A stretch of 63,677 nt of DNA, the filler included, from Hausera hauseri (lineage: Eukaryota), in the NCBI GenBank assembly GCA_046269625.1. It is 11 parts of 11 records of this genome, joined end to end, with 100 filler letters (N's around TTAATTAATTAA, not from the genome) between each part and the next. Parts side by side here need not be neighbours in the genome. Positions count along the whole stretch, not along the records: positions 44,163 to 49,472 come from JBJURY010283505.1; positions 49,573 to 54,474 come from JBJURY010397589.1; 9 more parts are not named here. One strand, given 5' to 3'. The position numbers and the translations under genes are program-made. Position 1 is the first letter of the stretch. The number at the start of each line of letters is the position of its first letter. Positions 1 through 63,677 of this stretch are shown here, in pieces. Below the pieces are notes generated by a model, which was not told where the DNA came from, made no database searches, and was given only the letters and a program-made list of their open reading frames with translations.

Positions 1-42
1 GGAGGCGCGGATTTTCCAACCCTACTCAAGCTGGGCGATGAT

Positions 43-1043
43 GTGGACGGCGTGGATACGTCCGCGGCCAACATGGAGACTTACGCTACAATTGACATTT
101 TCGCGGACCAATTGTTGCCCAACAAATTCAGGAAAGGCGATGACATGGAGAAGTTCATTAAAGGATTTAAAATTTTTTTTAAATATATGAGCACCCCGGC
201 AACGAAGCGGGAAATCATGGTTGATTGTCTCTTGGAGGAAGAAGCACAAGAAATATACGAGGCAGTAGGCACGAAGATAACTGGATACCAAAACCGACTA
301 CGGAAGGCTTTCGCCCGATCCGCAACGCTATGTGAAGATCTAAAAGAAGTGCTCGAGTACAGATTGAATGGAGCGGAACCGGAGGCTTACTTTAAGACAA
401 TCGAGAAACTTCTGGATAAAATCATAAAACACAATTTTTCACGCGAGGCTCTAAAAGAGGAACTATTGTTCCAATGTTGTAACAATAGAGAGATGAGAAG
501 AGAACTATGCCTCAGTGACAAACGCGACGCGGAAACAATAAAGGAGAAAATACGGAAGTTACACGAGGTTAAAATTAAGACGGAAGAAATCAAAACGGTC
601 AAGGAATATCCAGGGACCGGTAGAAGAAGCTACCAGGAAGTAGCAGCACAAGATATCAGGAAACCAGTTCCTACAATCAACATGACGCCAATTAGACCAC
701 TAAATAGTAAATTAAAGTGTTGGATATGTCAGAAGGAAGATTATACGAGCAGAACTTGCACCACATGAAGAACAATTAAATGCTTTGGATGCGGATAAGA
801 AGGACAGATAAGCAGATAGTATCCCGAAAAAAACCAACAAGATGCTACGGATGTGGTCAGCTAGGGCACATCAGACGAAATTGTACAAACCTTAGCTGTA
901 CGAGATATCACAATAGGGGATATACCGAAAAGGAATGCTACACCAGGCTGGAGAGGAAAAGAGAAGCAGGATGGGATACATACAAAGCGAAAAGAAGGTT
1001 CGGGGGTAATCTGTTCAGAAGACGGGGGAAGTCGCAAACGTAG
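43..1043 (+). pseudogene. gag: Gypsy gag (capsid plus several CCHC zinc knuckles), broken by stop and frameshift
   Basis: ORF 43-768 ends in CWICQKEDYTSRTC; ORF 780-1043 contains CYGCGQLGHIRRNC and CTRYHNRGYTEKEC. Confidence 0.85.
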
Positions 1044-1399
1044 AGGAAGAAGAAACAGAATCGAAAAAGAGTCAGTTGCCCAAAAAAGCAGAGCTTCGAT
1101 AGAAGTGGAGCAAATCGGTGCACTACAATCGATTCAATCTCCCAAAATATCGTTATGTATAATATTAATAGTATATAAAACAGCATAGACGGATCAAGAA
1201 GGAGACATGGAGATATGGTGATGGATAAAAGGACACAGAAAAAAGTACGGAAATTTATGAAAACGGAAAATTTCCAGGAAGTATCCTTCAAGGGAATGGA
1301 GGAAAGTGGGAACGGTGTGCAGATATTCACGTTAGAAGAATTGTATGGCAAACAGATATTATACAGGAAGTTTAATGGACGACCAGAAATCATATTAAA

Positions 1400-3645
1400 G
1401 ATACAAGACAGATGAGAAAATTGCTTATTGGGCACGGAAGCCAGGGTAAACTTTATAAGCAAGAAGACCGTGGATAAACTTGCAAACATACACAGAGAAA
1501 TCAGATACCACACTACGATGTGCCGATAATAGCCCCTTCGATTGTCTTGGCACACTGACAACAGACGTAGAAATCAAGAGTTTAAGGAGTAACATTCCTG
1601 GTAGTGTCGGAATTGCGCCCAGAAATAATAGGTGGCATGGACCTGCAAAAGGCATTGGAAATAGAATTGTGATGGAAACGCATGGAAACAGAAACATTAC
1701 AGCAAAATACATGCAACCTGGAAGCGAAGTTCGGCCGAAAGGTGACTAACCAAGAACAAGTCAACAGGGAGAAGGAAGCTCTTCAGGTGAGTAACAACAA
1801 AGAGCTACTCAACATTATACAGAAATACCCAGAGGTATTCATAGCCGACAAGTGAAACATAGGGTGCACATCTGTCATCAAACACCGAATAGAAACGACA
1901 GGAGCGTTGATTAATATCAAACCTCACAGACAACCAGTAAACCTAGAAAAAAAGATCGACGAGACCATCCGAAACCTATGGGAAAACGACATTATCAAGC
2001 CATATAACTCGGCATGGAATACACAAATGATATGCGTATGGAAGAAAAACAAGAACGATGTCAGAATACGCTGGACTCCAAACAGCTGAATCTTGTAATT
2101 GAACGGCAGGCCTTCCTCATACCTAACGTGGTAGAGATATTGGACAGGTTATACTGGACCAAGTTTTTCACGTCAATCGACCTAAAGAATGCATACTACC
2201 AAGTCGAGTTAGAGGAAGACTCCAAATTGAAGATGGCGTTTTCAACCAAATTAGGATAGGTCTGTTTCAACAGGATGCCATTCGGTATAGCAGCATCCCG
2301 GGGAACCTTTCAAGAACTAATGAATAAAGTACTAGGGGGCATTAAACAAACAGTGGAATACCTGGATGATATGCAAATCTTATCTAAGACTGTAGAAGAG
2401 CATTATAGGATACTAGAACATGTATTTTAGCGGATCAGAGAAGCATGTCTCAGAGTAAATCCACAGAAATGTCACATCTTCAAGAATGAAATAAAATTTT
2501 TCGGCATATAGTGAATGACAAGGGGATACAGACAGAGTCCTAAAAATTGGAGGCAATTAAGTCCTTTGAGAAACCAAAATGTGTCAAGAATTTGAGAAGG
2601 TTCTTAGGGATCTGCAACTATTACAGAAGATTTATCCAAGGTTACGCAGCAAAGGCCAAGACATTGGAAAAACTATGCAAATTGAATAACAAGAAATGAA
2701 TATGGACCGAGCAATGTAACGAGGCTTTCGAGTCGATGAAAAGAGCCTTATGCACACCGCGAATACTAGGTTTCTCTGACTTCAACAAAGAATTTATCCT
2801 CGATACGGACGCAAGCTTCGACACAATTGGATCAATACTGTCACAGAAGGATAGTTTGGGGCGCGAGAGAGTGATTGCGTACTGATCACACACAATGAAC
2901 CACCATAAAAAAGGATATTGTATATCTCGGAAGAAGCTACTGGCCATGTATTATTTCTGTTAACATTTCAACAATTACTTATGCGGGAAACTGTTCACAT
3001 TAAGAACGGACCAGAAGACAATAATGTTCATGGTAAAGACAAAAAAAACCGATAACAGACTAATTTCAGACGTGGATCAACTATTTATCCAGTCTAGACA
3101 TCAACCTGGTGTACAGAAAAGGCACAGATCATGCGAACGCAGATATGCTATCCCGCACGAGTTGCGAAACATGCAGCCAATGTCTACAACAACGCGACGA
3201 CGCCACAATGCAGACAAGCAGGACTCGGAGAATAAACGGCGTAGAAAGAAACAAAATACACCAATACCTGAAGGACAGCAAAAAAATCGAAGAAATAAAA
3301 GAAAGCATTGCCCGACGAAACAAAGAAAATTTATACTAGAAGATAAAATAATAAAAACACGAACAGGTAAGATTTGGATACCAACGAACACACGAGTAGA
3401 AATGATAACGCATAACAATGTCATGCTGTCCCACGCAGGATCAGAAAAGGTAATAAAATATACTGACAGTAAATATGACATGAACAACCTACGAAAAGCG
3501 GTCCAGACAGTAATTCGACATTTCAAAGCCTGTCAGCGAAGCAAAACCTTGACAACGAGAACAAAGAAAAAAACAGTGAACCTCTCAGCAAACGAGCCAT
3601 TCGAGAAAGTATACATAAATATCTGTGGACCAATGAAGGAGACGT
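1400..3645 (+). pseudogene. pol: Gypsy pol (PR-RT-RNase H-IN N-terminus)
   Basis: YLDD, DTDAS and SHAGSEK...ACQRSK motifs spread over several frames. Confidence 0.9.
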
Positions 3646-4059
3646 CAGTATTGAGGAAATTGGAAGTAGACATAAGGTCGATTTGTATTATTTTTTGGTA
3701 GAAAATTTAGCTTGTCAATGACAAAACCTGTAGGTTCAACTGTGATGAGAGTTACAAACGATGCAATATTTAACAAGAAAACTACTAAAGAAGCTATAAC
3801 AGAAAATATGTTATGTACAGGTCCAAAATTAAGAGTTATACTATTGACACAATAAACGAGATTTTTGGAAAAACTCAAGGCGATGGAGACCGCTTACGTA
3901 TATGACATATAAAAGGAAAAAGGAAGTAAACAAAGAAGGTTAAATCAAGCCAGAAATGGAATTCCTGCGATAAAAAATTTAAAGCATTAAAAATGCCAAG
4001 CTCTAGTAAACATAAATTTAAAACTATAAAAAATGCAGTATAGTTAGTATTTTTGATGA

Positions 4060-4690
4060 AAAATTACTTTTTGTGCTAAATCCGAATTGTGTATTTTTCG
4101 CCGTGCAGTTCCACAAGTGGATATTGATGCTTCAGCTTTTGAAACAATTTATAAGAAAAATCTAATTTCTAATACGAATGTTATTGTATTCCAAATAAAT
4201 GGATCAGAAAGTAAATACTTAGATTTAAATGATACGTTACTCTGTGTAAAGATTAAAGTTAATAAAGAAGATGGTTCTAATATTTCTGCAGATACAGGAG
4301 TAAATCTGAGCAACTATTAGTTACACACATTGTTCTGGGAAGCAATTTTATCGTTAAATAATGTGCAGATTGAAGATTCAAACGATAAATATATTGTAAA
4401 GGCACTGATAGAAAATGTTTTAAATTTTAGTGCTGATACAGAAAAATATATTTGCAAAGAATCGGAGTTGGTACAGAAGATGGCAGAAATGATTGGACTA
4501 AAACTTCAAAAATGATATCGCATTGTGGTCCACTGAATTTTGATTTTTCAATCAGCCGAAGTATTTTATTCCTGGAATTAATGCTAACATAAAATTAATA
4601 AGAAATTCCAGTGATATAATCCTAAAATATAAGGCACCAGCGGATGCTAAATTCAAAATTACGCCTGTAGTGATTTTATCGGAATTGTTT
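4060..4690 (+). pseudogene. Polinton/Maverick major capsid protein, N-terminal part
   Basis: KSELCIF..QVDI..IVFQINGSESKYLDLNDTLLCVKIKVNKEDGSNI..NY*LHTLF..LSLNNVQI..Y.VKALIENVLNF and later QPKYFIPGI match the conserved Polinton MCP pattern (KSELDLF..IEF.I.G....Y.DL....L..LHSLF..Y.Y.A.IE.LLN). Confidence 0.82.
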
Positions 4691-4799
4691 TCATGGAAAA
4701 TCACAAACTGGACATACACGTTTCTTCTCTGCTCCGTGAATGTCATGGACGGTAATGTTCAGATATACTGGAGTCAAATTACAGATACGCAATGACTAC

Positions 4800-6065
4800 G
4801 ATATGATATTGAAGCTTGAAAGGGGGATTCGTGGAGAAATTTGACAGGTAGTCCATCGACATGCAGAAGCAAATAATAATTACATGTCAAATTATGATGA
4901 AACAAAATTATCATCTTTCATCGCATATCTGGACGACAACAATTTTGTCTTAGCCTTTCATACGATGAATTTAAATGGGTAGAATACCCTGATAGCGCAA
5001 ATATCATGGGCATTACCGATGATGCTAAAACGGGATTTATTTTTGTGACAGATATTCACTACGACTGACTTCAACATATGAAACATGATCAGTTGCCTCT
5101 TCTACCAAATTAAAAATACCGCCTGGAGGAAAGTTCAGAAAAATATTAACCCGTTTGGGTGATAGGGAACAATACGTAGTGCATTACTTCAATTTGCAGC
5201 AGGTTATCCGAAATAATTTCATTGTCATCAAAGTGCATAGAGTTTTGCAGTTCAGCCAATCCAAATGGCTTCAACCATTTATTCAATTCAATACAAATCT
5301 TCAAATAAATACAAAAAACAATTTTGGAAAGGATCAATTCAAATTGTACTACAACTCAGTTTTTGGAAAACTGTAGCGAATATAAGAAACAGGCTGTCAA
5401 CTGAGTTCGTGAACGAAAAGCAAGATCAAGACAGATAATTGAAAAGCCAAATTTCTTACAGAGCATTCTCTATCCTGAAAATTTTGCTAGTATTAGAATG
5501 TATAAAACGATTCTGAATTTCAACAAGACGATTTGTGTTGGAATGTCGATACTCGATTTGTCAAAAGCACTCATGTACGACTTCCACTATAATGTCATGA
5601 AACCAAACTTTCCATACGTTCAATTAATGTATATGGATTCATTCATGTATCATATGCAATAATTTTTTGCTGTTTGGTATATTTTTCTATACATCAGATT
5701 ATCCAAAAAATCATAGGAACTTTTCATTGTCAAATACAAAAGTTTTGGTGAAATTTAAGGATGAAGAAATAGCAAAATTGTTACTGCTTATGTTGGACTT
5801 GGACCGAAAATGTACGCAAATAATGTGGATGGACAAATTAAGAAAAGCACCAATAGTATTCAGAAAGCTACACTTGAGAAACATATCATGTTTAAAGATC
5901 AATCAATCAACTCTATTATCAGATATTCAGCGAATTTTATCACATTATCATGTCGTGACGACAAATGCACTACGAAAGAAAAATTTGAACCTCTTCGATA
6001 AAAAACGATTTATTATAGCAGATGGGATATCAACATTGTCTCATGGACACTTTTACTTTATGTAG
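4800..6065 (+). pseudogene. Polinton protein-primed DNA polymerase B, palm/thumb region
   Basis: ERGIRG..RHAEANNNYM..YLDDNN, KVHRVLQFSQSKWLQPFI.FNT, FKLYYNSVFGK, GMSILDLSKALMYDFHY, TSDYP, KFKDE, DKKRFI..TLSHGH. Confidence 0.92.
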
Positions 6066-8069
6066 TTTAAGAAAATTTTGCATGTGGTGTTTAATTTTTT
6101 TAAGTTATTTTTGAATTTAAAAATTTTATATTGTTACTTTGTAAAGAAAAGACAAAATAGTATTTTATACATTTTTATTTTTTTAATAAAAAACACAACA
6201 CCAAATCCAAGTACAACTTAAAATAAATTTCCTATCACTGTTTTCCGTCTTTGTTCTTCTACAAAAATACTTTTATATGCCTCGTTAATCATAATGCATC
6301 GACATATGAATTCTGCATTTTGATGAAATGCGCACGGTACATTTCATATTAGTAAAATCTTTTATCACCTATAACTCCATTTACAGAAATATCTGCGAGT
6401 TTCAAATACTTTTTTTCAAACTATTCTTCACGTTTTGACTGGAACTCATTATCCGGCAATTATCTTCCAATTTTGAGTATTCTGGAATTTACTAGTATGT
6501 TGGTTAGGGTTTTCTGGTACATAATCAAAATCACTCTAAAACCAATTATAAGGTGATTAAAAATAAACTGTAAGAATTACCTTTATTTCATCAGCAGACA
6601 ATAAAGTACAACAAGAAGATTCTTTCATCTTTTGATTATTGAGTTGAATATTCTTACCTTTTGTTTATACGCATTGTACACATCTACCAATTTTGTAATA
6701 AACTTTATCTTAAATGACTTTGTGACAAATTGCGATTCGACTAACCGGGGGAAAACAAATAAGTATCAATTCCGATTCACCCGATCGTCAATTTGACTTT
6801 TGTTTTAACACCAATTTAATTAAAGGGGATGGTGTGGTAAGGATTGCGCCAAAACTCTCAGTTTTTCAACTTTTATTAATTCCATGGATCATTTCTTGAA
6901 GATTACAAGATATTGACGCTCTACATATAAACTTAGTGAACGAAATCCAACATAAATTCTGCGACACGAAATTTTCAGGATACTTTTCACTCGACATTCG
7001 ATTTGATCCTGAAACTCAGTCAATCTAAAGAGTTGACTACCGATTGATCTTAAGTATAAGAAGCAGAATTATTTACACGTAATCAGCATAACAAAATTAC
7101 GCGACTGAACTTCTAATTAGCACTGCAAATAAACGCCGTGAATTCGGTCGGTAAGATTATTATCTTTTACTTCTAAAACTGGAATTTGCATTTTGTGTAT
7201 TGATCATGTAAATAATATTACTGAATAAATTACATAATTCCTATCTTCCTTAAGGAGAAATAGTTAAAGATAATATGCCGCTGGATTTGTGTAAGTTTGT
7301 AATACTAATAAATGTTTAAAACTAGAAATTTGTCAAATATCTATAAAAAGTATTTAAACTAAACTTGTTGAACGTGTGAGATCAGCACTCAAGGACTACT
7401 CGATGGTTTGAAGAGCACAATGATTTTCGTCTACGATTCAGCTACACTATGACATGATTCAAGCCCAGGCAACCACGGAAGCTGTCAAACCGGCACAGAA
7501 CCCACAAAATCGATTTCTTTTTAAGGGATGGTAACTTTCAATGAAATAGAATATTATTTGGTTCGTATTTAGCATCTAATGTGTGGTCGAAATTTTCTGC
7601 GAAACTGGACAATGTCTTACCCAGTGGTTAGCTCTAAAAGATAATGAACAATAAAATTAATAACATGACTATACATCGTTGCATTTTTTTCAGGTTATTT
7701 TTCACTAAAATTGTCAAATTATGTAAAAAAATATGAAAAGCTGTAATTTCATTATTTTCTGCCCAAATGTCATGCAAACTGATTATGTTGTGTAGAATTG
7801 CATATACTTCAATAATATACAGTCTAAAATGTTCATTCTTACCACACTTATTTTTTTCTTCCATGTGACCATGATGTCTTGCTATTTTTTTTGCATTTTA
7901 AAACTATTTTCCTCTGATTTTCATTGCCTTATTTTTATCAAAGGCACCAATCATAATTTCTGATTACTCAGACATAAACTGAATTCAATTTCAAACACAA
8001 TGATGTGCATTAAAAATGCAGAGTAAGAGGGTCCTTCAAAAATGACATATATCATTTTCTCATGAAAGA

Positions 8070-8169
8070 NNNNNNNNNNNNNNNNNNNNNNNNNNNNNNN
8101 NNNNNNNNNNNNNTTAATTAATTAANNNNNNNNNNNNNNNNNNNNNNNNNNNNNNNNNNNNNNNNNNNN
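8070..8169. other. Artificial contig linker (44N-TTAATTAATTAA-44N); identical linkers at 12702-12801, 16969-17068, 23236-23335, 27285-27384, 33928-34027, 44063-44162, 49473-49572, 54475-54574, 59268-59367
   Basis: Same 100-nt structure ten times; the core gives stops in all six frames. Confidence 0.98.
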
Positions 8170-10120
8170 CAGTTCATCCTCACAATGATGGACCGTTCCT
8201 CGCGATGGCCAGAGGCTGTCCCGCTTCGGAGCACCAACACAGAAACAATCGCAGACGTTTTCATCCGCACTTGGATCAGCAGGTTTGGATTACCCCGCCA
8301 CATCATTTCGGACCAAGGTCCACAGTTCAAATCCAACCTGTTTAAAGTCCTTGCCAATCGATTGAGAATTAACCACATTAACAATTCACCATATCATCCC
8401 CAATCGAACGGCCTTATTAAACGCTTTTACCGAACAATAAAAGCGTCTTTTAAAATTCTTGTTGAATCTATTCGCAGTTAAACCACACTCCTTTCGTACG
8501 TTCTGCTTGGCTGGCGGAACACACCATCTACTTCTACAGGCTGTTCACCTGCAGAAGCATTATTTGTCACTTCCATCAGATCACTATTTGAGCTGAATGA
8601 GCTGGGCAATACTCATACACACGAAACCATACAATCGGCAGAGAAACACTTCGTTGAGATCAGCAAAGACTCATTTTGCAGATTGTTACACACAAATGAA
8701 CCCTACATACCGACGATTTATATACTGCCAAGTTATTTTGGTTAAAGAATCAGACTCCATGTGATTTTCAACCTCAATATGTCGGCCGTTACAAAGTAAT
8801 TCGCTTACATTCCCACAAAATCATCATTTTCAAAGACGACAAAGAAGTAACCGTTCACATCTATAATGCTAAACTGGCTTTTTTCATTGACGATACGTCT
8901 CCCATCGAAGTTACTTCTCCACCAAAATCTTTATACCACGCGCAGCAATCCAACAATTCACCTTCCATCTCTGATCAATGTCGTAATCCACTTGCCCCTA
9001 CGTTTTCTCCAAAAACTTCCACTTCAATCTCTTCTCACAATTTAGCCTCTCTCTCCCCATCCGATTTTGCACATTCAAGCCTTCCACCACTTCCTTTATC
9101 CCCTAATAACAACTTGCTTTCTCCTTTTACAGCACTTCCTCCATCAAACACCATTTCGACTTTACCAATCTCTCCATCTACACCTTTCATCATTCCAACC
9201 TCGTGCACACCACCTTTCAACGACCTTCCTTTGCTTCCTCCATCTTCTCGCTCTCTTTCGCCTCGTATCGCTTCACCATTTTCTCTCTCTCTTTCTTCTT
9301 CCACACCTTCCTCATCTTCGGCGTTTTCTTCCATCTTTCTCCCCACACATCAATTTTACTCCTTTCACTTCCGCTTCACAACTTCCTCCTCTCTTTACCT
9401 ATTACTTTATCCCTTTTTCTCTCTCTACTACTACTTCTGTTTCATCTTCCACTTCCACTCTCTCACATAATTCAATTCCAACTTCTACTCCAACTTCTTT
9501 CTCTCTTCCTTTATCCGCAACTACACCTTTAATAATTCCTTCGTTTTCAACAATCTCTCTTCATCCTTCACCTTCTTCTTCTCTTCTTTCTGACTCGTCT
9601 TGGCATCACACAACACTAACAATAAAATCTGACCATTTTATCCCAACCTCAAACTTTGCAAATAAACACACAACACAAAGACAAAACACGCAGAGTCATA
9701 TTCAGCAAATATAGCAGGGAAAATCGTTAGAAGGCACCCAACGTCTCGTCCACACTAAGACCGACTGACACAGACACTTTTTCGTTTTGCGGTTTTTTCT
9801 CTTTCTTTTTTACTCTTTATAGTTTTTACTTTGCCACGGGGGGTGATGTGGTGCCCACAGCGGCCGGCACACTCTGGCCCATTTCGTTTGACACGGCCAG
9901 GCGTCCGTTGCCGCCGCGACAGCCTCATAGGCGGGTCCCAATTTCCCGCTTTGAGGATCGTGTCATTAGCCTGAAAATATTAACAATGATCCATGAATAG
10001 CCACGGCGTCGAGCTTATCAAAAACAAAAAACATATTCTGCCTTAATCTTATTGGTTTATTCTGGAATATTATTGTTAATTCTTTCTCATTCGAAAATTC
10101 TACGTTGAACGACTCTCACA
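8170..10120 (+). mobile_element. 3' part of a Gypsy element (integrase core, Ser/Pro-rich tail, PPT, 3' LTR); same family as 27895-33220
   Basis: DRSSRWPEAVPL..FGLPRHIISDQGPQF..PYHPQSNG; closely similar to ORF 29349-30083; PPT GGGGGGTGA at 9838-9846. Confidence 0.9.
9847..10120 (+). repeat. Probable 3' LTR (274 bp, TGTG...CACA)
   Basis: Starts TGTGGTGCCCAC immediately after the polypurine tract; ends GACTCTCACA exactly where GPCR coding sequence begins. No second LTR is available for confirmation. Confidence 0.65.
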
Positions 10121-10519
10121 ACGGTTATCATAGTTACTTTGTTCATTTCAGTTATTGGAATTCCAGCAAATATTATTTCGATTGTAATTATTCGGAAAAA
10201 ATCAGCAGAAGGAACTTTACGATTGTTGTTAATATGCTTAGCCGTTGAAGATTTACTTCTGTTAATAACGTACGTTTTCTTTTACATCATTCCAACGTTA
10301 TTTGGTCAAGAAAAACCTTTTTTTGTCAAGATGTATGTACCTTTTGCCGATAATTTTATATTTAACATAAATTGGATAAAAACGTCTGAGACCTATACAG
10401 TCATACTTACAACGCTGGAAAGATACATAGCCATTAAACATCCCTTTCGAACGCCAATTATCTGTGGCCTAAAAAGAATTATTCTATCACTCGTGATGAT
10501 TTTATCGTTTCTGGATTAA
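10121..10519 (+). pseudogene. Rhodopsin-class (peptide receptor-like) GPCR fragment, TM1-TM4
   Basis: VIGIPANIISIVII (TM1 GxxxN), LICLAVEDLLLL (TM2 LAxxD), TLERYIAIKHPF (ERY..I.HP); truncated in TM4. Confidence 0.85.
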
Positions 10520-10543
10520 TGAATTTGTCGCCGGTGATAATAG

Positions 10544-10830
10544 ATGCCCAAACCAATGAATTTAGAACCTCAGTCAAAAAAATCAATCAAATCAAAAAGC
10601 CATACTAGCCCACTAAAAGACGAATTGAATGATGATAGTCTGCGTTTCAACAGTTCTAGCGACATAATCGTACCCGATGAATTTCACGTTGTAGTCTATC
10701 ACAAACAGTCAAAAGTCGCATACAAATGTTCCATCTGTGAATATGAATCAAGTTTTACGAAAATAGTAAAGGTCATATTGTACGCAAACATCTAGAAATT
10801 CCAGCTAATACATGCAGTGGTTCCTTTTTC
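10544..10830 (+). pseudogene. C2H2 zinc-finger gene fragment
   Basis: YKCSICEYESSF.. continues by frameshift into KGHIVRKHL. Confidence 0.5.
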
Positions 10831-12009
10831 TGGGAAATGGCGGACTAGACATGTTAATTTCAGTATTAACATATGATTCATCTCCTGAAACATTTACGTG
10901 ATGAGGATGATGACCACTTTGCAAGCCTTTATTAATTAAATGTTCTAGTAATGCTTTCTTACTAGTGTTACCATNNNNNNNNNNAATACCTGTAGATTTA
11001 CAATTCCTTGAAAATTATGAGAATTTCGTTGACAATTCTCCAAAGAACTTTCGTCTAAACTATAAAAACCGCGATTTTCGCACGAGTTGACATTAGGCAT
11101 GGAACAAGCAAAATTTTGTTCACTCAATAACATTCTGGCCAAATGGAAAATATGGTTCAAGATCAGAATGACGAAATCCTAAAGTCTGTAAATTTAATCT
11201 GTCGTTGTGTGGATAATATTTGACAGTGTTAAATCGGTCTGTGTAAAATTGTAAAAAATTTTTTCGTTTTAATACACAATAAATATTTACAACCGTGAAT
11301 GAAAATTTCGAGTTGTTAGCAATTTTTGCATTTTGGATTTGGATTCTGAACCTTGTTGATTTGACTTTGATTTCTGCAGTTTGTCATTTCATTTCATCAA
11401 TCATTGTCAATTTGTGGATATTATTTGTTATAATCTCATAACCGATTGCATTTATACATGTTTATGGTCATGAATGTATATCCTGTTTACTATATCTGCA
11501 TCAAATTTTGACTATAATCATTCATGGGATACGTGATTATTATCCAATTCATATTCACGATATTTGTGCACCTTCCTAGTTACTTCCGTGTCGTCGGTTT
11601 CTACATCTTCACCAGAAAACTGGTAATCACGAGTTTCACGTCGCTTTCGCCATCTGTCTGTATTATCCGGACCAGAATTGTTCATATTTGTATTTTACGA
11701 ACCAAATTTATACGAATTGTAAACTTTTTCCGACGATAAATTTTCTTTAACAAATGGAACATTTGATTCCTTTTTTTAAATCATTGGGGCCGTAAAAATC
11801 TATAGATAATATTGAGAGTATTTAGTTTATGTTTAAACGTTTGTTCAATTCGTTTGTCAATGGCCGTGAATTTTGCTCATGTTGCTAGTACTGACTTTAT
11901 TTTCGCTATCTGGAGTGGGACAATAATCTGATTGGTTTATTTGAGTTACTCTTGCACTGGCTGCAGCTGGATTGTGGTTGCGCTCGTGCTTGCGGCATCA
12001 ATCGTGGTG

Positions 12010-12701
12010 TGTGGAAGAACCGAAATTGAAATTCTATGCAACTCTGGAGCTTCAGTTTCGGTTATGAGTGCAGAATGTTGGAGAAAGATGAGACAGCCAA
12101 CCATTTTAGCATCGGATGTTTGTTTAGTTGGAGTTTTTTCGCCAACTAATAAAAGTTGCATGTGAAAATGTAAAGTGCGTGCAAAATGGGGAGTTAAAGA
12201 TGTGGTACTAACTACTGTCGTGATGAAAAAGCAATTGTCTACTTTTATTGGACAAATCGACACAATAGAGAAGTTTGGAGCAGGGTTAGTAAAGGTTGCC
12301 GTATTGGACTAACGAAAGACGGCACAAGATGTGACGACAGAGAAGCGGACACAGTTGGCATTGGAAGTTTTCGCAGCACACCCTTCGATCAAAAAAATGA
12401 TTCAAAATAATGGTGTATTTTTGTGGCTACAGCTTTTGACATAACCCATACATACTATAGGGGACCCAATTGCGCCGCCTCCCAGAAGACTTCCGATTCA
12501 CTTGAAGTTAGAGGTTGAAAGACTGATCGACCGATTGCTAAATAGCGGAATTATCAGGACATGCCAAAGCCCTTGAAATACACCACTGGTGGTAATACCT
12601 AAAAAAGACGGGTTTATTCGCATGTGCATGGACTTTAGGAAGTTGAACGCAGTTACGGAGAAGTTCACGTTTCTAGTTCCGAATATTTATGGACTCTTGG
12701 A
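12010..12701 (+). pseudogene. pol: Gypsy pol fragment (protease and RT N-terminus)
   Basis: ILCNSGASVSVM (decayed D[ST]GA); PPRRLPIHL..GIIRTCQSP*NTPLVVIPKKDGFIRMCMDFRKLNAVT. Confidence 0.85.
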
Positions 12702-13311
12702 NNNNNNNNNNNNNNNNNNNNNNNNNNNNNNNNNNNNNNNNNNNNTTAATTAATTAANNNNNNNNNNNNNNNNNNNNNNNNNNNNNNNNNNNNNNNNNNN
12801 NCTTTGTGGGTCGGATCCCGGACCGCTCCAGGTTCTACTTCAGTCCAGCGACATTCCGGCCGACGCGGCAGGAAGAGTCCCGGCCGATCTGTGGATTTGG
12901 TCAGGATGAAACCAGGAAAGGAAATCCCGCGGTTCCTTCGCAGCGACGGAGCTGAACTTTGGGAATGGTCTCGAGTTTCTGGAGAATAGTCCAAGTGACC
13001 TTCCCACTCGAGCATTATTTTTTAAAGCTCTAATAATAATAGCAGTGAGAATGCAATCTCCTGAACCAGCACGGCAAAGTTACAACGGAACTCTCCTTAA
13101 AATACTCTCTAAATACTAAATACTCTAAACGACACCCCGTTACCTTCTTCTTTTCTTTTCCCTCCTTACTAACAAAGAGATTATTATAGATATATTTTAG
13201 CCCGAGCTAAAACCAGTGTCTCAAATTATTCCATCATCCTGTTAAACATACCCTTTAAAGTGCGAAATGATGATGCGATGATCTCACAGTGATGTCATAA
13301 ACATGTGAGTA

Positions 13312-14551
13312 TACACCCTCTGTCCCAAAATAAACAAGAATAACTTTCTATGCTATGAACCGTGGACGCCATCTGTCGGATGGTGACTTAACTAACTATC
13401 AAAGTTTTATGACATGTCGTTCAGTGGAGGCCGAAATTCAACGCACTAAGTGACAGTTGTTTTAGCACAATATTAAATTTAGTTTTAAAATTGGTAAAAA
13501 TGCTGCGGAAACGTTTGAATTTCTGCAAAAAGTTTATGATGATAACTGTATATCCAAAACACAAGTGTTTGAGTGGTTCCGACGATTCAAGGAAGGCAGG
13601 GAAGATGTGGATGACGATAAACATACAAGCCGTCGCAGTCCATCTGATGTGATTACCGAAGAAAACATCGATAAAGTACGTGATTTCATGAAAGTGCCCC
13701 AGAATTCTTCAATCAGATTAATGGAAATGGGGCTTAACATACCGAAAACAACAATTCATCGCATTTTAACTGAAAAACTTTGTCTAAGAAAATTACTTCA
13801 AAGTTTGTTCTACATCAACTGAATGATGACTAAAAATTAAACCGAATGGAACATTGCAAAGACATCATTAAACACGCTCGAAATGACGAAAACTCCTTAA
13901 ACACTATTGTAACTGGTGATGAAACATGGTGTTTCCAATACGAACCAAAAACAAAGCGTTAGTGATGAATGGCGGTCACCAGATGAAGGAAATCCAAAAA
14001 ATCGCGTTTGGCGAAGTCAAAAATCAAAACAATGCTCATTTGTTTTCTCGATTCTAAGGGAATTATCCATAAAGAGTTCTGTTCCAAATGGGATAACCGC
14101 TAATGGTGAGTATTATCTTCAAGTACTGAAGCGTTTGCCATTCTGTATTCGTCGTGTTCGTCCTGAATATCGAGAACCAGGCAGTTGGAGATTTTTGCAT
14201 GACAATGCACCTTCTCATCGTGCGACAATTATCAGCGATTTTTAACTAAAAATAATTTTTTTTTGCTTCAACACTCCCTGCACTAGTCGGATCTAGATCC
14301 CTGCGATTATTTCCTACTTCCTAAACTCCGTTATGAAAGGAAACCGTTTTTCATCAATTAAAGACATTCAACGGACGACAACCGCCATCCTCAACAACAT
14401 TTCAATCAACGACATACAAAATTCATTTGATGCACTTGTCGAACAAGCTATGGAGATTTTTTCGAATAAATAAAATGATTTTTGTAAAAATTAATAAACT
14501 ACTTGTGCGGACTTTTAATCCATTCCGGTTTCTTTTGGGACAGATGGTGTA
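13312..14551 (+). mobile_element. Tc1/mariner (DD34D mariner-type) transposon, full length, inactive
   Basis: About 30-bp imperfect TIRs TACACCcTCTGTCCCAAAAtAAAC..GAAT (13312-13341) and its complement (14522-14551) with terminal TA; about 1.24 kb. Confidence 0.9.
13470..14470 (+). pseudogene. Mariner transposase
   Basis: WFRRFKEGREDVDDD, IVTGDETWCF, FLHDNAPSH, SDLDPCDYFL; multiple frameshifts. Confidence 0.92.
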
Positions 14552-14809
14552 TTCACAATAGCTTTAAAAAATTTTGTCCATATTAATCCAAATATATTTG
14601 CGTTGGTTTTGTAACCTATTATTTCTGGTTATTTCTTGCGAATAATTCATTTTCAAAATTGGAATTTATTATAAATATTAAGAAAATATGACAATTAAGA
14701 TAATTAAATCTTTACAGTAATTCAACGAAAAATATATGAATTTTGCATGTTAACAAATTTTAGGATTTTCACCAAGCACTTCTCTAAATTCCTATCTAGA
14801 TACATAGTA

Positions 14810-15490
14810 CTTACAGGGAACTCAGATTTTGATGAAATTTTGCTCTTATCCAGAAATATCTGAGTTCTGAATAATAATTTTTGTATTATCGGTATTTCTT
14901 GCGTAATTGATTCTATTATATGAAAGCAAAATACAAAAAATAGCGGAGTTTAATTTAATAAACTAATGAGTATATCAAGGTCAGATAATACACGCAACTT
15001 TACATGAACCATTTTATATTTGGAAAGTATTTTTGTTCAGTTGCACAGAATTTACACATTAGTTCGGTTTTTGTATTAAAACAAATAAAACAAAGTAGTG
15101 CATGAATGGAAATCCATTTATAAAAGTTTCGCAAATTACTTGAATACAGAAACAAATTGTACTGCTTTGTTTTATTTGTTTCAATATCAAATTCGAAATA
15201 ATGTGCAATTTCTGTGCATTGAACAAAATAACTTCCCGAATAAACAACGATTTGTGTAAAGTTGTGTGTAATATCTGATCGGGATATACACAATTTTTTT
15301 TAAATAAAATGCCGTTATTTTAGGTATTTTATGTTTCATATTGAGAACCACATATGTAAGAAGTACCGATAACACATTAAATTATTATCCAGAACTCAGC
15401 AGTCTCTGGATAAGAGCAAAATTAATGATATATTTGAATCCAGCATACAAAGTTACTTTACTGTACAGAATTTCATCAGAAACTAAGTTT
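14810..15490. repeat. Degenerate long inverted repeat (MITE/foldback-like)
   Basis: Nested complementary blocks 14836-14873/15385-15423, 14981-15003/15256-15278 and 15021-15058/15202-15236. Confidence 0.65.
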
Positions 15491-17879
15491 AGAATTAAAG
15501 TAGTATTCCTTGTTAGTATTTTTAGTTTTACGTTTTTCTATATGCTCTTAAGCAGTAACCTTCCCATTAAAAAGAAATTACTGTACTACAAAATTATTAT
15601 TACAAAGTGTGAATATTTATGTAAGATATTATAGGAGTACAGTTCAAGAAAGGAGTTCCATTAGGTTTTCTGGTACATGTTATGATTAATAAAAATTTAC
15701 AACGTTATCTTATTTTTCTAATATTAAAGTCGTAACCAGTGTGTAACATTGATGGAGTTAAATTGCTAATAGTGATATGCTAATTATTGTACCTATTAAA
15801 AGCATCGTAGTTTTACATGTATTGTTGAGGTAATTATGAGGTATGATGTAGCATGCTGAGGTAGTTACTGTTAGAGTTAACATTACTTGTACTTGAAGCT
15901 GTAGGCCGTAATGCAAATTTGTGATACAGCATGACACAATGTTCCGAAACAAGTAGCAACAGAAAATAATAAATTAGCATTCAATTAACGAAGTTAAAAT
16001 GATATGTTGTGTTTAAACCTAAAGTTAAGATGTTAATTCTAAAGTTAATGAGCACGTAACGTTAATGAAATAGTTGCTAACAAAAGCAAATTGAAAATTA
16101 TTGAAGGCATAGTGATAACAATTACCGAAATTTAAAGTTATTAATCAATGTATGAAATGATTGTAGAAATTGTAATAATGTTTAAAAGTTTTTTTAAGTA
16201 TAATTTCAATCAAGAATTTATTTACAATAAGTACAAAAATATCAAAATTACAAAATTAGTGTTAATACAATGTAATCAATTTAGTTCCATTTTACTTAAT
16301 TACACTAAAGTCAGGCACTTAGTTACTAAAAAGAGTAACGTAAAGCCCCCAGAATTAAGAACTGTACCTACAAATAAATTTTGTAGCTAAATTAAGTAAC
16401 CAAACACCTAATATTGTATAGAAACTAATAAATTAGAACATTGAACTGAACAAAATTTTTACTAGAAAATTAGTATTTGACTCAAAATGTTTTTAAACCC
16501 TAGGGTTTATTTGAGTTAAATTTGGTTTCATTTCTCGAAAACTTTACTCAGCAATACAATTCTTTTGTGAAGAAGTTTTGGTCTTTTCAATTGGGATCCG
16601 AAACCAACGTAAATTTATTTTCATTTATTATTTAAATTTACTTGAGTTTATTTATTATCTTGGTTTTTAGTAAATAAATTCATTCCCACTAATTAATTGC
16701 GGTCGCAGCTGAAATCATAGTAAGCTACGCGAATCACACATAAATCACTAAAATATAAACAATAAGGGAAAGTAATTTCTACTTTTGAGTTAAATACCCT
16801 TCTCCAAGGAATTAGTTAAATCTTATACAAGGGATTTACAAAAACAAATTGCATAAATAGTTAATGTGCATTAAAATTCTTTGGGAACGTCTAAAAATTA
16901 GATTTGAATATTACCTTTGGGTTTTTCAAGAACGTTTAGAGTTCTTTTTTGCAAGACACGCAATTAATNNNNNNNNNNNNNNNNNNNNNNNNNNNNNNNN
17001 NNNNNNNNNNNNTTAATTAATTAANNNNNNNNNNNNNNNNNNNNNNNNNNNNNNNNNNNNNNNNNNNNAGCAATTTATTTCTTAAAATCAAAAATTTAAG
17101 CCATCATAAACGGATATGAGATATTCACCCTAACAGGATTCTCATGTAAAGTTTTAACGGCCATTATCACACCACTCGGTAAATTCCTAAAAGCTTACGA
17201 AGAAAGTAAATGGAAAGCGGATGTTGAACGACATGTCACTTACTGTAATCTAAAATGAAAAAGGAGACATATATTTAATTGCAAACTCAAATTCATCAAT
17301 ATCAAAACACGAAAAGATTACTCTGACGATGGCGAGCCTAAGGAAGGAGACTCCTTCTCCAGGATAAATAGACATAAAAGCTATTCATTTATAAAACCAC
17401 CGTTAACAATATTACCGCCAACTGCGCCTATATGTAAAGATTGTGAGAAACAATCTATGAACTCATATCAAACGGACATCTACAGAAAACCGTTCAACCT
17501 TGAGGATCCTTATGAAGAAACAAAACACTACGATGTATTACGCAAAGTACATACATCATTGTCCAGCAGTTTACGACCACAGAATAATTTATTCACCTAA
17601 AATATCCAGGACGAGTGAAATTCTATCACAATTTTCAAGAGACCACGAAATGCTAGCTTTTAGAAACCAAGAATTGCAGTTAACAGTTAAAACTCAGGAA
17701 ACGGAAATCGTCAATTGAGCGAACAATGAACTGTATCCAAATGGAGATCTAAGACAGTCAATCGACCAGCCAGTTGTAGTCACAGAAGTTACAATTAAGG
17801 GATATAAAGTATCAACAATTCAACATCTCAAAATAGCGCCGAATTACTATGGTACGGTAATCGAAGGTAGACCCTTCAC

Positions 17880-20800
17880 GAAAATTCAGTTATAAGGTTG
17901 GAAATTCTACGCACTGAAAGACACAGGATCCGAAATATCGCTTATAAAGCATGACTCAATACCAAAGTATCTACGGAAACAATTATATCCACCTCCAACA
18001 ACAGATCCAGGAAGTATTGGAGCTTTTGGACAGTCACCAAAAAGCAAATATCGATGGAACCCAAAAATTCACATAATAAGAAAATACTTTTACCAAGAAT
18101 TTTCATTGATGGAATGGACAACGGGTGATGTAGTACTAGGATGTTATTTGTAAAGACAACTACGAAACGTAGCAATAGTTTATCATGCCTGAAAATTATT
18201 ACAACTTGGTCAAATAGAAGGTGTAAATACTACTAAGGACGGAAAATTTGGAGAAGTATGGATTTCAGTAGACGAAAATATTCCGTCTAGAACAGAGGTG
18301 TTGATGTACGCTCCGATCCGTCAAGATGACGACCAACCAGTATATTTTGATCAAAAAGAATCATTAAACTCAAGAGTTGTACTCAGGAATATATTAACGA
18401 GAGTATCAACTGGCCGAGTACCAATCAGAATAGCAAATAGTGCACCGATCCCAATGAAATTGTACGCCAATACCACTTTGACTCATAAGTATAGAGTATC
18501 ATCTATAACTATTGAAGGAAAACATTACAAATGTGCCGAATTTTCACCTCACGTCGAAACCAAATTTTTACCCGAATTATAATACCGTTTTTACGAACTA
18601 CTTTGGCGTTAGAGCACAATCATTGCTAAATACGAAGAAGATATTGGTAAAGCTAAAGCCTTTAGATTAACAATTCCGTTTAAGCAAAGCCTGGCTCAAA
18701 TGATGAAATTGATCTGGAAGATCAAAAAGTTGCAAAAATGGCATCCTCATCCGCACTCGTTAATGGCCGAGATAACGAAGGAAGTTAAACGTATGCTTAA
18801 GACTGAAATAATTAGACTGAGCCACAGATCTTGGTACTCGCCCGTACTTATGGTTAAAAGGAATGATACTACGAAACATCGATTTTATATCGATTATGGA
18901 GCATTAAAGACTCTTATGATGAAGGGTTCCTTCTCATTACCATCAGTAAAAGGAGCCCTAGATAGACATGTCGGAGCAAAGTGGTTTACCATACTAGATT
19001 TGCAATCTGGATATATCCAAGCGGAAATAGAGGATGAAGACCTCTATAAAACCGCATTTAAAACACATGACGGTGTATAGGAATTTAACGTTATGCCATT
19101 TGAAATAAATATGGAACCAGCCATCTTTACTCGAATGGTGAACAAAATGTTGATGGGACTGGAATACGCCTTTGCGTACTTGGATAATGTAATGATCGTA
19201 TCACAAACGGAAGAAGAACACGTAAAGGATATCGAGGCCACGCTTATGAGCGTGGAGCAAGCATGATTGAAATTGAATCCTATAAAATGTAAATGGGCTC
19301 AAAATGCAGTATCCTTTCATAAAAATATAGTTGGAGAAGGAGGATTAAAACCGGATAAGTCATTGTTAAACAAAATATCAGACTGTATGGAACGTCAGAA
19401 TCAAAAGGAATTAAGACACTGGTTAGGTTTATGAGGATATTATGCCACTTATTTACCAGATAATTCGAAAATAAATGCACCCTTGTACAATGTACTTAAA
19501 AAAGGAACTAAATGGAAATGGACCGATGTCGAACAAAAGGCTTTCGATGAAGTGAAGAAAATTTTAACCAGAGAACGTGTTTTAAGGTATCCTGATTTTA
19601 ATTTACCGTTTATAATTAAAACTCATGACAGTAAAGAATGCATTGTATACGAGTTAGCTCAGAAACGAGACGATGAAGAGCTAGAGCATCCGATCGCTTA
19701 TGGAGGACGATCAATAAAGAAAGTCGAGAAAAACTATTCTGTTACGAAATTAGAAACTCTAGCTGTAGAAGAAGCTCTACGACACTAACGTTTATGTCAA
19801 TGGACAGAAGATTATAATTGTTACTTATCATAAAGCCGTTAAAACCTTAAGAGGTAGAGCAAATAACCCAACATGTAGACTCAACAGATAGGACGAAGAA
19901 ATTTCGCGATAAAATATTGAATTTCAATATAAGCCTGCACGCAAACATGTAGACGCCGATGCACTTTCAAGACTCAAAACTAAAACAAGCGCAATTACTG
20001 TAATGAGAAAAACTCAGCTACAAAATCTAGTAGATAGATAACAAGCTCTAACAATGCATAAAGCAATTAAAATTTCAATCGAACAAAAGAAGGGCAAAGT
20101 TATGCAACAAAACATCGTGTTTGCGTAAAATGATATAACCCCAAAAGGTCACAATATACGAAAATAGTTACAAAGAAATGGTCATATATATTATGTAACA
20201 GGAGAAAAAAGCCATGAAAATGTATTATATTACGAATGAAAAGGACCGAAATTAGTAGTCATACCAAAAGGGATTACGGATAGAAGTAATAATGGCGGAA
20301 CATAATTCATACTTAGCTGAACACGTCTTGGGAGAAGAAATTAGTAAGAATACTAAATAAGTATTACGAGCCAAGCATATACATTGATTTAAAAAGTAGG
20401 GTAAGTGCTTGTGAAGTATGTTAACAAACAGAGAAAAGCAAAAAATTACATTGTCAATCTCAAACCGATAAATGCACCGGAGAGACCAATGCAAGCGATG
20501 TCCATGGATATTGTAGGGCCTTTGCCTACAAATCAGAATTAATAAATACATCCTGACATGCATAGACTTATTAACTGATTTTGTCGAACTAATGGCATTA
20601 ATTGATCAAAAAGCTGAAACTGGCAGAATCCGCAGTAAGAAAAATCATCTGCAGATATGGATCGCCCGAAGAAATCTTAACAGATCGAGGAAGGAATTTT
20701 ATAAATGAATTATTCGATAAAATTACCAGAAGAACTGGGATGAATTTTTAGAAGGTACACAATTTGCTATTAATACTACCCCACATCCTGTGACTGGATT

Positions 20801-21170
20801 TACACCATTCTGTATGATGTATGGCAGAAAAGCCATATTACCGACAAACGTGGGAATGATACCGTATACAGCAAAACCAGAAGATTTAGATCAAAATTTT
20901 GTCAGTGTTATAGACAAGATACAAAAATGTTGGGAAGTGACAAAAGAGTTATCCCAAGGGTGTCAAAAACAATTTAAAAAACAATACGATAAGAAAGCTA
21001 AATTACATGATCTAGAACAAGGAAATTGGGTTTATGTACATTACCCAGTAGCCAAGAAAGGCACATCCCTGAAGCTCACTCGAACTGGAAGAGGACCTTA
21101 TGAGGTTATGAAAACCACGCCGACTACAGTATACATGAACAAAATAGGCAGAGAAGAAATCGTATCTGTG
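17880..21170 (+). mobile_element. pol: Degenerate Gypsy pol (PR-RT-RH-IN with GPY)
   Basis: FYALKDTGSEISLI (~17905), WYSPVLMVKR, LDLQSGY, AYLDNVMI, YPDFNLPFIIKT, HPIAYGGR..NYSVTKLE, HVDADALSR, SMDIVGPLP, LTDRGRNF, TGFTPF..YGR, GRGPYEV. Confidence 0.92.
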
Positions 21171-21679
21171 GTGCTCATTTTAGCCCATATAAAATGTGCT
21201 TTTACTGTTTGTTTTAATATTCAAATTTTTTAAGTTACAATTTCAATGTAATTTTATTAATGGCTGCATCCTCAATAAATATCCATTTTGTTATCGTTGG
21301 TTAATAGTGTTTTGATATTTTGATATTCAAGTGGCATCTCTATTTAATGTTAACAATTTATTGCATGCCAATGGATTTATTTATAATATTTCATTGAATT
21401 CTACAGTATGGAACTACGTACCAATTCCAAGTCGTACCAAAGTCGTCACTTTTCAAAATATCATTGATTCTAAATGCAATTAACGATTCCGTTATGAATC
21501 TGGATTTTCCATTACATTATTCAGCGAACTATCGAACATCTGATAATTGTAAGATACCTAAAACCCAGTCAAATTCTTCCCATAGAATGGATTACTCACA
21601 ATATTAAGAAGATTATTCCCACATTAGTGATATTCAGTCAGCAAACAATTTATCATTGTCAGAACATTGGGAATTTGGC

Positions 21680-22100
21680 ATTCATGACGTTTCCCTGTCA
21701 TCTCTGCATGTGAGATAGCCAAGCTCAAAACAAACACGGGATATAGTAAGGGTGGCCTGTCCGTAAAACTCTGGATGCAAGTAAGTCAAACAAAGTGAAC
21801 GATCCAATTGCCAACCGAGAATAGATCATCATCACCCACTCAATCTCAAGCTCGTGTTAATGAAACAGTTTGTCAAAGCATTGAATGTCAATGGTGAAAT
21901 CTTTCAACACATAGTTTCTGTTTTGCTTGCTTTATCGTTTGAGAAGGTTAAAGCAAGTGTGTTTGACGGTCCTCATATTCTCACCCTTGTTTGTGATGAA
22001 TATTTTGTCAGAAAGATGAACAAAATTGAGAAGACAGAGTGGCTATAATTTGTGTTAGTTATACAAAACTTTCTTCGTAATAAGAATGTAGGTAACTATT
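21680..22100 (+). pseudogene. DNA transposase fragment, probably Chapaev/CMC type
   Basis: FPCHLCM*DS..WPVR..LKLVLMKQFVKALNVNG..LSFEKVKASVFDGP matches the PLHIKLGLMKQFVKAL..KLKAGIFDGPQ transposase family; the superfamily name is from recall. Confidence 0.7.
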
Positions 22101-22499
22101 AAAGTAGTTATATTATGAGGGATATGGGCCGGTATTAGTACGAGCTAATCTAAACCATTGATTTCTCTTTGGTTTCTGTTGCGATATGGTTGACAAGAAA
22201 TGGGACGCAACGTCATAGGGAACGTCATGAATTTTTGCTAGGGAAACCTAAAAAACTGTCGTTCATTCGGTGAAACCTTCCTTACGGCTGCCTTCTGCGC
22301 AAAGGTTCATCGAGTATCGTCCAGGCAGAATTCAGAAACTAAAAAATCGCTTTATCCCTTTCAAGAGCAGGCTGCATAAACCAAATAAAAAAATGTACGA
22401 AAATAGATAACGATGATTAAAATTGAATAAACTCCAGTTCACTGAAATTTTTGTATTACTGTTTACAGCTGCAGACATCATCAGTTTTAGATGTACGTA

Positions 22500-23200
22500 T
22501 TTAGATTTTCAAAAATATTGCCGAATTTCTGCAGTTTTAGTCTGTCATTTGGTTCATAACTGAATCATTGCTGTAAATAAGCTATTAGGGAATTTGGAAT
22601 TTTATTTTTTTGCACTGTATCGAACGGTGGAGTTTTCTGATTTACAGTACTCCATAATGATGGATTTTGATTCGGTATTAACCCCGTGTACATTTCCCAT
22701 ATTGAAAAGGTAAAACCGTAAAGATCTGTCTTGCCTGATATGGTTTCAGAGTGGTGCAGAACTTCTGGAGCTAATCAATTGTATAAATTTTCTATCAAGC
22801 AATTTTAATTGAGCATATGAGCTGTGTTCTCAAACATTGAACTTGTTCCAACTGCATACTCGAAATTTCCTAATTTGACAAACTGCTTATTTATCAAATA
22901 GGCTGCGTATGATGAGATAGTATCCACGTACAACATCTTTGGAATAAATAAAATGTAAAGCCTCTATTAACTGGCCGATTGGATTGGATGTTTCACTTGG
23001 TTCGAGTGATTTTTTGACATGTGAGAAGTTATAAGTGGAGCCATTTTGACAGTAGTCAAGTATTAACTAGTATAGCACTGAATTGGAAAATTTTTCAAGA
23101 ATGATGTTCGCTGCGAATAAATTAAGTATGTGCGGATGACATAATGACCCTAGAAACGATGATTCTCGAATTACTTAATTTGATACGTACAATTCTTTTC
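22500..23200 (-). pseudogene. Intronless protein (pseudo)kinase pseudogene, TEX14-like
   Basis: Manual translation: LGSLCHPHILNLFA..LILDYCQNGS..QLIEALHFIYSKDVV / ISSYAAYLINKQFVKLGNFEYA..NLYN*LAPEVL..KTDLYGF..IWEMYTGLIP. Confidence 0.7.
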
Positions 23201-23369
23201 TGGATACTTTGCTTTTACCACAAAATGTCATTTTGNNNNNNNNNNNNNNNNNNNNNNNNNNNNNNNNNNNNNNNNNNNNTTAATTAATTAANNNNNNNNN
23301 NNNNNNNNNNNNNNNNNNNNNNNNNNNNNNNNNNNTGATGATGATTGCGCAGTTTATTTATTATCGACG

Positions 23370-24410
23370 ATGACGACAAAAATGGAACATAAAATGTGTC
23401 TTGGCTCCAAACAGAAATTAAACGGTTTTCAAAATTCTTCTACTATAAACACTGAAATACTGTGCACAACATTGTGAGTCAATGATAAATACATGGGCCG
23501 AATGATATTTACACGAGCTGTTTCGCCCGGTGTTTCGTACACGTCCGAATTCAGTCCAATAGAAGCCAATAGTTGTTTACGGTGGCTGTCAACATATACG
23601 GGTTCAGTTTTATTCGTTAAAATATTGATTCGATAAAATACTTCGTAGAGACGTCGTTTGTGTTTAGTAGCAATGGACTGTCCTCCGCCGGTTTGATCGA
23701 ATTTTTGTTTTTTAAAACCCAGATTCCGTGCCAATAGTTTATCAAAGGCAAACCATGGAACATTATTATGTAGTGTAAACGAAATACGACCATCAGAGTT
23801 TAATTCAAATGTCTTGGTAGCCAATTTATCTAGTGCCTTTATGGTTGTTCACAATTCTGTTTCCGTTTCCGTAAGAAAATCATGTCCTGTTGTATGAGAG
23901 TAAAAGAATGATTCAGTCTTTTGCCAGTTTACTATAATATCGGTGGTTTTTATGGTGTTTTCAGAAAGGTTTAATTTTTCACTAATTATACTATGCCCAC
24001 CGATCTGTAGACCTTTCGAGTGACATTGACAGATTGAAAACCCATGCCTGAGTGTCGGTTAGTGATTTAAATTGAAATTCAATTGGACGTTTGTGTTTTA
24101 GCATCAATCGATTGTTTAAATGAAAAATATAAACCGGTAAATATTGCCGCTTGTAACTGCGAACGTAAAATATTCCATTAGAGTTTCGGGCTAACTGCAA
24201 ACGACTAGATGCTGGAGATTGTCTTAGTAGAGTATAGTATATTCCACTGTTCTCACGTCTTGTTATTGGTGAAAATGTACATATGAATTCCGCCAGAGCC
24301 ACTTCCCAGGCTGCCTGGCATAAATCGAGCAGCTAGTCCAACGCCATGGTAAACCGTTCAGCTATATTATTGTTTTTGTTGTTGTCATGTTCTATAATCT
24401 GTTACTATCA
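23370..24410 (-). pseudogene. Polinton minor capsid (penton) protein
   Basis: N-terminal RFTMALD*LLDL..AWEVALAEF; C-terminal QLLASI..PMYLSL..VHSISVFI. Confidence 0.75.
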
Positions 24411-24429
24411 AGTACCAAATAAGTGCTCA

Positions 24430-25430
24430 TCACTCAATATGCGACGGAAATATCCAACTCGGTATAATGTATCAGCGACACTTGACGAGATATTGTTTAT
24501 TCGAAAAATGGGCGGTTTTCCAGTAGTACTTGCAATTTCTGTTTGTAAAATTTTCCGAGTATTTTGTTACCATTTTAATTTTCTAAACCGTACATAACAG
24601 ATGTTTGATTTATGTTGATTGCTGAAATTCCCAATTGAAATTCTTAATGAATGGTGTCGTACTCAGCTTTGAAATAGGTACATGATCACCAATTTTATAC
24701 TTGGGACGTTTAATTAGTCGTTGTCGTTGTTGTGTTCGGTTCTGGTAAAACCCCATGTCCAATCATCGATTACTACCACCGGCCGTAATCCGTTGATACC
24801 ACGATGTATCGAATGATTGTATGCATGGATAATATCCGGTAGTACATTTATCCAGCGTTTTTTGCCCTGCTTGGTAAAGAATGTTTTCAGTCGGCGGCGT
24901 AAGATTTAATTAAACCGTTCAACAAGTGCAGCTTTGTATTATGAAAACACCGAGTAGTAGTTTACACGGAACCGCCTCAAAACCAATGCAACATGGAAGT
25001 TGCAAAATTCTTTACCCAAATCCGTTTGTACATGTTTCGGTGGTTGTTTTTGCTGCTTAATTAATCTGTGAATAGCGTCGGCAATCTCTTTACCCGATTT
25101 GGATTTGACAACAATTGTACGCGCAAAACTATTAAACACATCAATACATATCATCACATATTGATACCCATCGTTGATGCTGGCGTACGGAATCAATTCC
25201 ATGAGATCCATTTACAATACATTATTTACACCTGCAGTATGGTATACACGAGTTGAAAACCGCCTTCTTATCGGTTTGTTTAGGCTTTATGCTAACTCTT
25301 TTGCGAGCCAACGTTGGGTTTTTTACCGAGTCTGTTTGACATTCTTTGCCACTTTGTAGACGCCAATATACCTGACGGGATGACACGGATCATATCACAC
25401 GTCACCCATCGTTGTCGTCAATGATGTCAT
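24430..25430 (-). pseudogene. Polinton retroviral-like (rve) integrase
   Basis: YDP.HP, WL....AYSLNKPIRRRF, MDLMEL..NDGYQYVMICIDVF, VQTDLGKEF, KAALVERFN, YNHSIH, KYKIGDHV. Confidence 0.92.
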
Positions 25431-25554
25431 TTTTGTTTGCATTGCAGCAATTAGAACGAAACGTAAATGAAAGATTCGGTAAACTGGGGCAAAATGATAA
25501 AAACCATGCACCCATATCCCCGAATCACCATATATAAACTGTCATTGTTTATAT

Positions 25555-25880
25555 TATGCTGCAGAACCAGAGTCCACCTATTAATGACGTGACAATCGTA
25601 GAATTGCACCAAAGAATCCGCCATGTTGCTAATACATGACCTCTCGTTTCAGACGTTTACTACAAACGTTGGCAAAGGCAATGAATGGTTTTCGATACTT
25701 TAGTAAATTTCGCTTTCCACTCCCAATATCAACGTGACCCACAACGATATTGTACAAAATTTCCTTCAAATCGTCCACAAATTGCGGGAATGATCGCAGC
25801 ATGTTTCGCTTGTCTCGTAGTTGCCTCGAGCAAATCAATAAAGTATGGCTGATTACGTATGAATCGCATTTTTGGACGTA
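25555..25880 (-). pseudogene. Small Polinton core or membrane-active protein
   Basis: LKEILYNIVVGHVDI..LLKYRK..KRLKR..QHGGFFGAIL/TIVTSLIGG resembles the conserved small Polinton ORF (E..LN.L.G.V.....Q.GGF amphipathic end). Confidence 0.6.
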
Positions 25881-26103
25881 TTGATGCTGAGACGTAGTTG
25901 TTTATAACTGTTTCCACTGTGACGGTAATTTGCGTCTAGCTGATGCTGCTGTTGTTAGAAGCACAGAATTAATTAATATCTTGACTTTAGCGGTTCGATT
26001 TGATGAGTTTCTTGCCGGACACCCGCTTGGTAGGTTTACGTTTAGCAATTCTTTTTCGGAAATTCTTCATTTTATAACAATCATGTCGTCGATTTTTGAA
26101 TGT

Positions 26104-26665
26104 TTACACATGTACACCTTTCTGGCAGACAATATCTGTTCGTACACGCATGTCATCGGGACAATGGTGTGTAAAGTCATTAAACAAATATCCATGAGGT
26201 TTGCTCGTAGCATCTTGATATGCATCTATCAAGTAGGCTCGGTTGTGAGGAAATGCTTGTCGTGCAACATAATCAATGATAGTCTGACCACGAGGATTTT
26301 TGAACAACACCAAATAGTGTACGTTTAGATTTCTTGTTCGATGCTGTCCACCATGATAGATCATGTTTTGCGTAATGAAAATAACCGTCACACCACTGTA
26401 TCGCGCAATCTTCGCAAACAGGTTGTTGAATTCCAATTGTTTTGCGGCTTTCTGAAATAAATCGTCAATGACAATAACGTAATCGTTGCGTAATCCTCAG
26501 ACCAATTCCCATCAAACCCATCAGTCAACGTCATCGATTTTAATTTACAAAATTTCCGATGTCAAACCTGATTCACCATCATCACCAACACCCTGACGCC
26601 AGTAAATGTGGTTGTACCGCGGTGAATGGAACATTTCACGGTAGTTCTGCAATAGTTTACAAAGT
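26104..26665 (-). pseudogene. Polinton A32/FtsK-like packaging ATPase, Walker A region deleted
   Basis: YVIVIDDL (Walker B), VIFITQN, LNVHYLVLFKNPR, AYQDATSKPHGYL..RVRTDI. Confidence 0.9.
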
Positions 26666-26753
26666 GCAGCTTCATCTAAATAATACAACCTTTCCTAACA
26701 TAATTTGTTTATAATCGTGTTACACACATACATAGCTATAGTACACTGTTGCC

Positions 26754-27203
26754 ATGTTAGCTAATATCAACTATCGCGGAGATGTTACCGAGTGTGACAT
26801 TAACAAACTACCTTTTGATAAATGGAAGCCGAGGCAGTAGGTACTCAAATGTAAGCCGGATTTTACATGTATCATATTTCAATCGGGAAAGTGTCGTATT
26901 ATGGGTTGTCGCAAACCAATCACAGCTGACAGTAACAGTAAGCTACTGCGATTCGGAATTGTCATTGACAAAATCCAATAAATAAGGGTAACTACTCAGT
27001 TAGACTACCAAACAATCAATCTGTACAAATTAGCAATGGCCACTGAATGCACGTATGAACCCGATCTGTTTCCTGCACTGAGACTTACATCTTTTCGCCC
27101 ACTTTGTGTCAATTTGTTTAGCAGTGGAAAAATTGTTGTACTCGGTATTCGGACAGTGGACTACGAACCGATTATTAATGAAATTAAAAACCATATGTTT
27201 TAG
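26754..27203 (+). pseudogene. Divergent TATA-binding protein (TBP)-like gene, 149 codons, two in-frame stops
   Basis: One frame from ATG 26754 to TAG 27203: MLANINYRG..TCIIFQSGKCRIMGCR..KIQ*IRVT..INLYKL..YEPDLFPAL..VNLFSSGKIVVLGIR. Both TBP repeat signatures (FxSGKxxxxG) and the YEPELFP-like motif are present; stops at 26838 and 26979. Confidence 0.85.
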
Positions 27204-28157
27204 TGAATCGAAATAATGTACATTGCGTAACAAACTATAAATACAAATCCCATGGTCATTCAGACATTACTGCCATAAACGCCGNNNNNNNNNNNNNNNN
27301 NNNNNNNNNNNNNNNNNNNNNNNNNNNNTTAATTAATTAANNNNNNNNNNNNNNNNNNNNNNNNNNNNNNNNNNNNNNNNNNNNCTCATGTTTTATGGAT
27401 CACAATTTCTATGATCGAATAATTTGATCGAATTCTTGAAGATCAATTTCTATAAAAAATAGTATCAAATCAACTGAAATAATATGACAGATATCCACAT
27501 GTGGGTTTTGTTGGTATAGGAAATAAGTATTGACCGAATTGGAACACCGTTTTGATGATATACATTGAGAATAGAGGTACAGATGGAAGAATTAAATTTA
27601 TCATTAAATTTCTTAGCCCATGTCTAGGTCGTGTTTATTCTTTTATTTTGAACAGCAGTAAGAGTCATATCAAGAAATGATGATGACATTGTTGTCACAT
27701 TTTAACGAGGTTCAATCAAAAAATCAGTGGCCAAAATAATTCCGTAAATGTAAAAAAAATAATTTGTACTGATATTAATTATGAAGAATGGATGTCGCCT
27801 TAAATTACAAAATATCTGTAAGTCGTTTATCATAAAAATACGAAACAGAAAAGTGAGAGTTATTGTTGCAAGTCGTCCATTAATTGATTTCATTCCGCTG
27901 CTTAAATCCTCGAGTCGGAATTTTGTTGTAAGCGTTGTGTTGTGCGAAGATGAGTCAGAAAGAAGAGAAGAAGAAGATGAAGGAGGAAGAGAGGTTGTTG
28001 GAGACAGACGGTTGAAGGTGTTCAAGAGAGTGTTGGAAGGCAAAGGAATAAAAAGAGGTGTAGTGGCGGATGAAGGAGGAGAGACGAAAAGTGACATAGA
28101 AATTGAAATGGTATTAGATGAAAGAGTAGAAGTAGAGGATGAAACAGAGGTAGTAGT

Positions 28158-28723
28158 TGTGAGTTTTCGTGTTAGTCGTATCCGGCGGACTATCGAACGT
28201 TTCGTTGGATTTAACCGTATCAGAATTCTGAAAATACACACGAGTCTGTCGACACGTTACATCAACATCATGACTCTCAATTTCATATTACACTGAGTTG
28301 CCCATAATTTCAATTTGAATTTTGTCGCCAATGCTACCTAATCGTTCAAAAATAATATCACCTGATGGATCGGTAATTGTAATAAAGTGTCCATCTTCTT
28401 GGCGATATTCAGTAAAGACGTACAAATCACCAGGAATATCATTATCATTCGTTTCGGCGTCTGAAAAATATTTTTTAGATTGACCCTTCTTCACATACAA
28501 TGGCACGATAGCACGTGGACTTGATTCTCCAGAAAAACCAACTTTTGTATAAATTGATCCGATATCAAATATAGCAGCACTTCGGTAACTGATATTAGAA
28601 AAAGAAAAATCGTACGGCATTGGATGTTTGTAAAATCCACAAAAATATTTATTTATTTTTTAATATTCAAAAAAACAGAGTTTTTATCAACAAATCACCC
28701 ATTGGGTGAATGTGGACACCACA
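28158..28723 (-). mobile_element. 566-bp insertion with LTR-type termini (TGTG...CACA) and 5-bp TSD GTAGT, nested in the Gypsy tail
   Basis: GTAGT at 28153-28157 and 28724-28728; the empty site is seen in the sister copy near 9425-9440. Confidence 0.8.
28288..28620 (-). CDS. Chimeric ORF with actin-related protein (ACTR10/Arp11-like) N-terminus
   Basis: MPYDF..SAAIFDIGSIYTKVGFSGESSPRAIVP is the actin-family phosphate-1 motif (DxGxxxxKxGFxGExxP); the rest is unrelated to actin. Confidence 0.65.
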   Translation of the reverse strand: MPYDFSFSNISYRSAAIFDIGSIYTKVGFSGESSPRAIVPLYVKKGQSKKYFSDAETNDNDIPGDLYVFTEYRQEDGHFITITDPSGDIIFERLGSIGDKIQIEIMGNSV

Positions 28724-29348
28724 GTAGTAGAGAGAGGAAGAAAGATAGGGATAAGAGTAGAGAGGGAAGGAAGTTGTGAAGCGGAGATGAAAGGAGTAAA
28801 AGACGATGTGTGAGGAGAGAGGGAGGAAGCGAGCACCGAAGATAAGGAAGGTGTGGAAGGAGAAAGAGAGAGAGAAGACGGTGAAGAGGGACAAAACGGA
28901 AGAGAGCAAGAAGATAGAGAAATTGGTGAAGTCAAAATGGTGTTTGGCGGAGGAGGTCTTGTAAAAGGAGAAAGCAGGTTGTCACCAGGGAATGGAGGAG
29001 ATGTTAATAGGCTTGAAGGTGGAGAATCGTATGTGGAAAAGGGGGATGAAATATAAGAAAAAGTTGAAGTAGAAGTCTTGGGAGAAAACGTAGGCAAAGT
29101 GGATTAAAAAATTGAGCAAAGATGGGAGGTGAATTTTTGGATTGCTGTGCGTTGTATAAAGATGTTGGTGGAGAAGTTGTTTCGATAGGAGCCGTATCGT
29201 CAATGAAGAAAGCCGGCTTAGCGTTGTTGATGTGGACTGTTACTTCTTTGCCGTCCTTGAGAATGATGATGTTGTAAGAGTGTAAACGAATTACTTTGGA
29301 AGGGCCAACATACTGAGGTTAAAAACCACACGACGTCTGATTCTTTAG

Positions 29349-30200
29349 TCATACGAACTTGGCAGTATATAAATCGTCGAGTACGTATGGTTTATTTCCG
29401 TGTAACGGTCTACAAAATAAGTCTTTGCTGATTGCAATGAAGTGTCTCTGGGCCGCTTGTATTGCTTCGTCTGTAGGAATATTGGCCAGCTCAGCCAGTT
29501 CGAATAATGGTCTGATAGAAGTACAAAATAATGCTTCTGCAGGCGCGTAGCCTGTAGAAGTAGATGGTGTGTTCCTCCAGCCAAGCAGAACGTACGGAAG
29601 GAGTGTGGTCCAATTGCGATTGGACTCAGCAAGGATTTTAAGAGACGTTTTCATCGTTCGGTGAAAGCGTTTGAGACGGCCATTCGATTGAGGATGGTAT
29701 GGTGACGTATGAATGTGGTTAATTCCCAGTCTATTGACAAGAGCTTTAAACAGGTTGGATTCGAATTGTGGATCTTGGTCCGAAATGATGTAGCGAGGTA
29801 ATCCAAACCTGTTGATCCAAGTGCGGATGAAAATGTCTGCGATTGTTTCTGTGTTGGTGCTCCGAAGCGGGACAGCCTCTGGCCATCGCGAGGAACGGTC
29901 CATCAATATGAGAATGAACTGATGGCCGTTGTCTAAGAGTAGTGGGCCTACAAGGTCAATGTGAACGGATTCAAAACGAGACGTGCAGGGAAAATGATAC
30001 AGTGGTGACTTTAAGTGCTTAGTAACTTTGTATTTTAGGCATGCCACACACTGCCTAATCCATGCCTGCACGTCAGAACGCATCGACGGTTATACTACTT
30101 GGCGTTGTAAGAGACGAAAAGTGGCTTTGGCACCGGGATGGTTCAACGAATGGATGTTGTTGACTTTAGGATTATTAGGTTTGGAGGTGTCAAAGGCCAC
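29349..30200 (-). pseudogene. Gypsy integrase
   Basis: H..HPG..CVAC zinc-binding domain, DLVGP, SDQ; third catalytic residue mutated (LKRFHR). Confidence 0.9.
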
Positions 30201-32324
30201 ACCGTCGATGGTTTTGCACGATGTAAAAGACTTAAGAATGTCTGGAGGTGGTTGGTTTTGTTAAAGTTTGGATTGAGAAAAAATTGGTGTAAAATCGGTC
30301 GAGCTGACCGATCGGGACAAAAAGTCAGCTACTAAATTGTCGACTCTGTTTAGGTGCTTAATTTCAAAATTAAATGTGGACAAATACGATATTTGCCTCT
30401 CCTGACGTGTTGAAGGCGATTTCATGGTAAGAATTTGAAGCAATGGCTTTTGGTCTGTTTGTATTGTAAAGGTTTGTGCGGTTAGCAGATGCTTAAAGTG
30501 TTTTACGGCAAGGACTATTGCAAGCAACTCTCGGCCAAAGGTTGAATATCTTTGCTCTTGTGCCGTGAATTTTCGAGAGAAGAATTCTAATGGCTCATGG
30601 AATCCATTTTTAACTTGATGGAGGACAGCACCTGCAGCTGTTATGGATGCATCTGTGTTTAAGAAGAGTTCTGCATGGGAGTCGGGATAAGCCAAAATTT
30701 CCACGGATTTTAGATTATCTTTGAGGTGATCGAAAGCGTTGACTAGCTTGGCGGTCCATTAAATAGGCTGTTTATTCTTGCCAGAGCTTAGTGATGCAAA
30801 TAGAGCGGTTAGAGTGGAGCAGTGTGGAATATAATTATGAATAAAGTGCAAGGTTCCGAGGAAAGAACGCATCTCTGTTGATGCATGTGGTAGCTGTATA
30901 TTTTTGAGCTGTATGGTGCACTCTGGCTGAGGTGAATGTCCGGAGGAGCTAATAACATGTCCTAGGAATTTGACCTTATGTTGAAAAAAGTGCATTTGGA
31001 GAAATTAATTTGCAAGTTGTTTTGGTGCAAGGGTTGGAAGATTAAACCTAAGTGCTCGGAGTGTTGTTTCGAGGAAGATGATGCAATTATGATATCATCG
31101 ATATAGGGTTAAGCAATGTCTAAACCTGATAGAACTGTATCAATATGCCTTGGGAAAGTCTTGAAAGCGCTGTGGAGTCCAAAAGGCATGAAATGTATTC
31201 GAAAAGGCCGAAAGGTGTAATGACAGCCGTTTACGGAATGTCTTCTGGGGCCACCGGAATTTGGTGGTATGCTTTGTGCAAATCAATGCAGGATAAAATG
31301 GTCGAACCATAGAGCCTGTGAAGAATATTATTGATTAATGGTAAAGGGTAGGCATCCATTGTTGTTATGATGTTGAGTTGGCGGTAAACACCGCATGGGC
31401 GAAAGGTACTATCTTTTTGGGAGCCACATGTAGTGATGAAGACCACGGAGATTTGGATCTTCTGATTATTCCTGATCTTTCCAGTTCGAGAAACTCAGCC
31501 TCCACTGTCTGTCTGCGACGAGGCGATAGCGGGCGGACCTTTTGACGTATGGGTCGTTGATGCGCTGTTACTATGTGATGGAAGGTGGATTTAGGTGGTA
31601 CGAATGATTTGTCCTTTTGCAACAGACGTGTGCAGGAAAACGAAATATATTGCTGTATGTCAGAGAGCAACGATGAAAATTTTTTGATGTTGTCGATGTA
31701 TCGTGATTGGATGCAGTTGATGTATGAGCTGTAGACGAGGTGTTGTGACAAGGTGGTATTAGGTGCAGGATGTTCGTGTTGAAGATGATGTTGGCAGCTG
31801 TTGTATCAGTAATAGGTGCCACGCAGTTGGCAATATCGTATTCGTTGCAGTAATAAAAATTTCTATATAATAAATGATTATAAAAATAATTCAAATCGGA
31901 AGTCGTTTTCTTTAGTATTGACTTGCTGGAATCGATCGCCCGGGTGGTCACCGAAATGCTGATAATTTGATTAAAGTTATTTCCGCTCTTTAAGGAACAT
32001 CGTTTACATTATACAAGTAAATTGTAGTACGGCAGAAAGTCTGAACCCAACATAGGTGTGCGTACATTGGCTATTGTAAATTTCCATGTGAATGTAGTTG
32101 GAAAGTGTGGAAGAGTGAACGTTAATATGGTAACTCAAAAAATTTGTAAAGGTTCATTGGACGCAATGAACAGTTGCTTTTTTGAAGTAAAATTATTTTG
32201 GATGTGTTGTGTTGGTGGCAGTAAGGAGATTGCTGCGCCGGTGTCTATGAGAAAATTAATGTTTTGCTTTGTTGGAGTGACGACTGCTAATTCCAACGTG
32301 AATACAGCAAAAGAAATGTGTCGG

Positions 32325-33220
32325 CTATCTTTTTGCAGGTTGTTGCCTTTGCTGGAACTCGTCGTGTTTCCCAGCGGCGAAATCAGTTTTTGTAGCTGGT
32401 AAGTTTGGCCTACTATTTTGTGTGGGTTTAATAGTGTTGATTTTATTGTGCGTGTTGTAGTTACAGCCAGTTAGGCATTTCTGTGCTTTTGTTCCAAATT
32501 TTGCGTCATAGATGCAAACGATGTTGCTTGTACTAAAATCGGAGGCGTAAAATTTACAACCGATGCAGCATTTCTGAGCATTGTTACCAAATGTATTGTG
32601 ATAGTAGCAACTAGACGACAGCGTGGGCGAAGGCGACCGTCTTTGTCGTTGATGAAATACATTAGGGGAAGCAGCCCTAGAAAAACCTCGTCGAGGCAGC
32701 GTTAACTCATTTAATTTCTTGTTTATGTTTTTAATTGTTTTTTGCAAAATTTCGTTGTCTGTGCGTAATTGCACAATTTGTTGCTGCAGCATTGCATTTT
32801 GTTGTTGGTGGTTTGTTGTTAATGCCGCAGAGGCAGTTGGTGCTGTGTGTGAGTGCAACACTTCATAGGCTTTGTCCGCCAGTTCGGCTAACTTTTTCAG
32901 TGCCGTGGAGTCTTCGACCGCAGTAAGCAAAGCTCTTATATGAAGGGGAAATGCGTTTAAAAAGTAACGACAAAGAAGTTCTGGACTATGCTCAGATGTT
33001 ACGCCAAGGATATTGAGGTGAGACAAAGATGTGCGCAAGAATTCAGAAGGCTTCGGAAGGACCATGGCGTTGTCATTGAAGAACCTTTGAATGATCGAGT
33101 CGGTTGACGGCTCAGTGAGCTTAAGAACAGAATTATAAAGTTGAGCATATGGATCGGTGTGGTGAAGGATGTCGATGATGTTTGTAATTTTGGTTTTGAT
33201 GATTTTTAACTTTGTACTAT
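32325..33220 (-). pseudogene. gag: Gypsy gag, 5' truncated, duplicated CHCC-like motif
   Basis: CYYHNTFGNNAQKCCIGC followed by CIYDAKFGTKAQKCLTGC. Confidence 0.82.
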
Positions 33221-33227
33221 AGATTAT

Positions 33228-33602
33228 GTGACTAAGCCAGATAAGAAAGTATTCTATTGTCCAAAATGTGACTATACATCGTTCGTCTCTCATTATGACG
33301 TTCGAAAACACTTGTTCAACATTCACTTCAATTGTTCTTGGAAATTTGCATTGTTCGTGATGAAATTTGTGAGTTCCAAAACAGTAATTACGAAATTGCC
33401 TTTGACTAGCAAATTGAATGAAAAATATGGAGTAAAAAAAGAATCGGTCTGTGTACCAGAAAGTAAGAAGAGGAAAGTAGATATATGTGACAAATGGAAC
33501 AATATGAAAATGTCGCACGACCAGTCAGAAGTTCTTTATCAAGGAAACAAGTTTTTACATACCAATAACAGTTCTTTTGAAGTAGCAGTAAGAGTGGATT
33601 GA
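33228..33602 (+). CDS. C2H2 zinc-finger-containing ORF or exon fragment
   Basis: FYCPKCDYTSFVSHYDVRKHLFNIH. Confidence 0.5.
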   Translation: MTKPDKKVFYCPKCDYTSFVSHYDVRKHLFNIHFNCSWKFALFVMKFVSSKTVITKLPLTSKLNEKYGVKKESVCVPESKKRKVDICDKWNNMKMSHDQSEVLYQGNKFLHTNNSSFEVAVRVD

Positions 33603-35276
33603 TGAAAAATTTTTGGCGAATAAATTTTTATTTTTCTGATTGTTTTAAAATAAATTATTTTCTTATTAGTTTTATATTTATTTGAAATTACCTTTTTTGA
33701 AATTGATTTCTAATTTCGGTTTCTGTAAGTTTCCTGAACTAAAAAGTATTCACGTCATATTTTGAGTAAGTGTGTTGTCGTTCTGTAATGCCAAAATAGA
33801 AATGTGATTAATAAACCTTTCAAGGAAACGGATTTTACTGTAAATCGGGAATTTTTATAACATGTGCGTGTAAAATATAATGCTGATTAATAATATGACA
33901 AAAGTTTAATTAAATTAATTTAATTAANNNNNNNNNNNNNNNNNNNNNNNNNNNNNNNNNNNNNNNNNNNNTTAATTAATTAANNNNNNNNNNNNNNNNN
34001 NNNNNNNNNNNNNNNNNNNNNNNNNNNCCCGTGTTGTTTCCTTACTGTTGCATCACCTGATGTTATCCTTTCTGTACAGCAAGGATGGAGTTGCCTCTCC
34101 ATTTCCACATTGTCTGCTTGCCTGGGCTAACAATATGGAGGAAGTGCCATGCCCACGTTGCACTACCCCCCTCTTACATAAAAACATAAATATATAATCA
34201 TCGATAACAATGGCATGACACTACGTCTGTGAATTTGTTACTGGTCTTCGCCTTAGTGTCACAGTTCACAGTTTACGAACTCTTTACAAGATATCACACT
34301 CGTTCCGGAAGTTCATAGCCCTTTTCCGCTCGCGCTGTGCATGACTATAATTTTTGTTTGTTTGTTTGTCTTCTTTGACATTGGCAATATTTTTTAAGCT
34401 CAAATCATGAATCCAAAATTTTGTTTCCTGTACGAAATCTCGTATTCTGAGGACTCTAGCACTTATTACAGGATAATTTGGGAGAGGAGTATAAATTTGA
34501 TTTTAGAAAATAAAAGTGAAAAAATATATCCTGTAATATTTCCAAGGAAGGTCCGTTCAATACGGGGTTTCGTACATAGGGTTTCATAGGTAGGACTATA
34601 TAGCAATTAGTAATAGTTTTAGTGACAACGGGCATAAAGATAGAAAAAGAGGGTGTTTAAAATACAAAAGGAAAGCAGTTTCATTGTAAGAGGGAAGCAG
34701 GTGGATGTGAGAGAAGGAGTGATTACGTACAAAGAGATAGAGACAAAAACAGGTTAAAGAAAATAAAGGTTCATGTTAAGACAGGTGAAAGATTGTTCAG
34801 TTTATGAAAGCGGCGAGCATTCTTCTCGGAGGAGCAGTATCTTATAGTGGTCACTACTCTTGATTTATTTAGGTTAGTTTAGAATTCAGAAATGATGGCC
34901 CGACGTTTAGTAGTACCCAAACCCCTAACCCCCACATACTTTGTCACTAACCAACAGAGCTCGTTTTTGATTTTCACGCAGAGTTTTTTGTCGTTTTGCG
35001 AGGAATACTTGTGTGTATGTAAGTTTGTGTATGGGTAAGTTTGTGTATCTACGAATGTATCTGTGCGTGTATGTACGTACATACAAGCATTTCAAGCGTT
35101 TGCTGTTTTTTCGCGTTACGTCATATTCACTTTTTCGCAGAAAAATGACTAAATGTGATGAGCAGCTAAAATAAAACGCAGACAAACTTTAAGTATTAAG
35201 GGATATAATAGAAAACTAGTGCAGTAACAATGTAAAGTGCACTAAAGGATAATGGAATAGTGAAAACAAATAAAAT

Positions 35277-35544
35277 ATGGGTGGTGGAGTCTTACGAGGT
35301 TGGCGAAAAGAAAAAAAGATAACGACTGTTTAGAGCAACAAGATCTTCATCAGACACATCAAACGCAGAAGACATAACACACACTCACGCTACAACAACA
35401 TCATGACTTTACACTCGCGATGTAGTTGTAGTGTGTGTTGTCTGTTATGCTTTCTGTGTTTGATGTGTCTAATGAAGACCTTTTTGGTCTAAACAATCGT
35501 TGCTTCTTTTCTTTTCGCCAACCTCGTAAGACTCCACCACCCAT
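35277..35544. repeat. 268-bp hairpin (perfect outer inverted repeat of about 38 bp)
   Basis: ATGGGTGGTGGAGTCTTACGAGGTTGGCGAAAAGAAAA and its exact complement; imperfect pairing continues inward. Confidence 0.9.
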
Positions 35545-35859
35545 GTTTTTTTTTTTTCACTCCTTCGTATTTATGTCTCGAAAAATCTAATTCTAATGCG
35601 TACTGATTGTAATTTCAAATATTTTTGCTTCTTCTTCGTACGCCTTCATCACCTACATGACAGGGGAGTGTAACTATGGTGGACGAGTGACGGACGACTG
35701 GGATAGAGTTGCCTCTTGACAATCCTGGGAGACTTCTACAGTGAGAATCTTATTATGGACACAAATTACTACCATTTACCACTGAGGACAAACTATGAAA
35801 ACTGTGTTAAATTTATTAAGGCAGGTCGATAAATTTGATATTTGTTATGTTTAAGGTAA

Positions 35860-35990
35860 TGAATCCCCGCTTTGACGGGTTGAATTTTTCTGATGAAAAC
35901 GGCTCCACAGGTCCACCCAGCATCAAAAAATGGGTACCGGAGAAATTCTGTGGGAAAGTAAAGGTGACCAGGCATTGGGCTGACTACATA
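35860..35990 (+). mobile_element. SINE remnant with Nin/Deu-like central domain
   Basis: GTCCACCCAGC..AAAATGGGTACC motif. Confidence 0.45.
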
Positions 35991-36469
35991 CACACTGTTA
36001 ATCAGTGAGAAATATGGACACTAACTCCACATTCCCTTATATCTTTACAGTGTGAATGTGTTTCCTTTACTTACTAGATAATTAAGGTATGCCTGCTTGT
36101 TTAGGTAAAATTCACATATTTAGTATTTACCCAGTCATTTGGGGTTTTGGTATCCAGGCACAAGTGAAAACATTGAGCCAGGTTGGTTTTCGTGTTTGAT
36201 TGACACATGATCTCTAATGGGCGAGTCCTACAGAGGTCAGGTGTTTTCATGAAAATATTTTGAAGAGTATATTAGAGAATATACAAATGTTACCTGCTGT
36301 TCCAGTTTTTCATCTAAAAGTTTAGTTTAATCAAAAAGTCAACATCTTTACGCACGCAAATAAGTGTTTGTACTCTCCATTCTGGAGGATCTCAGCTCAG
36401 TGCACATACTCCAATGCAACAGGAAGGACCCTATAGGTTGGTTAGATTTTTCCATGAAATTTGTCAGGT

Positions 36470-36688
36470 CCTCGGCTGTTAGGCTTATTCTTTTTCGATT
36501 TCCAACTGCCAAGGGATTTTTAACATGCACAGCAATGTCCACGGACGTCCAGTCGCACTAGCCAGAGATCGGGGGAATTTTATTTTACTAGAAGATGCAG
36601 GGAAAAAAATCCTAAGTTTTTCCATTGGGATTTGAACCCCACACCTCTAGCACTCAAGCAGACATCTTACCTTGAGCCACTGAGCCGC
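36470..36688 (-). mobile_element. tRNA-derived SINE (Meta-domain-like); related partial copy at about 39864-39960 (+)
   Basis: tRNA-like head with A box TGGCTCAAGGTAA and B box GGTTCAAATCC, then GGACGTCCGTG..GTGCA[TC]GTTAAAAAT.CCTTGGCAG shared by both copies. Confidence 0.65.
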
Positions 36689-38039
36689 TTTTTTAAAATT
36701 TAGCTTCAGTGTGCACTGAAGTTGAGGGCAATGCTTGGCTTCCTAGAAGTGGTTTCCCCCACTTTGCTTGAGATGATACAAATCATTTCCCCATTAGCTG
36801 GCAGCTTTCCTCTTCATTGCCGAAGAGGCATGGCATCTTGACTGATCATCAGCTCAATCACTGTGTAAGACAAACCTACTATGGATCCATGAGAACCTTC
36901 ACAATACTAAACAGGTGGGCACCATTTTATGCATGGGAAGGGTAAGGACAGCAGGTGATATATGTGCATAAGTAGTTAGTCACTTAGTTAGTTAGTTAAC
37001 AGATCATCATCATTGCATGCAGAATAAGTCCATACGTGCTTCGACCTCCTTCTAAGTAGCTCCCATTGCACACGACGACCAACAGTTCCAGTTCTGTGTT
37101 GATTAACCAAACATCTGGTACCTCCAGCATCGCACTCATATCTCACCACTCCTTGCATCACCACAAGTTCATACATTCTAGAGAGGGACACAGACTCTGA
37201 CTCTTTAGCAAAATCCTCCTTCCGGCCGATATTGCGGAGGGCATTCAAAATGTCAGCTCAGTCCATGACTCTGCCACTCTTGATAGTAACAGTGCTCACC
37301 AGTTTGTCTGCTCGTTATGCATAAGTAAAATCAGTGCAAGAACAGAAAAATCAAAACTAGGCTTCAGCAGCATGAAAATGGTCGTTACCTAACTGTGACC
37401 AAAAAAAGTGCCAAGTGTTTAATCATGCCATTACTGCTTTACATGTGTGATACATGGACAGTAAACAAACAAATGGAAAAACAGCTGGAAGCTGTTGGAA
37501 TGGGGTTTTAGAGAAAAGTAGCAAGAGATTTCCTTATTGGCAAAGAAAACAAAAAAAGATAAGTCTGCATGAAAGTTGGAGAATATTGACATATGAAAAA
37601 AAGGCAGTCAGAGATCTTAGGCATGTGATTAAAAAGTAGCAGCTGGAGCGTTGAGAAGAGGAGGTAAACAAAAGGAAACATTTTCCACAATGATTCCTCT
37701 TCTCCTTACAATAGCTTTTCCATCACCTACTTCAATGTATCTAGACAAGTGCCTCTAATCACCCTGTTTACTGTATAACTCAAATAAGAGAGCTGATTAG
37801 AGGAACTAAGTATGGCACTTTGTGGAGAGGAATGATTACCCATACCTTGGCACTTATGTTGTTGTTATTGTATGTTGGTGCCTGGCCCTGACGAGATCTC
37901 GAAGCGATCTCACTTCTCACCGTCCCATGCAAAGATATAAAGAGCTATCAAGAAAACATTACATACCAGAGACAAGAATGCCAACAATATCTGTACCTTA
38001 TCTTCTATCTACACAGAACTGAGAAAACCAACAATACGC

Positions 38040-38150
38040 ACAAATCTTCGCTGCCCAGCAGATAAGAGCGTCCTGCCTACACTCGCATTGGAAACCATCT
38101 ACAAATACAAAGGTTTTATCCATGTTTACACAGACGGGTCAGCCTTTAAC
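38040..38150 (+). pseudogene. Non-LTR retrotransposon RNase H start (remnant)
   Basis: LALETI...FIHVYTDGSA. Confidence 0.5.
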
Positions 38151-38539
38151 CATCCATAAAGCTCTGATAAAAATATTCGAGCAATTTGAATCCAACGGAA
38201 CGACACCAAATGATTTTGTTGTCTTTTGTGGTCTTCGCCTTTTTTACATTTCTGCCCTAGGTAACAAAATAATGTCATCCCAGCATGTCCTGTCACAAAG
38301 ATGACAGTTAAACTACCAAGCGTTGGCCTTGTAAAGAAGTTGAGCCAGTGCTTGCACACAACACCAGTCTCATTTTTTCTCAACATGCTTATGGAGTCAC
38401 TCTACGACTCAAAACTGCGCCAATACCTTCATCACAGCCATAACCTCCATCATAAAAACTGGTGTAATGTACTACGTGTGGAAAGTGTCAAAATAAGAAC
38501 AGAGTCATCCATAATACAGCTCGTGTAGCTGACCTATGC

Positions 38540-38713
38540 CCCACAAAGGGGTCGCAGGAATAAGTAAGAAGAAACAATGAGAGGATAATATCAAGAAATG
38601 GAAGGACCTGGCATCAGCATATCACAGAACACAGCAAATAACTAAGACGAATGGAGAAAAGTTGTGAATTTTCCCCAACGACTACCACAGGTTATGGGAT
38701 CGATGATGATGAT
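38540..38713 (+). mobile_element. RTE LINE 3' end remnant with (GAT)n tail
   Basis: KKQ*EDNIKKW..EWRKVV..PQR followed by GATGATGATGAT. Confidence 0.55.
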
Positions 38714-40095
38714 CTAAGGGCTCAACCAGATGCAGAGACTTGACAGCATAAGTGGATAGCAGGAGGAGGAGATTTGGAGAGTCTCCTTCCACCTTCGTAT
38801 AAGGTAATTCACCTCCTGGTGTCTTTGGGGGCTTCTTATAATTTTTTTTTGGGTGTACTTTCACTGTAGCATTCTCATTAAAAAGCAACGATTTGGTTTT
38901 GTATTGTCCTCATTGTTTACAGCGTGACATGTTTTAACTTATAAAAACAATTTTGTTTCACGAACATAAGTTAAAACATGAACCAATGCAATTTTTTCCT
39001 TGTAGTTTTTATTTATTAATGAACTAAATTGTTTTTCAAGTAAGCGGTTTATGAACCAAAGTGTTCGTCAAGTAAGCGGTTTATGAACCAAAGTGTTCAT
39101 GAAAAGTATAACTGTATACCAGAGCCTTACAGTGTAGAGAATACTGACTGTATCGAGTATGCAACTAATGCTTGCAATGTCCAGACTGTTGTTGGTGATA
39201 CTTGGTTTCTTGTTTAGGACACAATTTAAGGAAAACACAGAGTTGCTGTTCATTGACGGAAGAATTAGTTTACCTTCATCTTCGGGTGATAGTTGGCTGA
39301 CATCAGACGTTGTGGATGTGGTGTGATGTTGATAGACTGCATTTTGAATATTTATTTTTCTGTCCATAATGGTCCGAGTATTCGGTGAAGTCTACTGTCC
39401 ATTATAACGAGCGTCGAGCCCAGCGTGTGTGTTGCGGGAACGGAATCACTAAGTAGCATGCCTGTGGTTAGGCCAAGAGCTGTTTCTTGCAGTGCTGCGA
39501 ATTCGTCCACCAGCCAGGTGTTTAGGTACTTGGCAGTGCCCATGTGTTTAGGTACTTGGAAGTGCCCTGAGCTAGTACATTTTTTTTATGTATGGTACAA
39601 ATGAATGGTAACTGAAACTGTGGTTATTTTTTCGTCTATGTGAGCGTTCTGTTTGTCTTTTTTAGGGTCTATGTCGCAGTTCTGATAATGCTTGATCGCT
39701 ACACGTCGGAAAATTTGTAATGTTGTGTGTTATTAAAGGTAATGGTGACGCACGACCTTTGTCAGTATCCTTTTATTGTTATATTATGGGATGTATGCGA
39801 TGCGTTACCGGTAAGTTTTTTCTGAACTGCCTTTTCTTTATTTAAAGAAGGCCTATAGTAGTGAGGTCGGACGTCCGTGTACATTGTCGTGCACGTTAAA
39901 AATTCCTTGGCAGCTGGAAGCGAATCTAAGTAGAGTTGTCTAACGAGAAAAGTAGTATAACCAGCACATAATAACTACGATTAAACTAATTTTTTTTAGT
40001 ATTAACCTCCCTACAGGCTGCCGTGGTTATTTCCCAGTATCCTTTGTTTCCTTCCAGTGTATGCCATTGATCCTAGTGTACTGTTCCTATCACAT

Positions 40096-43000
40096 AAGGT
40101 TGGGTATCATACGGATACTGGAGGCGGTTTAGGTCGCCTTTTTCATGCTTTTGCGCACTAAGAATTACATGTTGAGTCATGGAAGGGTCATATTTTCTAT
40201 TAAGGTTGGGTACCATAAGGGTACTGGAGGTGGTTTAGATCATCTTCTGTATGTTTATCCATACTTATGGGAGCCTTTTGGGTCATGAAAGAATCATATT
40301 TTCTGTTAAGGTTGAGTATCATAATGGTACTGGATGTGGATTAGGTCGACTTCTTCATGCTTACCCATGCTTATGTGAGCCTTGTGGGGCATGGAAGGGT
40401 CATATTTTCTGTTAAGTTGGGTTTCTTGGGGGTGCTGGAAGAGGCTTAGGTCATCGTCTTGATGCTTACACATGCTTATGGGAACCTTTTGGGTCATGGA
40501 AGGGTCATATTTTCTGTTAAGAATTGGGTATCATAAGGGTACAGGAGGTGGTTTAGGTCATCTACTTCATTTCTTAGGCATGCTGGGTCATGAAATGGTC
40601 ATATTTTCTTTCAAGGCTGGGTATCATAAGGATGCTAGAGGTGGTTTAGGTCATCTTCTTCATGCTTATGGGAGCTTTGTTGGGTCATATTTTCTGTTAG
40701 GTTTGGGTATCATAAGGGTACTGGAGGTGGTTTATGTCATCTTCTATTGCTTATGCATGCTTATGGAAGCATGAGTTGGCAAGTTTTCATGTCAGTAACT
40801 TTTCATGTCAACAACTTTCATGTCAACAACTTTGTCATGCCAGCAACTTTGTCATGTTGGTAATTGTTCATATCAGTGACTTTGTCATGTCTGCAGCTTT
40901 TCATGTTGGCATCTTCACATGCCAACAATTTTTCATCTTGGCATCTTCACATGCCAACAACTTTTCATCTTGGCATCTTTTCAGGTCTCAACTCTTCATG
41001 TTGGTAATTGTTGTCATGTCAACAACTGTTCATGTTGACAAACTTACATTGACAGAAATCAAAGGATACATTTTACTTGAATTTTCTCATCTGTTTTTTT
41101 AACTTTACTATGCACAGATCCTGCACACGTCAAATGAGAGCTGATCCATTGATAGAGGAAAAACTCATGTGACAAAAGTCAATAAAAAATGAAATATAAA
41201 AGAAAAAGAAATCAATTATAACAAATAAAACAAACTTCAGAAAAAAATGGAATGTGATGTTTATGTTGGCAACTTACATTGACAGAAATCAAAGGATACA
41301 TTTTACTTGAATTTTCTCATTCAAAACAAACTTCAAAAAACAAAAGGAACGTGGTGTTTTCCTCTATCTGTTGGACCAGCTCTCACTTGACATGTGCATA
41401 ATCTGTACATAGTAAAACAGCAAATAAGAAACCTATAGTAAAATGTATCCTTTGATTTCTGTTCATGTAACTTGTTGACATGAACAGTTGCTGACCTGAC
41501 AAAAATTACCAACACAAAATGTTGAGACATGAAAACTTGCCAACATGCCAAAGAGAAAACTTGCCAACATGCCAAAGATGCCAACATGAAAAATCAATAC
41601 ATCATAAGAGGCCAACATAAAAAGTTCTTGGCATGAAATTTGTCAGCTTGAGAAGTCACTAACATGACAAAAATATTGGGATGTAAAGTCGCTGACATAA
41701 AAAATGTAAAGATGAGCCATGGCAAGATGTCAATATGAAAACTTGTCAACATGAAAAGATGCTGACATGAAAACTTGCCTACACGACAAAGTTGCCAACA
41801 TGAAAAATTACAAACATGAAAAGATGCACAATGAAAACTTGCCAACATGAAAGCTGTCAACATGAATGTTGTTGGCATGAGAAGTCGCTGACATGACAAA
41901 ATCATTGACATGAATTTTGTTAACATGAAAAGTTGCCAACATGACAAAGTCGCTGACATGAACATTGTAGACATACGTTATCAGGATGACAAAGTTGCCA
42001 GAATGACAAAGGTGCTGACATGAAAGTTGTCGACATGAAAAGTCGCTGACATAACAAATTACCGACGTAAAATGTTGCTGACATGAAAACATGTCAACAC
42101 GAAAGTTCTTGACATGAAAATTTGCCAACATGAAAATATACCAATATGAAAAATCCTAATAGGAAAACTTGAGGCATGAAACACTACCAACATGAAACGT
42201 TATTGACAATGACAGTTATCATGTCGCTGACATGAAAGTTGCTGACATGAAAGTTGTTGATATGAAAGTTGTTGACAAGAAAAGTCACCAATGTAAAAAG
42301 TCGCTGACATGACAACTTGCTGAGACACATGCTCACCTAAGCATGCATAAGAATAAAGAATGCGACCAAAACCACCCCTAGCACCCTTATGATACCCAAC
42401 TGTAACAGAAATTATGACCCGTCCATGACCAAAAAGCTACCTTAAGCATTTTAAGTATGAAGTAGACGACCTAAACCATCACCAGTACCCTCATGATACC
42501 CAACCATAACAGAAAATATGACACTTCCATGACCCAAAAGGCTCCCATGAGCATGAAAAAGACGATCTAAAGTGCCTCCAACATTCTTATGATACCCAAC
42601 CTTAACAGAAAATATGACACTTCCATGACCCAAAAGATTCCCATAATCAGGAGTAAGCATGAAGAAAATGACATAAACCACCTCCAGTACATGTATGATA
42701 CCCAAGCCTAACAGAAAATATGACCCTTCCATGACCCAAAAGGCTCCCATGAGCATGAAGAAGACGACCTAAAGTATCTCCAACACCTTTATAATACCAA
42801 ACCTTAATAGAAAATATGACCCTTCCATGACCCAACATGCTCCTATAGACTTGATTAAGAATGAAGAAGACGACCTAAACCACTTCCAGTACCCTCATGA
42901 TACCCAACCTTAACAGAAAATATGATCCTTCCATGACCCAAAGGGCTCCATAAGTATGCATAAACATGAAGACGATATAAACCCCCTCATGCACTCTTAA

Positions 43001-43140
43001 GAAACCCAACCTTAACAGAAAATATGACCATTCTATGACCCAAAAGGCTCCCAATAGGCTCCCAAAAGCATGCATAAGCATGAAGAAGACAACCTAAGCT
43101 ACCTCCACCACTCTTATGATACGCAACTTTAACAGATAAT
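40096..43140. repeat. About 3-kb modular palindrome (foldback-like): 100-120-bp tandem units, 14-16-bp minisatellite and a unique block, mirrored
   Basis: AAGGTTGGGTATCATAAGGGTACTGGAGGTGGTTTAGGTC..GGGTCATATTTTCTGTT units at 40096-40770 and their complement at 42340-43140; CATGTCAGCAACTTTT-like units at 40780-41040 vs 41480-42320; unique block 41040-41165 vs 41350-41480. Confidence 0.88.
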
Positions 43141-44162
43141 ATGATCGATCATTGCTGTGGTAATCTGGGTCGATGCATCTCCAAGGAATCCTTGAGCGGT
43201 CCCTGGCAATGCCTCTAAGATACTCCAACACCACGATGATGGGTCTACAGACTCCTACTATAACCTATAATTTTCTCCCTCTAAGAACTACTCACGTGAG
43301 GCAAAATCAGCCCTATATCATAGGAAACAATACACCTAGACATGGAGGTGTCAGGAGGTCTTGGTCGCTAACTTACAACACTACCCTTATGCGACAGGGC
43401 ACCTGATGCTAGCTAGCCATTACACGCCATCTCCCCCGTCCCTTCAAACCTTACCCCAACATCACTCATATTACGCCTAACTAAAGAAAAAGACATTACA
43501 TCATCAATATGATGACGTTCACAAAAAGACTGATGATGATGATGTATACATCTTCTACTACCTATATATGTCATTAATAACGATGACGGTGTATCTAACT
43601 ACAGAAATACCAACACAAATATTTAATTACCTAAATATATCTAATCGATGTGACACAAGGTCATGGTCACTAATAACTAATAAAGCTTTATAAGGCGCAT
43701 GATAATACCACCATTCCCGCCCCATCGCCCTAACCCTAACTACTCTAACTATATAAAAAGAAGAATTTAATTACGTCACCAAAAATAAAAAACGCAGAGT
43801 TTGCTGAAAATTACCGAGCCTTGTTATCGTATTCCTCTTATAGCCTTACTATAGCTAAAATAATGCGCTATATGAGGCTATTATATTGGCCTTTTCGTCT
43901 TGTCGGACGGTCTTGATAGCAGAAAATGCTGGCTGCTGTCCTACTGAACAGCTTCTTTCATGCGTTAAACTTGCCAATGTTTGAATTACAGATTCTGCCA
44001 CAATATGAACAGGCTACACCTGCATTAATTTCTCCTGATTCTTTGCGTCTACATCTTTTGTCNNNNNNNNNNNNNNNNNNNNNNNNNNNNNNNNNNNNNN
44101 NNNNNNTTAATTAATTAANNNNNNNNNNNNNNNNNNNNNNNNNNNNNNNNNNNNNNNNNNNN

Positions 44163-44499
44163 CTCCCTTTAGACTTCTGATGGAGATTTTTATTGGTGTG
44201 TACCATCTGTCCTCTTTTTCCCCGTAGTTCACTGCTAGAATTCTAACATTTCTGCCATCTGGAGCTAGCTTAAACAATTCTCCATTCTGTTCTATGTCGT
44301 CTTCTAAAGGTTTCTGTAGGCATGTGATTGGCGATCGAGATTTCATTAATTCGGTATGTAATGTTAGTTCAATAATGATCTTTGTTGGAATATCGGCAAT
44401 TCTGAATTCTAGGGCGTAATCCATAAGACTAGAGCAACACAGCTCATACGTACTAAATTTCCATTGTTGACCCCTTTGAGTATTCCAGGGTTGTCCCAC
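44163..44499 (-). pseudogene. Unknown ORF, last visible member of the virus-like cassette, runs off the contig
   Basis: Open frame of more than 110 codons, co-oriented with the cassette; no recognised motif. Confidence 0.35.
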
Positions 44500-45000
44500 G
44501 ATCCTATATTAAATTTCACCGTCTGCCAAATGTATGTACATTTGCTGGTGTGTTGGTTCATAGGGAATTAAGCCTTTCAACTGGTACATCCTTCGTGTCT
44601 AATCGCATATAAGCGAATTATCCGATTTTCTTCTAGGCCCTATTTTAATCCATGGGATATTCTATTTTCTTAGTCGATTTCTAAACATGTATTCGCCAGG
44701 TTCTTTCCAATTTGGTGATATAAACTTTTTGATCCAAGATTCAGGACTGTAATATGCTGCTGTAAGAAGTCATTCATATAGTGTCTAGAACTCTGCTCTG
44801 GGATTTTCGTCTTCTCGACCATACTTACGCTTATGAAATAAAAACAGGTTAACGTTAAGACAGATCATCGTTTTAAAACAAACCATTTTCTCAGTCTGAT
44901 GATAGGATAACCCGATCTATAACTGTCAGGTTATTCCATCATAAATTTTGTCTCGGTACCTTTTACCAGTATATCTTTCTCTTGATTTTTACGTCGCTTA

Positions 45001-45990
45001 TTAGTTTTTGGAAACTAAAAAAATGGTCGTTGTTATTATGCTGACAACGAATGTTGCCAGACCAAAAATTGATATTATCGATAAATTTGTTGGCTCAGTT
45101 AGATTTTCCGTAGTAATCGTGTTCTCGGTACTAGTATCTTTATAAGCTATTGCTCGAATTTCGTTTAAAGTTCGTAGTGTGAAAGTTTTGTGCCTTTTGC
45201 CTTCTGCAAAAAATTGGATTACATAATCGAGTTCTGGTCGTAGTAGTTTACATTCGGTTTCCTGACGACCCCCTTTTAATATTACAATTTGATTAGTATG
45301 TAGGATATGACATTCAATTTTAATATCGTAGTTTAATTTCTCTCCGACGAAAAACACAATTTTATAGTGGTGCGTTAAATACTTAACAGGTATACCTTCT
45401 AATTTTCTTTCGGGCATTTTACTTGAAATGACGATATTAGAAAAACTGCTTAAAACAATAGTCGGTTTTCTTGCAGTCACGTAGTAAGGAATTTTTCACA
45501 TTCAAACGTTCTCTTCTGGATAAGTTCTTAAGGGAATGCTTGATTTGCCAGGTCTGATCTGAAAGTTCGAATTGTATTTTATATTCGCGACCGATTGGTA
45601 GTTCACAACATGGATTTGGTAATTTAGGTCCATTATAACAATATTTCGCTGTGGGACTCGACTTCTTTATTGGTACGAATTGAATGAAAATTTGTCTATC
45701 GTTGGCTAGTACTATTCTAGTTTTTATCTGAATACATTTTTCTTTATCTTTGGAAATTTCAATTATATTATCGTCCAAAATTCGTTTCTGAGAGTTGGAA
45801 ATTCGGATCATTTTTCTAATTTTATCTCTCTGACCCGACTTGGAACTGGTATAGTTATTTTTAACTGTGGACCTAGCTCGGCTTTGATCATGTTTGAGTC
45901 TTGATATGTGCATGAGTTTCTGAAATTTATCTCGCAGCACTGTTGGAAATCTTCCGGAGGAATATTGCAATTTTGTGTTATATTTTTGTT
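45001..45990 (-). pseudogene. Type I membrane protein with possible fibronectin-III-like domains
   Basis: CCELPIGREYKIQF and CKLLRPELDYVIQFFA (LxPxxxY-like), Thr-rich stalk, TM SIISIFGLATFVVSIITTTIFLV. Confidence 0.5.
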
Positions 45991-47610
45991 CTTATTTCGA
46001 AATACTATTTGGAAAATTGTGAATTCTATAGGTAGCCCAGTAATGACTCCCATTTTCCTTGATAGCCAAAGTCCTCTAATATGATATGCATAGCTCGGTT
46101 CAATTCATGCGTATGCTGGCGTGGAAAGTCAAGAAATTTTCTAAATGCTTCAACTACCTTCCGTCTGTAAATACCTGTAGTCGCGGTGTAATAAAATTTG
46201 TCGTCCTTTATTCCTTTTACTAAGTTGGTTCCCGTTAATTTACTTGGCGGAGTAGTTATGTCTCAATTTGATAAACTTATCAAGTCAGTTTAAATACGTC
46301 TGAACATGGGTCTCTCCTAGACTCGTTTTACACTCTTTCAAAATCTTTGCTTAAGTTAAGTTTGCTAGTAAAACTCTAGTAATTGGTTTTGCCAACCTCA
46401 GCATATTCCGATATAATACTGGAAGTTCTTGCACGAATCTCTTTTCTTCTACATTTATGGGTACATTTCTTTTTTCGCATTCGTAAGTCAGTGAAACCTC
46501 GTCGGTAACTCAACCAAAGACACCTTCTTTCATTGAAATTATTGGTGACGCTAACTCGGGATCAGCATATATAAGAGCCAGTTTAGTTCTCATGATTTCC
46601 GAGTCTAATTTTCAATCATTGATTATCATTTCATAATTTACAGTGCGGTTATTCCGGCTTGTCCTTTGTAATAGAAGTAGTCATCTCTATTCATCTAGTA
46701 ATCCTCAATTCGTACGTCTTATGCTTCGAGTTTGAATGCCTTAATATTTATTTCCGTTTCGGCTACAAAAATGCTTCACAACTAGTGGTGTACAACATTA
46801 CGTCACAGCGTGTGAGTACGCCTTTTCACGAATTTTAATCCGTAAGTATCGGAAACTAATATGGTTGGCATAGGTTGTACGGCTACATGTCGCGTTTTCG
46901 AACCAGTATCCATACTGTTTACATAACGTTTTCTCAACGTTTCGTTAAACTTTAGTTCTTTAATTTTGATAAAATTACAATCCGTTTTAATTGGAGGTTC
47001 CCAAATTTCGACTGAATTGCTAAAAGTACAAGTATCGTCTTGTATATGACACTTGATTTTCAGTAGAGTTTAGTAACGCTAAGAAACATCGCTTTTTGTG
47101 TCCGAATTTCGGTTTCATAAAAATCGACAACTACTACGCCTTCATCTATTCCTTTTTGCAGTGTCATATTCGGCCTCACTGCATACTCCGGTATGTATAT
47201 CTAATTTTCCGACTGCTACTTTAAATGACCTGATTATTTTTCCTTGTATTATTAGTTTCATATCATCCCATTTTAATCTAACAGTTTCTCTAGCATGTTT
47301 ATAGTGTTGTCTTTCTAGGTTCATTGAGATTGGTGGAGTTGTTGGTTTTATTATCAATGAATGTCCACGCATTTGTCCAGTGGAAAATACCACGAGATAT
47401 ACGTAATATAATATTCCGTCTAACGAAATTAGCTCACGCTGCTGATATAATACGTACTTTTTATCTTGTTTATAATTTATGTGGCCTCGCGTAGTCGCAC
47501 GTTTCTAAATCGATCAGTGAATATTTTTGGCCAAGTTTGAATTTGTCACAGTCATACACGGTAACAGTTCCCATTTGCTTTACTAACACCATCAAAGTTA
47601 GGAAGTTAAT
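45990..47610 (-). pseudogene. Chuvirus-type (class III-like) envelope glycoprotein
   Basis: Signal-like INFLTLMVLV then VYDC..YSLIDLETC; YVLYQQRE; GQMRGHS; VAVGKLDIHTGVC..Y; KCHIQDDTC..IWEPPIKTDCNF; RTKLALIYADPELAS..EGVFG*VTDEVSLTYEC..QELPVLY..KPITRVL; TGIY..FRKFLDFP; all collinear with the chuviral G pattern. Confidence 0.8.
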
Positions 47611-48084
47611 TAGCTAATTCGATTCGTTTCCTCAGTTATTACCGGTTAAGTTTCGTACCTCATCTTCGAGTCTGCTATCGCCATTGATAGAGGATGGTCT
47701 ATTCTGATGTTATTCCTTTTCAAATAGTTTGGACCAATTTACTTTTCGAGGTAATTTTCTAACAGCTTTCCGGGCTAGACTAGTGGCTCTGTTAAACTCA
47801 TTTTCTCGCGTTGGATTTGTTTTAATGGCCTAATATAGTAATACATTTCTCAATTCTTCTAGTATTTTCTACCATGATTTTCCCAATTAATATTTCATCG
47901 GCTAACGTGCTCTTTGACAATCTAAAACGAGAATTTCTCATCGTTATGGCTGCATTAATGTTGGCCTTTTCTGTTTCGTCTAGTACATCGCCGCAGAGAC
48001 TAGAGTAGTTTAGGGCACGTACTAAATTCTTCGTGAGTTCGTTTAATTTTTAATTATCTGCATTGAAAGTAGGTATCGACATTT

Positions 48085-48681
48085 ATCTTAATTCTCCAAT
48101 CAAGTCTTCATTATAGTCAATTTCTCGTATTTTTCTTGGTCTACCAACGGGGCGTTTCTGTCTTGCTGTGACTAAATTCATATCGTATTGTTCCTTGTCT
48201 TCGTCTGTTTGCAAGTATTTGAAATACATTACCGCATCTCGCACTCTCATCATTCGCCCTACAAAATGGTCAGCTTTAGCTTTCTATATGGCTTCTTTTG
48301 TCTTTTTATTGACGACTATCGTTACTGTACAATTTGCTTCATCTGGGATGATCCCATCGTCTATTAAATGTTCTAATTCGTCTAATATTCGGCCTCTAAA
48401 ATAGAGTATATAGTTTAATTCGTTTCCGCCGCCATTATTTATTAAACATGGTTTTACATCTCTCACAAAGGAGTGTATCTTAAACTCACATCCTTTTCCA
48501 TCCATCGACGCAGACGACACTTTACTTTTATCGTCACATCAGGTTTAGCCCTTAAAATTTTAGTATACTTTTTTATTAAGAGTTTTGGCACAGCACCATA
48601 AATCGCGTTTTCACTAGATAATTTAGTTACAATAGGAACATGTTGCCTTAACTTATTTTCGATAATATTTATGTTAATCAC
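48085..48681 (-). pseudogene. Unknown ORF ending in an AT-hook motif
   Basis: ORFs 48463-48681 and 48284-48520 join by frameshift and continue past one TAG to KRPVGRPRK (48131-48157). Confidence 0.5.
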
Positions 48682-48682
48682 T

Positions 48683-49300
48683 TCAATTAAATCTCTCCGT
48701 TAGTGCTGAATCCAGAAGCATTTTCACATTGAATCTCCAATTCTGTGGGTATATCGCCGTTTCACAAAGGTGTACTGGGGTTCTCGGATTCTCAGCAGCT
48801 ACTGCATATAAATACGCATCCCATTCTGGAACGTTTTTATTTTCTGGAGGTCCATAGTCAATTATTGGCATATCTGGTTGTTGGACTGTATTTGCATTCC
48901 GTACCATTTCCCTTACTTCGCGCAATTTCTGTGGCATTTTGACCATTTGGCGCATCCGGAAACAACGTCCATTTCCGGAAACTTGATGCAATAATGTTAA
49001 CAGCTGATAGAGTTCATCTGCCTGAATCAATGCTTTTCTTGATAATCGGTTAGTTCGGAGGTCACATCTCGTTGCCATCTTTGTACAAATTCCGATTTAT
49101 TGGCTATTTCTGATTCGGTAAGAGCGTATTTACATCTGTAGACTTCCAGCTCTACTTAACTCATTTATTTCTGTTTTTCTTTGGTCGGTACGAATTTGGG
49201 TTTTCTCAGTGTAGTTGTCTCATTTTCTCATCGCTGATTTCGGCCATTTCAACTACCAACAGCGTTAATTTGCTAATCTCTTCTAAAATTTTAGAGTCGG
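48683..49300 (-). pseudogene. Unknown ORF (helical N-terminal part) of the virus-like cassette
   Basis: 131-aa open frame plus frameshifted upstream coding-like sequence; abuts the next ORF. Confidence 0.4.
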
Positions 49301-50879
49301 GATTAGAGTGCCACTTAGTTACATTAAAAAATTAAAATTGTAATTTTCTTAGGTCTTACCCTGCTTACTTGTTCTCTTTGATGAAAAAACACTAAATATG
49401 AACGATTTCATAAGCAACAAATCATCGTATGGAGCATTTGATGCCTCGGGTGCAGAGATCCTATCTTTCATGNNNNNNNNNNNNNNNNNNNNNNNNNNNN
49501 NNNNNNNNNNNNNNNNTTAATTAATTAANNNNNNNNNNNNNNNNNNNNNNNNNNNNNNNNNNNNNNNNNNNNCCGTGTATTACGGGAGAGATTTGTGATC
49601 GATTTGACATTGAAAATACAATATTTTACATTAAAAATCAAATCGACGAACAAAGGTTTACACAACTCCATTCAGTTTCCTGAGTTGCGAATGACGACGT
49701 ATTCAACAACATCGAACAACTCGCTTGCGATGGTATCTGGAAATATTAGATGTCCGTATCGTGATCATGTACCGAATTGTGCTTACAAAAATGTCTACGG
49801 CTTTGTATTAACTGTTTCATGCAAATAAATAAATGTTCGTATTTTCTTCTTTCGGTAAATAATGTTCATGACATGTTTAGCACTATTGGTCAGTTGAGTA
49901 ATTCAAAAACCATAAATACGGGTAGGTTATAGTAATAATAGTCATGGGCTGTAATGGAAATCGTACACATTTATTACGAATGACTTCAGTAACATGGGGG
50001 TAATTTGTATCATTGTGATAAGACAATACTCACAAAGTAAATGTCTATTGTTTACAATGGAAACAAACCTTTGATATAAATATGGATGCAATTTTATTTC
50101 ACATTTATCTTGAAAAAATTTCTTGGGAAAACAATTCAGCCGTTGACAGTCTCTCAAAAAAGCCACGGTACACCGAATATTCGTTCAGATATTCCCGGTT
50201 TCATAATATATACAACTTACATTATCTGCGCAACGCTATTCAATTGTCACTGATGCAGACGGTCAAAGTCAAACCGGTGAAATATGTTCGATTGGCCAAA
50301 AAGATCAGCGACGATTATTTCGATACAATGGAAGACAATTAGAAACGTTGGCAGTGATTTGGCGTTGAGTAACGATATCCGAGATACATCGTCGATTTTT
50401 CTCAAAGGAAATATGGCGAAAATTGTTAATATAGATGGTGGAGAAACAGCAGCAGCAGCAGCAGTTTTTCCACCGGAAGGAGCTAAATGCTACCCGACAC
50501 TGAAGCTCAAGGGATTCAAGGAAAGGAGCGGCGTAAAATCCCCAATGTGGAAAATGGGGAAGTTTACTATGATTTAACTGACTTACTTTGTGTGTTTTGT
50601 GATTTTAGTTTTTCTGTGATCAACAAATTAATGTATTCGTGTTTTCTCGTGCAAGGTTATTGTTTTACTTTTCTATCTTACTTAATAATAATGGGTTAAG
50701 TAAGTAACCGAAAACAAAACACAAGACATTGAACAAAATACGTTATTGAAATATACAAGAAACAATATACAACGGATAATTGTCAATGACTGTGGCACAG
50801 TAACTGAACTGAACTGATTTGTCCGAACCGACTGAGCACAGATTGTTTGGACCTGCGTTTATTTCAGCCGCGAATGTTC

Positions 50880-53800
50880 ATACGCCCAAATCTTATTTCG
50901 CCCTATTCACTTTCGTTTATCACCGTTACATGATAAAGCGCTAGTTATTGTGTACAGCTGGTGCTCAATTGATCAGATGATCGTTTAAGACAACAGCCAC
51001 TGATTGTCCTACTTCTGCTGCTTCTTCATATATACGTCGATAATCACCGTGGTCGATTTCCGTCTGCCTCAGCTGGACTCCTTTTTCGCACATTTTCGGT
51101 CCACAGTCCGTCAGAAGACTGGCAATTTGGTCGTAGGAATATTCATTCCCGATACTGAACCTACCTTCACTTTCATCCTTGAAGCAGCCGATTTTGTTGG
51201 TGATCGTGCTGCTGTACAACGGATGATCCGGCGGATAATTGGACGTGTCTAGAAGTTCATCTGCCATCATTCACAGGAGCAGTTGGTTGCGATTGACGTT
51301 TTTCACCTCAAGGAAAAATCTGTCTGTTACCCGCAACGATACTGATTTCACAGCCGTCGAACATTTGTCGGTAACGTGCCAAGTCGCGATACTTGAGCTC
51401 GTATATTCGCATCTTGCTCAGGTCGAATACCACTTCTCCGATGTAACTTGGCCGGTCCAGAACGACTTTTCTGTTTAACAGCACCGCAACCAATCCATCG
51501 ACAATGTGCATTGACCACCGAAATTGTGCCTTGCTGGTATACGTAACCAACCGCTTTTCGTTGTTTCATAGGCGTACATCGAGCCTCATTTTCAGATTCT
51601 CCACTGTTTTTCCATACAGAAAATTGTTTTTCAGCTTGTAGTAGTCCTCGAACTTTGTACAATGTGCGGCTCGTTTCTCCCAATTTCCATGGATGTGCCT
51701 TTTGAATATGGGAGCCTGAGCAACTCGGATTGCACGATGCAGTTATGTGACGCGTACACTCAAATGCATGTAAAATCGCAACAGACGACAATGAACTATG
51801 TAATTTTGCAAGGGTTCATGCGTCATAAGCAGCTTCTTCACCTTCGAGCCCGGCGGACAATGGCTATTTGGTGCGACCAATAAATCGTCCAAAACGTCAT
51901 GCAGCTCATCTGGTACCACGAGATCGACCTCCATCAGGTATCCGCTGGAGCTGTTTTCTGCTCTTGTCGTGTCTGCTCTCGATAGATTTTCCAGTATTGT
52001 GTTCAGGTCCTGTTTGTCAACTACCCATTCGAATGAACCGTACGGCAAGGGTTGTGAAAGCGCCCAGCCATACAGGTTTTCAATGTCGATATACAACAGT
52101 GATGTGGTATCATCACTGATTACGTGATGCTTGTTGACAAATGTCATGCCGCCACGAATACCGACATCAAACATTCGGTACATTTCCGGTCTTGAAATAG
52201 CTCGATATCACGATCCAGTGGCATCAGAGCTGATGCCCAACTCATTTCGGGTAGTTAGTAAAAGTTGAGTGGCCCCAGCCTATCCTTTGCCAACGCTTTA
52301 GTGCTAAACGCCTGGAATATATCGGCTAATAAGTACACGTCCAGTTTAAGATACTGGAGCATGTACTCCAACATATTTCTGCAGCCCACTTCTGTCCAAG
52401 ATTTTTGTGCTCTCCGATATTCGTCTTCTGTGATGTCTGTCCATCGCGGCGGTAATTACTCTGCTGTTCGGAATCACTCATATGATGTTGAAAAGTCATG
52501 GAAATATGCCTTTGCTGTCTGCAATGTGTGGAACTGCGTTGGGGTTATCGGTACATTTGCCAAGGCATTTACCAGCTTCGCTAGTGATTCATTGAGAAAT
52601 TGCAATGAATCAAGGAAGCGTACCTGGAAGCGGTTTATGCGTACTAACAGTGGCAGGTACTTCTCCATTGTTGGAATTATGGACAGTTCCCAGTGCGGAA
52701 ATCCGTTGATGGCCCACTTCAGTATATGGTGCCAATCATAACCTCGGAAATTATGAAAGATCACCGGTAGAAATAGCCGCACACACCTTGTTAAATTTCA
52801 TGCGTTGCATGCTACTGCCAGGTATCGACCGGTGAAATGATCATGGTCCGGTACGAGCCGTTCCTGTGTGTCAAAAGCAATATTTTGTGGCACAGGTAAC
52901 ATTTATCGGTGGCAGCGAAAAGCAGCGGTTCATATTCGCCTGTCCATATCAAGGGCTTAGTGCTATTGTTACTGTACCGTGGTGCGATTTCTGTTTCCAC
53001 TATCGTTTCCAACTGTTGCAGGTAATAGCGTATACAGTTACAGCAATGAAAAACGTAACATTGCAGTTGTCCGGCGGCTTTTATTGGAACAAACAATATA
53101 CCGACGGCTATTGGAATGTGCTTTTGGTCGTGTACGTTGTGTCGCTGTAGGATTGCCTCGATATCGGTATATATCATATATGCCGGACTGTTTGTTTTCG
53201 ACCAGTTACTGAATCTCAGCTCTTTTTTGACTGACATGACGTACATTGTTGCCCCTGATGAACTTTGTCTGCACAGCGCCACGTTTTCCCCATGTCGCTT
53301 TTGACGTGAAACCATGCAGACATGTAAGGTACCATTTACAATTGATACGCCTTTTGATGAGTTGGTGGTGATCCATGTTTAGTAGTCTGTCCAAGTTGGT
53401 TACTGCAACGTAGTGAAATTTATCTGCTTGCTTCAACAGCAACAAATTTAGCGAGCGTCCATTCGGGTTCCGACTGCGACAAATTATATCCACGTGTGGG
53501 TTTTTGTATAACTCTTAGTCTGCTGGTATTTCTACGATTGTGTTGTACCGGAAAACGTTGATTGCCAGAATAGGATTACGCCGTTAAAACGTCGGGATGG
53601 ATTTCAGATTCATCGGCATCCAGTTTTCATTGAATTCCAATTCGGAAAAATACTGCCGGTACTGATTTGGACGATTTTCATGATTTCTAACCACTTCGTC
53701 GTATTTTAATATAGGCAGAATATTGTAAATAAAACAATATTCGCCGCCGGTGTTTTGTACATTCACTACCGCCAGAGACTGCTTTAGAGATGCAGGTGTC

Positions 53801-54260
53801 GGTATGAATGACCGTTCAGATAAATATACCACGTCACTCGACTTTGTTATGATAAAGCCGATAGTGGCAATTCATATAATTCGCAATCCGCTACCCTTTT
53901 CGGTATAATTGAAGATTTTCTCATCCAACTTTTCGCCTACATCGGCAATAAAATCTTCCGAATATGGTACGACTCGATGTGATAGGTACCATTGTTTCCT
54001 GTCACCTTCAACGTTTTCAAATTCTGTAAGTGCATAATATTGCACTTTGCAGTGGTGTTGGTGGAATTTTCTCACTTCTGATTCCAACCGGCTGCGCACA
54101 CTGAACGGAACATGCTTCAGCTGTAGTGTTGTCCCTGACATGTTTACTTTCACATCCACGTACGATTTGTTTAGATCGTACTTGATAGTTATTGAAGGTT
54201 CCTCCTGCTACTGCTGCTGCTGCTGTTCGGTACTGTTTCGGATGTATTCGTCAAGACTTG
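50880..54260 (-). pseudogene. Near full-length Polinton pPolB with endonuclease VII-like insertion
   Basis: KGSG, VVNVQN..CF, LLLL..HY..VTNLDRL, YTDIEA (ExoI), DHDHFTGRY..ACNA, FHNFRGYD (ExoII), FLDSLQF, YLKLDVYLLADIF, IRGGMTF, YIDIENLYGWALSQPLP, KLKNNFLYGKT, DTSNYP, IGCFKDE. Confidence 0.95.
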
Positions 54261-55039
54261 TTGAGGCCTGACGCTTCAGAAAAAAGAAATCTTACTCCCT
54301 TATAAACAATTATTCTAAACGCTATAACAACAACAATTACAAATCACATGGAGCAGTATATTGAAAGCGAGATATAGAAATTGACCGATGACATTTTGAC
54401 TGGACATGTGCTTGATATTCAGTTTTTGTGAGCTCGCAAAAACCAGAATAATTAGCCGACGGGAATATATTGAANNNNNNNNNNNNNNNNNNNNNNNNNN
54501 NNNNNNNNNNNNNNNNNNTTAATTAATTAANNNNNNNNNNNNNNNNNNNNNNNNNNNNNNNNNNNNNNNNNNNNTTATGGCTTCAGCCACTCCATTTGTA
54601 AGTGCTACTGTGTCTTCTAGTATGTGTGACTTGGATAATATATAAACTGTGTTTGAATTATGATTAGTGATTTTGTCGGTGAGAGAGATTCATTGTCTAG
54701 CAAGTGAGAGAATGTGTTGGTGTGTTAATTGCTTTGGTTGTTTATACACGTTCACTTCATGTCTAGCCACTGAGCATAAGAAACTGAACAAAGAAGAATA
54801 AGAATACATGTTCACAGATAAAGGTGTTCATGAATTCATCAATAAATAATAAGATGTTTAATAAAGGAAAGGAAATATGAATAAACAATAATAACTTCAT
54901 GAGGGACAAATGTAAAGTCTGGCAGGATTTGTATGTTTTGTCTGCTTGAAAGTTAAATTAGTCGTTATTAATGGACATTCAAAGCATTGCAGATAATAAA
55001 ACTGACAAGACAAGGCAAGACACAATAACTTAGCTGAGA

Positions 55040-55200
55040 ACTGTGACACAACTCTCTCCCCGGTCATAGTAGACTGGATACCAACATATTATGGTATACC
55101 AGGTGGTGAAGAGCCAGATAAACTGACCAAAGCTGGCAGTCAGTGTGAGCAGTCAATAAAGTGAAAACATTGGTAAAATCCAAATTCAGGGCAGGAGGGA
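55040..55200 (+). pseudogene. Non-LTR retrotransposon RNase H C-terminal remnant
   Basis: VIVDWIPTYYGIPGGEEPDKLTKAGS, a decayed WIPAHCGIPGNE.AD.LAK. Confidence 0.65.
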
Positions 55201-56899
55201 TGCGATCCATACAGCTACAGAGATGACGAGCACTCCCTTTAAAGAAAGGGGCAAAGAGCCCATCCTTAGACTCCGCCTGCACCTGTGTGTGATTAAGGAC
55301 ATCCGACTACAGTTGCTGTAACAGTGATCATCTCATTTCTAAAGTGTTGCTGGACTTCTCTGCATAGAGTGGGTAAAAATCTACAAGAGTTGGATACAAC
55401 AAAGAAGTCTGTCAGTTTGATATTTGACACTGACAACTTTTTATAATGATCGTGTTTTGTGATAGCTTTATTACTGTAAAAATACGGTTTGGCTGTAAGT
55501 GATAATAGCTGTGTGTAGCAAACAACCTGTGTGTGTTTATAAGGTGCCCGCTTACTAACTGAAGTGTACATGTTATTTGTGTCATGTTTCTTTGTCATCT
55601 GTGTTATTATCATCGTCAGTAGTTGTCTTCATAATTACAGTGCCATGTTAGTGATTGTTTCTGTTTAGTTAACATCAAAATATGTGTTACTTGTCAATGT
55701 CGTTTATAAGCATAATATTTATATATTTATTTGTTTCTAGTGTTTTTCTTTTGCGGGACTGATTGCATATTGTTTCAACTAGAAATTGTACACCTTGACA
55801 TGTATTCCTTTATGCTTGAAAATCATGTTTAATACTCTTGCCCAGTTTTCCTCATTCTTGTGTGTATTTTTGCTTTAGTTTCAACATTGACGATGGTTGG
55901 AACAGTTATTACTTCATTTAGCAGCTCGTGTGCCATAAGGTTATAAAATGATGGGCCTAGTTAATGAATCTTATTTGGTTTTCTTGTTTCTTTTTGTACC
56001 ATAAGTTTATCAAAGAATAACCTAATATACTTTCTTAACATTAGGTGTCTTTGTCTCTCATGTACATGAGACCAAGTAAAATGCAGGCTTTCGTTAGATA
56101 GCTGAGCTTCCTTTGTTCATATAATGTCACCATTTCAACAGGAGATATTGAGTACACTATACATTTATATATGTTTCACTAAACCAGATTCGTTACTTGA
56201 ATGTGTATCTCGTGCAATGTCTTAGAAATTGACCATTCTTTTTTTAAAACTTCCACTCTGACTCATGTCATCGTATATCAGCTCGTGATACCAGGTTTGT
56301 TTTAGCAACATTTTATCACACTTGTTTCTATTTATAGAAAAAAAAGTGGAAGCTTGTTTTTTTTTTAATTTTTTTTTTTAAAACTGTAAAATTCAGCTGC
56401 AGCTTCTAGATGTCCACAAGCTTTCATCTTGGCATTGATGTCCATGTTGTCTCCTGTGTGTCATGATTGGATGCTTCACAGTCATTTTTCTATTTGCTTT
56501 TTTTTTTTTTTTTGAATCAGTAAAGCCAATAACAAGTTTACAATTGTTCGTTGTTTATGTTATGAACAATGAGTGTTTGACATGTTCCTGCTATTGGTTG
56601 TTTATTTGACATGACAGATGTTTGTATGCTTGTGTTGTTTGTTAGAAAATTGTTTTTGATAACTCTATGCATTATGCCACTCTTGGTTGTACTTGATTGT
56701 ACATCTGGCATTGAGACTTGGTGTATGGTAGTTTACAAAGTAGTTTCATTATGCCAGGAGGTCTTGCATATCTATCTTCTTCAACGATTTTGAACCAAAC
56801 TCATGCAGTAAGACAAACCAAATGTTATTTAGATACTGACTCTTCCTTTCTAGAATGGAACTTCTGCTTTGTCCATTTTCTTATGCTGTGTCTAAATAA

Positions 56900-57150
56900 G
56901 GAGTTGGGTTGCGTCTGTGTATCTGGTTGTTAGCAGAAGATCATCATGGCAGCCCCGCATCTTTTCTTCCATGCTTTTTGGTCCTGTCACATCCAAGTCC
57001 TTATGTCTTTGAGGAGGGAACAAGTCTATAGAATGTTTGGCACATGCATTGTGCAGTTGGAGCGGCTTTTATTCTGGGGAGTCAGCTTTCAGCCCACAGT
57101 GTCCTGTGCAGAGCCTGGAGATTTTGTTCTCACATTTAAAGTTGGTCAAG
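56900..57150 (-). pseudogene. 3' end remnant of an RNase H-bearing LINE (I/Ingi-like)
   Basis: ISRLCTGHCGLKA..EEKMRG..DDLL.T resembles the RLRTGH C-terminal motif. Confidence 0.55.
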
Positions 57151-60073
57151 TTAATTGTAATAATGTATCTTTCACGTTGTGTCCACAGAGACGGAAGCCC
57201 ATAGATGTTGAATCGTCAAATCTGACTTGTTAATCTGCATCAAAAGTGGACAGATCAAAACAGCTATGAAGCTGCTCGATTGCGAATCATTTAAGAAAAT
57301 GACTTAAAAGCTTGCTGAGGATTCTAACTGTAGCAAATAGTAAATGGAGATAAGTCAATCATTTTGTACATGTCATTACTGGAGTTAATTGTGCGTTGAC
57401 ATTGCTTTGGTTTATATACATTTTTCTATAGCATGTTACTTTTTTTTTGTTGAAATGGAGTTTTAAGCTTATATTCTGTTAGATCCACCAGAGAGTGCGT
57501 TCTACTTGATCGCTAAACAGCAACGTGACCATGCATGTATATACAAGATTTCTCCAATGGAATATTTAATAGTGACTGTGGGGACCCACAGACCCAACTG
57601 CCAAGACACAGAGCAGACATAAGAGAGACCAAAGCACAAGACCCCAAGAGCGACCCCTGGCACGGAGCCCCCAGCAGCACCAGGGCAGGAAGGCCCGCCA
57701 ACCCACCCCCCAAAGCAGGACACATGAGAGAAAAAGGAGAGTCCCCCCAGCGACCCCACGCAGTAACCCCCCGTGGCCAGCAGTGACAAGCTCATAGGCC
57801 CCCGCCAGAACCCCCAGTGCCGTAGTAGATCCAGGGATGGAAACAGAGGCCCAGGCCCCAAAGCACACCACCCCCAGGCCAAGGCCCAACAGGGCCAGAA
57901 GATCCACGCCCCACCAGGCCGAACCAGCACATGCCCAAGCGCACGCTTGAAACCGTTTTAAATGTGCATCTATTGAATGTCTCGGTGAGCAAGAGGAGAT
58001 AGTTGTTTTTCTGTGTCGAGCTGAACGGAAAATAAATGTTTTGGATGAAAACTACTCTTTCCGTCATATAACCCTAACTCAGGAATTTAGATACATGGAT
58101 ATGTTTTAAATATGTATAGTTAATAAATAATTTTATAATAAATATAAAATCAGGCAGCACAGTTGGTAGAGCAAAGTGTTGCCTCTGGAAGAAGATTGCT
58201 TGAACAACTTTCTGGCTTGTGATTACAGGTTCTTGCTGGTTATGATCGTGTTTTCTGCAGCTGCTTTAGATTCTCTCACGGACTAAAATTATATTGACTA
58301 AAATTAATACAATATTAGTAATATGTCATAAAAAGTAAATAACTGAATAGTTACAGAAGAAGTAGTTGCAATTGGGCTCTTTTAGTCTTTATTTCAAGCT
58401 TTGGGTATTCATAATTGCTCATAAAGTAAACATCAACAAGCAAATAAAAGAGTCTTAAAATACATAGAAGAGGCATTTCTAATAAAATATTAGTTCACCT
58501 GGCACTGTTTCTATAACCTAACAGAGAGGCTCTTGCACAGGGTCTAGGAATCCCTAGGGGTCCCCAAGCTGTATTTTGGAATTCCTCAAAAATGTAATAA
58601 GTTGTTAATTTGGTTCTTCTTTTCAAAATAATGCACCAGTAAAAAATTATAAACCAAACAGAAAGTACTATTCCCTTAGAATTGAAAAATTGAAATGACA
58701 TTAAATTATTTTTTAAAACACATGGGTTTTATCAGGGGGTCCCTGGAAGATTTTTACCCTTGTTAGGGATCTCCAGACCCAAAATGTTTGAGAACCCCTC
58801 CACTTGACTTATAAAATACTCACACCAAGTGTTTGGTAAAACTCTGATGAACAACCGGTTAGAATACACCAGAATGCAAAGGAAATGGGTTCCTGGAAAT
58901 CCTGGAATGGAAATGTCAGCTACTTTATTCAAAATTGTCTGGGAGAGGACCCCCAGACACCCACCAGTGTGATTTTAAACTGTTTTCTACTATACATCTG
59001 CACTGTTCAGGTCATATTGACAACATTCATGTATTACACAAAAATGAAGCAATCAAAAGGAAAAAAAATAATTTCATAAATGTTTTTGTATTATTTTTGT
59101 CCTAAATATCTGAAGAATAATACTGTATTTCTGTATGTTTCTGTTTTGGTCACGCCGTAGGCCTACTGTGTCCTGGAAATGTATTTTGCACCCGTTTATC
59201 ACATTTTATCACGATACGACACATTTCAATGTATTTTGGGGGAATTTTGTCTTTTTTGAAAGACAAANNNNNNNNNNNNNNNNNNNNNNNNNNNNNNNNN
59301 NNNNNNNNNNNTTAATTAATTAANNNNNNNNNNNNNNNNNNNNNNNNNNNNNNNNNNNNNNNNNNNNATATTAATTAATTATCACATGAAATTGATATTT
59401 TGTAAAAAAAATATATACAGCAGGATGAGCATTAGAAGTTAAGTTGAACAATATCGTTTGTTAATCTGTGCGAATTTTGCTGAATTTCAGATTTTGCGCC
59501 ATATATCAGATTCTGCACGAAATAATTCTGCGCTAAATTCTGCATATGTCAGAATCGCAGATTTCCGGGAACCAAATTCTGCAACAGAAATACAATCCTG
59601 AGGCAGAATTAAATAACATAAACAAAATTTACATTTAACAGTTACACTTCCGAGAGCTTACTCGGCGATTCATAGCAAGCCCTATTCTACAACATTAGAG
59701 CTGCTGTCCCATAATCAGCCAATACCCCGCCCACCTCCACGTGAAGGCTCCCGGACAACCAATGAGAAACCGTATACGCCAAGGGCACGGGATCACTATG
59801 GTTCTCAGCAGCGTAGTGGATCACTTCTAGGAAGCCAAGCCCTATACAACTGTCTGGAGGCTCTGGGTCCACCTGGCCATTGGGAAAGGTGTAAACATTC
59901 TCCATTATTATTCTTCAGGAATAATACAGCCATCTTAGGATCGTCCATAAGAGCTCGTTGTTTGTCACATCAAAAATAGTAATATTGATAAGATTCACTC
60001 GTGGGTGATACATATATCTAGTTGAATCAGTAAAATATAAATGGAACAGAGCTTGCTCGCGACCAGTTTAGGT

Positions 60074-60249
60074 ATCATCATCATCTGTCCTTGGGCGTTG
60101 ACCGTTAAAGCAATCACCGCCCATCACGCCTTGTGGTGTCTTATAGGGCAGCAAAAAACTCTCTCCATTTGTCGCGATCTGCAGTCAGCCTTTGTATTGT
60201 ACCCAATGTGTGATGCATGTTGTCCATTTCTGTCTCTACTGTTCTTCGC
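60074..60249 (-). mobile_element. 5'-truncated RTE 3' end in opposite orientation to the intact element
   Basis: RRTVETEM..LGTIQRLTADRDKWREFFAAL followed by a (GAT)n tail. Confidence 0.75.
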
Positions 60250-63200
60250 GTGGTTTGGCAGCTTGCGTACCATGACGACCCCCAGAGCTATACCAGCGGG
60301 AGTTTTACTCCTGGCAGGTTCAACCAAGCTGGGCAGGTCTGCGCGGGTAGGGGTCAGACAAAAGTGAGCACCCTGGTCCTCCAGGTTGGGGGTTGGGCGT
60401 AGGGTTAGCAACCCAACACCGTAAAAGAAAATTCTGCTACAGAAACTGCAACTACATCGATTGAACTTGGACTTGGTCAAGAAGGTTCCTCTTTTGAAGA
60501 GTCCATGACGTGCTCTGGTGAAAGCCTTCGGGAAGCCAGCTCACCGACGAACCTTCTGAATATCAAGTCTCCAACCAGGATAGGGACCTGGAACATCAGA
60601 ACCCTTTATGATAGTGGTAGAGTCCAGGAAGTGGCCAAAGAAATGAGGCGGTACGAACTCAAGGTCCTAGGACTCAGTGAGACCCGATGGAATGGGAGCG
60701 GTCTCAATAGACTGACATCTGGAGAGACCATTATCTATTCTGGACATGAAGACCAAGACCATGACCACACACAAGGAGTAGCTCTTTTAATGTCACCAGA
60801 GGCAACCAGAGCAATGCTAGAATGGAAACCTGTTTCTCCACGGCTAATTTCAGCAAGGTTCTATGCTAAGGGGCGGAAAGTAACTATCATCCAGGGCTAT
60901 GCACCCACAAATGCTGCTACAGAAGAAGAGAAGGAAGATTTCTATTGCTCTCTCCAGACTCTGCTAGACCAATCACCTAAGAGGGACATCAAGTTTATTA
61001 TGGGCGACCTGAATGCAAAAGTGGGAGCAAATAATGAGGACAGAGAGCTTCATATGGGAAAACATGGCGTAGGCACATGCAATGAAAATGGAGAGCTTTT
61101 TGCCGACTTCTGTGCTTTTAACGACCTTATAATTGGTGGAACCATCTTCCCACACAAAACCATACACAAGACAACCTGGTCCTCCCCAGATGGCAAAACG
61201 GAAAATCAAATCGATCACATCACTATTTCTCGGAAGTGGAGAAGAAGCCTACTTGATGTCAGAGTGAGACGAGGGGCAGATGTAGCCTCTGATCACCAAC
61301 TGCTTGTTGCAACTGCAAAGATCAAACTCAAATCTTTCAAGGACCCTGCAGGTAGACCTCATTACAAATTCAACACACAATATTTGAAGAGTGATAGTAC
61401 AAAGGAAGTATTCAACTGTGAGGTTAGAAACAAATTTGAAGTACTTGCTGGACTGGCAACAGACGAACCCATGGAGCAATATTGCCTTACCCTCCAGGAG
61501 GTATGGAGAGATACATGCACAGAGGTCCTAGGGAGAAAAACGAGAGAACACAAGGAGTGGTTGTCTGCAGAGACATGGGCCAAAATTCAGGATCGAAAAG
61601 AACTGAAAGAGAAGCTCAACAAATGTCAGAATGAAGAGCAGAAAACAAACCTAAGAACTCAGTATAGAGAAGCAAATAAATCTGTGAGGAAGAGTGCAAG
61701 AGAGGACAAAAAACGTTTCATCCACGAAATGACAGATGATGCGGAGAAGGCAGCTGGTAAAGGAGACATGAAAAGGTTATACGAAATAACAAGAACCCTA
61801 TCAGGAAGAAATACCAACACTAACAAGCCAGTGAGAGATGAACAGGGTAACATCATTACCAGCGACTTTGGACAGAGAGCAAGATGGGCTCAACACTTTC
61901 AGGACATCTTGAACAGACAACCTCCAACACATATTCCAGACATACCCCCAGCAGTGGAACTGCTAAACGTAAATACTGGCCCTCCCACTAAAACGGAAAT
62001 CATCAAGGCCATCAAAAGTGCAAAAAGTGGAAAGGCGGCAGGTCCAGACGGCATACCACCAGAGGCGCTAAAGGCAAACCCCACAACTTCAGCCGAAATG
62101 CTACATCCTCTGTTATGCAAAATTTGGGAGCAGGAACAAGTCCCGTCAAACTGGAAACTGGGATACCTGATTAAGCTACCAAAGAAAGGCGACCTCACCC
62201 AATGCAACAACTGGCGAGGAATCATGCTACTGTCCACACTCAGTAAAGTCTTAACCAGAGTAATGCTCGAACGGCTGAAAGATGCCCTAGACAAAAGATT
62301 AAGGCCAGAACAGGCTGGTTTCCGACAAGACAAATCATGTACTGACCATATTGCTACACTTCGAATCATCATAGAGCAATCCATCGAATGGCAGTCCCCA
62401 CTGTACATGATTTTTGTGGATTTTGAGAAAGCCTTCGACAGCATTGACAGAGAAGTGATTTGGAAGCTGATGCACCACTACGGAATTCCACCAAAGTTCA
62501 TTAACATCATCAAACAGCTATATGAAGGCTCGTCGTGCCAAGTGATACACAACAATAAGCTTACTGACCCATTCCCAGTGAGAACAGGAGTAAGACAAGG
62601 ATGCATGCTTTCACCCCTAATATTTTTGTTGGTCATTGATTGGATCATGAGAAAGACAGTCTCCAACAACAAAAATGGCATTCAGTGGACCTTAACTCAA
62701 CACCTGGAAGACCTGGATTTTGCCGACGACATCTGTCTTCTTTCTCACACACAACTAAATGCTCAATCCAAATTAAACAGACTTTCAGAAGAAGCACAGA
62801 AAACAGGACTACTCATCAACCAAAAGAAAACAGAGGTAATGAGAATAAATAACAAACTAAATGACCCAATTGAGCTACAGGGGAAGAACATCCAGGACAC
62901 GGACCACTTTACCTACCTTGGAAGCATGGTTAGCAAAGACGGTGGAGCTGATGACGATATTCGAAGTCGTATAAATAAAGCCAGGTTTGCCTTCAACACC
63001 CTGCACGCTATCTGGCACTCCAAAGCACTGTCTCTACAGAACAAGATCCGGATTTTCAATACAAACGTTAAGGCAGTGCTCCTCTATGGTTCTGAAACTT
63101 GGAGAGTCACCATTTCTAACACCAAAAAGCTCCAGGCCTTTGTCAACAACTGTTTGAGGCGTATATTAGGTGTTAGATGGCCGGAAAAAATAACCACTTC

Positions 63201-63514
63201 CAATCTATGGGAGAGAACCAAGCAGAATCCCATAGCCCAAGATATACAAAAGCGAAAGTGGAGTTGGATAGGACACACCTTGAGGAAAGCTCCTGACAAT
63301 GTCACTAAACAGGCTCTTGACTGGAACCCACAAGGAAAAAGGAAAGTGGGCAGACCTAAGCAAACTTGGAAGAGGTCGGTCATTAGTGAAGCTGAGGGCG
63401 CCGGCATGTCATGGGAACAGATGAGGAGAATCGCTCAAAACCGAGTCAGGTGGAGAGGTGTGGTTGCGGCCCTTTGCTCCTCAAGGAGTCCCAGGGAATA
63501 AGTCAAGTAAGTCA
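60250..63514 (+). mobile_element. Full-length RTE-clade LINE
   Basis: About 250-nt 5' UTR, single APE-RT ORF, very short 3' tail TAAGTCAAGTAAGTCA overlapping the stop. Confidence 0.93.
60505..63501 (+). CDS. RTE endonuclease-reverse transcriptase, 998 aa, intact
   Basis: APE: GTWNIRTL, LGLSETRW, YAPTN, GDLNAKVG, NQIDH, SDH. RT: DFEKAFDS, GVRQGCMLSP, FADD. RTE C-terminus WIGHTLR..WNPQGKRKVGRP. Confidence 0.97.
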   Translation: MTCSGESLREASSPTNLLNIKSPTRIGTWNIRTLYDSGRVQEVAKEMRRYELKVLGLSETRWNGSGLNRLTSGETIIYSGHEDQDHDHTQGVALLMSPEATRAMLEWKPVSPRLISARFYAKGRKVTIIQGYAPTNAATEEEKEDFYCSLQTLLDQSPKRDIKFIMGDLNAKVGANNEDRELHMGKHGVGTCNENGELFADFCAFNDLIIGGTIFPHKTIHKTTWSSPDGKTENQIDHITISRKWRRSLLDVRVRRGADVASDHQLLVATAKIKLKSFKDPAGRPHYKFNTQYLKSDSTKEVFNCEVRNKFEVLAGLATDEPMEQYCLTLQEVWRDTCTEVLGRKTREHKEWLSAETWAKIQDRKELKEKLNKCQNEEQKTNLRTQYREANKSVRKSAREDKKRFIHEMTDDAEKAAGKGDMKRLYEITRTLSGRNTNTNKPVRDEQGNIITSDFGQRARWAQHFQDILNRQPPTHIPDIPPAVELLNVNTGPPTKTEIIKAIKSAKSGKAAGPDGIPPEALKANPTTSAEMLHPLLCKIWEQEQVPSNWKLGYLIKLPKKGDLTQCNNWRGIMLLSTLSKVLTRVMLERLKDALDKRLRPEQAGFRQDKSCTDHIATLRIIIEQSIEWQSPLYMIFVDFEKAFDSIDREVIWKLMHHYGIPPKFINIIKQLYEGSSCQVIHNNKLTDPFPVRTGVRQGCMLSPLIFLLVIDWIMRKTVSNNKNGIQWTLTQHLEDLDFADDICLLSHTQLNAQSKLNRLSEEAQKTGLLINQKKTEVMRINNKLNDPIELQGKNIQDTDHFTYLGSMVSKDGGADDDIRSRINKARFAFNTLHAIWHSKALSLQNKIRIFNTNVKAVLLYGSETWRVTISNTKKLQAFVNNCLRRILGVRWPEKITTSNLWERTKQNPIAQDIQKRKWSWIGHTLRKAPDNVTKQALDWNPQGKRKVGRPKQTWKRSVISEAEGAGMSWEQMRRIAQNRVRWRGVVAALCSSRSPRE

Positions 63515-63677
63515 CAGGAACAGGTAATGTTCATCAGTGCCAGCACCAGGAAGTTGGGGGTGGGGTGTAATAGAGGTGTCGGTCAGTAGAAAATTTCACG
63601 GCGGACGAGGGGGGGTTGATTTATGGTTACTGCCTAGCGAGATGGGAAGTGTATAAAGTGCAAGTTTTTTTTTTTTT

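What the first reader, a model, noticed from the sequence alone, without database searches (positions are those of the whole stretch)
26754..27203. Polinton-associated minimal TATA-binding protein
Seen: a single-frame, intronless 149-codon gene with both TBP repeats (TCIIFQSGKCRIMG; YEPDLFPAL..VNLFSSGKIVVLG) and no N-terminal extension. It is divergently oriented about 90 bp from the packaging ATPase remnant and decayed to a similar degree (two stops). Established: cellular TBP cores are about 180 aa and extremely conserved, and divergent TBPs occur in large nucleocytoviruses. To my knowledge TBP is not part of the usual Polinton gene set. Inference: this Polinton lineage encodes its own promoter-recognition factor to redirect or decoy host transcription machinery. 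Caveat: the ATPase 5' end is deleted at about 26665, so the adjacency arises across a breakpoint.
Basis: partly seen in the sequence, partly recalled or inferred. Interest (0 to 1): 0.8.

Follow-up and report, generated by a model that had tools for sequence, protein, structure and literature searches.

The report
Polinton's own late-gene TATA-binding protein
A fragment of a virus-like Polinton transposon carries a broken copy of its own shrunken TATA-binding protein gene, and in related elements the capsid and packaging genes, but almost never this gene itself, sit behind a shared variant TATA box that the protein likely reads to switch on late genes with the host's RNA polymerase.

Summary
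The 149-codon ORF (two stops) is a pseudogene copy of a conserved Polinton gene family with a TBP fold. Of 15 related loci of 5 kb or more, 13 carry Polinton hallmark genes. The family keeps three of four DNA-bending phenylalanines and both TFIIB-binding glutamates (212 of 227), fixes new DNA-facing residues, and the window's clade has lost the N-lobe helices. Virion-module genes carry a one-directional box, YATAAACR, about 35 nt before the ATG (ATPase 18 of 20, MCP 9 of 9); the TBP gene does not (1 of 47) and often has a canonical TATA (24 of 47). Control elements without this TBP lack the box (0 of 24 genes). Best reading (0.6): an early viral TBP turns on virion genes with host TFIIB and Pol II; binding is untested. 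Correction: the ATPase start and box survive 79 nt from the TBP start, so the head-to-head layout is native. TBP is labelled in a 2021 MELD-virus figure legend, without analysis; the scan noted this TBP and box before on another genome (e1-7879962).

The parts
26754..27203 (+). Polinton TBP-like gene, pseudogene copy (149 codons, stops at codons 29 and 76; helix-less N-lobe clade)
26707..26713 (-). TATAAAC box, 38 nt before the ATPase ATG, inside the shared 79-nt head-to-head spacer
26100..26675 (-). A32/FtsK-like packaging ATPase remnant; start kept, Walker A region lost internally, frame changes and stops
25900..25906 (-). TATAAAC box, 37 nt before an ATG at 25869
25593..25869 (-). Remnant of the small conserved gene between ATPase and integrase (cluster c9; a relative has a weak adenovirus pX hit, E 0.02)
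25547..25553 (-). TATAAAC box, 38 nt before an ATG at 25515
25402..25515 (-). Small open ORF starting Met-Gly, like cluster c27 of relatives (likeness judged by eye)
24506..25445 (-). Retroviral-type (rve) integrase remnant, with stops and frame changes
23411..24374 (-). Minor capsid (penton) remnant in two frames
23336..27284 (.). The contig piece that holds all of the above, bounded by assembly spacers

Best explanation
The gene is a broken copy of a conserved Polinton-encoded TBP-fold protein that is likely made early from a host-type promoter and is predicted to bind the variant box YATAAACR in front of the virion genes, where it would recruit host TFIIB and RNA polymerase II to run late transcription. 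Shown: fold, family, Polinton context, purifying selection, residue pattern, two promoter classes. Inferred: timing, DNA binding, the TFIIB contact, and that loss of the N-lobe helices frees it from TFIIA, TAF1, Mot1 and Brf1 control. The window's own copy is dead.
For: Fold: model of intact homologue P0002 pLDDT 96; all 44 Foldseek hits at E<=0.001 that are listed are TBPs; Z 13.2, rmsd 2.6 over 145 residues. Selection: median dN/dS 0.23 over 63 non-independent pairs. Residues (yeast numbering, recalled; checked on a plant core): F116, F190, F207 in 227, 226, 226 of 227; E186+E188 in 212 of 227; fixed replacements R122 (226), M124 (227), N205 (226), S/T159 (224), S/T161 (224), and the same in the 85 rows not chosen by motif patterns. 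PMC7221094 (section read) says these two glutamates bind TFIIB and drift in giant-virus TBPs that have their own TFIIB. No TFIIB-like gene in 263,508 nt of family loci (best E 0.44; none in Pfam scans). Box: 47 of 61 ATPase/capsid/protease/integrase upstream regions; ATAAAC top 6-mer, 93 of 129 against 10.1 expected; sense 89, antisense 0; 53 of 98 sites at -40 to -31. TBP upstream: box 1 of 47, canonical TATA 24 of 47 against 7.8. Controls: 0 of 18 genes in four partial elements with no TBP found, 0 of 6 in a Polinton with a different TBP plus its own TFIIB, whose TBP lacks both glutamates; 3 of 4 in a locus found by ATPase that turned out to hold the family TBP.
Against: No binding or expression data. 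All 72 motif loci were chosen by TBP, so the link between box and TBP rests on few controls: four partial elements (two near-identical) from a distant ATPase/capsid lineage, whose whole records could not be searched, and one other. Shared ancestry could give the same pattern. Wild-type cellular TBP has been crystallised on a C(-25) variant box (PDB 1qn3 title), so host TBP may read TATAAAC. 14 of 61 hallmark genes lack the box within 90 nt; some boxes overlap a stop codon or coding sequence; the window piece has four more YATAAAC on the + strand in front of no recognised gene. Family loci are fragments, so a viral partner may be missed. No conserved Phe at the F99 position. Three of the fixed replacements match Giardia TBP, which binds single-stranded DNA.
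Confidence: 0.6

Rival explanations
1. The viral TBP reads the box but works with another viral factor or a host adaptor other than TFIIB (for example Brf1 and Pol III), as herpesvirus ORF24 does with its partners.
For: Herpesvirus precedent (PMC12529657 introduction); loci are partial; many neighbours have no Pfam match; Brf1/Brf2 use the same glutamate.
Against: No neighbour is shared by all subgroups; the N-lobe basic patch that Brf1 also needs is lost; protein-coding targets suit Pol II.
Confidence: 0.14
2. Host TBP reads TATAAAC as a weak TATA box; the viral protein is a decoy or repressor that ties up TFIIB or shuts off host and early promoters.
For: Cellular TBP can be crystallised on this variant; box and canonical TATA sit at a similar distance from the ATG; the TFIIB stirrup is the best-kept surface.
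Against: A TFIIB sponge needs no fixed new DNA-face residues; position 7 is always C and one-letter variants are near background; the box lacks the initiator-like motif that follows canonical boxes (6 of 67 against 34 of 47); controls without this TBP use canonical TATA before the ATPase.
Confidence: 0.14
3. The protein binds single-stranded DNA or the termini during protein-primed replication, and the box is read by something else.
For: V71N, N159S and V161T are also seen in Giardia TBP, an ssDNA binder (PMC12209930 passages; mapping of numbers is mine).
Against: Giardia TBP lost three phenylalanines, this family one; the TFIIB glutamates are kept; a separate neighbour resembles DUF5871/DUF2738 proteins, recalled as viral ssDNA-binding proteins.
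Confidence: 0.06
4. The box is a forkhead site or a poly(A)/stop-codon signal, unrelated to the TBP gene.
For: ATAAACA fits the forkhead consensus and TATAAA/CATAAA are poly(A) variants (both recalled); several boxes overlap an upstream stop codon.
Against: GTAAACA occurs 0 times and the antisense strand 0 of 129; spacing is fixed to the next ATG; in the window the ATPase box has no co-oriented gene upstream to end.
Confidence: 0.05
5. A processed host TBP/TRF pseudogene that landed by chance in a Polinton.
For: Intronless and broken; no animal TBP or TRF2 in my trees.
Against: 77% identity to intact short homologues against about 25% to cellular TBP; family-wide Polinton context; purifying selection.
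Confidence: 0.01

Closest known systems
Cellular TBP (Pfam PF00352; eukaryotic TBP/TRF, archaeal TBP)
   Same: Two-lobe saddle fold, three intercalating Phe, N69, P191, and the E-x-E-x-F stirrup that binds TFIIB.
   Different: About 25% identity; no conserved F99; six of eleven base-contacting residues replaced by family-wide new ones; N-lobe helices absent in the window's clade (core N69-T215 span median 123 against 147 residues).
Beta/gammaherpesvirus TBP mimic (KSHV ORF24, TATTWAA late promoters; PMC12529657, abstract and introduction read)
   Same: Works like it on the best reading: a polymerase-less nuclear virus uses canonical promoters early and a variant TATA box read by a viral TBP fold late.
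   Different: ORF24 is a large protein that binds Pol II directly within a six-protein complex and is modelled as incompatible with TFIIB (section title); this is a bare 150-aa core that keeps the TFIIB stirrup.
TBP-TFIIB pairs of Nucleocytoviricota (PMC7221094, sections read)
   Same: Divergent viral TBP that has lost the N-lobe regulatory signature.
   Different: Those viruses mostly encode TFIIB and vary at the two glutamates; this family keeps them and no TFIIB was found beside it.
Polintons/Mavericks/adintoviruses (Polintoviricetes; PMC8502044)
   Same: ATPase, rve integrase, penton, hexon, protease and pPolB in relatives; 'TBP' is labelled in the legend of Fig. 5 on MELD viruses.
   Different: TBP is not in the text on adintovirus accessory genes or in the readable labels of Fig. 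S2; no promoter classes are described in what I read.
Polintons with a TBP + TFIIB pair (L093/L094 here; earlier scan notes)
   Same: Polinton with a TBP-fold gene and no RNA polymerase seen.
   Different: That TBP lacks the R122/M124/N205 signature and both glutamates, lies outside the family in the tree, overlaps a TFIIB gene, and its virion genes lack the box.

Membership tests
TBP family (PF00352) | Two-lobe saddle fold | tested here: met
   (model of intact homologue P0002)
Canonical TBP | Four intercalating phenylalanines | tested here: not met
   three kept in at least 226 of 227; no conserved Phe at the F99 position
Canonical TBP | Conserved base-contacting residues for TATAWAWR | tested here: not met
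   six of eleven replaced family-wide (list, mapping mine)
Canonical TBP | C-lobe glutamates that bind TFIIB | tested here: met
   E+E 212 of 227, acidic at both 222 of 227
Canonical eukaryotic TBP | N-lobe basic helix H2 patch (TFIIA, TAF1, Mot1, Brf1) | tested here: not met
   helices absent in model; mean 2 K/R against 6 in the reference
Canonical TBP | Binds and bends promoter DNA, recruits TFIIB | not testable with these tools
   needs binding assays
Host TBP/TRF paralogue | Nests among host TBP, TRF2 or TRF3 | tested here: inconclusive
   family is one side of a branch against 8 cellular and 3 other viral rows (93/92), but no animal TBP or TRF was available
Polintoviricetes | Integrase, packaging ATPase and minor capsid linked to the gene | tested here: met
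   same contig piece in the window; 13 of 15 loci of 5 kb or more carry hallmarks
Polintoviricetes | pPolB, major capsid and protease in the same element | tested here: met
   met in relatives L012 and L023; in the window pPolB and MCP remnants lie on other pieces and linkage is not shown
Polintoviricetes | Terminal inverted repeats and target-site duplication | tested here: inconclusive
   none found in the 7 longest family loci, none of which is shown to be a complete element
Nucleocytovirus TBP-TFIIB system | Own TFIIB gene | tested here: inconclusive
   none in 263,508 nt of partial loci
Nucleocytovirus TBP-TFIIB system | Loss of the TFIIB-binding glutamates | tested here: not met
Herpesvirus ORF24/BcRF1 type | Extra N- and C-terminal domains that bind Pol II and DNA | tested here: not met
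   protein is about 150 aa, all TBP fold
Herpesvirus ORF24/BcRF1 type | Variant TATA box restricted to virion genes | tested here: met
   YATAAACR pattern; late timing itself not testable here

The most novel reading that the evidence does not exclude
A broad Polinton lineage runs an early-to-late switch with a single 150-residue protein: a TBP stripped of its regulatory helices and re-specified for YATAAACR that plugs into host TFIIB and Pol II. It would be the smallest known viral late-transcription system, and sister Polintons solved the same problem independently with a TBP-TFIIB pair.
Probability: 0.45. Interest if true: 0.85.

Novelty: new variant of a known kind. Interest (0 to 1): 0.68.

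Why it matters
How Polintons express their genes, and whether they have a real lytic programme, is open; a 2026 preprint still says no virions have been seen. A dedicated promoter class on the virion genes plus a matching factor argues for a regulated late phase and gives a cheap test with one small protein and a 7-base box. The family is also a natural TBP with changed specificity and no TFIIA/TAF1/Mot1 docking helix, useful for asking what the minimal TBP core can do.

Tried and rejected
No whole genome is held for the window, so copies, TIRs and host genes could not be checked. IMG/VR scans: family TBP gave one unrelated viral TBP; ATPase, MCP and pPolB gave nothing; integrase gave 13 loci, 4 of them animal-type controls and 9 distant elements not used in the control count. 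No match in phage records. L073-L077 (cellular-type TBPs) were dropped from the 77 loci, leaving 72. No RNA holder listed, which says nothing on expression. No contig piece listed spans the stretch. Cluster look-ups of 20 proteins named no host. dN/dS for integrase and MCP was not obtained (script stopped). A complex prediction for the side-finding TBP/TFIIB pair gave no verdict. The model of a helix-bearing family member had not returned, so helices in those members rest on alignment only. The 1999 TBP-variant structure paper (recalled) is not held. Literature searches; only the adintovirus paper and its preprint tie TBP to these viruses, and TATAAAC with late promoter or Hoogsteen gave 0. 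Slides and figures of PMC8502044 were unreadable and its supplement was cut, so more may be there; subscription papers and Repbase were not searched. Forkhead, poly(A) and host-pseudogene readings rejected as above.

Full report
1. Observation. Window 26754-27203 (+) translates to 149 codons with stops at codons 29 and 76 and both quoted motifs. Read with X at the stops it matches Pfam TBP (E 5e-14) and 35 solved TBP sequences and nothing else at E up to 1. The window is a chain of 11 contigs joined by artificial spacers. The gene's piece is 23336-27284; on its minus strand lie remnants of a packaging ATPase, a small conserved gene, an rve integrase and a minor capsid protein, in the order seen in related elements. 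MCP and pPolB remnants lie on other pieces and are not shown to be linked. The host is unknown; LINE and LTR elements around suggest a eukaryote, probably an animal (inference).

2. A family, not a one-off. The protein has 84 relatives among 101 candidates, the closest 77% and 76% identical and open-framed; a profile finds 74 clusters at E<=1e-30. A metagenome scan gave 77 loci; I dropped five cellular-type TBPs. Of the 72 left, 33 carry at least one of ATPase, integrase, minor or major capsid, protease or pPolB; so do 24 of 31 loci of 3 kb or more and 13 of 15 of 5 kb or more; L012 and L023 carry all six. The gene's position varies: before the ATPase, head-to-head with it, or after the protease and a DEDD-like gene. 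No terminal inverted repeats were found in the seven longest loci, none of which is shown to be a complete element. Contigs of 4 of 4 public runs cover all 30 bins of the piece, TBP gene included; in the best run 18,900 contigs were laid, most under 95% alike, which fits a many-copy family. Intact locus ORFs show median dN/dS 0.23 (63 non-independent pairs, range 0.06-0.70).

3. The breakpoint caveat. Related ATPases begin a few residues before the Walker A loop. In the window an ATG at 26675 reads M-K-L and then runs straight into residues that follow the loop in relatives; about 17 codons are missing inside the gene, with a frame change. Other copies part from the window sequence at 26661 in two runs (loose end). 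The promoter box sits 38 nt before that ATG. So ATPase start and TBP start are 79 nt apart in a native head-to-head layout.

4. Anatomy. The AlphaFold2 model of intact homologue P0002 has pLDDT 96 and matches TBPs over both lobes (Z 13.2, rmsd 2.6, 145 residues). It has no helix of four or more residues in the N-lobe. Some relatives of about 170 aa align with full-length N-lobes (their model did not return), and the helix-less form is a clade (100/100) within the family, so the loss looks secondary. I use yeast numbering from memory; it put the expected Asn, Val, Phe and Glu on a plant TBP core from the database. In 227 aligned rows (166 proteins, 61 locus ORFs): F116 227, F190 226, F207 226; no conserved Phe at 99; N69 217, P191 205; new fixed residues R122 226, M124 227, N205 226, S/T159 224, S/T161 224, N71 197, R194 195; E186 with E188 212. 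Locus rows were picked by motifs that include some of these sites, so I recounted the 85 rows from the profile search: R122 84, M124 85, N205 84, E188 85, E186 74 (acidic 80), but N71 only 57 and R194 53. PMC7221094 (passages and two sections read) reports that the two C-lobe glutamates bind TFIIB, that giant-virus TBPs vary there and come with their own TFIIB, and that a basic N-lobe patch binds TFIIA, TAF1, Mot1 and Brf1/2. This family keeps the first and has lost the second (mean 2 basic residues against 6). No TFIIB-like ORF was found in the family loci by a viral-TFIIB profile (best E 0.44) or by Pfam, but the loci are fragments.

5. Two promoter classes. I took 90 nt before 295 start codons and kept 251 after removing near-copies. 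[CT]ATAAAC precedes ATPase 18 of 20 (0.6 expected), MCP 9 of 9, minor capsid 9 of 14, integrase 7 of 12, protease 4 of 6, PLA2-like 6 of 7, but TBP 1 of 47 (1.4 expected); a canonical TATA precedes TBP in 24 of 47 (7.8 expected). In the 129 regions I classed as virion-module, ATAAAC is the top 6-mer (93 against 10.1 in dinucleotide shuffles); the consensus is YATAAACR; 89 regions have it on the sense strand and 0 on the other; 53 of 98 sites start 31-40 nt before the ATG; GTAAACA never occurs. That set includes accessory genes that I assigned after seeing the data; the five hallmark genes alone give 47 of 61, in all three subgroups (16 of 23, 10 of 14, 21 of 24). An initiator-like TCA[TCG]W follows canonical boxes (34 of 47) but rarely the variant box (6 of 67). 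In the window all three minus-strand boxes (26713, 25906, 25553) have an ATG 37-38 nt on; four plus-strand matches precede no recognised gene, and this copy shows no clear canonical TATA before the TBP ATG.

6. Controls. Four partial adintovirus-like contigs found by integrase have no TBP in the parts held and 0 of 18 genes with the box; their ATPases have canonical TATA boxes. They are a distant lineage, two are near-identical, and their whole records could not be searched. A locus found by ATPase alone holds the family TBP and the box before 3 of 4 genes. A second one, a 22.9-kb Polinton, has a different TBP lacking both glutamates, overlapping its own TFIIB gene, and 0 of 6 genes with the box. 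This fits the rule that the glutamates are kept only where the partner is host TFIIB, but it is one element.

7. Origin. In a 73-row quick tree the family is split from all sampled cellular and other viral TBPs (SH-aLRT 99); in a 37-row careful tree it is one side of a branch at 93/92, short of the starred threshold. No animal TBP or TRF2 was available, so the donor is open.

8. Mechanism. Shown: fold, family, context, selection, residue pattern, promoter classes. Inferred: TBP and replication-side genes are read first by host machinery from canonical promoters; the viral TBP then binds YATAAACR. From memory of TBP-DNA structures, the N-lobe contacts the 3' half of the box, which is where the box has its C and the protein its R122 and M124 and the missing F99; I could not get the paper. 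The kept stirrup would recruit host TFIIB and Pol II, and the lost helices would keep Mot1 and TAF1 away. I put 0.6 on this. Rivals: another partner (0.14); host TBP reads the box and the viral protein is a decoy or repressor (0.14; cellular TBP has been crystallised on a C(-25) variant, PDB 1qn3 title); ssDNA binding as in Giardia TBP, which shares three of the replacements (0.06; PMC12209930 passages); forkhead or poly(A) signal (0.05).

9. What is known. It works like herpesvirus ORF24 on TATTWAA late promoters (PMC12529657, abstract and introduction) but is not of that type. It is a PF00352 member but fails three features of canonical TBP. PMC8502044 and its preprint list 'TBP' in figure legends on MELD viruses (passages and sections); I could not see the figures, so I do not know which virus or TBP type is meant; the section on accessory genes and the readable labels of Fig. 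S2 do not name it, and the held supplement text had no hit. Three recent surveys have no 'TBP' or 'TATA' (term searches only). Ten searches found no account of this family or box. The scan's note e1-7879962 reports the same TBP and TATAAAC box on another genome; I had found the box, before reading it, and it is not independent proof. TBP-TFIIB Polintons have 24 earlier notes.

10. Verdict. Real feature, dead copy, living family. New variant of a known kind (viral TBP-like late factor). Interest 0.68; most novel reading 0.45 likely, 0.85 if true.

Noticed in passing
window, spacers at 8070-8169, 12702-12801, 16969-17068, 23236-23335, 27285-27384, 33928-34027, 44063-44162, 49473-49572, 54475-54574, 59268-59367: The window is 11 small contigs joined by identical 100-nt spacers (44 N, 12 bases, 44 N); neighbours across spacers are not real.
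   Followed up: yes
window 4063-6059 and 49673-54156: Other Polinton remnants on separate pieces: MCP plus pPolB, and a DEDD/MAEL-like gene, c2 and pPolB in the order seen in relative L023.
   Followed up: partly
L094:3476-4042 (-) and 2778-3533 (-): A 22.9-kb Polinton contig in a bacterial MAG carries a different TBP without the TFIIB glutamates, overlapping its own TFIIB gene (24 homologues); the scan has many earlier notes on such pairs.
   Followed up: partly
L035:2847-3512 (+) and cluster c15: Gene just behind TBP in 8 loci, with a canonical TATA box, resembles nucleocytovirus DUF5871/DUF2738 proteins; recalled as ssDNA-binding.
   Followed up: partly
upstream of TBP in L005, L006, L011, L018, L041, L043, L047, L050, L053 and others: TBP genes without a canonical TATA often have TTGTTTTA 40-60 nt upstream (TTGTTT in 21 of 47, 6.1 expected): a possible third promoter class or autoregulation site.
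   Followed up: no
clusters c2 and c14, e.g. L012:1788-2135, L006:480-818: Short GT...AG, AT-rich stretches before these ORFs look like spliceosomal introns, which would fit nuclear Pol II transcription (by eye).
   Followed up: no
window 27236-27260 (+): A canonical TATAAATA and a TCATT follow the TBP stop, suggesting a host-type promoter for a next gene cut off by the contig end.
   Followed up: no
L023:225-722, L006:3975-4316, L039:1665-2168, L033:1897-3327, L059:8-1216: Accessory genes of relatives: ubiquitin-conjugating E2, dual-specificity phosphatase, RING, leucine-rich repeat, KilA-N.
   Followed up: no
window 60409-63501 (+): Open 1030-aa LINE-type ORF with endonuclease, reverse transcriptase and DUF6451.
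   Followed up: no
window 8170-9179 and 28912-30758: Two copies (77-86%) of an LTR-retrotransposon pol region on different pieces; they appear as a long inverted repeat but are not element ends.
   Followed up: partly
window 40095-43144: Mirror-arranged satellite: 106-nt and 16-nt tandem arrays on both sides of a centre near 41.2 kb.
   Followed up: no

Follow-up and report, generated by a model that had tools for sequence, protein, structure and literature searches.

A 566-bp insertion, probably a solo LTR, with an Arp11 5' coding end, inside a Gypsy element of Hausera hauseri

Introduction

The systems closest to the locus described here are LTR retrotransposons that have taken up foreign sequence. 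In animals, host mRNA capture by template switching is described as yielding mainly 3'-truncated pieces and multi-gene fusions that lie between the LTRs (PMC5131818), and for BARE-2 the account given is of foreign sequence switched into the LTR (PMC13317346). Solo LTRs are reported to retain the target site duplication, or TSD (PMC10886601). For the CsRn1 clade, 4-bp TSDs and modified 3' ends have been described, and the motif CX2HX9CX3C is given as the Gag signature of the clade (PMC2582038).

Here we report on an insert that lies within a truncated CsRn1-type Gypsy element of Hausera hauseri (assembly GCA_046269625.1; contig at 27385-33927). The window, by which we mean the whole stretch of 63,677 nucleotides that was analysed, consists of short contigs strung together with N-spacers, and the features discussed are collected in Table 1. 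An initial annotation had read the insert as host gene fragments packaged between bare att ends, in the manner of a Pack-type or TRIM-like unit. Our analysis points instead to a solo LTR of a Gypsy subfamily that probably captured mRNA 5' pieces in its LTR through template switching.

Results

The insert is 566 bp in length, is flanked by GTAGT on both sides and has TGTG/CACA ends. A (TAG)n repeat makes its register ambiguous: TG..CA is given only by 28158-28723 with a 5-bp TSD, and the alternative register of 28157-28723 with a 4-bp TSD is also compatible, but its end is non-CA. Since a scan of the whole window found TGTG..CACA with a 5-bp flank repeat four times, the TSD is weak taken alone and an empty site is required. 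One of the three other candidates, at 35010-36903, was examined and showed no LTR-like features. Empty sites of the insert, on the other hand, are present in three sources. The paralog of the host element lacks the insert at 9235-9628, and joints skipping 571 nt (566+5) occur, among the best 15 of 19 joints, in 6+2 contigs of X1 and in 1 contig of X2, these being two public runs with related sequence (26% of words for X1, 4% for X2). The 566-bp insertion is real, as the initial annotation had it, and its TSD, TG..CA ends and empty sites agree on an insertion of the integrase type. That annotation had also allowed that the TSD might merely be a by-product of the (TAG)n microrepeat; this, or an assembly artefact, would sit well with the fourfold occurrence of the terminal pattern and with the ambiguous register, but the sites shorter by 571 nt in 8 X1 contigs, 1 X2 contig and the paralog, together with internal junctions of the insert that are bridged in other runs, largely rule it out, and we regard it as extremely unlikely.

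The paralog lies on a separate contig and is 83% identical to the host element over 1011 nt, their homology stopping at 27920. Judged by the usual Gag pattern, the N-terminus of the host Gag is apparently missing. In the place expected for it, and antisense to the host Gag, is a zinc-finger-like ORF of 130 aa (33210-33602, plus strand; Pfam zf-C2H2 only at E 0.15), over most of which the Gag frame is also open, as far as 33524.

The paralog continues from its integrase through a purine tract into an LTR start at 9847, to which the start of the insert (element strand) is identical at 12 of 13 nt. At one mismatch or fewer this 13-nt match occurs at only these two places on both strands of the window, with 0.03 expected by chance. 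Past the first 13 nt there is no likeness between the insert and the 9847 LTR (116 of 200 shuffles score as high), so the insert is not the LTR of 9847. Both the similar start and the dissimilar interior had been proposed initially and are borne out; a CTCACA end common to the two, which had been proposed as well, is unsupported, the CACA at 10117 falling inside a GPCR-like frame. This frame belongs to a sense, rhodopsin-type, 3'-truncated piece that runs from TM1 to about TM4 (Pfam E 3e-8), and the zinc-finger-like piece that follows it has no Pfam match at E<=0.001 and shares no single open frame with it. If that LTR is short or truncated, the GPCR piece could belong to the host DNA next to it; alternatively, 9847-10974 may possibly be another type of gene-carrying LTR within the family. 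Together with the repeat content, the rhodopsin-type GPCR piece points to an animal genome.

Table 1. Coordinates of the insert, its modules and the associated Gypsy sequences
Feature	Position	Strand	Remarks
Host Gypsy internal fragment	27920..33200	-	Gag CX2HX9CX3C, RT, RNase H 30261-30758, integrase 29349-30089
Paralog	8170..9846	+	separate contig; integrase, empty site near 9410-9421, purine tract before 9847
Paralog 3' LTR start	9847..10974	+	then GPCR piece 10109-10516, zinc-finger-like piece 10544-10900 (by eye)
TSD left copy, GTAGT	28153..28157	+	sequence and empty sites
TSD right copy, GTAGT	28724..28728	+	sequence and empty sites
566-bp insert, likely solo LTR	28158..28723	-	orientation that of host Gypsy
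5' terminus (att end)	28682..28723	-	first 13 nt match 9847 LTR start 12/13; deepest X1 part
AT-rich leader	28621..28681	-	ATTAAA at 28664, AATAAA at 28657
Captured ACTR10/Arp11 5' coding end	28448..28620	-	ATG and about 57 codons, 3'-truncated; border from contig comparison
Second segment	28188..28447	-	in frame; deep in both runs; includes stop 28288-28290 of the window copy
3' terminus	28158..28187	-	ends CTCACA; frame open to last base

The interior of the insert had been described as a 110-aa ORF with an ACTR10/Arp11-like beginning, joined to a second, weakly GOLD/p24-like segment. The ORF is present at 28620-28291, and its start matches Pfam Actin with an E of 1e-6. Its best PDB matches are to ACTR10, at about 29 bits, with residues 12-47 lying ungapped on residues 12-47; for the same ORF start ACTR10 scores about 28.5 bits against 16 for Arp3/4 and about 14 for actin, in good accord with the proposed identity. 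Among 1.84 billion proteins the only match in a single stretch was P0006, a complete Arp11 that scores 302 bits against ACTR10 and 82 against actin and is 42% identical to the piece over 65 residues. The same ungapped register and the P0006 match imply that what the insert carries is the genuine 5' end of an Arp11 gene, cut after about 57 codons. P0006 itself is ruled out as the product of the parent gene, 42% identity being too low. Two of the four protein matches (P0003 and P0005) are bacterial repeat proteins that scored via several weak stretches and were set aside. The fourth, P0004, is a bird protein record with four tandem copies of an exon-sized N-terminal piece of Arp11; it represents an unrelated locus and is possibly a prediction artefact.

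The Arp11 piece is joined in frame to the second segment, so the ORF is chimeric as had been claimed. Past the stop at 28288-28290 the frame runs on without another stop to the final base of the insert, and 97% of X1 depth and 33/36 of X2 depth differ from the window within the stop codon. In shuffled sequences an open frame of 123 codons arose in 5 of 2000 cases and one of 167 codons with a single stop in 2 of 2000; the two other element-strand frames of the second segment contain 16 and 2 stops. An LTR frame of this kind may once have led into Gag. As for the identity of the second segment, the GOLD/p24 label drew no support from profile, PDB sequence or fold searches: there was no Pfam match of the GOLD/p24 family and no PDB sequence match at E<=10, and a single-sequence model of poor quality (mean pLDDT 44) had no Foldseek match at E<=0.001 and a best VIA-align hit at Z 4.3 (rmsd 3.0, 58 aligned). 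The absence of such matches excludes nothing. The model suggests, with low confidence, a segment rich in beta-strands. Searches for a relative of the whole ORF returned 1 candidate in one case and 174 in another, none of them significant, as well as 117 pattern matches, none of which was confirmed, and 0 of 5 exact matches.

Silent changes make up 10/24 in the second segment (p 0.09 if transitions are weighted and 0.014 if they are not) and 2/10 in the Arp11 piece, the latter being the neutral expectation, in a test that used the 40 best-supported of 58 variant rows. Taken together these figures are at best weak evidence for selection.

Within the insert we found no terminal direct repeats (102 of 300 shuffles score as well as its two halves; the longest exact internal repeat is 10 nt), no PPT (longest purine run, 9 nt), no PBS motif of the tRNA-Trp type, the sole PBS type scanned, and a terminal inverted repeat of 4 bp only. 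Nor was there any retroelement coding sequence in a Pfam scan, any tRNA match or any Rfam match. Lacking an internal PBS, a PPT and direct repeats, the insert could not be reverse-transcribed alone. A TRIM has two terminal direct repeats with an internal PBS and PPT, features that the insert lacks; of those that mark Pack-type elements (Pack-MULE, Pack-TIR), a host-gene fragment between the ends is present and a TIR is absent. The packaging of fragments between bare att ends that was originally proposed, whether TRIM-like or Pack-type, is thus not supported, and the interior recurs elsewhere. In its att-only form, a mini-element carrying host fragments and mobilised in trans by the Gypsy integrase, the proposal would account for about 13 nt alone being common with the LTR of the paralog, for about 40 nt of terminus being common to many different continuations, and for no parent element having been found. 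However, reverse transcription yields ends fit for integrase only where a PBS, a PPT and R repeats are present, and the insert has none; there is no apparent route to att-only linear DNA, and a solo LTR gives the same anatomy by known steps. We consider such a mini-element quite improbable.

To the insert we aligned 714 X1 contigs and 27 X2 contigs, the latter with a coverage gap at 28462-28537. Summed contig depth, which is a coarse measure and not copy number, is about 11,000 in X1 at 28690-28723, 130-630 at 28443-28670 and 1,100-10,700 at 28177-28442, and it shifts sharply at module borders. Branch points, at which the sequence continues into alternative neighbours, lie among the best 12 of 73 at 28691, 28682, 28674, 28644, 28639, 28447/28442 and 28188/28182, with 28639 and 28644 represented by one X2 contig each. 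By eye, X1 and X2 show similar alternative neighbours at 28447 and 28188/28182, and the second segment meets an alternative neighbour both upstream and downstream. Among the best 16 of 743 matches, X1 bridges the junction of the Arp11 piece with the second segment (28411-28542, 11 differences in 132) and also the terminus/Arp11 side (28600-28713), and X2 bridges the terminus, the leader and the Arp11 piece (28540-28723, 17 differences in 180) in a contig that stops exactly at 28723. The uneven depth and the shared ends with other neighbours indicate that the Arp11 form is a minor variant of a family that shares the terminus and the second segment. Since each interior part recurs with other neighbours, the LTR of a repeat family fits better than a one-off package.

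Two further explanations bear on this modular pattern. In the first, an LTR-mediated retrocopy with an internal Arp11 piece integrated at this site and was later reduced by deletion to the outer end of each LTR and some interior. Internal capture is a documented pattern (PMC5131818; for captures in TRIMs, PMC4717578), microhomology deletions are described as common in LTR elements (PMC5408684), and the insert is indeed a patchwork of modules with differing neighbours in X1 and X2. Against such a remnant, the joins between terminus, leader and Arp11 piece and between Arp11 piece and second segment are bridged in diverged contigs, so that they are not private to the window locus, and no PBS-like motif follows the 5' terminus; we judge it unlikely. 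In the second, a single old insertion or recombination would later have been multiplied as passive cargo in copies of the host family or in a segmental duplicate. Both runs contain the host family at high depth, so passengers would multiply, but none of the listed matches (best 16 of 3781) bridges either insert junction, empty-site joints occur, the end of the X2 contig at 28723 coincides with the end of the insert, and the origin of the insert would be left unexplained. This makes passive spread very unlikely.

Variation among the aligned contigs is considerable. The variant rows of the Arp11 piece rest on 1-9 X1 contigs each, with 6/7 rows in 4 or more, and all three of the indels listed for the insert fall in the AT-rich leader, within 28641-28681. 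Sites at which at least 85% of X1 depth is unlike the window number 13/24 in the second segment and 6/7 X1 rows in the Arp11 piece (40 of 58 rows); these may be changes private to the window copy, or differences between organisms. Elsewhere, 55 viral-contig matches to a 16-mer were attributed to chance, none extending past 38 nt, the 25-nt terminus had 0 matches in metagenomes, and in the public-run search no RNA dataset was listed as containing the insert sequence.

The window also holds several features on other contigs. A TATA-binding-protein fragment lies at 26982-27200 (plus strand; Pfam TBP E 4e-9) on a contig that carries an integrase at 24942-25211 as well. An ORF at 26104-26496 on the same contig has no Pfam match, and we take it to resemble a Maverick-type packaging ATPase. 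At 60409-63501 (plus strand) is an uninterrupted LINE ORF of 1030 aa with endonuclease and RT motifs, presumably RTE-like, which may be young. Long imperfect palindromes occur at 35259-35561 (85% over 306 nt) and 14836-15423 (75% over 600 nt), composite tandem arrays with units of about 106 nt and 16 nt form an inverted pair at 40095-43146, and a Mariner-type transposase HTH fragment (Pfam HTH_48) is found at 13466-13819 (plus strand).

Discussion

Several attributes of the insert are those of a solo LTR, namely TG..CA ends with a TSD in the 4-6-bp range, an empty site with one copy, and an interior that is free of PBS, PPT and coding sequence for retroelement proteins. Its correspondence to paired LTRs, taken lengthwise, is just 12 of the first 13 nt against an LTR start adjacent to a PPT. 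Speaking for an LTR is that the 9847 start adjoins a purine tract behind a paralogous integrase and that there, too, a 3'-truncated gene piece follows in sense orientation. Speaking against a solo LTR, the analysis brought to light neither a full-length element bounded by a pair of such LTRs and equipped with PBS and PPT nor a parent gene. As the TG..CA register gives a TSD of 5 bp against the 4 of CsRn1, the donor may be another family.

Under the solo-LTR interpretation, the reverse transcriptase would have strayed onto a co-packaged Arp11 mRNA and then returned, such that the Arp11 5' end landed in the LTR. From LTR biology, strand transfer would be expected to copy the new piece into both LTRs, after which it would spread with the subfamily. 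Integrase then inserted a copy into low-complexity sequence that follows the integrase of an older Gypsy, the step to which the TSD, the TG..CA ends and the empty sites attest. Recombination between the two LTRs could then have removed the body of the element, leaving one LTR with its TSD. The window copy has a stop and many changes absent from the aligned contigs, and is likely inert.

Although speculative, it is tempting to extend this model to the family as a whole. Here only one short LTR end, of about 40-85 bp and bearing a poly(A)-like signal, would be fixed in the family, and the rest would be a cassette in which host mRNA 5' ends are exchanged; each captured start codon would have to stay in frame through older pieces to the end of the LTR and into Gag. 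The X2 branch points at 28644 and 28639 come shortly after the AATAAA at 28657, so that the first ~85 bp might be U3-R and the remainder a U5 cassette. Such an arrangement would explain why the junctions are in frame and the frame is open, why branch points closely follow AATAAA, and why silent changes are mildly in excess in the second segment. The absence of a single open frame in the pieces of the paralog, however, speaks against its being general, and we hold the cassette to be a doubtful, if attractive, possibility. If true, the element would borrow host leaders and start codons and serially shuffle gene starts. Searches of open-access full text turned up no report of animal LTRs in which protein-coding 5' ends serve as swappable cassettes.

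Capture between LTRs is already known. A piece captured inside an LTR would be duplicated with every round of replication and would persist in solo LTRs, in this way scattering gene pieces with start codons through the genome. Such pieces can confuse the annotation of genes, give rise to chimeric genes or yield small RNAs that match the parent, which in this case encodes a dynactin subunit, and were the frame to enter Gag, host gene starts would become working parts of the element. A single decayed copy such as the one in the window probably does nothing.

Comparison with known systems

LTR-mediated retroposition in animals, as described in PMC5131818, likewise involves partial, 3'-truncated host pieces, fusions of two or more of them and further spread. 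There, however, captured sequence takes the place of internal ORFs flanked by two LTRs, whereas the Arp11 piece is part of a single unit, some 100 bp in from one end, and is likely inside an LTR. The gene-carrying TRIMs of PMC4717578 are similarly small, are without retroelement proteins, and have a 5-bp TSD and exon fragments, but in the account given these fragments are between two LTRs, and our insert is without terminal repeats. Among the CsRn1-clade elements PwRn1 and AgCR (PMC2582038), the Gag motif is that of the host element; their TSD is 4 bp and the text of that report does not mention gene pieces in LTRs, and the parent family of the insert may differ.

Host-derived sequence inside LTRs, and solo LTRs with 5-bp TSDs, are described for Cassandra, Helenus and Ajax (PMC10886601), as here, although in those TRIMs the sequence is tRNA- or 5S-derived and in the insert it is protein-coding with a start codon. 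Finally, BARE-2 and Veju (PMC13317346) embody the same idea as the one put forward here, in that abnormal template switching is described as placing foreign sequence in the LTR region and founding a subfamily. The donor was another retrotransposon for BARE-2 and unknown DNA for Veju, both in plants, whereas the piece in our insert would be the 5' end of a host protein-coding gene.

Follow-up and report, generated by a model that had tools for sequence, protein, structure and literature searches.

A probable dead, pol-deleted copy of a Burro/GYPSM1-type Ty3/Gypsy retrotransposon with a gB-type envelope gene in Hausera hauseri

The stretch of DNA analysed here (the window) comprises 63,677 nucleotides, linkers included, and joins 11 parts of the Hausera hauseri genome assembly GCA_046269625.1. 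Positions 44163-49472 correspond exactly to one contig bounded by linker blocks, and the first-pass annotation was right to describe a gene cassette filling a whole contig. All coding signal lies on the minus strand, on which A outnumbers T in each of 18 windows along the contig. Read in the coding direction, the contig contains a linker, a ubiquitin-like domain, an AT-hook, a helical segment, env, FN3 repeats with a membrane anchor, a stop, and then ORF2 leading into a DnaQ/DEDDh-like domain (Table 1). These had been annotated as several separate, co-oriented and decayed genes, of which the strand and the genuine coding content stand while the separateness does not, because comparison with relatives identifies the upstream “separate ORFs” as one polyprotein split by stops and frameshifts. 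Most of the coding regions are domains of a single decayed polyprotein, not six genes of an unknown virus, and the copy encodes nothing functional now.

Table 1. Features of the contig in coding order, with positions along the window.
Feature	Positions	Strand	Basis
Part of the ORF1 polyprotein, probably linker/coiled-coil after Gag, continuing past the contig end; contains an open stretch (48686-49096)	48686..49472	-	position inferred from L002
Helical segment preceding the ubiquitin-like domain in relatives	48511..48684	-	profile from 4 relatives, E 2.4e-4
Putative ubiquitin/SUMO-like domain, weakly matched	48305..48538	-	41% identity to L002 over 34 aa; profile E 3.8e-3
AT-hook motif RPVGRPRK	48131..48154	-	read in the sequence
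Helical segment where relatives have a Bcl-2-like domain	47700..48049	-	position and helical prediction
gB-type env (PF24664, chuvirus-like class III), from an internal signal segment to just short of the membrane anchor; several stops/frameshifts	46032..47613	-	
Junction zone between the end of env homology and the start of FN3-protein homology, best estimate ~46040	46032..46120	-	inferred deletion breakpoint
FN3-repeat membrane protein: truncated first repeat, two more repeats, transmembrane helix, short tail, stop	44926..46041	-	matches to P0001/P0004
Transmembrane helix of the FN3 protein	45013-45084	-	
ORF2, truncated at the contig end: N-terminal domain without assignment, followed by the opening strands of a DnaQ/DEDDh-like exonuclease fold	44163..44816	-	

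The glycoprotein had been recognised as chuvirus-type on first reading, which is confirmed by a match of one env piece to PF24664 (E 0.0012, below the curated cut-off) and by an env profile of 670 positions from 13 relatives, whose positions 8-544 align colinearly with four frame pieces of the contig (E 1.5e-11, 7e-15, 8e-28 and 2e-8). Its nearest relative is P0006, with 42% identity over 104 columns, and in the env tree it occupies a long branch within a fork of 84/86 support. A sequence search of the PDB with an env piece gave no match. The best env matches (E 3e-22 to 8e-9) are gag-env-pol polyproteins or their fragments, with 21 of 25 matches mapping to the env core. PF24664 is present in all 17 env relatives scanned, where env is followed by a retroviral protease in 11, by RT in five and by integrase in four, and none of these 17 contains a viral polymerase or nucleoprotein family.

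Upstream of env the contig is colinear with the relative L002, in which Gag-CCHC lies ahead of the next domains, and it is on this basis that the outermost segment was placed; the segment itself received no Pfam, homologue or Atlas assignment (Atlas query 48686-49096). The ubiquitin/SUMO-like domain is indicated by two weak, colinear profile matches, one to the preceding helical segment (25% identical to L002 over 61 aa) and one to the domain proper, which rank first and second in a six-frame control over the whole window. Its counterpart in L002 matches PF00240 (E 4e-4) and ubiquitin-like PDB chains, while a PDB sequence search with the contig's own piece found nothing. Burro1 had suggested a MATH domain at 48460-48700; this was rejected because the segment aligns with a helical region of relatives. 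The AT-hook reported earlier is indeed present as the motif given in Table 1, and a GRP[RK] motif stands ahead of env in P0005, P0007 and P0026 (3 of 10 scanned) as well as in L002. At the Bcl-2 position, the domain of the relatives matches human Bcl-2 (E 0.0018); the contig's pieces match the relatives' Bcl-2-like profile at E 0.36 at best and otherwise not at all, and a single-sequence model of 47822-48538 was uninformative (pLDDT 44, no Foldseek match under E 0.001).

Downstream of env, the FN3-like membrane protein of the first-pass annotation is upheld by matches to P0001 (50%) and P0004 (31%). The model of P0004, of mean pLDDT only 48.5, matches FN3 domains with a Foldseek E of 7.6e-9 (VIA: Z 9.4, rmsd 2.0 over 75 residues), and the tail and stop of the contig's protein were placed by eye against the same two relatives. 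We infer that this protein is the C-terminal module of ORF1. It matches the post-integrase module of locus L001 weakly (E 9e-4, HH probability 23%), and a weak search found no pol-bearing protein with exactly the contig's FN3 module. ORF2 is 43-51% identical to P0002 and 39-49% identical to P0003, a protein with a RING finger at its end, of which positions 246-331 match DnaQ 8h18 (E 8e-4) and the ORF2 of L001 (E 2e-7); the latter in turn matches PF00929 (E 1.4e-5). The first catalytic motif of ORF2 is degenerate in the contig, and the DEDDh-like ORF2 is intact in L001 and degenerate in the contig's sub-clade.

The contig is very probably the inside of a dead Burro/GYPSM1-type Ty3/Gypsy LTR retrotransposon copy in an animal genome, whose RT and integrase were lost by internal deletion. 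Since no gag, pol or LTR was found within the contig itself, family membership rests on relatives at 25-50% identity. Recurrence of the gene order was checked, and locus L001 has the whole of it with pol in place, running env-PR-RT-RH-IN-module-TM and then a PF00929 ORF2 related to P0003. In intact relatives, one long ORF encodes Gag, ubiquitin-like, AT-hook and Bcl-2-like parts and a gB-type fusogen flanked by hydrophobic segments, and continues through one or more proteases, RT, RNase H and integrase, often with a signal, FN3 and transmembrane module; homology shows that the second ORF has a DEDDh-type exonuclease fold. The polyprotein would thread through the ER membrane, with cleavage by its own protease and by the signal peptidase of the host, replication would proceed by ordinary reverse transcription and integration, and env may give cell-to-cell spread.

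The absence of RT and integrase, already noted on first reading, is borne out by a best pol-profile score of -2.2 bits in six frames of the contig, against up to 383 bits for other Gypsy copies of the same window. The contig starts downstream of the expected position of Gag, which is present with CCHC in L002 and P0005; a search for LTRs within the contig returned only short chance repeats, and both contig ends lie inside coding sequence. The env profile stops at position 544 of 670, about 20 residues short of the membrane anchor at ~566, and homology to P0004 begins at its residue 92-95, leaving the FN3 protein without ~90 residues. Both truncations fall within the same stretch of less than 90 nt, over which the env frame scores higher than the alternative frame in all 10 comparisons, each time by a weak margin. 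Because env falls short of its anchor and the FN3 protein is truncated at one point, an internal deletion best explains the missing RT and integrase. A single event would have taken out the anchor of env, the entire pol region and the beginning of the FN3 protein, at least ~4 kb as judged from P0006, with decay by stops and frameshifts following. It had been proposed to seek the replicase by extending the contig, but it was most likely lost from the middle of the copy and does not lie beyond the contig ends.

Alternatively, the env-FN3 junction could be characteristic of a sub-family without pol, or could stem from a spliced RNA that was reverse-transcribed and multiplied in trans; either may once have encoded a gB ectodomain anchored by its FN3 stalk. 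Non-autonomous and spliced LTR retrotransposon derivatives exist, and the junction lies just past the env ectodomain and ahead of the env anchor; however, the initial FN3 repeat is missing its opening strands and the signal, and env and the FN3 part, as now present, do not share a reading frame. We consider this origin unlikely. In run X1, a single run that is possibly the source sample, 3310 contigs cover 30 of 30 bins of the contig, 2040 of them at below 90% identity and most below 95%, and the element therefore belongs to a dispersed repeat family. The summed depth of these contigs, which is not a copy number, is in the thousands along env but drops to 44-240 along the FN3 part, and does not suggest one amplified fused form. 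No RNA data set was listed with a match, which carries no information on expression. In a short contig from a repeat-rich region, the join might also be an assembly chimera of two parts of this high-copy family. One X1 record has 1 difference over 48194-48746 and 27 over 49072-49211, and mosaic copies or joins therefore exist; among the records listed none spans ~46040, which means little as only part of the records are listed. A chimera seems quite improbable, and the family assignment is the same either way.

It is highly improbable that the contig represents an endogenised chuvirus, or the envelope-accessory region of a Maverick-like element or of a DNA virus yet to be described. gB-type fusogens do occur in other element classes, and fragments of Polinton-type PolB and ATPase are present elsewhere in the window, but the contigs that carry them are distinct from 44163-49472 and resemble it in neither DNA nor protein (a link to them was rejected), all the informative relatives are Gypsy polyproteins or ORFs linked to Gypsy, and IMG/VR scans with three queries confirmed nothing, one stretch passing tblastn without yielding a locus. 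No PolB, packaging ATPase, capsid or terminal inverted repeats were seen within the contig. Pfam on six whole frames of the contig, phage tblastn, a GTDB scan and word-indexed homologue searches (env piece, upstream frame, FN3 alignment) gave no result. The contig is neither a chuvirus genome nor a host locus; the earlier view that its layout is unlike a chuvirus genome holds, with the flanks assigned to retroelement-linked domains and no chuvirus N/L Pfam family in six frames.

Burro/GYPSM1 elements are giant Gypsy LTR retrotransposons of planarians with an in-frame env between gag and pol, after ubiquitin/SUMO-like and BCL2-like domains (Jurka 2007; Grohme 2018, as summarised in section 7 of Arkhipova and Yushenova, 2019, PMC6431247). 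According to that summary, decayed Burro copies are reported in Dugesia japonica. Giant retrovirus-like elements of the Burro type were first described in flatworms. GAG-ENV-POL Gypsy elements have been catalogued in flatworms, nematodes and bryozoans (Chary and Hayashi, 2026, PMC13524379). The gag-env-pol order is thus already known from these two sources, and the argument that env usually follows pol, so that the layout would fit no retroelement, does not hold. Of the suggestion of an undescribed large enveloped retroelement or DNA virus, the retroelement survives, the DNA virus is unsupported, and the layout is a published one. As in this Burro/GYPSM1 description, the element has one polyprotein with a ubiquitin/SUMO-like domain, a BCL2-like position, a mononegavirus-like env in frame ahead of pol and multiple copies, with a RING-bearing accessory protein here in the relative P0003. 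Unlike Burro/GYPSM1, the contig copy has no pol, and the MATH, BIR, ankyrin and dUTPase domains of that description were not found in the contig (ankyrin occurs in the relative P0026), while the FN3-transmembrane module and the DEDDh-like ORF2 are not mentioned in that description.

The “ancient errantiviruses” with HSV/gB-type ENV of PMC13524379 share the gB-type env between gag and pol and its hydrophobic flanks. One motif search and inspection by eye show that Smed_errantivirus_2 has env motifs in common with L002 and P0008, and TPTVLM, present in both of these relatives, is found a single time in the eLife supplement file of env sequences, within the 215-copy Schmidtea element. However, that study covers intact elements only, and the words “fibronectin”, “exonuclease” and “Burro” appear nowhere in its main text. 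Juno and Vesta of bdelloid rotifers likewise have a DnaQ-family exonuclease ORF downstream of pol in an LTR retrotransposon (Rodriguez et al., 2017, PMC5408684, in the portion available), but their ORF3 is DEDDy with intact catalytic residues and the elements are mostly without env, whereas ORF2 here is RNase T/DEDDh-like, co-occurs with env and has a degenerate first catalytic motif in the contig's sub-clade. Anakin (BEL/Pao with chuvirus G) and chuvirus-derived EVEs, as presented in the accessible part of PMC10084718, carry the same glycoprotein superfamily, PF24664; Anakin belongs to another retroelement superfamily and differs in the order of its genes; the env relatives closest to the contig are Gypsy gag-env-pol polyproteins. 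Troyka, from the part of PMC12440569 at hand, is not relevant. Only the FN3 membrane module and the exonuclease-like ORF2 are apparently unreported, and they may be annotated in Jurka 2007, Grohme 2018, Repbase, the Burro1 B-IAP paper or figure supplements.

The contig itself is a dead, pol-deleted repeat whose value is as a pointer to its relatives, in which the gag-env-pol polyprotein ends in a second module on the luminal side, made up of a signal, an FN3 fold and a membrane anchor. It also provides a caution, as a gB-type gene without a nearby pol can be a deleted gag-env-pol element. Herpesvirus gB needs a partner protein. Tentatively, Burro-type elements may be two-glycoprotein enveloped retroviruses, in which a variable FN3-repeat surface protein, made from the same multi-pass polyprotein as the gB fusogen, would be its attachment or trigger partner or a receptor decoy, ORF2 would serve as a (pseudo-)nuclease against host RNA defence, and the junction could be the signature of a sub-family that is spliced or without pol. 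Should the FN3 protein prove to serve virions in attachment, this would support the idea of the giant elements as infectious proviruses and provide a concrete protein to test.

The window joins 11 unrelated contigs with linkers, and the studied feature, 44163-49472, is the whole of the eighth. Coding signal is restricted to its minus strand, with A exceeding T in 18 of 18 windows. Pfam gave no match on its whole six frames, and its single Pfam match, to PF24664 (Monjiviricetes fusion protein) at 46261-46656, is weak (E 0.0012). By a pol profile that finds Gypsy pol elsewhere in the window, with up to 383 bits, pol is absent from this contig (best -2.2 bits). These results bear out the first-pass annotation, which had described minus-strand coding regions with a chuvirus-type glycoprotein and no polymerase.

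Elsewhere in the window, 49573-54474 and 23336-27284 hold decayed Polinton/adintovirus-type fragments, with protein-primed PolB (PF03175, E 6e-8) on one contig and, by eye, packaging-ATPase-like and capsid-like pieces on another. A long LINE endonuclease-RT frame, open over 1030 aa, lies at 60409-63498, ordinary Gypsy fragments at 1-3700, 17069-21300 and 29300-33500, a mariner fragment at 13466-14242 and a rhodopsin-type GPCR exon at 10109-10516. The observed/expected CpG ratio of the contigs varies between 0.37 and 1.23, so the window may mix organisms.

One frame of the contig (stops as X), searched against 1.84 billion representatives, gave 25 matches: 21 to the env core, two to the fibronectin type III (FN3) part and two to the last ORF. 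A domain scan took 17 of the 21 env matches, leaving out four fragments of 100-246 aa. PF24664 was above cut-off in all 17, a retroviral protease followed env in the same ORF in 11 (one just below cut-off), and RT and integrase were present in five and four, respectively. The cluster member P0026 (4844 aa) carries env, several proteases, ankyrin, RT, RNase H and integrase. Multiple aspartic-protease-like repeats, C2H2 fingers and ankyrin repeats occur per polyprotein in P0026, P0005, P0008 and P0010, with six Pfam protease stretches in P0026. P0006 (HBK71150.1), annotated as a protein of a Flavobacteriaceae MAG, is the full gag-env-pol polyprotein of a retrotransposon, so its source is probably animal DNA binned with bacterial sequence. 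In P0017, a distant relative, an exonuclease-like segment (by eye, residues 140-300) lies upstream of env within the polyprotein ORF (ORF1), not as a later ORF2.

Three metagenome loci of relatives were recovered. L002 reads Gag-CCHC, helical segment, ubiquitin-like, AT-hook, Bcl-2-like, env; a single stop codon (3058-3060) separates its Gag-to-Bcl-2 ORF from env, both in the same frame. In L001 a single 3426-aa ORF spans env, proteases, RT, RNase H and integrase and closes with a module of signal, ectodomain and anchor; a separate ORF with a PF00929 exonuclease follows. Homology shows the domain order, and shows that this order corresponds to that of Gypsy elements with pol.

Features of the studied contig matched to relatives (window positions)
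Feature	Position	Strand	Evidence
Helical and ubiquitin-like region of relatives	48684-48511	minus	profile match, E 2.4e-4
Same region, second piece	48415-48329	minus	profile match, E 3.8e-3
env	47613 to 46032	minus	env profile positions 8-544 of 670
FN3 membrane protein	from ~46041 to transmembrane helix	minus	match to relative P0004 from residue 92 on, three frame pieces

The first two pieces are colinear, are the top two matches of their profile in the whole-window control, and are followed by the AT-hook. The next helical segment, at the relatives' Bcl-2-like position, gave no significant Bcl-2-like match and an uninformative predicted model. Across the four env frame spans 15 stops were counted, nine in the middle span, some of which may lie in out-of-frame stretches.

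The predicted model of P0004 (low confidence) matches FN3 domains. A short motif common to the FN3 module sits after RT in four of seven scanned RT-bearing relatives (P0006, P0007, P0026, L001), with a second copy before RT in L001; the direct match of the contig's module to L001 is weak (E 9e-4). Past integrase, ORF1 of intact relatives (L001:2-10282; C-termini of P0006, P0007, P0017, P0026, L003) closes with a signal-like hydrophobic stretch plus an ectodomain, in most cases anchored; the module is different and lacks the FN3 motif in P0017 and L003, and L001 has a second signal-ectodomain module between proteases, ahead of RT. Targeted literature searches, in which the only two papers listed look off-topic from title and abstract, found no FN3-membrane module in print for such elements, and "fibronectin" is absent from the main text of Chary and Hayashi, 2026 (PMC13524379).

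A stop near 44926 is followed by ORF2, 39-51% identical to P0002 and P0003. P0003 has a DnaQ-like domain further on, related to L001 ORF2 (E 2e-7), and a terminal RING finger. The first exonuclease motif is acidic in L001 and asparagine in the studied contig, P0002 and P0003; this sub-clade may therefore encode a pseudo-nuclease. The longest contig listed for P0001 (FN3-TM) and for P0003 is 16,242 bases in each case, probably one and the same, whereby the FN3-ORF2 order would probably recur beyond the studied contig.

The studied contig belongs to a dispersed, diverged repeat family and is neither a host gene nor a single insertion. One public run (X1), which may be the source sample, matched the stretch; 3310 of its contigs fall on the studied contig, covering 30 of 30 bins, at identities of at least 99% (66), 95-99% (200), 90-95% (1004) and below 90% (2040). 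Summed contig depth, which is not copy number, peaks at ~18,500 in the ORF1 end/intergenic bin (44871-45047) and is lowest, 44-240, over the FN3 repeats (45048-46109); despite this contrast, FN3 and ORF2 show similar protein divergence among relatives.

Env homology ends ~20 profile positions short of the membrane anchor. The truncation points of env and of the FN3 protein coincide (~46040), so the most likely reading of the junction is a single internal deletion, which would have taken out pol together with the anchor of env and the signal region of the FN3 protein, at least ~4 kb judged from P0006. Because no record among the X1 matches listed spans the junction, it is also possible that it marks a pol-less or spliced sub-family, or that it is an assembly join. 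The stops and frameshifts throughout the contig show later decay. In P0006, P0007 and P0026, hydrophobic segments lie on either side of env and of the final module; an intact polyprotein may cross the ER membrane several times and be cut by signal peptidase and the element's own protease, and the element would move by ordinary LTR retrotransposition.

The env-core tree groups the studied contig with the gag-env-pol rows; its closest neighbour is P0006, and its branch is long and moderately supported. Planarian Burro/GYPSM1 elements are described as encoding, in order, Gag, MATH, ubiquitin/SUMO-like, BCL2, an in-frame mononegavirus-like env and PR-RT-RH-IN; they also carry ankyrin, BIR and RING motifs (Arkhipova and Yushenova, 2019; PMC6431247). 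GAG-ENV-POL gB-type elements are reported from flatworms, nematodes and bryozoans by Chary and Hayashi, 2026, whose env sequence file has TPTVLM, an env motif of P0008 and L002, once, in Smed_errantivirus_2 (215 copies), to which both envs show a wider likeness by eye. A DnaQ-family accessory ORF is also known in rotifer LTR elements (PMC5408684), and Burro1 is reported as active and tied to stem-cell survival (PMC8532177, PMC13465017). The earlier proposal of a large enveloped retroelement not yet described holds for the retroelement, given the pol-bearing Gypsy relatives, and fails on novelty, given the published Burro/GYPSM1 and GAG-ENV-POL layouts. The architecture is already known, and the contig is a genuine feature, namely a Burro-type Gypsy element that is dead and carries an internal deletion.

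Follow-up and report, generated by a model that had tools for sequence, protein, structure and literature searches.

A decayed envelope gene in the Hausera hauseri assembly, most probably from a Burro/GYPSM1-like Ty3/gypsy retrotransposon

The minus-strand region 46002-47613 of the analysed DNA from Hausera hauseri (GCA_046269625.1) very probably represents an env, now decayed, from a Burro/GYPSM1-like Ty3/gypsy LTR retrotransposon, that is, from an errantivirus with the GAG-ENV-POL order and an HSV/gB-type envelope. The region is part of a contig placed between two linkers in the window, by which the whole stretch of 63,677 nucleotides is meant, filler included. An initial annotation had described it as an endogenous fusion glycoprotein of chuvirus type. 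The features of the contig, together with a second element found in the same assembly, are as follows.

44163..49472, no strand: complete contig, bounded by two N linkers, from a diverged high-copy repeat (linker positions, contig coverage)
48683..49096, minus strand: unassigned upstream open frame of 137 codons, same repeat family (open frame, contig coverage)
48508..48699, minus strand: helical module, which in relatives precedes the ubiquitin-like domain (relatives-only profile)
48308..48418, minus strand: remnant of a ubiquitin-like domain (relatives-only profile)
48131..48157, minus strand: AT-hook-like motif, preceding YDC by about 196 codons (position and motif)
47650..48080, minus strand: region that occupies the place of the Bcl-2-like domain in relatives (position only)
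47560..47613, minus strand: N-terminal env segment just before YDC, aligning with the relatives' signal-peptide region (model positions 9-26)
46002..47613, minus strand: env pseudogene, ectodomain of a predicted class III (Monjiviricetes/HSV-gB-type) fusion glycoprotein (profile, 539 codons)
45720..46040, minus strand: junction, in which about 110 codons separate env from tail (no helix, no pol match)
45530..45715, minus strand: possible first fibronectin-III-like repeat, weak (MAFFT alignment only)
45130..45411, minus strand: predicted fibronectin-III/Ig-like beta-sandwich, homologous to the relatives' tail domains (profile and model)
45001..45130, minus strand: stalk rich in Thr, then a transmembrane helix (starting near 45093) and a stop codon (sequence, hydropathy)
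44163..44940, minus strand: unassigned downstream coding-like remnant, same repeat family (many contigs cover the region)
17069..21230, plus strand: second decayed element, in which the C-terminal part of env leads into protease, RT, RNase H and integrase (separate contig 17069-23235)

The envelope pseudogene and its relatives

The landmarks of a glycoprotein of about 540 codons, proposed in the initial annotation, were all recovered on the minus strand at their places in the pseudogene: YDC at 47548-47556, a cysteine cluster at 46975-47057 that reads C-x6-C-x8-W-x7-C, ELPV at 46417-46428, GIY at 46167-46175 and FP at 46122-46127. The read-through of 539 codons, with X placed at the breaks, consists of six frame segments separated by five frameshifts, the frame changing near 47475, 47165, 47083, 46667 and 46314, and contains about 14 in-frame stops, one or two of which hinge on the placement of segment borders. 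Since the longest stop-free piece is only 120 codons long, an ORF track would miss the gene, as had been claimed.

The env profile was built from 16 relatives, with no window sequence included, and searched against six-frame chunks of the whole window. The chunks match it collinearly, at approximately model positions 7-552 of 656, over 47613-46002, and the best of them reaches 72.9 bits, while the maximum obtained in local triplet shuffles of the contig was 10.0 bits (0/200 reached the score). The joined read-through scores 267 bits against the relatives' profile; its segment borders were set with the same profile, so that only the chunk test is free of bias. The env match is not a product of chance. 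Full-length single-frame Pfam scans missed env, and one single-frame piece of 150 codons matches PF24664 (Monjiviricetes_fusion) with E 0.0014 and 17.1 bits, under the cut-off of 27. Identity to 20 relatives is 20.3-27.5%, and 8 of 14 conserved cysteine columns are kept, the other six being lost. In the tree, which lacks a viral outgroup, env forms a long branch that is weakly sister to P0001 (support 0.795). The low identity (20-27.5%), the long branch and the lack of a viral outgroup were counted against the Burro-like reading.

The pseudogene ends before the membrane-proximal region and the anchor, and no hydrophobic helix follows the ectodomain in any minus frame. At its N-terminal end the hydropathy of the segment 47560-47613 stays below the threshold of 1.6, which makes the assignment of this segment as a signal peptide a weak one. 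With the env anchor and all of pol lost, and with stops and frameshifts throughout, no working protein can come from this copy; the copy at 44163-49472 is non-functional.

The phmmer search with the central env piece against 1.84 billion representative proteins gave 24 matches at E 0.001 or better, of which 23 contain PF24664; P0007, a DUF6348 repeat, was dropped as a false match (1/24, a repeat artefact). The relatives score 42-320 bits against PF24664. The closest of them are not viral G proteins, as the six best matches are all gypsy polyproteins. In 11 of the 23 a retroviral protease and/or RT lies downstream of env in the same chain (RT in five), and the remaining 12 are short env-only proteins without pol, which were likewise counted against the Burro-like reading. 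Among pattern matches, 3/56 in metagenome_contigs were confirmed as env relatives, and none in viral_contigs (0/23) or genome_contigs (0/3); a word-index protein search with the env piece confirmed 0 of 82 candidates, the comparison with phages gave no match and that with PDB sequences a chance match only. The closest relative, P0001, corresponds to HBK71150.1, an NCBI hypothetical protein of a Flavobacteriaceae MAG; the presence of a gypsy env polyprotein in this genome is most likely due to contamination of the bin with animal DNA.

Two relatives, the contigs L001 and L002, hold single ORFs of 3426 and 3703 residues, in which env is followed by protease, RT, RNase H, integrase and a tail. 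Env is preceded in L002 and L003 by gag with zinc knuckles and by a weak ubiquitin-family match; the ubiquitin-like domain of the relatives matches PF00240 weakly (E 0.005-0.03), and P0012 carries a Bcl-2-like domain (PF00452, E 0.00096). Downstream of the giant ORF a separate exonuclease ORF was observed in L001 (10617-12107) and L002 (12085-13473), belonging to the RNase_T family (PF00929, E 1.4e-5 and 0.0011).

The structural comparison with class III fusogens, suggested in the initial annotation, was run on the intact relative L001, the ectodomain of which was modelled with AlphaFold (pLDDT 75.5, pTM 0.49). The model resembles chu-like viral glycoproteins, best that of Tacheng tick virus 4 (E 1.8e-33), and also herpesvirus gB (best E 2.2e-12), with the viral glycoproteins among the top ten structural matches being only 16-22% identical to L001. 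The presence of PF24664 in the relatives and the fold match of L001 indicate that the initial annotation was right about the protein family, and that env probably belongs to the PF24664-type class III fusogens. The Chuviridae-type G assignment stands for the fold and family, and not for the nearest homologues, which are env domains in gypsy polyproteins.

Flanking modules, the second element and the question of origin

The env region is flanked on its contig by remnants that align with the head and the tail of the relatives' polyproteins. The best match of the window to the helical-module profile lies at 48699-48538 (14.5 bits, E 0.008, 0/200 shuffles), this module having been picked for the profile test after an earlier pairwise match. 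For the ubiquitin-like profile the best match in the window is at 48412-48311 (E 0.019), reached by 0/200 shuffles with a thin margin of 11.8 vs 11.2 bits. Together, the two pieces match the head of the L003 ORF with a tblastn E of 1e-6. The AT-hook-like motif has a counterpart in the relatives, where a GRP[KR] motif precedes YDC by 97-224 residues. The Bcl-2-like profile stays at shuffle level on the contig (82/200 as good), and the spacing fits the relatives. For the 137-codon frame further upstream, Atlas gave no named family and no match to the relatives was obtained.

On the other side of env, the tail-domain profile has its best window match at 45366-45184 (E 1.6e-5, 0/200 shuffles). The domain at 45130-45411 was modelled as a beta-sandwich (pLDDT 79.6 in the best of five models, 45-65 in the other four), the structural neighbours of which are mostly FN3 domains at a middling level, i.e., best Z 8.3, rmsd 2.3-2.6 and 75-79 aligned residues, with a best Foldseek E of 2.2e-3. 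The possible preceding repeat at 45530-45715 is not among the top profile matches, and for the tail ORF Atlas gave 0.80-0.83, which was taken as a lead only. The downstream remnant at 44163-44940 has no Pfam match in its frame. Two further candidates found no support: the exonuclease second ORF of the relatives at 44940-44163 (184/200 shuffles as good) and an integrase C-terminal remnant near 45920 (140/200 as good).

The best window matches of the helical, ubiquitin-like and FN3-like profiles all lie in the minus strand of this one contig, in the order found in the relatives, and it is supported, at the level of sequence, that the flanks of env belong to the same retroelement. No viral Pfam domain was found in these flanks. 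Neither gag nor a long direct repeat, LTR or primer-binding site was found on the contig, which ends about 1.9 kb upstream of env. These absences, the lack of pol and the three profiles at shuffle level (Bcl-2-like, integrase C-terminal and second ORF) were also counted against the Burro-like reading.

The second decayed element, at 17069-21230, begins with an env tail at 17073-17216 (14.2 bits, 0/100 shuffles). Its pol matches the L001 polyprotein with a tblastn E of 5e-100 and contains Pfam matches to RT and RNase H. The env tail lies directly before pol there, so that env and pol are linked in this assembly too. A dUTPase-like stretch between protease and RT was noted by eye.

It might be proposed that the region is a genuine chuvirus (Jingchuvirales) glycoprotein EVE, for which viral RNA was reverse-transcribed and inserted alone or into a repeat, and both the PF24664 match of the env piece and the chu-like structural neighbours of the L001 ectodomain, led by Tacheng tick virus 4, are in line with such an origin. 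However, the low identity of these viral structures to L001 speaks against it, as does the central piece, which scores 76.6 bits against the retroelement profile vs 17.1 bits against the Pfam family (different models, hence a rough comparison); moreover, the flanks are modules of a retroelement polyprotein and the whole contig is high-copy. A chuviral EVE is accordingly considered highly improbable, and the origin implied in the initial annotation is wrong or unsupported, in view of flanks that match head and tail modules of gypsy polyproteins and of those homologues that carry protease and/or RT. The Burro-like retrotransposon env is the reading that is followed below.

The repeat context named in the annotation turned out to be an artefact. 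Short contigs make up the window, each separated from the next by 44 N, 12 A/T bases and another 44 N, with N runs at 8070, 12702, 16969, 23236, 27285, 33928, 44063, 49473, 54475 and 59268, and the gene resides on the contig 44163-49472. The contigs being joined artificially, neighbourhood across the linkers is meaningless, and the satellites, the DNA polymerase B and the LINE of the window are not shown to be linked to env. For the same reason a Polinton/Maverick fusogen reading was dropped, as the DNA polymerase B (50-54 kb) that had suggested it is on another contig.

Several other sequences were observed on these contigs. At 50900-54200 (minus strand) a decayed, Polinton-like, protein-primed DNA polymerase B (PF03175, E 5.9e-8) lies on its own contig, and 23429-26496 (minus strand) contains an integrase core (PF00665, E 6.4e-9); a frame close to it, for which there is no Pfam match, looks like a Polinton packaging ATPase. 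An apparently intact non-LTR retrotransposon ORF of 1030 codons, with endonuclease and RT, was found at 60409-63501 (plus strand), and the 3′ part of another gypsy family is present in two copies, 77-86% alike, at 8170-9180 and 28912-29921 on different contigs. Satellite arrays of 106 bp in opposite orientation surround a degenerate 16-bp array at 40060-43170, and a Mariner/Mos1 transposase HTH remnant (PF17906, E 1.2e-10) was seen at 13466-13819 (plus strand). The only host-like gene seen is a rhodopsin-family GPCR fragment at 10109-10519 (plus strand; PF00001, E 3e-8), for which a word-index protein search confirmed 0/526 candidates.

Loss of pol and the copies of the repeat

Protease, RT, RNase H and integrase gave no significant match on the contig when the proteins of 12 relatives were used. 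From the end of the ectodomain to the end of integrase there are 1251-2548 residues in five relatives vs about 110 codons here. Since the pol genes are missing between env and tail, the sequence reads as that of an internally deleted copy or as an assembly chimera.

One public sequencing run, possibly the one from which the assembly was made, contains the stretch; no RNA run was among those listed, which says nothing about expression. Its contigs that align to the 5.3-kb piece number 3310 and cover all 30 bins; 66 of them are identical at 99% or more, 200 at 95-99%, 1004 at 90-95% and 2040 at less than 90%. Such a number of mostly diverged contigs implies a high-copy, diverged repeat family across head, env and tail, the depth sums giving no copy number. 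This copy is one of many diverged copies; abundance is what the contigs demonstrate, and the spread was probably by retrotransposition. Among the contigs listed, none spans the env/tail junction, another point against the Burro-like reading.

A short-read assembler may have fused sequence from two copies, taking env from one and the tail from the other, in which case no deleted copy would exist. This is in keeping with a fragmented assembly (contigs of 4-10 kb) of a high-copy family, with the summed depth being lowest at 45756-45932 (43.8 vs thousands elsewhere) and with no contig among those listed covering the whole stretch. Yet the junction bins are covered, as are all 30 bins, and about 300 nt between env and tail are unlike either module, which a clean repeat-mediated misjoin does not need; furthermore, old LTR elements often carry internal deletions. 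Altogether, a chimera seems unlikely. Somewhat less probable still is a non-autonomous derivative family, composed of head, env and tail without pol, which would have been amplified in trans and would not go back to a single post-insertion deletion. It would fit the observation that head, env, tail and the downstream region are all multi-copy, as well as a depth of 43.8-181 in the junction bins vs about 6-10 for near-identical single contigs; on the other hand, the depth sums do not give copy number, env has a far greater depth than the junction, the contig shows no LTRs, and an env devoid of its anchor would bring such a family no function.

Relation to known elements and the membrane tail

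The modules of the proposed retrotransposon copy can be set against three groups described previously. In Burro/GYPSM1 of Schmidtea (Jurka, 2007; Grohme et al., 2018; both as cited by Arkhipova and Yushenova, 2019, PMC6431247) the relevant section of the review gives gag, Ubi2/SUMO-like, BCL2-like, env, protease, dUTPase-like and RT modules, with env, which matches mononegavirus fusion glycoproteins, placed between BCL2 and protease; it also reports that the copies number in the thousands and that fragments in decay occur in Dugesia japonica. The sequences described here share with this account an env which resembles mononegavirus fusion glycoproteins and has a ubiquitin-like domain upstream, the placement of env between gag and pol in intact relatives and the many decayed copies. 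They differ in that this copy is devoid of the env anchor and of pol, in that the Bcl-2-like domain and LTRs were not detected, in an identity of only 20-27.5% to the nearest relatives, and in the FN3-like membrane tail, the word 'fibronectin' occurring 0 times in the review text available (PMC6431247).

HSV/gB-type ENV proteins in the GAG-ENV-POL order are described for Nematoda, Bryozoa and Platyhelminthes in the main text of a recent survey (Chary and Hayashi, 2026, eLife, PMC13524379). The ancient errantiviruses of that survey (Platyhelminthes C1a) have in common with our relatives the gB-like fold and the GAG-ENV-POL order, and the domain I-II motif pattern of the Smed_errantivirus_1-6 ENV proteins looks like that of the relatives, as compared by eye only. 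Unlike those elements, which the text presents as intact and with three ORF regions, the env described here is a pseudogene with 6 of its 14 conserved cysteines lost. Likeness to the Chuviridae/Jingchuvirales glycoprotein and its EVEs, as far as the sections at hand describe them (PMC10084718; PMC7642597), consists in PF24664 and the predicted fold. The arthropod Jingchuvirales-derived EVEs are covered by Dezordi et al. (2023, PMC10084718); in contrast to chuviral EVEs, including the mosquito BEL/Pao captures, the partners of env are here modules of Ty3/gypsy polyproteins, in which env comes before pol, and env is no free viral gene. A link to BEL/Pao pol was not found; no Pao domain is among those listed for the relatives, in which env is followed by gypsy-type PR-RT-RH-IN. 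The layout, as well as the likeness to mononegavirus glycoproteins, had been published in what these articles show (PMC6431247; PMC13524379), and the suggestion that the finding extends the record of the family is wrong or unsupported.

In intact relatives the giant ORF codes for gag, the helical, ubiquitin-like and Bcl-2-like domains, a signal peptide and the anchored class III fusogen, and then for pol, continuing through protease(s), RT, RNase H and integrase to a last module, a type I membrane protein that contains fibronectin-III-like domains. For L001 and L002, such a giant ORF with env before pol and an FN3-like membrane protein at its end was found directly. The polyprotein of intact ancestors would have been cut by its own protease, and env would have entered the secretory pathway via its signal peptide. 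Herpes gB and rhabdovirus G are trimeric class III fusogens and, by analogy with them, env may act as a trimer through which virus-like particles fuse with other cells.

An FN3-like membrane tail is present in five of the six relatives that extend past integrase (P0001, P0005, P0025, L001 and L002) and was not recognised in P0024; it is also seen in the strongly diverged copy described here, the host of which may not be a planarian. No FN3-like post-integrase tail was found in the printed text consulted, and it may be annotated in the figures and supplements of PMC13524379, in Grohme (2018) or in Jurka (2007). In L001 one more FN3-like domain, accompanied by a signal peptide, a stalk and a transmembrane helix, was observed at 4823-5104, between the proteases and RT, in addition to the two that lie after integrase.

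Herpes gB needs partner glycoproteins. By the same analogy, one may speculate, with considerable doubt, that in Burro-like elements the end of the polyprotein is released as a second surface protein, which would partner the class III fusogen in attachment or regulation; it would possess a signal peptide, one or two fibronectin-III-like domains, a Ser/Thr stalk and a transmembrane helix. The role of the tail as attachment partner of env is a guess. If true, it would matter for how env-carrying gypsy elements choose their target cells.

The copy itself is a dead member of an already known, Burro-like kind. In invertebrate assemblies, glycoproteins that look like those of chuviruses are often env proteins of retrotransposons, and they should not be taken as marks of past chuvirus infection. 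A host outside the planarians would also widen the range of Burro-like elements.
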